DNA from: Gnetum montanum
Lineage: Eukaryota > Plantae > Gnetophyta
Direction: 5' to 3'
Assembly: GCA_015680685.1 (NCBI GenBank)
Contig: MNCI01000627.1
Span: 83,610 to 147,609 of the forward strand
Length of the DNA stretch: 64,000 nt
The position numbers and the translations under genes were made by a program. Under the pieces are notes generated by a model. The model was not told the origin of the DNA. It worked only from the letters and a program-made list of their open reading frames with translations, and did no database searches. Below are positions 1 to 64,000 of the stretch, in pieces. Numbering within the stretch: the first letter of the stretch is position 1; each line of letters opens with the position of its first letter.

Positions 1-1251
1 TGGTTGCCTATTTATAGTTTTCGTAAGACCTGATATCGGGGGTGAAAAATTTGCATTTTTCATGAAGTTTTAAGGATGGAAAATGATTCTCTTTGAATGT
101 CTATAAGGTTTAGAGTAGATTTAGAGGGTTTTGGATGATAGATGATGCATGTTTCATCAAAAATTTGGCACAAATAGTGTGTAAAGAAGGAATCTTGGGC
201 TATGAAAGTTTAGAAGATGGATAAGAAGGATAATGAATCTATGTTGTTAGAAAAAATAGTGTAAATGATATGGGAAGTTTTTATTGATGTGGGAAGGCTC
301 AAGATGATGTGGAATCACTTGGCAAGTATAAGATACAACAAATATACAAGTGGATCCTTCCCAAAGTAGGCTCTAGCCATTAATGCCCTTGTATAACCAT
401 GCTTAAAAACATCCTTAGGCAATTAAGGAGTTGAATGTAATGCATACATGTTTAGTAAAACATACATGTTAGTACCACAAAATTTGGAAAATTACACTAT
501 GTTATACAAAATCACAAGTTATGACTATTTTTACAGTGAGATGGGATGGACTTAGAAGGGATTGCAGAAATCGAGACATGAGGTGTCTTACCATATGCAT
601 AATAAAACCTTGTGCTTTATTAGTGGTTAAAGTAATCACTAGCTATTCTATTCAAGATTCAAACCAAGTCCAAACCACATTCCAATGACATTGCATTGTT
701 TCATCGCTTGGAGTCACAACTGTAAGACTACCACTATTACAAGGAGTATTATCACTTGGTGTATTGTCCAAGGGATGAGTTTATTCATGACACTTTTCTT
801 TATTTTTTGAGATTTCTAGGAAGCTGGCTACCTTCAAGCATGGATAACATGTCTTTCTAGTGGGACCCCAAGAAATTTATTTTGTGCTCTATTATTATTA
901 TTTTTTCCTGTGTTAACCTTTCAAGGTAGCACTTATTTTACTCTTACTCCGATTTTTCATTAGATCTACAAGGATATAATACAACCTTAACAACATTATA
1001 GAACTTACAATAGTAATCCAAAAGAATCCACAAATTCCCTTGATGTCACACTTTTTACATTCCCACTTGGTTCTTCACTTTTTGGTCCAAGTATAATGAT
1101 TACAAGTTTATTCTTAGTTGTATACTAGAAAAGAATATCATTATGGTCATGGTAAGAACCTCTTATTAATAGAATGGATGGTGTGGACTCACTGTTCGAA
1201 TAATTAGTCCCTTATGACTTGATAACATAGATAAAATTTCATCTTATTAGA

Positions 1252-4139
1252 CTACATCTTGCCTTTATTCTTATTCAGATTGTTCCATGCATATTTTGAA
1301 TGGTTGAAGGTTCTCAATTGTTGGCCCCAATGTGTCTTTTGATTTGGTGGCCCCTGCTCTTTCTTTTGCGCACACTTGTTTTTCATTGTTGTTGTGGAGT
1401 GGTATGGTAACTGTGTTGACATTCTAAATGATTGGTCCATGACTACACCCTTTTCTTTCAATAGTCATGCATGGGATTCACTGTGTGTGTATGGCTCTGT
1501 GCTTATCCTCCTTAGAGATCTCAATGGATAGATCTCTCATACTTAGCTTAGAATCGATTGTGCTAAGCCATGCTCTCCCCATGATAATTGAAAATTTCTT
1601 ATCACCTTCTTTCACATCAATTACCAAAAAATTTATTGGATAAGACCACCCATTAATAGTGGTCACCATGTCCTCAATCTATCCCAAGGGAATGGCAATA
1701 GATTAATCTGCAAGCTCCAACTTGATATCACATTCCTTCAATGGTGAAAGGTTCCATGCTTCATATGTTTTGTAAGAGATCAAATTCACCCTGGAACCTG
1801 AGTCTAGTAGAGATTTACATGGCAAATTTCTAGCTACTCGTAAATAGATCAAAGAAACTCTTGGATCAATTCTCTTCTTATAGAGTATCCCTACCTTAAT
1901 CCAGTCTGTGACTATTATTGTAAGTATGACAATTTGCATGTTTTTGTTAAACCATGTTAAAAGCTTGTTGTTGGTAGGTGGATCTGATGTAGGAGAAGTT
2001 GGTCTTAATGAAGTTCTAATTCTACTGGCCTTTTTTAGACTTATCCTAAAGAAAGGATGTTTCTTTATCTAACCCTTAGTGTTGCTAATAGGATTTTCTA
2101 CTTGTATGTTCACTATCCTTATAGCTTTTCTATATTGTGGTTGTGATGGCAATTTCCCTTACATAATGGGTGGTGGCCCTAGTGGCATAGAATTGGAAGG
2201 GGGATTTGATGGGCCAGCTATTGGTGAATGTGCGTGAGGACTTTGACCCATCCTTGGAGTAGTAGTTCTGCAATATTCTCATGGATAATAAGGAGAAGAA
2301 GTTTGAATGGATGTGTTTCCTAGAGATATTGGATGCTAAACGTAATATCCATAAGGGTCTAGTTGCTTGTATGGATATTGTTGCCTATTGCCCATGTTTG
2401 CAGTTGCTACCACTACTGCTAATATTACTCCTATGGTTGAGGGTAGGCTCCTCTTGGGTAATATGTCAGCTGGAAGATTTTCTTGATATTACCTTGAGGA
2501 TAATCTAATCTTTTGGGCATTTGCTTTTTGATGAAGCTTAGATTAATTGCATATACCCCAGATTCTTACAAGTGGGCCATAATAGGACAACATCCCATAG
2601 GATGTTCATACTAGCACACATTGCATCCTTCCTCTTTCTTTGAACTAGAGTCAATGTACCCTTCAACGGTAGCAACTTTTCCTTTGTACTTGTAACTTTC
2701 TCATTTATTAACTCTTTTCTTCTTTCTTTCCTTGCCCCTATTAAGTGCTTGTTTAGCCTTTTCTTCCACAATCTTTAGGGCACTAGTAAACTTCTCATCC
2801 ATTGAATCCCAAACTTTCTCTACCTTAGTCGCTATATCATTGACTAATTTTTGAAGAGTCTTTTTCTGGATAACGTCTTCCAAGGTTTTGTCCTCTTGCT
2901 TGTCAAATAGCCACACATCTTTCTTCCTAATTGATGGGTCTCTATTATATTCTTCAGCTAACTCTCTCTTTTTAAGTTCTCCTTCCTCCTTTGTAACTTA
3001 TTCAATTAATCTCTAAATGCGATGGGAAGTTAATTTTGATAATCTGCCTTAGGCATAAACCCCAAGAGTTTCTCTAGTTTTTCTCCACAACCCATCTACA
3101 ATATGCCTGAACTGTTCCCTTGGTGAAAATCCATGGCCTAGGTATTTGTGCAATAATGATTGGTATTTGCCCACTACTACAACAAGGGTCTCATGAGTCC
3201 CTTTCTTTCACCCCTGAATCTATTTTCTTAAGTTGGATAATCACTGATAAGTTTGATATTTATCATTGAAGAGTTTGAGCATGGTACTCTGGCATCTGAT
3301 TGACTTAGGTTTTAGTGACCTGTACCAGCTCTCTACCTCCTTCACAAGTGTTCTAGGAAACAAATTTAATTTTTGCTAATCACTTTTGATATTTTGTAAG
3401 GCATAGGCATTGTGGAAAGCTTCAAGGTGATGTTGTGGATCAACATTGTAGCCACCTCAAATTGTGGCATGTTGTTCATGTCGAGCTGTTTTATTTGGCT
3501 ATCCCCCACGTGCTTGGTTGGAATGTGAATAGCTTTCTAGATGTTGATCATACTATGAGTTACCATCAAGGGTTCATTGTCTTAATCGAGTTTGTGCACT
3601 CTGTTATAGTAGTACCCCCTTCTATGCTCATCCCTTTCATAATTTCTATGATCCCTCATCTTCCAAATCGGAATGTCCCGCATAACGGTCATGATGGTCA
3701 TAGTGGTCATGAGTTCTCCTCTCTTCCCTGTCATGGTTCTTGTACTTTTACCTCCTTCTGTCAAAGTCTTTTGATGATCATGAGGATGTGGGTGAGGTAG
3801 TAGGAGAACAATGTCAACTTGTCCTCTTGCAATGACTCTAATGTTCTTCTCAGTGGGATTCATTAAGAACTCTTGGCCTTAAGTCTCACCTATGCCTTGA
3901 GTTTTTTTCCTCCCAACTAAGCATCTCTGCTAATTTGGAGTGTGATTTATTCCTAATAAGTTCATCCAATCCAATGATAGGCATTTGGGACTGGAACTCA
4001 TGATTATAGTGGAGTTGCTTAGCAATGAATACATCTCCATCAAGCTCCTCCAAGAAAATAGTAGAATTAATTATCTTTCCTTTGTCTTGTTCATTGCTTG
4101 CCTCCATGGCATGGTCCTTTCTTAATTGCTCATCAATAG
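1252..4139 (-). pseudogene. Degenerate gag-aspartic protease of element C (3' part)
   Basis: ORF fragments 3886-4107, 2701-2916, 1703-1939 (LLDSGS) and 1478-1669 (FLVID...IIMGRAWL) are colinear with element A gag/PR; multiple stops and frameshifts. Confidence 0.85.
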
Positions 4140-4144
4140 GTTCA

Positions 4145-4995
4145 TGATGAGCGGCTAGGTACCCCTACGTCCAACCATGTGAATCACAGGTGTTCACACG
4201 CGACTCGGTCGAATTCTGTAGATTGTAAGCACTTTGCATACACCAAACCCTAACCAGCAAAACCTTGTGTTAGAATGGTCGCTATCTTCTCAACCTCACT
4301 TGTGATGTTCTAATGGCAATGGTTAAGTCAGATTGAGGCACATGATTTTTATGGCTTTTTGCTTTATCTTTTGGTGTCTAATTCTTAGAATGGAAAGTAA
4401 GGTTGAAATATTATCTATAATTATCCTAATATATATCTTAACTATTCCTAGCATAAGTGTCTGATCCCATCTTCCGGGCACGTCCTGAGCATCCCCTAAC
4501 CAGTACTGGGTTACCAGACGTTAAGCGTCACTAGGTTGCCAAGTGTTGGGTTCACGTTCGATATGGTCGTACTTATGGTTTTTATGAACTATGAAAGAGT
4601 GATAGTGATTGAAATAACAACAACAGAAACTTAAGTAATTATCAAAGCATAACAATATTAAACTATTAAATGCATTAAATAACTAAGTCCAATTGCTGCA
4701 AGGAATGCTTGAAAAGTTCGTCTTTATTACTGTTCACGCCAATGGGCTCAGATACATCAATGCTCGAATAAAGAGTCAGACACCTTTCTTACACCTACTA
4801 TGGGCACTTGGAAAATATTCTAACTCTCACAAAAACAAACTACAAGAGCTTTGCTACAACTGCCAAAAAGGTACCTAAGTGAGGCAGAAGCCCTCTTATT
4901 TATATGCCGAAATAGGCTCCGCGTAAATGGGGTCACGTCGACGTGGCCACGTATACGCGGCCTAGTCGACGCATCGACTATTTAACACTTCATCA
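4145..4995 (-). repeat. 3' LTR of element A
   Basis: TGATG...CATCA termini, adjacent PPT, roughly 93% similar by eye to 21870-22755. Confidence 0.95.
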
Positions 4996-5242
4996 TACCC
5001 CCATGACTGAGTAAAAACTCCTCCTCGAGTTCCTCTACAATTTGGAAAGTATGGACTTTTATTTACAACACACATGACTTAACACACACATGACACAACA
5101 CCAACTTTACTGACGCACCAAGTGCCCGAGTATGCAGAGAAGAACAAATTAAAAAAATGGTGATGTTTAGAGATACAATTGAACACCCTACCGATCCTGG
5201 ATTCTTTGATGTGTTGAAAGATACAAAAATTGCCAGAGAAGA

Positions 5243-8057
5243 TCACACTATCCCTGGTGGCAGTGGTTTCGACGGACCTTCACTAGCCTCTAGCCCATGT
5301 GGTGGCGATGGCACAAATGATGGCTACCACGCAGCAACTACAACTTTTGGAGGCAATCGGAAAACCTCCAAAAGGGCTCTCATCTTTTCCTCCTTACTTC
5401 TGGGATTGTTCACTGTCTAGGCAACTTCACCAATGTGTGTTGGGACAGAAACCTCCCAAGGGCATGGCAGCACAGGGAAAAGTTCTTTCAAGTTGATGAA
5501 CCAGGCTACGAACTGTTTCCATTCGATGTCAAATGCTTGAATTGATGTCTATAGCTACTGGTAGTCATTTATTCGACAGGCTAGGTTCTCTACGACCATA
5601 CGTTGTCCTTCAAATTACGTGCGTAGAACCTCGAGTTCCGCATTTGCTATTTCCAATTTTTGTTTCGTTGCTTTGTGCGCTTGGAACTCGCCCTTGTATA
5701 GAGAATACGAGGTGGCCACTTGCTTTTCCAATTTAGACCACGGTCTCTCAGTTGTGAGCATAGCCAGGTTTGCATAGCAAAGGTTGGCAAGCTCCATATA
5801 CTCTGTCATTTTCTCAATCTTCAGTTCCTTGAGGTGGACTTCAGCTTGATTGTAGGCATTCAACCCATCAAAGATAGGTTGCCATACCTTGCCTCCTTCT
5901 TGGAGCTGCTAGAGTGCTTGGTTCATCTTAGCCTTTGCGACTTGAATCTATTTTTCATTCACTTCCTTTTGTAATCCCACTTGGTCCTTGTAATGATTCT
6001 TGACTTTTTCAAATTTTAGGGCCTCGTTCTTCCAAGCAACGATTTCGATGGCAGATTTCTATCACAAATTTTGAACCTCCTCCATGGACGGATTTTGATT
6101 CTCAATGGCCAACCTTCTCACATCATCATTCACCTTGGCTAGCTCTTCCTGCTGTTGGTGAATAAAATTTTTCATGTGCTTGTTTTCAACACCAACAGTG
6201 CGCAGGCGATGGACCTCCGTAGTCAACCTGAAGTTCTCCTGGCGAACCTCTATCAAGTCACTGTTTAAATGATATGTCTGAGCATTTGCCAAGGAATTAT
6301 CAAGGATCGTCAACTCTCAATCATCCTCAACTATCTGAAGTTTGACCTGAAGCTATTGAAAGGCTTCATCTCTAGTGAGCTCATGGTTGAGAAGAGCTAG
6401 ATCGACAAGTTCAATTCTTAATTGGACAACTTCTATTGCCAAGCATTGACAAGTAGCTTGAGCAGCTTCAAGTTGCCCTTCCAAAATGAGGCTCTTAGCC
6501 CTTGCCAAGAGCAGCTCTGATTAGGTTGCAGTGATGTTATCCAGAAGGTCAAAGACATATGGAAGCAATTGCTTGATTCCTACCAGTCAGTCCAATAGTT
6601 CTTCATGTTGTGCTGCATCAATTTTGCTACGTGAGGTTCCAACGAATGCCTGTACATCTTGAAGTCCATGTACGTCTGGTACAAGTGCCACCAATGCGTT
6701 GAGAGCCATAGTAATCGTATCATCAACCACTTTGGCCGTAATCTCCTGTCCTTGGTATTGCATCACCAGGACTGTTGCCCTCTCGCCATCTTCCAAGCAT
6801 ACCGAGAAGGTAGCAGCATTTCCTGAAATTTCAGGAAATAACTGTTGAGTGGATACTGTTACCTCTCAGATGCTAGGATACTTGTGTTTGGGCGGTGAAG
6901 AACATTGGTCATGCTCTTTCTAGCAAAATGACTAATCGAGCCACTTGCTCCAGGTGGCTCATTGCAGGGGGATAGACCGAAGGGTCTTCTCCTCCACCGG
7001 TCCTTCCAGATTACTCTTACTGGCTCAAGAGCAATTGTTGAATTTCATGGATGTGTTCTACAATAGTTTGCGAACCCGACCTTGTTGTTTGTGCAGGTGG
7101 TGGAGGTGGTTGCTGCTCTTCCTCCGTTTGTGTAGTGGCCGGAGTCCTATCCTTTATCATTTCGTGCCATGAGGCAATCAGGGCATGCCAGAGTATATCA
7201 TTGGCATACTGTGCTATCCTTGTTCATTTTCATAACTTTCTAATTAGGCAGGGGAAGGGGAGAGCTCATCTTCCACATTTGCTTTCAGCGAACCTCTTTT
7301 CAATTTCCAAGAATAACAACTATGGAAGGCTCATTGGAAATTTTCCATTTAAGGCGACGCATGCACAAGCGGAGAAGGTCGTGTTTTGCTGGGTCTTACC
7401 GTTGGGTTTAGGTGGTAAGATGTAATCTTTGAATACACCCTCTCCATGGTGGTTAGAGTGTCAAACTCCTTGCGATCCACCCCATAGCACCGTCTGATCC
7501 ACTTCGATTTTACCTGAAGGTCTACTTGCTTCAGGATCTCTGCCACATCTACTCCGATCTCTGGCAACCCCAAAGCTTGCGTGATTGCTTCTGTAGAGTA
7601 AGAGACATAGATGTCCTTAATCCTTACTCTAGACCTCGATTGCTGATTTGTCCAAAATAGGTAGATCTCTCCTAAGTACCATTCACCACTGGTTGTGATG
7701 ATTGGCCACATAGGAGAGTTTTGTAATTGAAGCCTCACATCTTCTGGTGCGTTTTCGAGAAATGGTCCAAAGTTTAACTCTTGTAGAACCATCTGTTGCA
7801 CTTCTCACGGCTTGATAGCATCAAGACATGCTTGGATCAGGGTGACCTCAAGCTGTGGTGCTATCCCTGGAGTTTCATCCCCTTGCGATTACTCATTGGG
7901 AATCTCCTCTTCGGGAATCTAATGGACAGATTCTAGTTGCATGAGAGCCCTCCGTGTGCTCTAGTTGCTGCACACCTTGTCCTCTTCCCATCCGTGGATG
8001 CTTGTCCCTAGGTTGTGATGGTCCTTCACCCCTTGGATTCCTTGGTTTTGGTGCCAT
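5243..8057 (-). pseudogene. Accessory ('env-like' position) ORF of element A: putative plant transposon protein (Transposase_32-like) domain, coiled coil and conserved C-terminal motif; disrupted
   Basis: ATG at 8057 directly after acceptor TTGATTGCAG. Fragments 7349-7801, 6587-6796, 6062-6313 and 5615-5863, plus the motif LPFPCLI.KL, are colinear and homologous with the element D ORF. Domain name is from motif recognition, not a search. Confidence 0.75.
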
Positions 8058-8470
8058 CTGCAATCAAACATAACCACCAATTAGACTGTGCACAAGTTGC
8101 TCAAAATGGCCCTCATACACCTTCTTAGTTTGACTTAGTTATAATGCTGGCACGGGCATTTCATTAAATCCCCCAGAGTGTTAATTCATGGGTTAGAGCC
8201 AAAAACAACAAGGATTCAGTTGGAGTTTAAGCTATTGTTTTCGTTTATTCCCTTAGAGATGCGAATTCTTAATTAACTAATTAATTAATTACACATAGGC
8301 TTCACCCCCCACAACTGAGAGCATACCTCTTAGTGCTTAAAGAGGGTAAGGATCGGTTGATGCAGACGCATGATAGAACATAGGTGCTTAGAAAGAAGTT
8401 AGGTATAAAAAATGGTAAAATCTCCCCCCAATTTGTTTGCAACATGATGGAAATCCTAGGCGCAACAGGC

Positions 8471-8560
8471 ATATATATAGGGGTTGGGCGTTGTGCCGAT
8501 GGGGTAGCATATACGCAGGGGGCTGCATATACGAGGCCTCGTATACGCAGGGGGTCACAC
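8471..8560 (-). promoter_or_regulatory. Putative internal promoter of the element A accessory gene
   Basis: CTATATATAT box at 8480-8471; three (G/C)(C)RTATACG-type repeats at 8507-8548; downstream GT donor at 8326 and AG acceptor at 8058-8059 directly before the ATG. Confidence 0.55.
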
Positions 8561-8981
8561 CAGTTGACCAGCGTTGACCAGCCAGAAAAAACCCAAAAAG
8601 ATGAATTTGAAACGTCAAATTGGGACGGTTGAAGAGCATGAGAGATTCGGAATGCTGCAGAGGGCAAGAGGAAGGGAAGTCGAGTTAGAAAAAGAGTCAA
8701 AGGTAGGAGAACGTGGTGAGAAAGAATTCCATGGGAAAGAAATCAAGCGACGGATAGCATGGAAACAAGTCACCACAAACCAAGGGGATGGGAGACTAAC
8801 AAGCAGAACCAGGAATATGCAAGTAGGTCCTCCCCATAGCAAGAGGTAGCCTTAGTAGCCCTTGCATATCCTCAACACTGGGGTCCATGGGTCCCAGGGC
8901 TAAGGAATGGTAATCACAAGTGAATACTCCCATCCATGAGAACCTGCTAAGACATGAGACGTGCAAAGGAATCACGACAAA

Positions 8982-9847
8982 TGATGAAGCGCTAAGCAGT
9001 TGATGCATCGACTGCGTTGACACGGTCCTATCGACGCATCCCTCCATGCGTCGACGTGGCCCTATTTACGCAGAGCCTGTTTTAGCCTATAAAAAAGTGG
9101 CTCTCCGCCACACTTAGGGACCTTTTAGTCAATTGTAGTGAAGCTTTTGTAGTTTTTTTCCGTAGGAGAGAATATTTTCCAAGTGCCCGCAGCAAGTATA
9201 AGAAAAATGATCGGCTCTTTTTCGAGCATTGATGTATCTGAGCCCATTGGCGTGACGACAATAAAGACGAACTCTTCAAGCATTCCTTGTAGCATTTGGA
9301 CTTAGTCATTTAATGCATTCAATAGCTTAATATTTATATGCCTTGATAATTACTTAAGTTTCTTGAATTATTAGTTTAATCGCTATTGTTCATTCATAGT
9401 TCATAGAAACCATAAGTACGACCGTCTCAAACGTAAACCCAACGCTTGGTAACCCAGTGACACTTAACGTCTGGTAATCTAGTAGTGGTTAGGGAATGCT
9501 TAGGATGTGCCTAAAAGATGGGATTGGATAATTATGCTAGGAATAGTTAAGATATAGATTAGGATAATTATAGATTAGATAATATTTCATTCCTTAATTT
9601 TCATATCTTAATTAGACGCCAAAAGATAAAGTAAAAAGCTATAAAAATTAGTTGCCTCAATCTCACCTAACCATTGCCACTAGAACACCACAAGTGAGGT
9701 TGGAAAGACAACAACCGTTCTAACCAAGGGTTTGCTAGTTAAGGTTTGGTATATGTTAAGTGCTTACAGTCTACGGAATTCAATCAAGTTGCGTGTGAAT
9801 GCCCGTGATTCGCATGGTTGGGAATAGGGGTACCTAGCCACTCATCA
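8982..9847 (+). repeat. 5' LTR of element B
   Basis: TGATGAAG...CTCATCA followed by PBS; homologous to the LTRs of A. Confidence 0.95.
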
Positions 9848-9985
9848 TTGGCGCCGTTACTAGGGATGATGCTAGTTATCTAGATTAGTTATATCATACA
9901 AGGTTGCTGTATAGGAATTAACGATATATCTTTTAAGAAGAAAAGTTTATAAAAAGTCACACATAAATTCACACACAATCTCACA

Positions 9986-11875
9986 ATGATGCCTCTCCTA
10001 CAAGACAATAATAATGTCACACCTAGTAAGGAAGTTCATTGGAGAACCAATGAACTATATGACAATGAAGATTGGAGTATGCAACCCGAGGTGGGGGTTT
10101 CTTATAAACATAAACGAAAGCAACATCATCCCAACACACAAAAGCATAACTTACCTGATGACGATGAACCGCCTCTAGCCACTACAAGCCTAACACAAAT
10201 ACAAGAGGCTGTTCGAATCTCCCATAGGCATCGTAAAGAGAGCCGTCTACCCAGGCTTGATTTAAACAACTTCCCTAATTTTTTAGAAGGCTATGACTTA
10301 GATCTGCATCAACATTTACAAGNNNNNNNNNNNNNNNNNNNNNNNNNNNNNNNNNNNNNNNNNNNNNNNNNNNNNNNNNNNNNNNNNNNNNNNNNNNNNN
10401 NNNNNNNNNNNNNNNNNNNNNNNNNNNNNNNNNNNNNNNNNNNNNNNNNNNNNNNNNNNNNNNNNNNNNNNNNNNNNNNNNNNNNNNNNNNNNNNNNNNN
10501 NNNNNNNNNNNNNNNNNNNNNNNNNNNNNNNNNNNNNNNNNNNNNNNNNNNNNNNNNNNNNNNNNNNNNNNNNNNNNNNNNNNNNNNNNNNNNNNNNNNA
10601 TGGGAGAGTGTTGAAAAACATCAATGGGACTAAAGTCTTAATTTAACAAAGGTCCATGATCATAAAAAGGAGAAATCAACCAATCTCAAGGTGGAAGAAC
10701 CATCTTTGCCAATACAACAATCGTTAGAAGAAGTCGAGGCAAAGATCAATAAGATGTTGGAATGGACGTATAAAAAGTGTGGAGAATATATTGATATTAT
10801 CGGAGATAGAGTTTTAACAACCCGAAAAGTAGGACAAAGTATCACTAGACAATGGGAAAGAAGGGTAGAAGAAAATAAGAGCCCAACCGCCAATCATACG
10901 TATGAATGCAACATATGCCTGTACGATCACCCCAAGGGTCAATGACCAATCTTGTTACATTTATATGAGCATTGGGGAAACACATTACACCCAGAGTTCA
11001 TACAGAAATACTGTGTTCGATCACAGTGGCAAAAATCCCAGTTGTGAGGGAAGCCACCCCTAAACTGAAGACACCCTTTGTACCAACCGAACCCAAATGC
11101 TTATCTAGTCCAATACCCTGTTTTTCCAACTGGGCCAACATACTCTATCTCACCGCATTGCCATTCTCCCCAATACTATCAACCCATATCCTCTCCAACA
11201 CAACCACCACCTTGGATACCTTACACTTCTCCTCATTTGCCACATTCTCAAACTTTTCCTCCTTCTACATTGCCACCAACTATTCCTAAGGCACCTGCAC
11301 CACAACAACAACCTCCAAACGTTACTTGTGCTACTGTCTCCAACAGCAGTGAGAAGCCTCCTCAACATCGAAGGCATCCCTTTTTTAGAAATGACCCTAG
11401 GAAGGGACAACACAATTTCGAGGCCACTACATCCTCCAACTCAGCACAAGTTCCACACTGTGGTGCACTCTTATCTTCGAACCCAACGCCTCATGTTACT
11501 TCATTAGGGCCACCAACAAACACTCCAACAACCATACGACCTAATGAACATAGGCATGGAAGGCAACGTCCTGATCCTTGCATACCATCTTTTGGTCACA
11601 AACATCATAGTGGGTCAACTACTTATCCAAGAACCACATCTTACAAATTTTCCCACTATGCTTACTATAATCAGGTGTGTGAACCTCGATGGGGTAAATA
11701 TGATCAAGTCCGAATATTTCCAACATGCAAGGATCCTCATAATCCATTTATTAATCCTTGCCATCCTCAACCATTTAGTTATGGAGAATATCCCCCATTC
11801 TACATAACAAGTAAGATTAATAGCCACCTTTTATTTTCTTTAATTTTACAACTTTTTTGTTTTCCAGTTCTTTAG
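9986..11875 (+). pseudogene. Degenerate gag of element B
   Basis: C-x2-C-x3-H knuckle, Pro-rich tail and HPFFR motif shared with element C gag; interrupted by the N gap at 10323-10599. Confidence 0.7.
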
Positions 11876-13490
11876 TTTTCAATTTCTTGTTTTATCATTT
11901 TGTCTTTCTATCTTTTTATGCTTTTGTAAGTAATCTCATCTACGAATAAAATGCTCATGTGGATCATTGGTTGAGGTGTGTTCTATGTTATCAAGTCTCG
12001 AGTAATCACTTATTTGGACAGCGAGCCCATTACACCCACTCATTCATTCTACAAATAAGAGGTTTTGTTCAAGGGTACAGTGATATTCTTGAAATTCTTA
12101 AAATTTAAAATTAATTTTGTGTTTATTGTACCCAAAATGAAGAAGAATGGACCAAGAGGAAATGATTGGGGTGTGACATCAAGGGGACTTGTAGATTCTC
12201 TTTGGTGACATCTGTGAGAGTTATCACGCAACGTAGTGGTACTAAGATCCTTGTAGATCTAACGAAAAATGGAAGTAAGAGTAATCAAAAGGGCACTCAA
12301 AGATCCAATGCTATTCTGGGGGGTCCCACTGGAAATACATGCACCCATGCCTGAAGGTTGGCGGCTTCTTCAGATTCAGCAAAGAATCAAAAAAAAAAAT
12401 AAGGAAAGCATAAAAAAAATAGAAGAGAAGAAGTGCCACAAAACAAAAAAAAAATCACTCCTCCCTTGAATAAAATGCCAAGTGATCGTACACCTTGTTG
12501 TTTTGGTACTCTCATAGTTGCTCATCATGGGATGAAACAATGCGATGTCACTAATTAGAGGAATGGACTTGGTCTTGATTTTGGAACGATGGGCTAATGA
12601 CACATTAATCATGCCCTACACTCAAGATTCATTGTGCCCTAAGTTAGTTACCTCATGCCCCAATCTCTGCAACCCCTTCTCCGATTCATTCCATCTCATT
12701 GTTCATGTATTTGTGACTCGTGTCTTGTATAGCATTGAATTCATACCTCATCATGGTGGTATCAACATGTGTGTGTTTTTTCGCATCGGTATAGATTACA
12801 TTTAACCCTTCTAGTCCCTACGAACATCTTAAGGTGTGTGGTTACACAAGGGCATATAGGTTGGAACCTGCTTTGGGGAGGACCCACTTGCGTGACTTTT
12901 GTAATTTGTACTTGGTTCACACCACCACATCATCTTATACCCTCCGAGTATTTCATTGCCAATTCTATTCTTTCCTTTGTCATCATTTTATCAAACATTC
13001 CTCAAAACCAGGTCCGACATTAGACTATTAGGGCAACGTCCTTGAAAAATTTCTAACTCTAAAATCACACTAAGTAAAGAATGCAACATTAATTAAAGGC
13101 AATAAGTAAGGTATGAAATCATTGAATTTTTTTCAATAACCTTACTAACAATTGATCTTTGTGTGATTATAGATNNNNNNNNNNNNNGCTCATAATCCTC
13201 AAATAGAAGAGGAGAAACGTCAGGTGCTTCTTCAATGGTATCAATCTTAAAAGCCTGATGCACAGGACAAAGGAAAGGCACCCATGGAGGAGCCACCACC
13301 ACCGGGAACCCCATGAGTTCCACAAGTTTTGTCTTTTGTGTCTATGTCCAAATTTTTTTTAATCCTACACTGCGACATGAATAAATTTCTAGTTAGTCAA
13401 TACTCCCATACCTATCCATTGTGTATTTAATTAAGCTTGTTCCTCACCTTCTTTGACTCGAGGACGCGTTGTTATTTAGTCATGGGAGTA

Positions 13491-14378
13491 TGATGAAGCA
13501 CTAAGCAGTCGATCCATCGACTAGGCCATGTATATGGGGCCTTGTATATGCGGCCCTATCGATGCATCCATCCATGCGTCGACATGGCCCTGTTTATGCA
13601 GAGCCTGTTTTAGCCTATAAATAAGTGGCCCTCTGACACACTTAGGGACCTTTTAGTCAATTATAGTGAAGCTCTTGCAATTTGTTCCTACATGAGATAT
13701 AATATTTTCCAAGTGCCTGCAGCAAGTGTAAGAAAAGTGATCGGCTCTTTATTCGAGCGTTGATGTATCTGAGCCCATTGGCATGATGGCAATAAAGACA
13801 AACTCTTCAAGCATTCCTTGCAACATTTGGACTTAGTCATTTAATGCATTCAATAGCTTAATATTTATATGTTTTGATAATTACTTAAGTTTCTTGTATT
13901 ATTAGTTTAATCGCTATCGTTCATTCATAGTTCATAGAAACCATAAGTATGACCATCTTGAACGTAAACCCAACGCTTGGTAACCCAGTGACGCTTAATG
14001 TCTGGTAACCCAGTAGCGGTTAGGGAATGCTTAGGATGTGCCCAGAAGATGGGATTGAATACTTATGCTAGGAATAGTTAAGATACAAATTAGGATAATT
14101 ATAGATTAGATAATATTTCATTCCCTAATTTTCATACCTTAATTAGACTCCAAAAGATAAAGTAAAAATCTATAAAAATCAGTTGCCTCAATCTCACTTA
14201 ACCATTGCCACTAGAACACCACAAGTGAGGTTGGGAAGACAACGACTGTTCTAACCAAGGGTTTGTTGGTTAAGGTCTGGTATATGTTAAGTGCTTACAG
14301 TCTACGAAATTCAACCGAGTCGCGTGTGAATGCCTGTGATTCGCATGGTTGGGTGTAGGGGTACCTAGCCGCTCATCA
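13491..14378 (+). repeat. 3' LTR of element B
   Basis: Preceded by PPT, followed by TSD; roughly 91% similar by eye to the 5' LTR. Confidence 0.95.
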
Positions 14379-15599
14379 ACAAATGATCAAAACATAAGCT
14401 CGGCAGTGAGGTGAGACATGGGGAGAAATGGGTGAAGAGAGAGGAGTGAGGATTGGAATTCCAGTTATCACTTACATGAAACCCCGTGTGAAGTTGTGGT
14501 TAAGTGACCTGGTAGGACCTTTCTTGAGTTCAGATCCAAAACCAACCACATCCAGTGACATTATAGCAACATGCAATGACCCTGCCACCCCCCAAGTGGA
14601 TAGGAATGCATCCATAGAGAACCACCACTCCAAAAGACGTGAGAGAAAGGAAGTGAAATAGGACTAAGTTAGAGGGGATGAAGGAAGTCTCATAACTAGT
14701 GCTTGTGGCCCGTGAGAGGCAGTCTAAGGGGTGTGCTTTGAATTCCCACATAGTTGGGACTTTACGTGTTTGTTTTTTTTTTTTCATTTTGTGGGAACCA
14801 CACCATGCAAAGACCAATGCTTGGTTGCATGCATTCAACCAAGGGGTGTGCTTTCATTCTTCATGTTGTGTTTTTTTTTCTTTTTGTGTTTTTTGCAATG
14901 AGGACCACACCATGCAAGGTCAAACTGCCAAGGAGCTTCCTTCTAGAGAAGAACTTGGAGTGGAAAGGAATCCGTAAGGACACTTCTACTGCTAAGGGGG
15001 TAGAAGAGGACGATGAATGTTGCATTTCCCTTGAATTCACACCTAATTCAAACCATTGGGTCATCCCCGAATCTAGGAACTACACAAGTCACACATTAAT
15101 TATAATGTTTTTAAGTGAAAAGGGGGTTGCATATTTCCAAATCTAGGAAAACCATGGAGTGGATGAATGGGTGGACGACGTGGACTCACTGCCGATATTA
15201 TGAGATGAAAGTAGACGTGAAATCCAAGAACAACAATGCGAGGGTAGGAGCGAGGTAAAATAGGTGGACTATTTCTCGTGACCCATCGCAACAAAAACCA
15301 TCTACGCCAAACCTGATGACAGTAAGATGACTTATCAGTGACCAATTGGAAATTTAACACACACATACACATAAATAAACAACAAAGAAATGGAAAAGTA
15401 ATTAAAGAAAGGAAAATTTAGCAAGAATGGGCAAACGTATGAACGATGTTGAAAAAAAAGTGTAAACAAAAAATTCCAAAAATAGTGAGGAGCGTAGTGG
15501 AATGGATTAGCATGGAGAACAGTCTCCCCCACGACTGGGCAGAAAGAAGGAGATGCGAAAGATGGAACGAGGTTGTCTGGGTGATGATGAGGCGGTAGC

Positions 15600-18500
15600 A
15601 CTGGTTAGGTGGAGTTCACGAAAAGGTTTTAATTACTGTCGGTTGACCAATTGCGTTCTTGTGGGGTCCTCAGGTTTGTGGATAAGTAAGGCCCTGAATG
15701 GAAAGGTTTTGAAGACAATGTAAGGTCCCTCCCACAACATTCGAAACTTGGTCGGTTGTGGTACGTGTGTGGGGTTCCAATACAACACCTTATCTCCACA
15801 TCTAAACATGATCTTCCGAATTCTAAGATCATGACATTTTTTATTGTAGGCCTTGTGGATCTCATTTGAAGATAAGGCCACTAATTGGTTCTCATCTAGC
15901 ACACTTAGGTTCATAAGTCATTCGCATTGTGCTAGTGGTAGGTCAAGCCCTAAGTCACTGGCTGTGGATAGTACCCGGAGTTCTGCCTAGACTAGAAGCT
16001 TCGATAGCTTATGGTACACTAACTCATAGGAAGAGTAACCTATAGGAAGTTTCCAAGTGGAGCTATAAGCCTAGAGTGCATCGTTAAGTTTGGTGCTCTA
16101 GTCCCTCTTATATTCACTAATGGTTCAAGTAATGATCTTGGTGATCTGCCTATTGGTAACTTCGACTTGCCCATTGGCTTGGGGTGGTAAGATGTTGTGA
16201 ATTTATGGGTAACCCTCAAGTGTTTCATGAGTTTATGAAAAGTGATACCCATGAAACGGGTTCCATTGTCTGAGATAAGTGCACGTGGCACTCCAAACCT
16301 GTTGATGATTTACTATTGGAAAAATCGTGCGACGGTGTTTAAAGAACAGTCGATGACAGTTGCCGCCTCCACCCACTTTGTGTAGTAGTCCACAACGACA
16401 ATGATATATGCCTTTCTATTGCACAGGGATGCGATGGGTCCCATGAAGTCGATGCCTAAATGTTGAATGGCTCCAGTGATTGGATCCACTTCTGAGGTCC
16501 CTCTATTTGTGCAGTAATCCCACCATCTCTCTGGCATTGTTCCCAGGAGTGGGCGAACCATTGTGCATCCCTAAAAATGGTGGGCTAGTAATATCTTGCA
16601 AGCAGGATCTTAATGAATGTACGTCGTCCAGCATAATGGCCCCCACAAGGACCCTCGTGAGCATCTTGGAGGACGCATAGTGTATCATCATCAGGGACAT
16701 ACCATCGAACTAGGCCATCTGCACACACCTTATAAAGGTGACCATTAATTTCCATGTAGTGCTTGGCCTTGTGGAGAAACTGTTGTTTCTACTGATGGTT
16801 CCACTTCTTTGGCAACTCCTGAATTGTGAGATAGGTGAGGATGTGGCTGAACCAAGGTGATGTTTTGGGCACCTGCGGATCGACCGCACCTGCGAAGAGG
16901 AGTTCATCTAGAAATTGGTAGGAGAGGGGCTCCTCCTCTTCTACATCATCCCATTGCAACTAAGACAAGTGGTCAGCAACCACATTCTCGGTCCCCTTCC
17001 AATCTACCATAGTGAGGTCAAATTTCTGAAGAATCACCAGCCACTGGATGATACGAGGGCTCACTGTTGGCTTGTTCATCAGGAACCGGATAACACTATA
17101 GTCAGTATGCACAAACACCTTGTACCCGAGCACATAGTGTTGAAATTTTTCCAAGGCGAACACCACCGTCATCAACTCCTTTTCGGTGGTGGTGTAGTTA
17201 AGCTAAGCACCCACAATGTTATGGCTTGCACAATGGATATAGTATGGGCATTTTTTATCATCCCATTGTGTAAGCACGACTCCCAAGGCATAATTGGATG
17301 CATCCGTCATGATGTGGAAGGGCTTGGACCAATCAGGTGCCCATAGAATTGGAGTCTCTACGAGTTTCTGTTTGAGCGCTTGGAATGCAGATTCACATTC
17401 CTTGGTCTAGATGAACAGAGCATCTTTCTTTATGAGTTCCACCAACAGCTTGGCGATCTTCGAGAAATTTTCGATGAAGTGTCGGTAGTAACCAGTGTGG
17501 CCAAGGAATGACCAAACATCTTTTACAGTGCTGGGTTGTCGGGTGATTCCTTGGATGACCCTGATCTTTTTAGGATCCACACTAATCCCTGTCTGTGAGA
17601 TACGATGCCCTAGCACAATGTCCTCTTGGACCATTAAGTGGCTTTTATGCCAATTGAGCCATAGATTAGTGTCCACACATCTTTTCAGAACTTGCTCAAG
17701 GTGGTCCAAGGCTTGTTCGAACGTGGCCCCATGGGTAGAGAAGTCATCCATGAAGACTTCTACCCCATTGCCAATTTGCTGCTGGAAGATGCTAAGGACA
17801 AGGCGTTGGAACGTGGCAGGCACATTACATAGGCCAAAAGGCATCTTCTTGTATGCGAAAGTCCCCTAGGGACTTGTGAAAGTTGTCTTGGCCTGGTCCT
17901 CTAGTGCAATTTGGATTTGGTTATAGCTACTATAACCATCCAAAAAGTTGTAATAATGATGCCTTACAATGGTGTCCAACACCTGGTACACAAATGGAAG
18001 TGGGAAGTGATCTTCGAAGGTAGCCATGTTGAGCAATCAGAAATCTATACAGATCCTCCATTTACCATCCTTCTTCGGCACAATAACGAGTGGGCTGACC
18101 CATTCGCTATCGACAATAGAATAGATGAACTCCGCTTTGAGCAATTGCTCAATCTCATCTTTGATGACTTGCTTCAATTTGGGGTTCAACCACCTTTGTG
18201 GTTGACGTCATGACTTCATGGAGGGGTCAATATAAATCTGATGTTGGTAGACCCTGGGATCAACTCTGATTAACTCAAGATATGACCATGCAAAAGTAGC
18301 ATCCCATTTGTTCATCACCTTTAGCAACTTCTTCTTTTGTTCAGGAGTAAGGGTGGCATTGATAATTAGCGGTTTTCCATTTTGCAAAAATGCATATTCT
18401 AAGTGGGCCAGTAAGGCTTGAACTCCAAGGGCTCTTATTTGAAGCTTTCAAGAATTTGCAGCTATCCCTAATCATCATGGTCATCAACAGTGGATACTTA

Positions 18501-19206
18501 TTGATAAACCTATTCCAAATTATCCATGCTCTCTATGTAGGCTTGTACAAGCCCCTCAGATGGTTCCATGCATAATGTGCTGCTAGCAGGATCAACTGTT
18601 AGCCACTAGGTGCCCTCTTGATTTGTGGCTGCTACGTATAGGCACTGTTGAACTAGCGATTCTTCGGTACATCGACTACATGCTTGAATGGATGTTTTCT
18701 TGGCGGACCATAACTGCTACACACAGTTGCACCCTAAGTCACTGTACGCGATGCATGGAACGTGCTTCTTCTCGATCTTTCCAAGAGGATTTTTCTTTGA
18801 AATTTTAAGGGAAAGATCTCGGAGTCCTAGTTTTGCATCCACTATGCTCAGCCAGGCTCTTCCCATTATGATTAGGAAGTTTCCCTTGTAATTATCTACA
18901 CGGATGACAAGGAAATCAACAGGATAAGACCACCCGCAAATGGTGGTCACAATGTCTTCTACTAATCCTAAGGGAACAGTAATGGATTGGTCTGCTCGAG
19001 CTGATGTTGCTCTTCTTTAATGAGGGCAGGTTCCAATTCTTGTACATGTCATGGGAGATCAAGTTGATTCCTGACCCTGAGTCCAAAAGAGCTTTACATG
19101 GCTCATTCCCTGCCACCTGAAGATAGATGAGGGGGCTTCCCGGATCAGTCAATTTCCATGGAAGATGCTCTGCCTTTATCCAATCGGTCACAGCATGTGT
19201 GAGCAT
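15600..19206 (-). pseudogene. Degenerate pol of element A (protease, reverse transcriptase, RNase H, integrase)
   Basis: PR LLDSGSGINLI (18916-19206). RT MPFGLCNVPATFQR...VEVFMDDF...SFLGHTGYYR (17407-17844). RH TDAS and VVFALEKF...ENVVADHLS (16960-17350). INT GIDFMGP...VDYYTKWVEA, ISDNGT and WEGPY (15633-16561). Many stops and frameshifts. Confidence 0.95.
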
Positions 19207-19316
19207 GACCGTTTGTACATTGAAGGATGTTTGGTTTAAAGGCTACTCGAGAGGTGGAACAGTGAAGGCATTTTGAGGTTCAGAGGCACTAGCCACATGT
19301 GTATGTGAGGGTATGT

Positions 19317-21725
19317 TCAGATTATTGGACTGAAAAAAGGGATGTTTTCGTGGTTTGGGTTCCGGTGCACTCGACTGAGGTGCCAGTTGTAGGTTGATAG
19401 CCCTCGTGGCATGGTGTTGCGTTGATGTGGATATGGTGGTATCTCCCCCTGCATAGGTGGAGCAGGTGGTAGTTGAGTGGGATGTTGTGGAGAAGGAACG
19501 ATAGGAGAAGGTGATGGAGGATAATAGAGATGTGGGCCTTCCCCCCTAGGTGATGGAGATTGTGGTTGGAAATATTCCAAGGGGTGATAATAATGTTGAA
19601 AGGTTGCGTGACTGGAAGAGTTCCGCGGGGAGACTGGTTACTGAACATAGTACCCATAAGGATTTGGCTGTCGGTAAGGATATTGCTACCTTGGAGGTGG
19701 CATTCCCCACGCTTGTGGGTGCTGCCATTGCTAGAAGTATTCATAAGGTTGCGGTGGTGCTCCACTTGGATAATACCCTTGTTGCCGGTGGAACTGCCTT
19801 GGGTTGCCTTGTGGGTAAGGCAAGCTTCAGGATGTTTGCCTCTTCGCCAAGTGAGGATTCAACACGTACACCCTAGACTCTTGTAGATGTGACACCATAG
19901 GACAACACCCCTTAGGATGTTCGTATTGGCATATGCCACATTCAACATCTTCCTCCATGTCAAAGTTTGCAACCAATTCTGGTACAACAACTTTTCCCTT
20001 ACCCTTATGGTGGGCATGTTCAACTTCCTTCTTCCTACGCCGATCACGATCATTACCTTGCTCTCTGGACTCTTCTGCAATCTTTAGCACACTTTGGAAT
20101 TTTTCGTCCAAAGAGTCCTACATCTTATCAACCTTTGTCGATATTTCAAATGTAAACTTTTGTAAGGGCAAGGTTTTTCAGTTCACCGTTGCTTCCAGTG
20201 ATGATTCCTCCTCATCTTTACAAAATCGGACTTCCTTCTTTCTGATGGAAGGATCCTAATTAAAGTCCTCTGCACTCTCCTTCTTCCTCAGCTCCCCATC
20301 CTCTTTGACCACCTACTCAATTAGGCGCTGCAGTTGATGGGCCCTTAGTTCTGATAATCATCCCTAGGCGTACATGCCAATGGTCTTCCTAGTTTCAAAG
20401 CAGAGCCCATCAATGATATGGTGAAGTTATGCCCACTGAGAGTAGCCATGACTAGGGCATCAGTGTAGCAGTGAATAGTATCTGCTCATGGCTACATCCA
20501 AGGGTTCATGATTACCTTGCTTCCACCCTTGGATCTAACGTCTCAGGTTTGCCACCCTGGAGTAGGTTTGATACTTGTCATTGAAGATCTCAAGCATCAT
20601 ACTCCATCTTCTGATTGATTCTAGTTCCAAAGATCGGTACCAAATTTCTGCTTCCTTGATGAGTGTGTGAGGGAACAGCTTAAGTTTCTACCAATCATTA
20701 TCAATATTCTGCAGAGTGCAAGCGTCATGGAATGCTTGCAGGTGAGTTTGCATATCACAATTGTATTCCCCTTCAAATCTGGGGATGTTGTTCATGTCAA
20801 TGCATTTGATCCAACTGTCTTTCAAGTGCTTGCTGGGTATCTAAACTGCCTCGGCAATATGGAGCATGCTCCGAGTAGCCAATAGTGGCTCATCCGAGTC
20901 ATAGTCCTATTGAGTGCCACGATGTCTGTGACGATTCTGGCTACCCCTCCTTTCATGACGGTGAGGCTCACGTGATTGGTCACATGCTTCCTCACGTCGT
21001 TCCCTTCGGTCCTTCCGACCACCATCACCTCACTCCTTTCTACCACAGTTACGATTAGAGTCTAAACTGGATGAAGGTAGAGGGGAGTGAGAGGATGGAG
21101 AAGAGGAAGAGGAATCGCCACCACTCTGGTGTCAATCTCCCCCTCTACTCTAATGTCGGCCTCGATCTTCTTGCCCATTTTTGCTTGTGTCGTGACCCCT
21201 TCTACGTGATCCTCCATCTTCCTGGGGGTCTTGGTCACTAAATTGCTTGTTCTGAATGATGGACTAAATGATCTAATGCCCTAGAGGAAGTTTGACCGAA
21301 TGGGAATCCTAAAAGATAGGTTCCCCTTCTTCTTGTAGCCCTTGCAAGAATAAGAAGTTACTGAATTGTTTTCCCTTCATGTGTTCATATCGTTTTGCCT
21401 GCTACTAGTCTCATACCCATTGGGCCTTGGTGGGACAATAGTCCCGGTAGTCATGGTCCTCCATGACGTACTCCATACCGTGGTCCTGGATGCCTAGTTT
21501 GGCAAGATTGTGAAACAGCATTCCAAGAGTCAATCGGTCAGGTGGTAATATGATGTTGCCTTCCATGTCCCGCCAATGCAAATGCTCATCCTGATGTAGG
21601 ATGAAGGTGAAATTGGGGACATATTCATCGAGATGCGTGTATACCACCCGACATTCTTGTGGCACTCGTGGGTTGGATTCATCTCGCCTACGAGAAGAAG
21701 ACATGTTGGATGTTAGATAATCCAC
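19317..21725 (-). pseudogene. Degenerate gag of element A
   Basis: Begins about 125 nt after the PBS; retrotransposon gag core (KLFPHTL...W) ~20400-20800; knuckle CGICQYEHPKGCC in ORF 19827-20111; Pro-rich tail. Confidence 0.85.
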
Positions 21726-21869
21726 TTTATCGGTGTACTTTACTTTTTACTTAGTCCACCTAGCATGCATAGATTTTACTATCCTAGGTCTGTTCCAATG
21801 ACTTAAATGATAATTTGGCTAAGGTTAGATGGTCAATGTAAGACTGATAGTCCCTGGCAACAGTGCCAA

Positions 21870-22755
21870 CGATGAGCGGCTAGGTACCCCTACGCCCAAC
21901 CATGCGAATCATGGGCATTTACATGTGACTCAGTCGAATTCCCTAGACTGTAAGCACTTTGCATACACCAGACCCTAACCAGCAAAACCTTGTGTTAGAA
22001 CGGTCGCTGTCTTCTCAAGCCTCACTTGTGATGTTCTAATGACGATGGTTAAGTGAGATTGAGGCACATGATTTTTATGGCTTTTTGCTTTATCTTTTGG
22101 CATCTAATTCTTAGAATGGAAAGTAAGGTTGAAATATTATCTATAATTATCCTAATCTATATCTTAACTATTCCTAGCATAAGTATTTGATCCCATCTTC
22201 CGAGCACATCTTGAGCATCCCCTAACCACTACTGGGTTACCAGACGTTAAGCGTCACTGGGTTGCCAAGTGTTGGGTTCACGTTCGAGATGGTCGTACTT
22301 ATGGTTTTTATGAACTATGAAAGAGCGATAGCGATTGAAATAACAACAACAGAAACTTAAGTAATTATCAAAGCATAAAAATATTAAACTACTAAATGCA
22401 TTAAATAACTAAGTCCAATTGCTGCAAGGAATGCTTGAAAAGTTCGTCTTTATTGTTGTTCACGCCAATGGGCTCAGATACATCAGTGCTCGAATAAAGA
22501 GCTAGACATCTTTCTTACACCTACTGCAGGCACTTGGAAAATATTCTAACTCTTGCGGAAACAAACTGCAAGAACTTCACTACAACTGCCAAAAAGGTAC
22601 CTAAGTGAGGCGGAAGCCCTCTTATTTATAGGACAAAATAGGCTTCGCGTAAATGGGGCCACATCGACACATGGAAGGATGTGTCGATGAGGCCGCGTCG
22701 ACGCAGTTGCATATACGCGACCTAGTCGACGCATGGACTATTTGACACTTCATCA
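21870..22755 (-). repeat. 5' LTR of element A
   Basis: Adjacent to PBS and flanked by TSD; TATA (CCTATAAATAAG, minus) at ~22621-22632. Confidence 0.95.
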
Positions 22756-23203
22756 GTTCATATGGTCGAGTAATGTATTTCGTTTCATGATACCCTTCAA
22801 GTGCTTCACTTAGTTTCAACCCCTTGAGAGTAGTTTGGAGCATAATGGGTGTTGAATGTCTTGATGGTAAAACAATGTTTCCTTGAAGATCCCTCCATCT
22901 TAAGTAGATGTCTTGATGAAAGATGAATTTGAAATCAGGATACTAAGGATCACGAAGAGCATATGAAATCCTTGTCTACATTGGCATACTCTAGTCTTCT
23001 TTTTCTTCAATTTTGTCATTGCTTCTCTGTAGTTCCTTGGCAAGTGATGTGGTTTTCTTGTTTGAAGCCATATTATATTTTAAGACATTTTTTAAGTGTG
23101 CTTTTCTTAAAATTATGAAGTTTGACTTTGTGTTTCAAGTACAACGAACTTTGTGGAATCAATTACTAAGCATACATTGACTTGTTCCCGTTAATGGCAC
23201 CAA

Positions 23204-24110
23204 TGATGAGTAGTGGAGTAATCCAATACCCAACCATACAAGATACGAGTGTTCACATATGGCCCAATTGTAATTCGTGGATGAGGTAATGTGAATATGC
23301 TAGTAATCGTTGTCTTCCCACGTGGAGCTAGTATAATCTATGCGTATGGTTTAGCTCTCAGTGAAGTGTATGATATATTGATGTTGGTAGGCTGTAACTC
23401 CAGGCTATGATGGTAAAGTGTGAAAATGATTCTAACTCCTAGCTATGATGGTAAAGTGTGAAAATGATTTTAAGTCTAAGGAAAATGGTAAAATAATCTA
23501 CTCTAGCTTAGAGCAATGAGCATCCATTCCTAGCTTATCGTGCATGCCTTGGGCTCATGTAACCATTACAAGGATTACCAAGTGAGTTCACTACTAAGCA
23601 AATCAAGAGAAACCTTTACTGGGTTACTAAACAATTATACTTAATGCTCAAAACCAATTGTACGCATTCTGCTTTACTATGAACAAGGAAAGTAAAGTAC
23701 TTAGAAATGTAACTGATTGAACTAGGAAAATGGTAAGAATTATGCTAAGTAAAATAATAAAGCTAAGTGGATGCTACAATGATGGAAAGCAATCTCAATC
23801 TTTATTTTCATCATGAACTATGCCTAAGTACACTTGCCTCAAATAAAGATTCCCAAAAACTACTCAGTATCACACTACAGGTATTCACTCTTTATGGATA
23901 AAACTACAAAAACAAATTGCAAGAGTCTACCTAAGGTTGGAATGAAAAGATATGCAACTGTGCACTTAAGTGTCTTATTTATAGGCAGGCACATGTGGAG
24001 TGATATCAGATATTTGACATCGAAGCTTGTGCCTCAATATCGGCGATCTGATATCGTGGCTTCGATATTGAATATCCAATATTGTAGCCATGATAAAACG
24101 TGATTTATCA
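23204..24110 (-). repeat. 5' LTR of element C
   Basis: TGATGAG...TTTATCA termini, adjacent Asp-type PBS, homologous to solo LTR 33454-34337; internal 38-bp tandem duplication ~23404-23470. Confidence 0.85.
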
Positions 24111-25034
24111 CTTATCTATATTAGAGAGTATTTCAAGTTTTTTTTTCTAATGTTTAAATTATATGATTTTTCTTGTATTGTAACATTTAGCATTCATTGA
24201 AGCATTTGTATTTATGCCATATGAATTTATTGTTCATGCTATTTTTTTATTCACCACCATATAAAATAGTAAGTCTAATTACTTTTTTGTGAAATTTTCC
24301 TTTCAATTTTATTAGGATTCTTTGATTGCATAAAACACCATTAGCGTATCTCTATTTTGACTATCTTACCTCAATCCTATTTCTTATTAATTTTACCAAG
24401 TGATTGAAGCCTTGATTATAGGTATCATAATTATGAGGCATTTTTTTGGATATTGGGTTTGGTAGCATAACCTCTACCTACATAGTAGGGTAGATATGAC
24501 CCAGTAGACAAGAGTGTCCTACCACAAGCACACTCCTCTATTATGACACCCATGAGTGGAGGCTGAAATAAAACCTATAACCTCTTAATTGATAGATGAG
24601 TATCTTGAACACTGCATTACACCCATGGGTGCTATGTTTATACATTTATTCATATTGCATTCTATGTATTTTATTTTACTTTTACTAATTTTTAAGTCCT
24701 TTGATTCTAGAGGATATCACCAACATTTTAGGAGCAATGTTTACTTTTTCCAAGTCAATAAATATATAGTTTTTCTAATTTTTTAAATTTCTTTATTAAT
24801 TGTTATTTCTAATGAAATTTCATAAGCGTTACACCTCTAGAATTTGCACAATTTTACACATTTATCTTGTTATGACTAATTAAATTGTACCATTGCTTTG
24901 CTCTTAATAATTATTTTTTTTTAAATGAAAAAATCCAACTCTCGTTTACTCCTTTCAATTTCAAGTAATGATATTACCAATTAAATGTTTTTTATTAGCT
25001 ACTTAAATTGTTATGGTAAATAAATTGTTAAACA

Positions 25035-25530
25035 TTTGACTATAAAAGAATACCAATTAAATTGAAGGGGAAATTTTACAGAATAGCAATTAGGCTTGCT
25101 ATTTTATATGGTGTTGAACGTTGGGCACTACAAAAGAGGCATGAACAACAAATTAGTGTGGCAGAAGTGCAAATGGTTTGATGGATGTTGAATATATTTA
25201 GAAGAGATAAACTACATGATACAAACTTTAAAGGAAAACTTGGAGTGGCTTCTATTTCAGAGAAGCTACAAGAATGGTGACCTAGATGGTTTGGACATGC
25301 ATAAAGAAGATCAGATAATTAGCCTGTAAATAAAGGTTGCTACATCACTGTTCAAGGAAAGCTTCCGAAAAGAATATAGAAAAAAACATGAGAAAAAGAT
25401 GATTTGAAGAAACTACAAATAAACAAAGATCTAGCCCTTTATAGATACTAATGATGAAAAAGAACTCATGTAGCTAACCCCATTTTGTTATGACAAAGCT
25501 AGAAGGATGATAATCATAATAATAATTTGA
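25035..25530 (+). mobile_element. 5'-truncated RTE-clade LINE (3' end)
   Basis: Translates to RIPIKLKGKFYRIAIRLAILYGVERW...RWFGH...RTHVANP, typical of the plant RTE ORF C-terminus; ends in a (GAT/AAT)n-like tail. Confidence 0.8.
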
Positions 25531-26635
25531 CTGTAATACAAAGATGTCAAGCTTTAATAATGTATATTAGAAAAATAAGCTGGCTTGCAAAAAAAAAAAA
25601 AACCTTTCAAAAAGACTCGATAACGTTGGACCCATTGAACTGAAGTAAAATGTCATCAAGTAAATTTGACATGAAAGAATGCAGATAAGATTGTAACATG
25701 TCTAATCATGATTTTATACTTTTAACCTGGTAAGAAGGCAGGATCCTAAAGTAACGTTCCTTGTGAATAGTTTTGAACCGAAAGTTTTAAAAAAGACAAA
25801 CTTATAAAGCAATTGTAAATGTGCACTGACAGAATGGGAGATCAATTGGCATTCCGCCTTCTAAAGCTCAAATAAACCTTCCATGATAGTTGGCCTACAA
25901 ATTGAGGTGAGGTGCGGATATGCTTTGTACCCATGTTTATTCATGCTGTCAGCATGTAGTTCAATGAAACTTGTCTTCCCCGTATCCATACAGAGAATAA
26001 AGTAGAGAACGTACCCGTACTGAAGTTTTTAAGAACTTAAAGGTAATAAAAAGTTATATCCAAGAAGGAAAGAAGTAGAACATTTGGACAGGTCTTTCCC
26101 AAGTAGTGAACAAGCTGTATATACAGTGTTTGTTTTTTTATTTGGAATCCTTTCCATTGGACTCGGCTGGAAAATGGAAAGACCATCCCAGGCAAAATTG
26201 CAGAAAATAAAACATTCTGATTCCGATAAGACCGGCCAAAGAGAGAAAGGCTAACGGAATATATACATGCCAATGAATTACAATTGTGGTGTGTGTGAGT
26301 GAGATAGAGAGGAATGATGCATAGCAGATGGGACATGGATCTTATCTGGAAGGAGCATCTGCGATCTCCAAAAAAGAGGAGGCCAGAGAGGGAGATGAAG
26401 ATCACAGTCACAGTCAGAGAAAAAGCCTAAAAAGCCCCCAAACCACGGCAAAAGGGGAAATAAAAAGACATAACATCTGGCTATGCCAACAAACAGACAA
26501 TGCCAAGAAGTAGTAGAATTTATACAGGTAGTTCATTGTATACATAGGAGGCTGAGGCTGGTTGGCTACTAATCTTATCATCAGAAATTCCCCTCACTTT
26601 GCAAGATGAGCATTTAGATTTCGAGTAATGATCCT

Positions 26636-28798
26636 TTAGAACTCCCTCGGGTCCACAAAGATGGAGGTCCCAGGTGGGCTCTGAGTCCAGTCCTCCTCCT
26701 GTTGTTGTTGTGGGTCATCCTGAGTGGAGATGAGTTTTTTGATGCACCAGAGATCTTCAGTGCAGGAGAAACAGTGCCAGTGAGGAATGGTCTGCCTGAG
26801 TGGGTCACATGCCCCAAGCTCTGTGGCAATCACAGCACAGTTGCCATCCCTCCTTGCCATGTTGTGGATGGAGCTCCACAGGCACAGAGCCATGTCAGCC
26901 CCTCGTGGCCCTTCACTGTACACACCATACACAAAGTAGAGCCCAAATGGCCTGAACACATTTGGGATTGAAGGGATGCTCAGCCATGGCAGGGCTCTGT
27001 CAAGAGCCCTACTCATGGCTGCATAAAACCTTGTGGCCACTGACACACCTTTCACCTTCATCTTGAACACTTGACTACAGTTCCACACACTGGCCACTGC
27101 CCAAGACCTGGACCTGGACCTGAACCTGGTTTTGCTGCTGTTGCTTTCAGATTCAGATTCTTCTGCTTCATCATCATCATCATCACTGGTCATGCTCATG
27201 ATGGATTGAACTTGTGCTGCTTCTTCATCATCTTCCATGGCCACAAATGTGCCCAGGGATAGTGGGTTCCCCAGCACTGCCTCAATGTCTGCAGGGAAGA
27301 ATTCCACAGTGCCAAAGCAGGTTCTGTACAGAGCTGTGGCCTCAGGGATGCTCAGCTTGTGGATCTGGACTGGGTTCTGGTTTGCTGCTGCTGATCTGGG
27401 CTTTGATTTTGAGGCTACTGCCGCTGGTTTGGAGTGCTGGTGCACTGGATGCACAAGAATGGCTGGAGTCCTGAACTTGCAGAAGTTTCTCTTATCCACG
27501 AACAGGCTTATGCATGCCTCATTTTCCTTCTCTGTGGCCATGTACACGTACTCTGCTCCCTTTTCCATTGCCCACTTCTCTGCTTCCTCAACCAATTTCA
27601 ATCCTATTCCCTTCCTCCTGCAGTTAGTTCATGAATTCAGCTGCCATCCCATTAGTCATACTCAAGAGTTTATAAGGCTTGTAATCGTGATTGAACCAAA
27701 CACGAATATATGTATACATATATATATATATATATCCCTATCGGATATCGTAGTCATCAGCTAAATTTAATTTTCCCAAAATCTAATATCAACCCAAAAT
27801 CATGGCAATTGGATTCCATTCAAGAAAAGATTGTCTAACCAAAAATTTGTGTACCTGTGGTTGGGTGATACTCTGAGGCCCAGAATATAAGCTGTCTTGG
27901 CAAAAAGAGGCTCTGATTCTAATCCCTGCGACTTGCTGTTAGTTCCTCTTACTACAGTCTTGATGGAGACCCTTATAAGCCCCACCATCTCCTTCTCAGG
28001 CCCATACTCTGCAACCTGCCATACATTTGATGCAAATTCAAGTTAAAATTCCATAACCACGTGGAATCACTTCAGAAACCCAAATATCCAATGGATAAGA
28101 ACCAGTCAATGAATCAGTGGACTTCAACCTCTTTAAGAGAATGTGTGGATCATGGGTGGGTGGTAAACTTTCAACTTTGTAAAACAATGAAAGAGATAAA
28201 GAATCACAAATTGCTTCTCAATTAATCCAGGGAAGAACAAGTAACCGAATTATTAAACTTGGAGGTTAACAAAATAATAAACAGATGGATTGGCAAACTA
28301 GATAAAAAATGAAAACACAATTACGGATGAATCAAAAATGGACGGTCAAATCCAAGGAGGAAGTTGCAGCCTTGCCGGATTACGATGAACCAATTAGCTA
28401 GTAAACCTGCAGCTTAGCAGCTAGTAGTTAGCAAACCTCTTTAGCTTTTGCAGGTGGATATCAGTGGATAGCAAAGAAGTAAAGCAAGAATGAAGTCATG
28501 AACTGACACAAAAATCATATCCAAACTACAGACAGACACTTATTATTATTATTAGCTTGTCATAGACGCAGCAGCAGCAGCAGATAGATAGATAGAAACT
28601 CACAAGCATTATGAACAGTGGAGAATGACGAATCCTGCAGAGTGGGTCTCCTTGTAAATCAGTGTAAAGTGCCACACTACCACTAGGTCCAACCTCACAC
28701 CGTCTTTCCATCTCTTCTGCTCTCTGGGCATCCCTCTCCATCATGAATTCCCTAACCTCAATCATCATCTTCTTCTTCTGCTTCTGCTGTCCTTCCAT
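26636..28798 (-). CDS. HLS1: HOOKLESS1-like GNAT N-acetyltransferase (3 exons, 445 aa)
   Basis: Exons 28798-28604, 28015-27855 and 27617-26636 with canonical GT-AG introns join in frame (1338 nt). Motifs CEVGPSG, GDPLCRIRHSP, AYILGLRVSPNHRRKGIGLKLV (acetyl-CoA motif), YMATEKEN and C-terminal FVDPREF are characteristic of the HLS1 family. Orthology versus paralogy is not established. Confidence 0.93.
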
Positions 28799-28970
28799 GT
28801 ACTACAACTACACCAGTCAGTCACTCAGTATCTAGCTTTCTATAATCAGTCTATCTATCTATCTATCTATTCTTTCTTCCTATGTTTCTGCAGTAAGTAA
28901 TGATAATGATGAACAAAAACTGAAGTTGCTGCTGCTCTTGCTGATGAATATTGGTCATGACAAGGCCTGA

Positions 28971-29056
28971 TTATATAGGTGATGAAGCATGGTAAAAGAC
29001 ACAGATAATAGGCTTAAGAAGAGGTGGTGGTGAGGTGGGGAGACAAAGGGGAGACA
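28971..29056 (-). promoter_or_regulatory. Core promoter of the HLS1-like gene: TATA box plus DR5-type auxin response element
   Basis: CCTATATAA at 28979-28971; TGTCTC-CCCTT-TGTCTC at 29056-29040. Confidence 0.6.
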
Positions 29057-29623
29057 GAATAATCATAAAAAATGCAGAGAGTATCGATAAGCTTCACACT
29101 TTGCACGCCACTAAATCATAGGAAATGTGAATATGCAAAATGCAACATACACAACAGCAGCAGCAGCAGTAGACGAGCAGGAAGTTTCGCCTACTTTCGG
29201 AGGAATATGAGGCGTAGCTTGTGCTTTTACGATATTTATTTTTAGCACAAACAAAAACAGCGGCTGCAGCAGCAGCTGCTGCTGCAGTTGTTGTAGTCGT
29301 TGGTTAGCCCTGCCTCTGCTTTCTGCAAATCTCCAAAACTGACATAACCATCTTCAGAATGGCGGCTGTTTGTTTGTTCGCTTGTTTGATTATGATCAGA
29401 AACTTCGTACGAGAATGGCTAATGAGTGATCCATGATGAATTCATCTCTGGTAGGAGCTGTGATGCGGTGGGCGTGTTTTATTTTATTTTATTTTTTCTT
29501 ATCTGTGAATCTGAATTACAATACTAGTACTACTACAGATTATGATGATGATGATGATGAGCCACGGGAAAAAAGGGAGGATGTTGTGCCTGATTGATTT
29601 CTGTTCGCTTTCATCATATGCAG

Positions 29624-29635
29624 AAACACGTGTTT
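29624..29635. promoter_or_regulatory. G-box (CACGTG) within the palindrome AAACACGTGTTT, upstream of the HLS1-like gene
   Basis: Motif seen about 830 bp upstream of the ATG; a second G-box CCACGTGG lies in intron 1 (28057-28064). Short motifs can occur by chance. Confidence 0.35.
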
Positions 29636-32599
29636 GAGCACAATCTCTCCGCCATTATTGAATGTTCCATGGAATGAAATGAATGCCTAGCAGCCACAGA
29701 CGTTACTACTCAGTACTAACAGATTTAGGCTTTTTTGCTGGGTTTCCTTTAATCTTTTTGTTGGTGGCGACTTTTCAGTTTTTCTTTCTGGGTTCTCGGC
29801 AAATTTTGTGGGTTCTCTCTTCAGCTACTGCCGGGTCCTTTCCCTGGTTTTCATTGGGGTCTAATTCATATATTTTGTGCTGTGTTGGGTGGGGTTTGTT
29901 TATGTGTTGAGGGTACTGCTTGCTGAGAGACTGGTTGGGGTTTTTGTGGGGTTTTTCTTTATGCTTCGTGGGAATCTTGGTGCTGGTATTATTTTTATTC
30001 CAGTTGTGGGTTCTGTTTTAGAGCTTGTGGGGATTTTTTTTTTTATAATGGGGTTTTGTCCCGTGTTTGTGGGGTTTCTTTTTATTGACGTCCTTTTCAT
30101 GATTTTCAGCGTTAGAAGTGGTGTTTCACATCATGTCATGGCGATTCTGCTCCTCCCAACACACTTCATCTTTTCTTCTTTTTCCCCCTTTCCTTTCAGG
30201 ACGTGGGCCCTGGACAAACATTCATCGTTGAGAGTGTGGTGGTGGTCCATGTTTCTCAGGAAATAAAATAATTTTTTTTAAATTATTTTAAAAAACAGAA
30301 GAAAAATAATTGTAACAGAAGCAACTGTCACAAAGAAGGCATCTCACAAAAATCCATATGCTCACTCCCACTTTGTCCAATCCACTCACTCACTCACTTA
30401 CTTCCTTGCTGGATCATCTCATAATGCTGCATCTCAACTTGGTGGGAGATGTGAAATTTCAGGATCCAATTACAGGTCCTCAAAATGATTCTTCCTCCAG
30501 TGAATGCAAACATACAACATATAGTGGAGGAGCTGCATCTGTTTGTTGCTTTGTGAGTGAACAGATGCACAGTCCCACAATGATTAATACCTGCATGCTC
30601 AAGAATATAGTTTCTGTCCCAATATAATAGCAGAGGGACCCAACCCAAAAACCAGACAAACGGAATCTTAGGTTCCTCTTCTCTGCAACTATTCACCTCC
30701 TCCTCCTCTTTATCCTCTCGTTACAGACAAAGATCAAATTTAAAGACCCATCATCTTGTCACACAAACAGTAGCCAGCCATTAAACATTTTTTTATGCTT
30801 TGCATTTGAATAAACTTTGGACAGCCATCTGCAATTCTGCATTAGGGTCTCAAAATAATGCACAAGGCATTCATTAACGAAAAAGACAGAAAGACAGCCT
30901 CCTAACGCTCTAGAACACTGTGTGATTTATCATTTTTAAGATGGCAAAGACAGATGTCGCTGTACTGCGCATGGGAATTGCACTTACAAATCTAATTTTC
31001 TTAGAGTGGTGTGTGATCTCGTTGTTGGTTGACTGTTCCTCCATGGTAGACCAGTGCAGGCAATTTTTTTTTTTTTTAATGGCATGAACAAACATGTAAT
31101 GTAAATGGCAGAGGAGAGACAGAGTGTGTCTGGTTCTTCACTGACGCTCATGTCCAATGGCATTTTTCTGTTACTGCTGTTGCTGCTGCTTCCACCGAAC
31201 CTTTTGGATCTGCTCATGGAATTCCCTTTTCCTGTGCTACGGAATCCAAATCATTGGTGGATGATCCTATCAGAGCCAAGCAGCATTTGTCCTGTTGATC
31301 ATATTTTATGCACTTTGTTGGTAGGCTCTGTTTTCAACATGTGTGGTTCGGAGGCTTTACTATAAATTGGAAAAACGTCTCTCCACACACTTTCTCTCTC
31401 TGTGCATGGTTTCCATGAGAAGTTTCATGGAAAAACAGCAGCAATTCCTGGCTTAGTGTTTTGGCAGCCATCGCATGTTGTTTTGTGTTTTTTAAGTTTG
31501 GCAGTAGAAAGAGATATTCACAGAACCAGCAATTGGTTGAAGAAGTGAATCGAGATGGGTGATGAAGCTGTAATCCAGCTTTCAATAAAAAGGAGGATTC
31601 ACACTGATCTTCTTTGCCATGCAAGCCAATCTTGGTTATGGCTGTCTAATCCCACTTGAAATGCTGCTTTTGCTTTTGCAAAACTAATATGCCCAACTCT
31701 GTTTCATTTTTTAAACAGAAGGGACATCTGTTTTAATTAATTAATTAATAGTTTAATGCAAAAACATGGGCTTTACAGACCAATGCTTAACAGTACCTTC
31801 CCAAAGCTTTCTTTGCCTAACACCACCTTCCCAGAGATTTCTTTTGCTTGGGTCGGTTGGCATCTATATATTTGTTTATTTCCCAATTGTTGTAAAGCAT
31901 GATCATGACTTAAGATATGCCAAGATTATTCAGATGGAACAAGTTGCAAGCTCTGGAAAAAGTATGAATAGTGGACAGTCCATGCATTAAAGTTCAGTAT
32001 TTGATGCTAGACAGCATCAGGTTTGAAAGATTTTTGCAGTGTTGCTTACGTATGTAAATAAGAGGTGATAAAGACAGTTGAGTGGAATGCGAATTTTACT
32101 TAGCCAAATAGTTGAGTCAAATGCTTTGAACTGCAAACTTAAATTTATCTTGCATTAGAGAAACGTGGGTGGAGTCCTGTGGTTTTGGTGTTAAGGCTTG
32201 GAAGCTTACAAATTGTTTGTAATATAAGGCTGCCATTTTCCGGTGAATGAATTTGAATAAACATAAAATATGCTACTCAAAACAATCTAGAGCAATGATC
32301 AACGGACAAATAAAAGCTATCGAATAAGTTACATGTAAAAATAAATAAATGGGAAGGGTTACTGGTATAAAAAGTCATATAAAAGAACTTAAATTTACCG
32401 GTCCAAGTAATCTTAGGAAAGAAATGGTATATCAAGAAAAGAGTTATGCAAAAGACAAAAAGAAAGATCTAAACAATTATAAATTAATGATAATCAAGAA
32501 TATTTTTGCCAAGCTTTTAGGCACTACTCTATATTTTACATTTGAAAGATAAGCTGAAGAAAATAAGATACTTATATTTTTTAAATAGGATTTGGGTGG

Positions 32600-33440
32600 C
32601 AACATTCTTAGATAGACCATCTAATCACTTTAAAATATCTTATTGATAACCTTATTGATAAAGCAAAAGGTCCATATAAGAAAACATTTAATTGCTTAGT
32701 AGATTTCTCTAAGGCATTTGATTTCGTCATATGTAGCAAGTTATAGAGGTGCTTGATATATTTAGAAGTTCTAGCACACTAGTATCTACCATCAAAATCT
32801 TTACAAAGAGGTATGCTTTCAATTTGGGCAAGAAAGAATTTTATTTAATAGTTTTATCAGTGTAAAAGAAGGATGTTCTCTTTTTTCTACTTTTTTTGGG
32901 TTCTTCTATTGATGAGCCTAAAAAGTGGATTCATAAAATACTAATTCAATTTGCAATTACAATTGGAAATAGTCCTATTAGACTCTTTAAGCTAATGATT
33001 GTGTTTTAATTTCAAATTCAATGAAAGATTGCAACAAATGCTTAATACTCTTGATAACTTTTCTTAGCATTCAATAATGAACGTTAGTGTCCACTTTGTA
33101 GCACATGTCATAAAATATACAATTTTATTATAGGAAATGAACATGTGCACATAACCTCCTCTTATAAATATCTTAGCTTAGAATGCTCATCCAATGATAA
33201 ATAGAATCAATATATTACTCAAAGAGCTATAAGTAGTATGAAAGCCTTAACAAGGAATCTATTTTGGCTTGGGATATTAAAAAAGAACTATATCATATCA
33301 TTGTTTAACCAACTATTTTTTATAGATGTGTCGAATAGGGTCTCGGTTTAGCAAATAAATATAAGAAATTTAGAAACCTTTTCTACTTGATGAATTCATA
33401 GTGAAGAGACAAACACAATTTAATATTATGCTTCTTTAAG
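32600..33440 (+). mobile_element. Decayed LINE reverse transcriptase fragment
   Basis: VDFSKAFDFV (~32699-32728) and VKEGCSL (~32862-32882) resemble the non-LTR RT motifs DFxKAFD and GVxQGCPLS; boundaries approximate. Confidence 0.65.
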
Positions 33441-33453
33441 GAAAGATGATGCC

Positions 33454-34337
33454 TAATGAGCGATGGAGCAATCCAACACCCAACCATAGAAGTCACAAGT
33501 GTCCATGCATAACCTGATCATAATCCATGGATGAGGCAATGTGAACATGCTAATAATTAGTTTTAAGTCCATGACCATTGTCTTCCCACATGGAGCTAGT
33601 GAAGTCTATGTGTATGGTTTAGCTCACCGTGAAGTATATGATATCTGATGTTGACTAGCCATTATGACTGAAAATGGAAATAATTTCTAAGTCTAAGTAA
33701 AACAAGTAACAAGTCTATCCTAGCCTAAGGTGATGGATATCCGATCCTAATTTTTCGTACATGTCTTAGGCTTATGTAATTGTTACTGGGATTACCAAGT
33801 ACCTCACTATTAGATGAACCAAGCGATAATACTACTGGGTTGCCAAATGATCACACTTTACACTCAAAATCAATCATATCAATTCCGCATACTAACAACA
33901 ATAAAAGTAAAATGTACTTTGGAAAAGTAAAACATTAAGCTAGAAAACATGAAATATTATTCTAAGTAAAACAAAAAAACTAAAAGAATGTTGCAATAGC
34001 ATGAAATAGCTCGATCTTTATTGTCGGTGACACTTGTGCCCAAGTACAAGATGTTCAAATAAAGACTCCATTCACTAAGTCACACTCCACTATGGGCATT
34101 CACACTTCTAATTGCTAAGTCTAAGTGAACAAAACGAAACTGCAAGAGTTCTACTATTAGTGAAATGAAATTTATGCAAATTCGTGCACCCAAGTGTCAT
34201 ATTTATAGGGCTACACACATCCTAAAATATCATATCAACAATGACGTAGCATGTGCTATATGATATTGAATTTACAACATCGTTGATGCGATATCGTTGT
34301 TATGATATCATTTGTGGACAAAAAATTGAATTTATCA
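33454..34337 (-). mobile_element. Solo LTR of the element C family
   Basis: Homologous along its length to 23204-24110; flanked by 5-bp TSD ATGCC (33449-33453, 34338-34342); no PBS or PPT. Confidence 0.9.
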
Positions 34338-35003
34338 ATGCCCTTAGAAATTAAAGTTATTTGGTAGTTTCTAGCCTACACTTATAATTTTTCTTAATTC
34401 TCATTAATAAATACTTCANNNNNNNNNNNNNNNNNNNNNNNNNNNNNNNNNNNNNNNNNNNNNNNNNNNNNNNNNNNNNNNNNNNNNNNNNNNNNNNNNN
34501 NNNNNNNNNNNNNNNNNNNNNNNNNNNNNNNNNNNNNNNNNNNNNNNNNNNNNNNNNNNNNNNNNNNNNNNNNNNNNNNNNNNNNNNNNNNNNNNNNNNN
34601 NNNNNNNNNNNNNNNNNNNNNNNNNNNNNNNNNNNNNNNNNNNNNNNNNNNNNNNNNNNNNNNNNNNNNNNNNNNNNNNNNNNNNNNNNNNNNNNNNNNN
34701 NNNNNNNNNNNNNNNNNNNNNNNNNNNNNNNNNNNNNNNNNNNNNNNNNNNNNNNNNNNNNNNNNNNNNNNNNNNNNNNNNNNNNNNNNNNNNNNNNNNN
34801 NNNNNNNNNNNNNNNNNNNNNNNNNNNNNNNNNNNNNNNNNNNNNNNNNNNNNNNNNNNNNNNNNNNNNNNNNNNNNNNNNNNNNNNNNNNNNNNNNNNN
34901 NNNNNNNNNNNNNNNNNNNNNNNNNNNNNNNNNNNNNNNNNNNNNNNNNNNNNNNNNNNNNNNNNNNNNNNNNNNNNNNNNNNNNNNNNNNNNNNNNNNN
35001 NNN

Positions 35004-35132
35004 AAGACAACGAATGATTAACCCCAAGTGTTTCTTGTGGTGTTAAGGCATTTAGTCTGCGGAGTTCGACTGGATCGTGCGTGCACGCTCGTATTTGTAT
35101 GGTGGAGTGTAGGGGTACCTCGCCACTCATCA
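35004..35132 (+). repeat. 3' end of an Athila-like LTR emerging from the assembly gap
   Basis: Ends GTAGGGGTACCTCGCCACTCATCA like the LTRs of A and B; no PBS follows; the remainder is hidden in N gap 34419-35003. Confidence 0.8.
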
Positions 35133-35727
35133 AAATCTTTCACATGTTCTTATATTAATATTGATAACACTAGATTAATTTTTATATGTAACAAGACTTT
35201 GTAGCATATGCATGGGCTATGTCCTTTTAACAACTCCAATGTTAGCAAAAGAGATTTGTCCTTCTTCCTTGTTAAACTTGTCTTGCATACTTTAAGCTTT
35301 GTAAAATTTTTAATTTTTTATACCACCTTAAAAGAATCGTAACATAAACAATAGCTTATAGGCACATCTTGAACACTACAGTAGGTGACTCAAGGGGTTA
35401 GCTCATTGGTTGTTATCTATTAAGTTATAAGTTTGAGTGATACTTAAGGCATTGTTGATGTACTTATAGTCTAGGCATTGGACCCAAAAAATTCTTTTAA
35501 TGATATTTCCCCCAAGACAAATAGTCTAATTAGAACTTTATAACTCAATATTACCCACCAAAATCAAACCTATAACATGAAGTTTCCAAACTAAGAGCCA
35601 TACTTAAGGTATCATTGGTGTACTTATAGTCATTTTTTTGAATTAAACACCTAATTAGAGTATGAGCTTGTGATTCCACAAGTTATGGGTTTGATCCCAT
35701 AGGTGTATTTAAGACATATACCTTCTT

Positions 35728-36088
35728 AATGAGGTATTTAGCCTAATGATAAGGCACTTAATTTGGAAGCTTCAAATTATGGATTTGATTTTAGTAGACA
35801 ATGTTGACTTATATAGTTCTAATTAACTTTATGTCTTGGGGGTAAATATCTTTAGTGTTAATACTTTTAATTTGGTAACTCCAAGTTATAAGTTTAATTT
35901 TAGTGGACAATACTATGCCTTGGGGGTAAATATCCTTAGTATTAATACTCTTGTTTTGGTAACTCCAAGTTATGGGTTTGATTTTGGTAGGCAATACTAA
36001 GTTATAATGTTCTAATTTACTTGTATGTCTTAGGCATAAATATTGGTAAAAAGTAATAATTTATCTCTTAGTGTGTAACCATATTACA
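35728..36088 (+). mobile_element. tRNA-derived SINE-like repeat with internal ~87-bp tandem duplications
   Basis: Shares the head AATGAGGT..TAGCCTA, the body and the tail ...TATTACA with 46149-46277. Confidence 0.5.
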
Positions 36089-36122
36089 ATTTGTTTGGGT
36101 TCCACCCTCCCAACACACACCT

Positions 36123-36657
36123 CCTAGCTTTATCCCAACAAAATGTGGTCAACTACATGAGTTCTTTTTCATCATTCACCTCTATGAAGAGCTAGATCTT
36201 TATTTATTTGTCGTTTATTTACATCATCTTTGATTGTTTTTTTCCATGTCTTCTTTGCTCTTCCTTTTGGTAGCTTTCTTGGAACAATGATGTAGTAACC
36301 TTTTTTTAAGGCTCATTGTTTGATCTTCTTTGGACATGTCTAAACTATCTAAGCCACCATTCTTGTAGCTTATTTGAAATAGAAGCCACTCCAAGTCTTC
36401 CTCTAATGTCTATATTATGTAGCTTATCTCTTCTAGTAACATTCAACATCCATCTAAGCATTCACATTTTTACCACACTAGTTTGTTATTCATGCCTCTT
36501 TTGTATTGCCCAATATTCAACACCATATAAGATAGGAGGTCTAATTGTTGTCATGTAAAACTTCTCATTTAGTTTTATTGGTATCTTTTAATCATATAGA
36601 ACACCAGTAGCCTCTCTCCATTTTGTCCATCTTACCTCAATTCTATTTCTTATATCT
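36123..36657 (-). mobile_element. 5'-truncated RTE-clade LINE (3' end)
   Basis: Reverse-complement homolog of 25035-25530. Confidence 0.8.
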
Positions 36658-37399
36658 TTTGTTCTTCAAGCAAGCTATGGCCATAAATGATTCTAATAAC
36701 TACAAGCAACCTACAAAATACCTTATTGAAGAAGATCCTCTTGGCCAACTACCAAATGTAGATTAGTAATGCTAAATATTTTATCCATAATGCTTAGGAA
36801 AGCCTATAGGCATTGCTAAATAATTCTATACCTAACCCTCCAAGGGAGGCTATTGGTAATGGTAAATAATATTCCATTCATAAAAAATGATAACAAATGC
36901 TCCAAAAAACAACATCTATTGCACTTCTAACATTGGAGTCTAAGAATGGACTTGCCAACAAGAAATTCTCATTGTGTTTGTATCTTAATTCTATCCTATT
37001 CATTACCCCACAACATAGTAATTATTTAAAGTTAAACATGAGCAATTTGAAAGTTGTAATCATCTTTCTAGTTCTTCAAGCAAGCGATGGCCATAGAGGG
37101 TTCTAATAACTACAAGCAACCTACAAAATACCTTATTGAAAAAGAACCTCTTGGCCAAATTATAGATATATATTATAAATATATAACTAAGCTAGTAGTA
37201 ATATCTTGTTTAGTAGGTCATAGGTAGAGGTTGTCATATCAACCCTAATGTCTATTTGCCCCTCAAAAAAATAATAGTAATTGGTATCATAATTTCATGA
37301 TCAATCCAAAATGATGTTAGCATAATCAAACGTTAAAATCAATTATACATAGTTCCTTAACATCATTACAATATTCTTTCATTATTTTTATTCTTAATT

Positions 37400-37710
37400 T
37401 CATAATCATCATCATCCTAGTTATTCCAACTTTGGGTCCACTACATGAGCTCTCTTTCATCATTTGTCTCTATGTAGTGCTAGATCATTATTTATTTATA
37501 ATTTCTTTGTATCACATTTGATTTTTTTTTCTCTTACTTTTTTGGTCTATCTTTTAATGGCATTCCTAGAATAGTGATGTGGTCATCTTTCTTTTATAGG
37601 CTTATTATATTATCTTCTTTGCACATGACCAAACCAACTAAGATGCTATTTTTGTAGTTTATTTCAAATGAAAGCCACTCCATGCCTTCCCGTAATGTCT
37701 ATATTGTGCA
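37400..37710 (-). mobile_element. RTE-clade LINE 3' fragment
   Basis: Homologous to 36123-36420, with a (CAT)n tail at ~37405-37415. Confidence 0.75.
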
Positions 37711-38189
37711 ATTTTTTATTAATTTTTTTTGGTAATTTCAGCCAAGAGGCCAACTAACAATCATAGACAAGTAATGCTAAATAATATTATGTCGATAAGG
37801 CTAAAGGGGAGCCTATCAATAACACTTAATAATATTTTGTCCATGATTCTCTATAGAGAGCCTATAAGTAACGCTAAATAATATTCTCTCCATAACACCA
37901 ATATATATGCTCCAAGTCACTAGGTTGGTGTCTTGGTATTAGAATAGATGAAGAAAGAAATTCTAAAGGGCAAGGCAAGCATGAATAGAAAACAACAATC
38001 TATGAGAATTCAAAAATATTTTGCAGCACAAGATTTATTACCAAACTCGGAATTAGTTATTCTTATAATAATGCAATTGTAGTGATCTGAACAAAATTGT
38101 TATGGAATGCATTAATTTCTAAACTAAAATTCAGCATAATTTTTGCAATATTCTTACAACCAAAGTATAGATATATATTATATATATAA

Positions 38190-39240
38190 CTAAACCAATA
38201 TTCAATAATCATCTAAACATTCACATTTCTACTACACTTATTTGTTATTCATACCTCTTTTATACAACACAATATTCAATACCATATAAAATAGCAAACT
38301 TATTCACTGTTTTATAAAATTTTCCTTTTAGTTTTTGTGGAATTTTTGTATCACATAAATCACTAGCCTGTCTATTAGGATAAGGCTAAGATGATGATGT
38401 TGATAAATTATTCACCTATCACCATTTTCACTATCTTGCATTAATCCTATTTCTTATATCTTTATAAATTTTACCATGTGATTAGAGCATTGATCTTAGT
38501 CGGTAATGAGGAACTTTATAGCCTTAAATTATTACTTCCATTTCACCATTACTTAGAATTTTATTAAAATTACATTCTATGTATTCTATCTTATTTTTAT
38601 TAAATTTTAAGGCTTTTGATTATGAAACATGTTTTCATTTTTCCATTTCAAAAGTAATATTTTCTCATGATTTATGCACCAATAGAAGCTTTTATTTCTA
38701 ATTCTATAATGAAATACTATTGTCTAATGCATTACTAACATCAAAATATGGAGTGTTTTATAAAATCCAAGCTAACTTCATACCCCTCTTTATTTCTCAT
38801 TCAAATTGTTCTATTTCTTTCATGTCCATAATACCCTATATCCATAATATGTCATCTTTAATTTTCCATAATATCCTACATCCTACATCCATAATCTCTT
38901 TCTTGTCTTTAATTAATATTTTAAGAAGCTTTTAAATTATTTAAAAGTCTCTTTTGTCTTGGTTTAACTACTTAGTTGAATCAATTGTGCACTTAAGCTA
39001 TTGCACAACTCCAAATAATATTATTGTATACATCAATGTCTATCTGATAGCATTTTCTTTACATCAAATCTTGAAGATCATTTTTCTCTTCTTTATGTCT
39101 TCACATCTTCTAGTTGCCAAAGGCATGCGTTACCTCTTACAGATTATCTTATGTAAATCGTATATTTACATGGTATCTTGTTAAACTTGACTAACCTTTC
39201 ATATCTTGTCAAACTTTGCTAACCTCTTTAATCTCTTATC
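38190..39240 (-). mobile_element. Decayed RTE-clade LINE fragments
   Basis: 38205-38365 is homologous to 36445-36615; the remainder is AT-rich decayed LINE-like sequence; boundaries approximate. Confidence 0.55.
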
Positions 39241-39788
39241 TATCAGTACTACTATGTTTGAAAAATGAAGATGGGGTTTATAATGAAACCACCATTGCAA
39301 CTAATCAATTTATACTACCAAAGTTAGGTCCACGATGACCATATTTGTTATATTGTATTGATCCCTACATTTCTCCAAGTGCTTGAATGAAACATATAAG
39401 TAACCATGTTAATAATACACAAGACTAGACCCAACGATAGTGAAAAAAGAAGGGTGGAGATGGGTGGCAAATTGGTGGTAACTTACAATGGGCATAGACG
39501 TAGGATGTCTTTCTAGGTGTATGGGTGACAACATCAAGTGTCATTGGGAGCTACCTTGCCTATTGCAAGCATTGGAGTAATGGTAATACATGAACAGTAA
39601 CAATGGACAAGGTCATCTATGACGTGGGAACTAGGTAGCATGTAGGTAACATTAACTCAGCATTATCAAACCAAAATAATATGAGTGGATTTGGAAAGGT
39701 CTTTTGCATTAGACCTAGTGTATCATTAGGCAAAACATTAATACTAATAAACTAAATTAGGTTGGATTATTGGTACGTGCACACTAAA

Positions 39789-40362
39789 GCAAGAGATAGG
39801 TATGCTTAGCACAAAGGTAAGAGAAGTTGTTTGAGACAGCTTACAAATCAGGCAAGAGATAGGTATGCTTAGCACAAAGGTAAGAGAAGTTGTTTGAGAC
39901 AGCTTACAAATTAGGCAACCTGTTAGTAATAGGTAACACTCATATCACACCTTTTTCCAGCAAAATCGATGCTAGCTTGATACATGATTCTATGATAGAT
40001 TGACCAATAGGAAGGTTGGGGGTATGCATAAGCAAAATCTATGCTAGCTTGATACATGATTCTATGATAGATTGACCAATAGGAAGGTTGAGGGGATGCA
40101 TAACCATGCTGTAGTATGGGTGTAGGCTGCTTGAATAGTGGTTGTAAAAAACTAGTTTCATTGGTGCTATAGGAGCACTTGTAAATGTAAAGATGAACTT
40201 TTGTTTAGCAAATACAATGCATTTCCTTTGGAGAGTTAGGGTCAGCCACTAGCATTATTGGAAGCATTATTGGAAGCGGTCTCTTAAACAAGAAGCTTTA
40301 GACTTTAGAGTAATGATGATATGGTCTCTTAAACAACAAGCTTTAGACTTTAGAGTAATGGT
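39789..40362. repeat. Cluster of local tandem duplications (63, 72, 13 and 45 bp periods)
   Basis: Unit starts at 39789/39852, 39959/40031, ~40251/40263 and 40278/40323. Confidence 0.85.
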
Positions 40363-41661
40363 AATACCACTGAGGACAAATGTGGGGTTTAACAAGAAGT
40401 GAAGTCATCAATTGTACTTGGGCATGGGCTACTATGTGATTCATGTTAGCTCAACATTATTCTAATTATAAACAAATATAAGGCAGGTCTTATGCTTAGG
40501 ATCAAACATATCACAACCTTATCAAATAGTTCTGTATTATCAAAGAAGCTTAAAGCAAACATTGTATACTTTTTTTTTATTTTTTTGACCTGGGTGCATA
40601 TAGGGCAAGGGATAGGCTAGGACTAGGAAATTCGAAAGGTCATATATCATTTTGTTCAAGGAGCCATCCTAAATCAGGTTATCTAGCCGACCAGCTTGGA
40701 CTCAATTACGTCAAACCTCATGAACCCAACTCCTGTTTCGCTTGATTCATTCATTGTTGAAAAGCTCGAGAGACAGACCACACGATAAAATCCAATAAAG
40801 CCCCTTGGTACTTCCTCCTTGAGTCACAATTAGCATCTAGTCTACGGTAAGAACTAATTCAGAGCCATGGAAGAAGCATTCTTTAATCTTCTCAACAAAG
40901 GACCAAACCACCATCTAAAAAACTTTCCTTATAAATTAATTCAATATATATTAATAATATTATACTTAGAATCAAACCTATAACCTGCAATTACAAAGCC
41001 AAGTAAGCTAATACCTCATTGTCAGTTGTTCTTTCATAAAAGCCACCCTCAAGCTCACCAAAATTCTAACTTAAGAAAGGCACGAAAAGTATGTCGTCAA
41101 ATCAATGAATCGACACAAAATATTAGCTCGGTATATCCTACCAAAATGCTGTGACGTTAACTAAAATAAAAACGTGGTTTTTACGGAATACAAAGGAAAT
41201 GAATCTAGTGGTAGCGTTTTCGTTTAAAGGAATACATTGATTGGCAGATCCCAACCGTTGATTTTCTAATCAAGGATTATTCTCCAACATCAGACACAAA
41301 TGACTGATCTCTTTCCAAATTAAGAATCAACTAACTGCAAATGCTGAACTATGATATTAATACCAACAGTAATAATAAACATCAGATAAAATTTTTTTCT
41401 TCATCCATCTTAAGCAAAACACATTAAGAAACCCATCTTTATAAAAAAATCATGACATTCAAAAATGATGCCCGCGAGGGCACATAAATCCGTCAAAAAT
41501 AGTGCAGACAAAAGTGCCAATGCACAAACACATTGAAAAACTTAAGAATACTCAATCTGTCCCTGAAAAACCTAATTAAGATGGTCTTCATAATATTTTT
41601 TTGAAGTGTACAAACAGGAGAAGGAAACCTAAATATCCATGCATTCTCAACAGAAAGAACT

Positions 41662-44600
41662 TTAGCGATAACGACGAAGCGACAGGGTATTGTTCCTCTT
41701 CCATGTGGCACGCCTGGAGGGCCGGTTCTTGTGAAAAAGATGTCCCCTTCCTCTAAGACCCCTGTATTTCTTTCCAGCAGATGTCAGCCCTCTAAGCTCT
41801 CTGTGCTTGTGCACAGGATTACAGATCCAGTTGATTCTTGGATCATTCCTTACAGCCTTGTGGGCTGGATCAATTAGAATTATTTCAAAATATTTATAGA
41901 TGCTATCCTGCAATTAGAAAGAGTATGAAATATGTCAGTCCCATGTAGCCTTTTGTAAAATACATGGCTAATGGCCTGCATATAAAAAAATTTGTTAAAG
42001 CAAGTCAGGATCCAATGATGCAAATAATATTAACAGACTTGTTGAATTTGATAGTGATGACAAGAATATCCAATGATCTTATCAAATTAAAGTGCTTGAA
42101 AATGTATTAAAGATTTAATACATTCTAGTTTTATATTTCAAATAAACAAGGATCCAGCTCTTTGGCAAGGATAACGACAAAAAGGAACATCTCTAGCTGA
42201 TCCCAATTTTTTTATTTTCTCAGAACAAAGCGATGATGATGATTGTTTTTTTGAGTAAAGATATGAATTGTTTAGGAATGTGTCCCATTCTTTGAAAAGA
42301 GTTCTGCATTAAATAATGGCGTCATGCAAAAGACAAGTTCCCCTATGCTTATAACAAAAAGAGTGCATTTCTAATTAAATAATTTTATAGTTACAAAACA
42401 ATCACATTAAAGATTTTCCAAGGAGAAAAGTTGATGAAAATTATGAAATGCACCTGATTGATCCAGTATGAGTTGAGAACCCTGAGCCCTCCCAATTTTC
42501 TTCCTGCTCTTTCCTCAGCCACAGACCTCAGGTTTCGTTGGAACTTGAGCTGTGTAATACCCTGGTTCTTGGGCTTTCCATAAACAATGCCCTTAGGCAC
42601 AGGTCTCTTCCTGCCTCCACGCCTAACCCTCACACGATAAATCACATATCCCTGAACAAATATTCATAAGCACAAAATGTTAAACCATAATGCTATATAT
42701 CAAAGTTAAAAATAATTAACTTCCATATTGAATATTTGAAAAACCCTGGCACTAAAATAGCAAACCAGCGACCCTAACATGTTTGAAAGCTAAAATTTTC
42801 AAAATCTTAAAAGATCTATGTCATTCATGATCCAAGTTGAAAATTCATAATGTGGAAAACGTTCATTAATAACATATGCAATCAAACACTTGATCAAGAA
42901 CAATCCAGATATAAATTACACTAACCCATAATATTAAGAAAATTATATTTTACACAGTTAAATATTTGCAAAGGTTACCATGTAACCCTCCTCAACCAAG
43001 GTATGCAAAACATGGTCTTTCGTGAAATGTCATGACCTAGAAAATGATAATCACTTGCATCATCACTGCCTAAAAACAATCCATAAATAACAATCATATG
43101 ATATTTTCACAGTTCAAAATCTTTAGAAAAAATCCATTTGTATAATTCAATCCATTAATCAGAACATTTTACAAATTAAAATTCATTGTCTTTTTAGCTG
43201 AGAGGCCAACTTCCAGTTTGCTGGACTTTGTCACAGAAAATAAATAATTATCATCATAACACAAGGCCAAGCAAGAGATTGAATTTTTTTCAAGTGAATT
43301 ACCTGTTGGCTGAACTTTAAGAAAGAAAGTAAATAATTATAATCATAACACAAAAACCAACACAAAATTTCATGCTGCATAACTGCTATGGTAAGAATTA
43401 ATAGCAGTTAAACATGAAAATATTGGTAACAGTTCAATTCTCAGTGAATCAATTTAACAATTTATTAATTTGAAAAATGAAAAAGATTCGCTCCATAGCA
43501 TAAGACAAATCCACAATCACATCTGCAAATTGTGTTAATTAAATTATAAAAGCTAAAACAGATTTGATCCTTTCCTGCAAGGCAACTTTATGTCCTATTT
43601 TCTTGTTATACGGAGTCAGGATTTACTACAAAGACTTAGGGTAGTACAGAAAATTTTATAGTAAACAATTTTTTATAGGAAATTTGAGAAAATAATAGTA
43701 ATCACAAACTAAAGATGAATGGGTTGGTAATTTGCACAGGGTATTGCATTGCCGTGCACAATAAATCGCTCTGTATTCTGTTAAAAATCTCTCTGCTATA
43801 CTCTTTAGTGTTTCTACTGCGTTGCTGGATTCCATAAATCATTATTATCAGCGTCATGGTTGTAATGCTTGCAGCATGATGTCTATTCTTAATTTTATAT
43901 GTTAAATGATGGAAAGCATCCTTCAACACCAAAAATACAATATGGTTGGTGATGAACAACTAAAGAGAACACCTAAACTAGTCCATAGCTCAAATCCATA
44001 AAAGGAGGCAGCGTTTCTTTCAAGGAAAAAAACTCAAAACGAACGGCACAACTAGAGACCAAAAAATTAAAAACATAAAAGCTCTCTTCCAGAAAACATT
44101 AACATATCATATCATTGACAGACCAGATTCCCAACTAAATCTCACAGATTTCAAATGCTTGAAATTGAAGGCATAATAACTTGCAAAGCAAATACAGATG
44201 AACGCAAAACCAAAATAGAAATAGAAACCCCATCTTGCCAGGATAAAGCACATAAAAAGATTCACATCAGTCATCCCACACAGACACAATTCATGAATTA
44301 TGTCAAAGTCAATAATGAAAGTGAATTGAAAATGGTATAGATAATTGGACCGACCTGCTTGGCCTTGTAGCCTAGGCGCCTAGCCTTGTCAGGCCTGGTG
44401 GGTCTAGAAACCCTAACAATACCAGGAAGCTGCCGATATTCCCAGCATCTCACTCTTTGCAGAAATCTCATAACATCCGACTGCTTTTTCTTCCATAGTT
44501 CTTCAACATACTTGTAAGCCCCTGCATAACAAGGAAAAATATATGTTTTTTTTTTCAAAGAAAAACTCAACGATGCCAAAAAAAAATGTACGTATCAACA

Positions 44601-44900
44601 CAGGTTTCTATCAAATGCATCTACAGAAGCATCACAGATTAAATTTCTGCATCACAGCGTAAGGGAGGAAAGCGATAAAGATCACAAGAACGTAATCCAA
44701 CAATAACATAAAAAATAGCATACAAAACGAAAACAATGGTTTTCAGATTTTGTACATCACAACAAGATTTGCAGAGAGCAAAAACGGACAGTAATGAAAT
44801 AAATATAACCTTTAAACCTCTGAAGACTTATGAATCAAAATTTTTAACAATGCTAAGCAAGACCTGAAAAGAGCATTGCAGGTAGGGAAAACTCACCCAT
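41662..44900 (-). CDS. RPL15: 60S ribosomal protein L15 (eL15), 4 coding exons, 204 aa
   Basis: Exons 44900-44897 (ATGG), 44521-44355, 42651-42454 and 41907-41662 with GT-AG introns total 615 nt. Translation [32 protein letters not shown]...[12 protein letters not shown]...[13 protein letters not shown]...LSLRRYR. Confidence 0.98.
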
Positions 44901-45004
44901 GTCGTCGAAAGCAAACGCTCCACACTGTCTGACAACGGCCCCTCTGCCCGCTTCAGAAATTCATTTCGACAGAGTTTATGGACGCAGCGTAGTATTCTTA
45001 CTTG

Positions 45005-45013
45005 TTAGGGTTT
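45005..45013 (-). promoter_or_regulatory. Telo-box (AAACCCTAA) upstream of RPL15
   Basis: Exact motif about 105 bp upstream of the ATG; telo-boxes are typical of plant ribosomal protein promoters. Confidence 0.65.
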
Positions 45014-45231
45014 ACAGTTTTCCACTTTTTCAAAAAAATAATAATAAAATAAAAAGAAATCGATTTTTGTTATTTTACATACTACACGGGGAGTGAGTTC
45101 CTTGTAACACGTTAAAAACTCATCCCGCTAAGGAGTACCAAACTGACGCGTACACTATGTTTCTACTCTCTTGTCTAATAGATTTTAGACTTGAGCAACA
45201 TTATGAATATAGAGTTGTTTAATAAATTTGA

Positions 45232-45335
45232 TGTAATATAGTTTAATTAGAACTTTATAACTAAGTGTTGCTCACCAAAATTGAACTTATGACTTACAAC
45301 TTTCAAGAATCTTACCACTAGGCTAGCACCTCATT
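45232..45335 (-). mobile_element. tRNA-derived SINE-like repeat
   Basis: Reverse-complement homolog of 46149-46277 with A-box TAGCCTAGTGG. Confidence 0.55.
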
Positions 45336-46148
45336 CTTAATAAACTTGAATTAGGGTAAATACATTCTAAGGTATCTTGTTAATAGGATATACTAAAAGA
45401 ATTATGCAAAAGTATAATGATACTTTAAGTGTGAATTGATACATCAATCTCTTACATTACTAAGAAGCAAAAAAAATTTAGAGCACATTAGATGCTTAAC
45501 AGCAAGTAGAAAACATAAAAAACAACATGGAGAGAAAAAACTTTCCAATTTTAAGGATGTCTACTTAGGTGTACAACCTTACAAATAATGCTTTGAAATA
45601 TAAAGAGAAAAATTAATTGTTAATAGGGTTGATGATCCTAGTGCTAACAACATTTACATCACTCTCAACATTTATACTTGAACTTAACATGGCAAAAGGA
45701 TTTGAGGTAGCAATAAAAAGCTTTGGTAAAATACCAACTTTTGTAGGAAAGAAAGATCTAATAGAAAATGATGGCACAAGTTTTATATCATATTGTTTAC
45801 TATGATTGACCTTACCTCAATAATCTTTATCATTAACTATATCTCACTTGTCAACATAAGCTTTAATTGTTGAGTAAATAATATTTTTGTTAGATAAGAT
45901 AAAATATGTCTTATGAGCTATCTATCTAAACTGATCAATACTTTCTATAATACCAATAAAATTACTTACCAAAACTTTTATCTTCTCTATTTATTTTATT
46001 ACCATTAGATTATGCTTATCAATATCATTAACTTGTTTTTCTCAATCTTCAACTTCAACACATTTTTTCTTGTCCTTAGCATCTTTTTTCTTGAGCAAAA
46101 AAGGATAAGCATTAAATAAATGTCTTTCATGATGATAAAAGTTGCAAC

Positions 46149-46277
46149 AATGAGGTGTTAGCCTAGTGGTAAGACTCTTTATTTTAAAGCTCCAAGTCAT
46201 GGGTTTGCTTCTAGTGGGCAATACTAAGTTATTAAGTTCTAATTGGACTATACCTCTTGGGGTGTACCTATATTACA
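46149..46277 (+). mobile_element. tRNA-derived SINE-like repeat
   Basis: Pol III A-box TAGCCTAGTGG (46159-46169) and a degenerate B-box GGTTTGCTTC about 32 nt downstream; several copies in the window. Confidence 0.55.
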
Positions 46278-47295
46278 ATTTTTGAAGAATCAACTAAAGA
46301 TTAAATAGCTCAACAAAATATGGAACTTTATAATATTCTAGTATGGAATACATTGTATCAAATGTTTAGAAGGAAAATTTTTAATCAAACAAACATTCCT
46401 AACTTTATAGTGGCCAAGTCAAAAAGAAAATTCCTTTGAAATTTTACATCCCTTCAAAGAGCCAAAGCAACAACCGATGTTCATGTTGGGGTTCATGACC
46501 TCAAATTTTGTTCCTACAATACCATAAGCCAAAAAACCCATGGAAGTGTTGTCCACAACTTACATTGATGTGCTCTATAATGATGTTGTTGCCAAGCCAA
46601 CAAACCATCATTAACAAAATTAGTTGTAGGTGGTGACACATTGAACTCATTGCAAATATCTTAAATAAACACACAATTTATAAAAAATGATCAACATAAG
46701 ACACAATCTAGATCCTCCATAATATTCTTTTGTGCAAGATATTGGCCACTGAGTAATTTTCCATAAAGCATCTTACCAACAAAGAGATGAGCTCAAGGAG
46801 TAAAAATGAGATCATAGATGTTTATAAGAATTGTTAATGCTAAAAGAGTTTACCTAATTACTAAACTAACTATTAAAATGACGTTTAAATAGACGATCTA
46901 TAGATACAAAAGCAAATAAGAATAAAGTTTGAAAACAATATCAATGAAAAAAGATGAGGTTATACATAATATTCTATAACTTCTTTTAAAAAATTAGTAT
47001 AATTATAAAAGCCTTTGATGTCAAAGTTACATTAGTAAAAGATAACAAGTCAAAGCATGTTAAGCCTACATGGAATAAGAAAGGACATCCAAACCAATCA
47101 CAAAGATATATACCTTTAACAAGGTCATAAAATCTAGGACCAAGATCAAACGATTGATTTAACCACTGAGGTAGTAAGAGAGAGGCAATAACTTTGGTGT
47201 ACCTGTTATGGAAAAGCAGGTCATACCGAAGAGATGTTTAACGTATACCTCTAACAAGATCATAAAAGTTGACATTAAGAAAAAGATAGGTTTCT

Positions 47296-47862
47296 TGTAA
47301 TAATGTTGCCCTGATGTTGTCTGGCATCCCAAGGAATTCACTAAGATCTAATGGATCTAGGACGGAAGACCTAGGGAATACGCCTCTAACAAGCAAGCAA
47401 CCCAAGAGAGAGTGCAAGCAGCAACACAGCTTATTAATATATCTATGGGAATGCACCTAAAGGAGGATAACTAACTCCAAACGAGGACCTTGCAAACAAG
47501 CACACAAGCAACCTTGTAGACAACATCGATGGAAGGGGTAATGATGCATCTACAAGGGGTGGCGCCTCACCCCCAGAACCCTCATGTTATGGTACAAGGT
47601 GTGGCTTGGCATTGCACCAAAACTATCCAATCTTGGCTGCCTACATATCTACAACCACTATAGAATGTAGTTCTCCATGTAAGGGTAGTATGAAAAGAAC
47701 TTAGAGAGAGTTGCAACAAGAGGGTGTTGTGCTGCTGACTTGGTACCATCAAGGTGGGAAGGGTTTTTCTAACACTTGAGAGCCACCCAAGGGCAAGTGC
47801 TCCATGGCCCCCAAACCATGGGGAGAGCCTAGGAGAACCACCACCCTAGGATATCTCTCACA
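47296..47862 (-). repeat. 3' LTR of element E
   Basis: About 90% similar by eye to 53248-53828; adjacent PPT. Confidence 0.93.
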
Positions 47863-50800
47863 ATCCTCCACCCCACAAAAGAAGTGACATCCTCGAAGCA
47901 GAGCCTAGGACGACTTCAAGAGTACACTTCAAGTATGGGTTTGGAAATCGATCAACTCTGGGGAACCCATCAACTCAATTGACGCCAAGCTTGAAGGAAG
48001 GTACTAACCCCAACACCTGATACGTCCTTCCATCCAATGCCTTGCATGAAATGCAAAGGGAACTTGGAGGAATCCCAAAGACTTTCCCTACTTTGTGACA
48101 AGTGGTAGTAGGCATCCCCTAGATCCATCCCTTCTTAGGTCTAGAGACTCATCTTCTTGCATAGGCCCATACCTATGCAGGAAGATATCTCTTCTTCCAC
48201 AAGTCTCGCCAAGTTCCTTTGTGAATGGCATCTTAGCACCCATCGATTTTCTTGATTTTTTTTATCATCAATTTTGAGGGCTCATTAGGGCCACTACCCA
48301 TGATGATGGACTTGGGAACATAAAATCAACAGGGAGAACATGCTCCAAAAGAGCCATGTCTCTGCAAACAACTCACACTTGTCAGAACTCCATGTTCTAC
48401 TACTCACATCCAAACCCATGGGGTCTCACTAGTGTAACCATCTAAGCATAGAATTCGTGCGTCTATATCATGCACATTCTTTTCCATCATGTTTGTTTAG
48501 GTTGGTATGAAGGGAGTCAAGTGTGTTCTCCCTTCAAAATAAGGTATAAGGTAGATCTTTTGAGCCTAACCTTGGCATCTGCAAACACACTGGCATCACA
48601 TTTCTCATTTTACCATCCGACACTATTCCATTTTCACAATATGAGAGAAGATCCAAAATTTGTTTGAAAAACTTCTTCAAGAGGCTATCATAACATACAA
48701 ACCCAAACTATCATCAACAACCTTTGCAATTGTCTAGCATCAAGAATGCCTGCTCAAATGTTAGAACAAGTGGAGGATATGTTGGAAAGCCAACCCCAAG
48801 ACAATCCTCTGTACACAAGTCTCATGTCAATGCTACCACATCATCAATTGCAACCATAATGTCCCGTTCATGGGAAAGGATCAATCACACTTGCAACTTA
48901 CAAGCTATCCTTCCCACTCTAAGATATGGGACAAGCACCATTTTCTAAACACTTGGTCCAAGGAAGCATGTACAATCACCTCTGAGGGCAACCATGATTA
49001 TGAATTCTCCAAGGAACATCTAGGTTCCTAGAATTTGAATTTTCCTGTTGTGTCAAGAATTACCACAACTCTTGATCAATACCTTTCATTCGATTTTTTT
49101 TTTTTGAACTCGAAGGAAGGATCCTCTTTAGGAGGTTTCTTCCATAGGCAAGTACAATAGCCTAGCTACACCTTACCCATGATACATAACTAAGTAGTCC
49201 ACATAGCCAACACAACCGTATCATCAAACTACTACCAGTTGGGGGAAGACATGGATTCACAAGTCTTACCCACACTCGATTCCACCTTAAGAACTTAAGA
49301 AGTGAAAGAGTTCATCCCTCTAAATTTTACGAAGAGGGATTTCTGTTTCATCTTGGGAGATCTAGGTTTTCATTTCATACATCCCAGTCCAACCCGTTTA
49401 CAACAATTGTCATGCACAAGGCTACACCACTACCTATTACCATTCAACCCAAACAACAAATGCGAGTCAATAAGAACATTTTTCCCATAGGAGGACTAGG
49501 TCCTCAAGACAGTTTTAGAAAGAATGGGCTTCACCATCATCAACAAAAAACTCAAAACAATACATGATTTGTCCCCGAAGGATTTACAATAAGGGTGGTC
49601 TGCCAGAGAAACCCAACAAGGAAGTCCCTCTAGAGTGCCAAAAGCTGAGAGAGGGTACATACAATCATGCCTTGCTTACAAGAAGGGAGATATATACATT
49701 TAGACTACATCAATAACACGGCCTCACAAAGGAGGTTCCATGAATTCCATGAAGTTAACAACATTCTGTCTTTGAAAAAAAGCCCCAACAATTCACAAAC
49801 ATGCAACCACTAATAGGAACAAGTTCCAAACATCAATTGCTTCTAGATCCCATCTAGGGAACAACTGTCTTAATATAACCTACATTATTATTTCAGGAAC
49901 TGAGGAGGGCATCCATCAGAATGGAGAATGAAATCACCAAGTAATATAGTGCTCAGTCCTACTGTCCCACTAGAGAGGTTAAGACACTAACATGAATTAA
50001 CAATACACCAGAGAAATGGAACAATACATTAGGAAGAGATGGTGTGATACATTAGTGTACACAAAAAAAAGAGTACACAAAGGAGATTCGACAAGACATC
50101 ATAGCTTGCTAGGCACAATGAGTCCCAAATCATGAAATCACATCATAGTCCACGAAAGCACCAATAAGTCCCAAGTCATGATAGCACATCATAGCCCTCA
50201 GAAGCACCCAAGGCAACTAGTTACAAGAGAACACCATCATCCACGAAGCACTAGAAGCCCCCAATCATGAGAGCATAGGCTTAAGTGTTTTTGAGCACAT
50301 CCAAGTCCACCAAGCAAGGCCACCAAAAAAAGTCACAATTTCTGTAATTGTAACATCATTTGTTCAAGGATGGACCACCATCCCAATGTTTGCAAAACTT
50401 ATCACGATCACATCCAGCCATGGAAGAGAGAGTCTAGGTGTCGATAGCCAAAACTCAACTCAAATCCATAGCTAGACATAGCAACATCACCTTGATTTGA
50501 AGTTTAGTCTACCACTGCAATTCACATGGTCACCGTGAACCCTTGCTATCAAGATCAAGCTCATTGAACCAATTTGTTTGTAATTCAAGCTACATACCAC
50601 CATTGATCACATGTGGATACGATTTCTACCAGTCCAAGAACCCAAGAGGAAGTGTTCCTAAGACTTGTCCTGTCTCAAGAATGTTCACTGAAGGACACAC
50701 CATCATGGCATGCCAATATTACCAAGAACACAAGGCATCAATTCAAGAGCACCTTGGGCAAGGACATGCCTTGGCCTACATGTTACAACACCATATCTCA

Positions 50801-53247
50801 ACAAAGAGAATTTTCCATGGGGTTTTCAACAGAATTACACATCAAGACACAAAGGCCGCTTACAACATATTGGGAAGGTGCTTCAAGAATGAGCACAAGG
50901 AAAACACCATACATCAAGCTTGGCCTTGTCACAGGGTGTGGCATAGGCCTACAATAAGGAGACAACTAATTCACATAGGGCAATAACATTTAATACTTTG
51001 GTGTACATAAACTGTCAAAACTGAGAATATCACAAGGTTCCATTACAATCTAATACACCCAACGATAGGAATACATTTAGTGAGCATGATACATGGCATT
51101 TGGGAATGCTACCTAGGCCTAGAAGGCTATAGGACGAACTACCCAAGCCCATCCTAAACTGAAAGGTTGAGGCCACCAGTTGCACACCAAGGCTACACCA
51201 TGCTATTTTGAGAAGAACCTATCTCTATCGTGGAATGTACACGATCATCTGTCACACTGCATCCACTGCACAACTATCTCTACACGTACACGAACAACCA
51301 TTGCACTGAACTCACTGCATGATTATCATTGAATAGAAATGATTCGAGACACGAGCGTAACAATCGAATAACGGGACATGCCAATTGAGTATTCACCACT
51401 TGCCACTGTGGGACCTCAAGGCATTGGCACTCTTGGGCCATCAGTATCCGGCATGGCCAAGGATACCATTTTATGCCATCTGCTACCCCAATATCTATAG
51501 GGTCTAAGACATATCACCATCCTCTATTAGTGCTCACCTAGTATAGAGAGGAAAACAAATCATGATGTACTTACTGTTTCATCATAGCCAAGGTACTGAT
51601 GAATCCACAACCCAATGTTGGGATTCTAAGGCCAAATAACCAATTCATGAAGGCCTCAAGAGCACACATCTTCCCCATAGACATAGTGCTCACAGAATCA
51701 ACTAAGGTCACCATTGGCTACATCTTTGTACTTGTGCTACTTGCAAAGATTGAGACAACAACTTAGAAATAGAGAAGTTAGTTGGAACATGATCAACACA
51801 TCAGCCCAATATACAACCATCAAGCATGATCATATAACAAATAAATATCACTCTCGCAACATCATAAAGAGCAAGACCTTAGCAACATGCATAGAGATCA
51901 ATCATGCAAAATATTGATGGGTCAATTAGATACACTCACACAAACAAATTCATCATGAGGCACACCCAGAGAGAGCTAGGACACTCTCAAAATTCCAAGA
52001 TTCATATACAACAAACATTCCTAGCCACTGACACTGGTTCCAACTAGGATCAAAGTCTCAACACATTCATAAGAGGCATGGGCAATAAAGAATCATTATC
52101 TCAACTCAAAAATAAGGTGAAAGACCAAGGTTTAGCCAACAATAGGTCTCCATAAAACCAATTCTTGCTACAATGAGCAACATCAAGGAGGATGCATACA
52201 CAAGAAAAACTCTCATCAAAAGAGGTGTGGTCTCAACAAGAACCAACAATAGGATGACCCACACCAAAAGTCTTTGAATCAAAGTGCCCCAGGAAATGTC
52301 ACCAATCAAAACAGTGATGCCACAAACCCAAGAGCAACACAACCAGCTCAAATAAGGGAGCACAACTCACGAAGGATTAGCAACAAGGGCAATCATGCCT
52401 CAAGCATAAGAAGTTGTCAAAACAAGGACCACAAACATTTGGCCTTGGGATGGCACAAACAAACTTCAATGCAACATCAACAATCCCAACAACAAGTCAT
52501 CACACCACATGGAGAACATGCCTTGTGTTAAGAACAATAGACACGACGAAAGTGACTCACATGCCAAATTTGAAAATGCAACCAAGAAGACATGCATACA
52601 CAACTAGACAAGCATATAATCACAAACACAAGCATACGAAGTCTACCAACAACGGTCATAATCCACCTAGAACAAGGCTCACCGAAAGCACATGTCCGAA
52701 GGCCCTCCATCCTGAGGTACCTAGGAACCAACATATCCCAATTTATAAGTCCCATACTCACTGTATCTAGGGTGAGTGGGAGTGCAAGGATATCGTATCC
52801 TGCACAATTCAATCAATGCCATCTCGATACATGTCATCTGGGTGGAAACCGAAGTGGAGACTAGGCCCGATTCATTCTAGATGAATCACTAGAGACTAGA
52901 GATGAGAGCTCCTCGAGCAACAAGAACTTGTGAGTTGCCAACAGAACTCTCTACCATATCAAATAAAACCACAAGTGAACAAGTGGAGAACAATACCACA
53001 ATGCAATCGTATACATTCTTGAGGAGAACAACATACATTAGTTTCTCACAATGTAACATCAACCCACTCATGAAGAGCATAAAAATCTTACCATATGGCA
53101 ACTCTTCAAAGAGCGCATAACGATATGATCCTAGATCACCTAGATATCAATCCAAAAGAACCATCAATAGAAAAACCTCGATGGTGTAACACAACCAAAT
53201 AGCACATGCATATCACAACACGATTTCAAAAATGCTCTAATATCATC

Positions 53248-53828
53248 TGTAATAATGTTGCCCACCATTGTCTGGCACCCCAAGGAATTCACTAAGATCC
53301 AATGGATCTAGGACGGAAGACTTGAGGAATACACATCTAACAAGCAAGCAACCCAAAAGAGAGTGCAAGCAACAACACAGCTTCTTAATATATGTATGGG
53401 AATGCACCTCAAGGAGGATAACTAACTCCAAACGAGGACCTTGCAAATAAGCACACAAGCAACCTCGTAGACAACATGAATTTAAGGGGTAACGATGCAT
53501 CTACAAGGAGTGGCGCCTCACCCTCAGAACCCTCACGTTTTGGTACAAGGTGTGGCTTGGCACTGCACCAGAAGTATCCAATCCTAGCTGCCTACATATC
53601 TACAAGCGTCGTAGAATCAGGGCCATATAGTTCTCCATGTGAGGGTAGTATGAAAAGAACTTAGAGAGAGTTGCAACAAGAAGGTGTTCTACTGCTAAGT
53701 TGGTACCACCAAGGTGGGATGGGTTTTTCTAACACTTGAGAGCCACCCAAGAGCACCTCAAAGTGTTCCATGGCCCCTGAACCACGGGGAGAGCCCAGGA
53801 GAACCACCACCTTGGGACATCTCTCACA
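53248..53828 (-). repeat. 5' LTR of element E
   Basis: Adjacent Met-type PBS and TSD. Confidence 0.93.
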
Positions 53829-54454
53829 TTTCTAGTATAAAGATGTTCAGTATAATGCATTCAGTTAGTGGTTCAATAATCAGAAAGAATATGCAAAATT
53901 ATAATAATTTATGCATTTCAAAAAATCTGCTCATAACAAAAGAATATTTCATTAATAATAAAAATTTAAAGTACAAGCAAATTCTGCTTTGGATCTTAAA
54001 AAGGAACTCAGGATCATTTTCAAGGGACTGTTACATAATATGTTTCTTTTCTCTGGACTATGTCTTTAAAAGATGTTATTGAAGAGACGGGACTCTTGAG
54101 ATGTAAATAGAATGAAGTGGTTTGCATGAGTTTTTTTGTTAACTTTTGAACATTTTATTTTATCTGTATGATGCTATTTTTGACTCTTTTTGGTAGTTGC
54201 CATGGATGATTAATAAAAGCATCACTTCGCGTTCCACTTTCAGTTTCACAATGGAGGAAGCTCTATGTACATTTTGTTGGTTGCTGCTACAAAGGCACCG
54301 ACCATTTTTGCTAAAACCGTCGAAGCCAACGAAAATAAAGGGAAATGACAGTCTTCAAAATCAAAGAAATCTTGCTCCAGAGCGCAGCTGCTACACAAAA
54401 ATTGTCTGTAGGGCACTGCATCATAATCTTCACCAGGTGTGGCTTTTAACAACA

Positions 54455-54743
54455 TCATTTGATCTGGTAAGAGTATTCTGCCACGAGCTTTGCAAAAAGT
54501 GTAAACTTGTTCTCAAGAAGCATGGATGGAGTATTATATTCTGCAATTTCTCCTGCTCAAGTAGTAACAATTATTATAGACTGCTAAAGAAATATGAAGC
54601 AAGCAACAATTAAGGCCCAGAATTATAATGCAAGTACCATCTTCCAAAACCAGAACACGATCGCTGGCCATCACAGATGGAATTCTGTGGGCAACTGTGA
54701 TGACTCTGCTGCACATTCAGAAGTGGCTGCGGACTGTTTCTTG
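54455..54743 (-). pseudogene. ABCC (MRP) transporter pseudogene fragment: last two exons of NBD2
   Basis: QETVRSHF*MCSRVITVAHRIPSVMASDRVLVLEDG (to 54638), GT-AG intron 54637-54553, then EIAEYNTPSMLLENKFTLFAKLVAEYS. In-frame stop before the H-loop; no upstream exons recognisable. Confidence 0.8.
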
Positions 54744-54996
54744 AAAAAATGAAAACAACTTCTTCAACACTAAGGAGCAGTAAGTGCCTAGTAGCTCAGT
54801 AGGTGCCTAGTAGCTCAACATGGGTCTGCGCTCACGTAATTGTCTTAATGTCCAAAAAAAAAACATGGATAAGAAGATCATTTCAATTCATAATCATTAT
54901 TTTAGCCTTTAGCCTGGTCCTTATAAAATGGAGTGGCTGAACAATATCTTTATGAAAGGCCATAAAAGTGATCTTCTTATCCATTTTGAATTAGGA

Positions 54997-55295
54997 TTTG
55001 ATTCTCACAAACTGCTATATTCTCAAGATTCTCACAAACTGCTATATTCTCAAGAGAGAATGAGAAAGATAGAAAAACAAGAACACCATCACCATTGACA
55101 AGCATACAAGTGTTAATGCTCTTTTACATACATTTATTCTTATTCATCCCTGGTTATAAATGATTTGATTCTCACAAACTACTATCTTAATCTAAAAAGA
55201 GAACAAGAGAGAAGAAAACAAAAAGAACAGCATCACCATTGACAAGCATATAAGTGATAATGCTCTTCTACATAGGTTTATTCTTATCTATCCCA
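54997..55295. repeat. Local direct duplications (27-bp tandem and ~130-bp repeat)
   Basis: GATTCTCACAAACT occurs three times; the block CATCACCATTGACAAGCATA...TTATTCTTAT occurs twice. Confidence 0.75.
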
Positions 55296-56178
55296 GGCTA
55301 GTTTAACTAATGGAAATGCTTAATTACACTTTTTAGTTAACCACAAAGGGTTTACAACATAATAAAATAAATTTTTACAAGATTTTGATATTTTTTTATA
55401 AGTATTCAAAACTTTATTACAAAAGTAATGAAAGTTAATAATTTTCATCACAAATATTTTACTTGAATACTATATTTTAAGTCTTAGTATATTAAAAAAA
55501 AAGGATGAATGAGAAAGACATGTTCTCCACAACTTTTACATATAAATGCTCTTAGAAGATTAAGACATTCTTATATTGATCATGTAAATTGATCACTTAG
55601 AAGATTAAGACATTCTTATATTGATCAAAAGGTAGTTAAACATATGAGGAAGCATTTTTTCCAAGAATGTAAGGAGAATTCTTTTTACTCTAAAGTTTAT
55701 TTCTACATGTTTTTAAGAGCCTTTTCTTGAATCATTGTTCTAAGTTACTTGGTTTTCATATTTGGATTTTAATCCTTGTTGTAATCCATTTTTGAATTCA
55801 CACTTTTTTTCATCGTGAAACCATCCTTTCTTTTAAGAGGTATTAGAAGCTTGTTTGCAAACATGTACTCCAAGTCTAATACCCATCTTTTGATAAAATT
55901 TGATAAACTAATAAAGAGTTACAATTTTAACAAAAACATGTTTACTTCTACTACCAAAATATCATACAGAGTTTGAAATTTTACTTTAAATTCTTGTAAA
56001 ACAAATGTATTTAACCATATTCCAAACATTTCTATTGTACTACCATAACTCTAATTCCTCAAGCTTAACAATCATGCAATAAAACTTGTTTAATATGTCA
56101 ATAGTAATTATACTTTTGGATATCTCCTATCTAAATTTATTTTTATACATACTTATTGCAAATTGTGTATAAAGAATG

Positions 56179-56755
56179 TGATGAAACGTCAATAAGGCGA
56201 CTGTGTCAACGCATGCCCATTGACACACATCTCAGGATATGTTGACACATGTACATTGACGTTGATGTAATCATTGCCTATATAAATGCGCACACTCGTC
56301 ATATTTATGGTATTATTTGATCATTCCCTTAGCCCAACTCTTGTAGTTTCTTTTTGTACAAGTTAAAAAACTTTTTTCTCTAACTATCTATAGCGTGAAT
56401 CAAATTGATTATATGGCATTTTATTCAAGTGTAATATGGACGTGGATGTAGTTGCATGCTTCAAGCATAATATATTAATGCTTGTAATCCCAATAACGAA
56501 TACTTGGTATGACACCTAGTAACTTGGTAATGTTAATCTACATTCAAGATGTGTAAGGAAAGTAGGAATGGATGCTACAAGTTTAGGATAGTTTACTTAA
56601 TTAATTAGTTAATTGAAATATTAAACCTTCTCTTATTTAAATATTTTGTAAGTATAGAAAATAATCAAAGTTATAAAAATAAATATCTTGCACCTCAATC
56701 ACACTTAACCATACCAACATACTAACACAAGTGTTGATTGGGAAGACACCGATTA
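56179..56755 (+). repeat. 3'-truncated Athila-like LTR
   Basis: Starts TGATGAAAC; GTCAAC/GTTGAC array; TATA CCTATATAAAT ~56277; CCTCAATCACACTTAACCAT...TTGGGAAGACA matches the B LTR; terminal CTCATCA is missing. Confidence 0.65.
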
Positions 56756-57703
56756 GCAAATCATGCCTTTCACAATCTAAAGATATAGGCCAATTAGGTA
56801 AATAGAGTCCACAAAATAAATTATTATTTTATAAAAAGATGATTAGTATTTTTTGTTGTTGAAGAGAATAAGACATAACTCATAACTCATATCCTTCATA
56901 ATGTTCTTTGATGGAAGATATTAACTAGTAGGTAATTTTTCATAATATTACAGTATTTTCTATTGGGGTTTTAATAGTGGGTTTTGGTAGTAAGGAGATT
57001 CTAATATTTTAACTATTTCTTATGAAAATTTACATGTAAGTTATAGTTGATAGAGTTAGTGTTCAATGCAAACTTTGATCCAACATGAAGATAAGGAGCA
57101 AAAAACATTAAACTATTTTGGCTCCTTTTTATTTGTATTCCAAACATGTTTTATTATTATTTTAGAATTGATGGGTGCATGTACTTTTTTCTAGTTCCAA
57201 TTCACCATTTTTTTTATTTCTCTTTGGGGAATGACTTTTCAATGTCCCTTAATATGGTCCCAATCAATTCCTATTTATTTCAAGGCTATATGAAGCTGCA
57301 AATGCTTGTATTTCCAAGCAATAAAATTAGTTGCGAATTTTTTCAAAACTCCATAGCAATTTCAACAATTCATCTTCTTCAAGTTTATGATATCATATTA
57401 TTTTCAATTAAAAATATTACCCAAGTGTGTTACCAAATCAATAACATTGTTATTAGTTCTATGTCATCAACATCTTAGTGCTTTAATAAAATAATTTTTA
57501 CATTCAAGTGAAGACAAAAAATCACCTAAGTACCCCTTTCTTTATTTCATGATATATTCAAGATAAGTGATTTGACAATTAATAATAGAGAGTTTTTTTA
57601 TCATAATCAACAATAGTTACATTACTTGTGTTTTTTCAAATGTTAAATAGTAAGAAATTTTGTTATATATCTATGTTCATGTACATCATTTTACCTTAGA
57701 AAA

Positions 57704-58545
57704 TGATGAGTGGCACGTATCTCCTATGCCCAACCATGCGAATCACGAGCGTTCACATGCGATCCAATCGAATTCCATAGACTTTAGCTCTCAAAATGTT
57801 CCTAGCCAAGGTAGTGAACCTAAGGACCTAATCGTTGTCTTCCTAGTTACACTCATGTAGGCGCAAGTGTATGGTTAAGCGTAACTAAGGCACCTAATTT
57901 GTATCATTTTATATTCTTTATCTATTTTATCCTAAGTATGAAATAAAGTGATTAAGTATTAATTAATCTAATGAACTAACTAATGTCTTAAGCTATTGCT
58001 AACATAAGTATTTGGTCCCATCTTTCGTACACATCTTGAACATGTTACAACACTGCCAAGTTACCAAGTGCAAGCACTATTAGGATTACCCAACATTAAC
58101 GTTATGTTTGAGATGGTCGTACTTATGTGTGTTAATTAACCGTATTTATTTAATTAGCTAATAACATGGAAATAAAATGCATTAATAGTAAAATGCATTA
58201 AAGTAAATATTATGCTAATTTGAATTGCTACAAGGTTTATCAAGAAGTTCATCTTATTGCCATCACACCGAAGTGTCTAGGTACATCAGTGTCTGAATAA
58301 GGATTTGTACACTTCTTAACTTTTACTGTGGACACTTAGAAAATATTCTAACTATTGAGAAACAAAACTACAAGAAGTTCATTAAGCTACTAAATAACCA
58401 ATGTCATAAATGCAATGGGTGCATGCATTGATATAGGCAAACCCAAACACTTTGTTGATGCATCTCCCCATGCATCGACAAGTACACATCAATGGGGATG
58501 CGTTGACACATGCTCGTCAACACAACCTAAGATGATGATTCATCA
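57704..58545 (-). repeat. 3' LTR of element D
   Basis: TGATGAG...TTCATCA termini, adjacent PPT, diverged homolog of the A LTR. Confidence 0.9.
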
Positions 58546-58779
58546 TACCCCCATGACTAATTGAAAACTCATCCTCAAGTGAACAAAAAAAGAAAGGATC
58601 TTCTTACAAAATTGGGAAGGTATGAAATTATTGACTAACTGACTCTAAGTGCCCAAGTGTACAGATTGACATTGACATTGATTAGAAAATTAGGTGTTCA
58701 TGAACATAAAATTGAACATCTTTACAAAAATGGATAGCTGGAACTCTTTTGATGACCAAAGACAAGAAGAAGATCAAAC

Positions 58780-61685
58780 AATCTCAAGAGGTGGATGCTC
58801 TTGAGGTGCTAAAGGATCTTTCCTTACCTCAAGTGCACATGGCAGTTAAGGTTGAGGATGTGGCGATTGTGGCTACCTTACTGCAACTGTTGCTTCTGGT
58901 GGAAGATAGAAAGCATCCAGGAACACTTTCATCTTCTCATCCTTGGTTCGGGGATTGTACATGGTCCATGCAACATCGCCAATGTGAGTTGATATAGGAA
59001 TATCCCATAGACAAGGCATTGCAGGGAATAATTCCTTAACGTTAACAAACCAAGTAATGAATTATTTATGTTCGATATCAAATGCTCTAGTAGCATTTTG
59101 TAGCTCATGGTAGTTGTTCATCCTCATAGCTAGGTCCTTAGCCACTAATCATTGATTAGTGAATTGGGCTTTAAGGACTTCAGGCTCCACATTGGTTGTT
59201 TCTAGCTTCTATTTTGTGTCTTTGTGATGCTTGAACTATGCCTCATACAAGAGGTACAAGCTGGCTAGTTGTTTCTCTAATTTTGACCTTAGCCTTCTAG
59301 CAGTCAGCATTACCAAGTTTAAGTAATAGAGGTTGGCTAACTCCATGTACTCCAACATCTCCTAGATTTGCAACTCCTTGAGGTGAATTTTTGCCTTATC
59401 ATATGCATTCAGTCCATCAAAGATGGACTGCCACACATCACCTCCTTGTTGGAGTTGCTGGATAGCCTCATTCACCTTTACCTTAGCCAACTTGATTTCT
59501 TTCTCATTGAGTCCCTTGGGAATCCCCACCTATTCCCTATAGTGATTTTTCACTCTTTTAAACTTTAGGGCCTCGTTATTCTAGGTGGCTATCTCAATGG
59601 TTGATTGTTGGCGAAGGGCACAAACCTCCTCCATTAAGAGATTTCTATTTTTAGTAGCCAACCTCCTCAAAACCATGGTTACCTTGGGAAGTTGCTCCTG
59701 CTACTATTGTAAATATTCAACCATCTGATCCTTTTGAGTCTAGCCATAAGCTGCTCTTGCTCCTATTGCAATAGAAATCGAGGAGCAGCTTATGGACTTA
59801 AACTTATTATCCTTGTAGATTTCACCTTATGGACTTCTAATAAGTCCTTCTTGATGTTGCAAGTCATGGCCTCAAAGATTGATGCATCAAAGACCATAAT
59901 CTCCTTAGCATTCTTGGCCACTTTTAATTTCTCTTAAAGTTGTAAGAAAGCTTCATCTCTAGTTATGGCTTGGCCAAGAACAGTGGGATTAGCTAGACAA
60001 TCTCTCAGCTCCACAACTTCAACAACCATTCACCGATTTTTAGATGTGGCTGCTTCAAGTTGGGCATTGACAATAATGAGCTTGCCCCTAGCTTTTAATA
60101 ACCCTGACTAGTTGGTAGTGATATTATCCAGAAGGTCAAAGAGCCTTGAAAGCAGTTACCTAGTTTTGACCAGTTGGTCTAGCACCTCCTCATGTTGGGC
60201 TACACTAAGTCTCCCACTGGTTGCTTCTGCATATGTTTGCATGTTCCTTAATGCAGTGATGTCTAGCACAGATTTTGTAAGAGTGTTTAATGCCTCTATC
60301 ACTCGATCAACCACCACATGTGTCACTGTCTCCTGCCCACGGTGCTACATCACTAGGACAGTCATTCCATCGCCTTCCTCCAAGCGAACTAAGAAAGTGG
60401 TAGTGTTCCTAAAGATCTTTGGGGATTGCTACTATCCTGGGAGGGACACTATCACTTCTTGGGCACTTGGATTGGACCTTGCATATGCCTACATTATTTA
60501 GGTTGAGAACAAGAGTGTAGTCTCCTCCAACTAGCTAATAGTTTTGGTTACTTTGTTAAAATGGCTTAGAGTTGGTTGGTATATTGATGGATCCTCACCA
60601 CTTGTTCCAGCCTATTGTTGCTACAAAAGCTACTCATGGAGCTTGTGCATGTGGTCAATGGTAATGAGAGCCTCTAGCATTGTTTCATGAGTAGGTGGTG
60701 GTGGTGGCTGCTTCTCTTCTTCAATCTTGGCGAGAAACTTATCCTTCATCATCTTTACCCAAGAGGCAGCAAGAGCATGACAAAGAGTGTCATTGGGGTA
60801 GCAAGAAATGCCTCCCCTTTTGCATAATTTGTGAATGAGGCATGGAAAGGGGAGTGTCTTCCTCCCATGCTCATTCTCTTTGAAGTGTTTCTCAATCTCT
60901 AAGTAGATGAGCTGTGGGAGGTTGACTGAGAATCTACCACTTAGAGCGACACACACATGGGTAGAAAGGATTGTCACCTTGGTCAACCTCACTGTTGGAT
61001 TGAGGTGGTAGGTTACAATTATGAAGTATGTTCTTTCTACTGTTGTGAGTATGCCATATTCCTTACAGTCAACTCTATAGCACTGTTGGATCCACTCTTT
61101 CTTCACTTATGGATCCCGTTGCATTGATATTTTTCCCAAGGTTGCCCTAGTTTCTAGCAACTTGAGAGCCTATGAGATGGCCTCCACTGCATAGGACACA
61201 GGACACACTGATGTCCTTGATTTTCATGGTGGCATCAGCTTGCCTATTGTTCCAAAAGAGGTAAGTTTCTCCCATATACCATTCCCCACTAGAAGTAAGG
61301 ATGGGCCACATGGGAGAGTTTTCAAGTTAAGTCTTAACTTCTTTTGGTGTAAGGTCCAAGAAAGGACCAAAGTTCAGTTCTTGAAGAACCACACTTTGAA
61401 CCTCCTTGGAGCAAATTTGTTGTAGACAAGCTTTAGTCAGAGTGACTTCAAGGTTGGTTCTAGGCCTAGATGCCTTAGCTTGATGGCATTACCCAATCTC
61501 AACAGTGGTAATTTGTTTGATGGATTTCGCTTTGGGCTTCTCCTGAAGTGCTCCTGTCAAATGGGGTTTTGCTGCTTGTTCTTGAGGCTACTCTAGTTGC
61601 TGGTCCCTTCCTCCCCTTGATCAGTTATCCCTTGGTTAGGACATTCCTCCCTCCTATGGGCATTTATCACTTGTCTTGGTGCCAT
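58780..61685 (-). pseudogene. Accessory ORF of element D (homolog of 5243-8057), disrupted
   Basis: Starts MAPRQ at 61685; ORF 60630-61106 (YHLNPTVR...LPFPCLIHKLC); coiled-coil region EYMELANL...SKLEKQ; C-terminal THIGDVAWTMYNPRTK. Confidence 0.75.
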
Positions 61686-63825
61686 TTGTAATCACAACAT
61701 AACCAAGGATTAGCATTTGATGTGTAACTTAGGCATTTTGGTACCTTGTCTCCTTTGATTGGTTACACTTAGGCTATGTTATGATTATGGTAGATTGATT
61801 AGTTTATTCTTATTTTGTTTATCTAGCTACCAAAGTTCATTGGGAAGGTTTAACTCTCATTAATTAGTGAGTTTAATATTATTTTATTAATTAAACCTTG
61901 TGGGAGTTAGAAAAATTTGAAAAAATTTTCATTAGAAACCCAAGGTTTGTGGCCCCCATGATGTAAAGCTTACCTTCAGTAGTTGTAGGATTAATGAACA
62001 AGGTTAATTGGACAAGCAATTTGTAAGATATGGGCTCTAGAAGGTACTAGGCTTAGAAAAATACAAAAAATCCTTTAGCGTCGAATGCAAAATGTGAAAA
62101 ATTTCACTAAGTATCATGGGTATATATAGACTTTTTATACTACATTAACAAGGTCGCGTTGATGGGGATGCGTCAACATAGCCAACTACTTTAATGGGGT
62201 CACGCCAACATAGCTATAGAATAAAATTTTTTACTTTCAAAAAATAAGGAAAACCGAAGGATTTTGCCATAAAATTTGAGTCCAAAGGAAGCTAGAAAAG
62301 CTTAGAACATGATGAAATACTTGAAGAGGACTGAAATTAGGCTTAGAAAAGGAGATTTGATTGGAGATTATGAGTGAAGGGGTTTAAAGCTAGATACAAT
62401 CAATGTATTTTTTAGAAATTTTGATCCCAAAATGATTAAGGGACAAGGAACTTAACCATCCCAACCAAGGAGTGTGTGAGTGACTCCTTCCCATAGTAGA
62501 CTCATGCCCTTAATTCCCTTACATGTTCTCAAACCAAGGAATCTATGGATCCCATGGATGATTAATTCTTGTGAAAAGTTAAGAACTGAATCACCAAGAA
62601 ACCATTAAGGAATTAAAACCTTCAACAACCAAACACATTGAAACAATCATGAAAAGAGGCAGTGAGGTGGTTAATGGAGAGAATAAGTGGATGAGAGAGA
62701 TTATGGAATGGAGTCCCGCATGATGGTCACATGAAATCCCTTGTAGAGTTCATGGTCAGAATGACCTAATAGTATTCATTCCTAGTCCGAATTAAGACCA
62801 TCCACTTCCAATGACTTTGCATTGGCACACTTAGACTTTTTCACCCCTCCAAGGTACAAGAACATCCCCGCAAATCACTCACCATCCTAAATAGAGAAGA
62901 AAAGAGAAGTAGGAAGAGACAAGGGCCTTAGATGGATGCCTTCAAGCATGGGTAACATATCGTTCCAACCCCATAACCATTGCTTGTAGCCTATTATTTT
63001 GTTTAAGGGGTATGCTTTGAATTCCCATGTGTTTTTTATTTTTTTTTCTATTTTTTCCAATGGGAACCACGACATAACTTCTTATTATTAATTAATGTAT
63101 AAATGGTAAGGGATCCATGGAGATACTCATGCATCCCATACGGCAAGCAAGTACAAAAGGTGACAAATCCCCTTGAAGTCACACCCTTGTCTATCCACTT
63201 AATTCATCCCAAGTTTGAAAAATACCAAGGTTACAAATTCATTATAAGTTTTTATTTAGAAGGGATCTCATATTTCCAAAACAAAGAGACACCATAGAGT
63301 TGTGTGGATTATCGATGACATGGACTCACTACCTGTTAATATGAAAAGAATCAATGTCTTAATTATTAATGTTAAAATTCAAAGATGGAATCAAGTCATC
63401 AGTAATTAAATAATCAATGTAAGAACAAACGACCATTAATCAGTAGCAACAATTGCACTAAGTCCTAGTGGCAATAAAGAAAGAGAAGAAAAATTTAAGA
63501 AAAGACTCAAATAAAATAGAGTAAAATATAGAAAAAATTGTAAAATATTCAAAAAATGAAAAACGTATGAAGAACAATTTAAATAGAAAAAAGGTATAAA
63601 ACAAAGAAGGTAAAAACTAAGGAGCCACGTGAATGATGTCAGTATGGATGGCCATCTCCCCCACAACTAAGTTGGAAGGGGGAGATCCAAAAGATCAAGC
63701 TTGCTTATCCATCTATTGAGGTGTTGTTGTTGCTAGCTATCTTGGTTTCATGGAAAGGCTTTACTTGTTGGGTGTTGATCAAGAGCTTTTTGTTGGGGTT
63801 GTTAAGTTGGTTAATCATCATGGCC

Positions 63826-64000
63826 TAGTTACGCGATATCGCGGCCGCCGCGATATCGCATCCCATGCAATATCGCATACACGATATCACGTCCCGCCGC
63901 CATATCTATAAATAAGAGGTGGTACTCCCTTCATTTCCCAATCCTGGCTAGAAGTAGCGAAGCTCTGGCAGATTGATCACTACAGAGTTAGAATTTTTCC
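63826..64000 (+). repeat. Probable start of another LTR interrupting the integrase of D
   Basis: Abrupt switch to a GC-rich GCGATATCGC array, then TATA CTATAAATAAG ~63906, then AGAATTTTTCC resembling AGAATATTTTCC of the B LTR; truncated by the window end. Confidence 0.5.

Follow-up and report, generated by a model that had tools for sequence, protein, structure and literature searches.

Two decayed Athila-like retrotransposons (A and D) in the 64-kb stretch of DNA analysed here (the window) carry related CpG palindromes at two places, in the U3 of their own LTRs and immediately upstream of an internal TATA that precedes a sense accessory ORF. This anatomy is very probably that of a shared enhancer which drives a separate spliced mRNA. 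The shared-enhancer design appears real and, in the literature searched, new for Athila, with a precedent in the Sirevirus anatomy described in 2010. The best explanation, with a probability a little short of even, is that the accessory protein reads the palindromes of U3 and of the internal site, and would in this way switch on or unsilence both itself and the LTR.

Self-comparison and Pfam scans showed that the window consists of Athila-like Ty3/gypsy LTR retrotransposons, decayed and nested within one another. Element A is located on the minus strand (22755 to 4145), between TSDs of TGAAC at 22760-22756 and 4144-4140, and contains gag, RT, RH and INT in Ty3/gypsy order. Its 5′ LTR (21870..22755, minus), an end of which has decayed to CG, shows a U3 palindrome array (22755-22631) followed by a TATA from 22630. 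It adjoins the PBS (21868-21851), which looks like a tRNA-Asp type. The decayed gag-pol (15900..20700, minus) matched Retrotrans_gag, RVT_1, RT_RNaseH, Integrase_H2C2 and rve in Pfam, with Ty3 RT/RH being the best solved relative (E 1e-58), and a purine tract lies immediately upstream of the 3′ LTR (4145..4995, minus; U3 array 4995-4905). Element B (8982..14378, plus; TSD ACAAA) is a pol-less relative of A, placed within the linker of A between integrase and accessory ORF, and the LTRs of the two are 85% alike outside the U3 array. The host of A is element C, which is pol-less within the window and whose 5′ LTR (23203..24110, minus) has a CGATATCG-type U3 array of five units at up to two decays. 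In the case of D, also on the minus strand, the linker, the accessory ORF and the 3′ LTR (57700..58545, minus; U3 array 58545-58436) are visible in the window. Additional LTR ends (E and F) and a GNAT host exon (Pfam) are present as well, the exon and the domains being indicative of a plant. The LTR pairs showed a K2P of 0.08-0.10, mostly due to transitions, and thus the copies in the window are old and dead.

Paired LTRs with TG..CA ends, a 5-bp TSD, a PBS and a purine tract were found in both A and B, as in Ty3/gypsy LTR retrotransposons. Based on structure and domain, the elements were filed as Athila-like, with a sense extra ORF 3′ of pol, an Athila ORF-1-type domain and a long non-coding linker. 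In 2019, Neumann reportedly placed the Athila clade in the OTA superclade. RH of A continues straight into INT (Pfam), and neither an archaeal-type extra RNase H nor a chromodomain was matched by Pfam in the frames of this decayed copy. The domain order of A in Pfam is not that of Ty1/copia, so any likeness to Sirevirus is one of design only.

The internal enhancer of A (8480..8558, minus) starts with the box GTGACCCC (8558-8551), which is common to D and to the 3′ U3 of A. Behind the box come three units of the palindrome CGTATACG, intact or with one decay (8540-8547, 8526-8533 and 8508-8515, minus), followed by the internal TATA (8470..8479, minus). The predicted leader intron (8058..8326, minus; 269 nt, GT..AG) has a branch-like CTAAT at 8084, is 62% AT and includes seven ATGs; two further ATGs are now present in the leader exon. 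In D, the internal enhancer (62130..62203, minus) consists of the box GTGACCCC and a pair of CGTCGACG units, each with two decays, which flank the spacer CATCCCCAT, and the U3 of D shows the same arrangement of units and spacer. The TATA of D (62121..62129, minus) is followed by a predicted leader intron of 288 nt (61686..61973, minus; branch-like CTAAT at 61713), with an intact donor, an acceptor now ending in AA and seven ATGs within. Because of the seven ATGs inside each predicted intron, translation of the ORF would need splicing.

Before the accessory ATG, the two loci are orthologous, that is, box, TATA, donor, branch, acceptor and ATG align within surrounding non-coding DNA that is poorly alike, and the spacing from TATA to donor is ~154 nt in A vs. 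~156 nt in D. An earlier note on this DNA had described an internal promoter and a leader intron with the same layout in both elements, and the alignment supports this description; the coordinates and motifs it quoted are all present exactly in the sequence. The layout pattern occurs at two loci in the 64 kb vs. 0.02 per shuffled window, a comparison that measures rarity and not discovery, as the pattern was defined after the A and D loci had been seen. An internal site is also located in C (9..45, minus), composed of the box TCACCCCC, one CGATATCA unit (31-38) and a TATA (17-10), with its downstream gene falling beyond the window edge. A relic LTR as the origin of the internal promoter was rejected, because the sequences that follow the internal TATA do not resemble an LTR (scores of 16 and 24). 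The internal promoter of foamy viruses sits in env; the counterpart in A and D is in the non-coding linker.

The motifs at U3 and internal sites are CpG-decayed forms of the palindromes CGTATACG, CGTCGACG and CGATATCG, usually within GCG...CGC arms, and include the k-mers previously quoted. All three cores show one common frame, a palindrome with CG-containing arms. At no more than one CpG decay, six copies of CGTATACG exist in the 64 kb, three at the A internal site, one in each U3 of A and one elsewhere. At no more than two decays, the U3s of A contain 3+1 CGTCGACG and 1+1 CGTATACG units, and the A internal site zero and three, respectively. The U3 of D contains three CGTCGACG and no CGTATACG units, and its internal site two and none. 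CGATATCG units are five in the U3 of C, four in that of E, three in that of F and one at the C internal site. The background for these palindrome counts is 0.02-0.04 per 120 bp.

Sharing between the internal 120 bp and the own U3 was compared with dinucleotide shuffles of both. The 7-mer sharing was equalled in 1/2000 shuffles for A with its 5′ U3, in 6/2000 for A with its 3′ U3 and in 0/2000 for D. Position-blind scans with U3 7- and 8-mers, in overlapping internal windows of each element, placed 8460-8579 at the top for A (rank 1/1123) and 62150-62269 for D (rank 1/515), and in both elements the stretch most similar to U3 comprises the ~70 bp that precede this TATA. Palindromes hold half the information of their length. 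Taken singly, the 9-10-mers which had been quoted for A are weak, being reached in 39/2000 and 97/2000 shuffles; the strength of the A signal comes from the three tandem copies and from a block of the internal segment colinear with U3 across 61 bp, rather than from single k-mers. CpG richness was rejected as the sole cause, since 40/1123 windows of A and 16/515 of D are equally CpG-rich and lack the motifs. In the case of C alone, 9-mer sharing was reached in 202/2000 shuffles and the alignment in 61/1000, and its internal site is not among the top U3-matching windows of the element. The excess of shared k-mers over shuffles holds for A and D and not for C alone, which leaves two informative elements.

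The box-to-TATA segments of A and D score 18 against each other vs. 43 (A) and 40 (D) against their own U3, and the latter scores were attained by 0/764 and 0/837 background windows, respectively. The spacer CATCCCCAT is found at both D sites, and CGTATACG is missing from both. Orthologous segments which have diverged while tracking their own U3 carry the signature of concerted change, in two elements only, and this is the strongest result of the analysis.

Judged by the scores, specificity is by clade rather than by family. U3s of the other clade (C, E and F) gave no match to the A or D internal sites (scores 14-20). Within the A/B/D clade, the D internal site scores 28-32 against the U3s of A and B (reached by 0-1/837 background windows), sharing a 12-mer with the 3′ U3 of A (1/2000 shuffles) and a 10-mer with the 5′ U3 of B. 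The A internal site has a 27-bp block in common with the 3′ U3 of B (score 42) and scores 16 against the U3 of D, and the U3s of this clade often peak at one and the same internal window. Strict family specificity was rejected, as sharing leaks within the clade. The match of the A internal site to B is near-cognate because B is close kin of A, and it shows that the A internal segment is a colinear copy of a U3 stretch with interconverting units. For instance, a CGTATACG unit in the U3 of one of the elements A and B can be replaced by a CGTCGACG unit at the corresponding position of the other, so one reader must take both or the core is not read; the A internal site has only CGTATACG units, and the U3 of A is richer in CGTCGACG units. 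The earlier claim that motifs differ between families and agree within an element is thus valid between clades (14-20 vs. 40-43) and holds only in part within the A/B/D clade (28-32 and 42). Its corollary, the concerted change of two promoters, finds support in A and D and is weakened by clade-level specificity and the interconversion of units, which could equally result from copying combined with a host factor.

The accessory ORF of A (5244..8057, minus; ~930 codons) contains stops and changes of frame near 7870, 7380 and 6825. That of D (58775..61685, minus), similarly of ~930 codons, is decayed and 40-64% identical to it in pieces. The two differ at codon positions 1/2/3 by 26/15/47 in 84 codons and by 85/43/134 in 250; third positions vary most and second least, and the ORF was therefore once a selected protein. 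This codon pattern shows purifying selection on the ORF, evidently old.

The N-terminal part of the protein is a PF20167/Athila-ORF1-like domain by weak Pfam matches, below the curated cut-off in A (E 0.0045) and in D (E 1.7e-7; 31.7 bits with a cut-off of 45). In the ESM Atlas, the clusters at ranks 4-5 (at 0.92) contain PF03078 (65% of their members) and PF20167 (14%), and no usable match was obtained there with both Athila families skipped. The C-terminal 500 residues are long and helical, a coiled coil by eye. The highest 19-residue Kyte-Doolittle mean was 1.68 in A (helical part, seven pieces) and 1.21 in D, and due to this maximum of 1.68 and the lack of a clear membrane segment, the protein is not clearly an envelope. 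Pfam recognised no DNA-binding domain, with PMD, DUF1985 and Transposase_28 all unmatched even at E values as high as 10, and no PDB sequence match indicated a DUF1985/PMD-like fold. Two structure models, built from 5- and 3-row alignments, had pLDDT of 44 and 47. Foldseek gave no match for them at E 0.001, and the best VIA-align hit for these low-pLDDT models had Z 6.6 over a 45-residue helical hairpin, with 0/48161 chains at Z 8.

In the search for relatives among longer proteins, an intact accessory homologue was found in 0/215 and 0/93 candidates. The profile search returned 1/522, a 103-aa fragment (P0001) already in the profile. From the 50%-cluster library, three matches were retrieved, of which P0001 is real (39%, E 5e-13) and the other two were discarded as repeat-driven artefacts. 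Locus scans confirmed 0/163 stretches in metagenomes and 0/8 in viral contigs. None of the 127 loci from pattern scans matched the accessory ORF; one of them (L010) has a related RT and integrase and ends before any accessory gene.

RNA reads from the same species were aligned with A (four runs) and D (four runs), six different runs in all, at ~26% or 2% of their reads. The aligned reads were 5186 for A and 4295 for D, with only 1 and 7, respectively, at an identity of at least 99%, and along the accessory ORF they represent diverged family copies at low depth. The predicted-intron junction was not seen among these reads, which showed no joint on A, two other joints on D and a depth of <7 at the coding-exon start. 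Since the leader exons of other copies are non-coding and would align poorly, the RNA neither supports nor refutes the junction. In two runs, a pile of reads in the D intron has an orientation opposite to that of the LTR reads; it was not counted as support.

According to the mechanism considered best, transcription would start at the internal TATA and give a short leader, the splicing of which to the ATG would remove the seven upstream ATGs, and the accessory protein would thus be produced independently of the genomic RNA. The protein would switch on, or keep unsilenced, its own gene and the LTR. Template switching or conversion may copy units from U3 to the internal site or back; the U3 array would in this way refresh the internal enhancer, which would be retained since a single factor has to recognise the two. 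Given the anatomy, the chance of the self-reading step is about even. In its fullest and more tentative form, the proposal is that the Athila 'env-like' protein, rather than being an envelope, may be a sequence-specific DNA-binding activator or anti-silencer which recognises the CpG palindromes of its lineage, both in U3 and in the internal promoter of its gene. This would be a Tas/VANC-style positive feedback in one of the largest clades of plant retrotransposons, usable in trans by non-autonomous partners (e.g., B) and convergent with the Sirevirus layout.

The element's own protein is narrowly favoured over a host factor because three lineages carry three cores at both sites, because B lacks the cluster together with the ORF (motif, window and ORF scans found neither), and because analogy suggests a nuclear, oligomeric protein (PMC11728184, PMC13547354). 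A host reader is somewhat doubtful, and would mean that the internal promoter borrowed the U3 enhancer, with a host factor or a CpG-island/demethylation pathway activating the genomic RNA at the same time as the accessory mRNA. The product of the accessory ORF would then have, with a similarly restrained probability, some other job, e.g., particle assembly, nuclear import or integration. The clade-level specificity, the interconverting units and the single frame of the three cores agree with such a reader. So do the boxes of Sireviruses, which mostly matched stress-related host sites in PLACE and are near-identical in distant members (PMC2829016). On the contrary, a host site would hardly be expected to switch to a new core at both places at once, and to do so in every lineage.

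The sharing could also be mechanical, with hairpin palindromes acting as template-switch hot spots during reverse transcription and U3 units being copied into a similar site already present there and homogenised without a shared reader. The U3 arrays do fold well (z -5.2 for the A 5′ U3 and -1.8 to -2.3 for three others), block indels distinguish even the 5′ LTR from the 3′ LTR within an element (by 34 nt in A and by 19 nt in B), and the 61-bp colinear block of A is of the kind that such copying would leave. This explanation is improbable, as the copies lie exactly between the conserved box and the TATA in A and D and nowhere else in 1123 and 515 windows, no relic LTR follows the internal TATA (16 and 24), and the D internal segment folds no better than shuffles (z -0.5). 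Expression of the ORF by long-range splicing of the LTR transcript, as for an env, would make the local TATA and donor incidental. Classically, the acceptor of Athila and Bagy-2 immediately precedes the ATG (PMC7264820, PMC2829016), and a donor-like site exists in the A LTR near 22517. The conservation of the local TATA, donor and spacing between A and D, with a U3-type cluster immediately upstream, makes this route very improbable as the explanation. The LTR long-splice and internal-promoter routes could coexist.

The earlier note had cited foamy virus Tas, VANC and Athila env-like genes as precedents, all of which are taken up here, and missed the closest one. In Sirevirus (Ty1/copia SIRE), element-specific CpG-rich palindromes occur before the LTR TATA and before the extra 3′ gene (Bousios et al. 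2010, PMC2829016). Of the linker copies, 77/79 are located before ENV, and env-less linkers have none, and the linker boxes were proposed to mark an internal promoter (PMC2829016). In A and D, similarly, the region before the LTR TATA and that before the extra gene have a palindromic motif in common, and B, without ORF and internal cluster, resembles the env-less Sireviruses (PMC2829016). The differences are the superfamily, the CGG-CCG core in 8-32 copies vs. CG-armed 8-10-mers in 1-5 copies per site here, and an internal promoter that was not pinned down there, whereas here its TATA, donor, branch and acceptor could each be located and show conservation (PMC2829016). The relevant Sirevirus passages contain no proposal of self-binding (PMC2829016). 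In the literature covered, which did not extend to subscription papers, neither motifs matching U3 at the internal promoter of an Athila element nor a PF20167/PF03078 protein that binds DNA was found to be described.

As in other Athila elements, the ORF is in sense between pol and the 3′ LTR, belongs to the same domain family (weak Pfam, ESM Atlas) and has an acceptor at the ATG (PF03078 / Transposase_32 PF20167; PMC6317226, PMC11728184). Unlike them, it has ~930 codons vs. 487 in the sunflower case and a long coiled-coil-like tail, with no clear membrane segment (PMC11728184). The sunflower PF20167 protein has a predicted NLS (PMC11728184), 3′ internal (TSI) transcripts of Arabidopsis Athila rise on loss of methylation (bioRxiv 2021.05.30.446350), and element-encoded methylation control in Athila has been raised as a question (PMC12844716).

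VANC binds family-specific motifs (PMC5735166), is linked to PMD/MAIN (PMC13547354, bioRxiv 2024.09.27.615353) and, like the Athila domain, is predicted to form a coiled-coil pentamer (PMC13547354). The VANDAL system resembles that of A and D in having a transposon accessory gene and lineage-varying short motifs clustered in non-coding regions. It differs in being a DNA transposon with non-palindromic motifs in long tandem arrays instead of palindromes in an LTR retrotransposon, and in that binding and demethylation have been demonstrated for VANC (PMC5735166), whereas the reading of motifs by the A/D protein is a proposal. The A/D protein has no DUF1985/PMD match. Foamy virus Tas offers two promoters per LTR element, the internal one for a spliced accessory mRNA (predicted here), but the protein is unrelated and its action on both promoters is proven rather than predicted (PMC8670036, PMC4929722, PMC13220597). 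Grande has accessory genes with their own promoter (PMC7264820), and a regulatory DNA-binding role was suggested for Retand TRP28 (PMC11963269). Grande gene23 and TRP28 are thus alike in promoter, in a nuclear or predicted DNA-binding product and in the regulatory role proposed, and differ by their Tat clade, antisense orientation, PF04195 domain and the lack of a U3 motif match in their descriptions (PMC7264820, PMC11963269). By analogy, the A/D system works like the repeated-motif design of Sirevirus and may work like Tas or VANC, being a member of neither.

What the additional 3′ gene does in Athila and Sirevirus elements has been a question for ~25 years (PMC7264820), and this locus offers a candidate target, namely 8-10-bp palindromes at two defined promoters, with three cores in three lineages. 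With a host factor as the reader of the palindromes, the locus would be the second instance of the design described for Sirevirus in 2010. With the accessory protein as the reader, LTR retrotransposons would, like VANDAL transposons, own a sequence-specific means of evading methylation. Such a means could account for bursts confined to particular lineages and for the sunflower Athila clade with hypomethylated LTRs (PMC12844716).

Hundreds of RNA reads of the same species, mapped on the decayed Athila-like elements A and D, have their sole match at the purine-tract/LTR junction (4990-5034 in A and 58540-58580 in D). These reads then continue into other U3 arrays, that is, other sets of palindrome units upstream of the LTR TATA, many of which are of the GATATC type. 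The species has many transcribed relatives, in which different U3 modules are found behind one conserved junction. In the LTR of A, position 4723 carries a poly(A) tail on 103 reads (one run) and is likely a 3' end used by relatives.

Changes by whole motif blocks are found within single elements. The two LTRs of A differ in this way in U3 by 34 nt (22631-22755 vs 4905-4995), and those of B, a pol-less relative nested inside A, by 19 nt (8982-9087 vs 13491-13615). The slot which holds CGTCGACG in the U3 of A is occupied by CGTATACG-type units in the 3' U3 of B, an indication that the units interconvert.

The LTRs of B (8982-14378) are slightly more diverged (K2P 0.095) than those of its host A (4145-22755; 0.081), which is the wrong order for insertion age. 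This reversal either lies within sampling error or reflects methylation-driven rate differences. On the plus strand, B retains a donor-like site near 13110, an acceptor-like stretch resembling that of D directly before the assembly gap 13176-13188, and a short proline-rich coding remnant after the gap. The region 13100-13300 is possibly a deleted accessory gene, the extra gene which A and D carry between pol and the 3' LTR.

Two further LTRs belong to the other clade, that of C. The start of LTR E (63816-64000, plus strand), inserted head-on into the integrase region of D, has four well-preserved CGATATCG-type palindromes upstream of a TATA, the least decayed array of the window. In LTR F (33440-34345, minus strand), the CGATATCG-type array is decayed. 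This LTR is 66% like that of C, the element hosting A; with no internal domain seen adjoining it, it is probably a solo LTR.

Among the loci retrieved by pattern scans, L010 encodes an integrase and a gypsy RT with 48% identity to that of A over 450 residues. Its contig is assigned to a bacterial MAG but is likely of plant origin.

A host gene exon for a GNAT acetyltransferase (26636-27628, minus strand; PF00583, E 1e-7), presumably resembling the plant HOOKLESS1 type, is apparently intact among the repeats, and more exons of this gene likely lie upstream of it. A further LTR pair (47296-53828, 88% alike) flanks a decayed polyprotein which, by eye, reads as copia-type.
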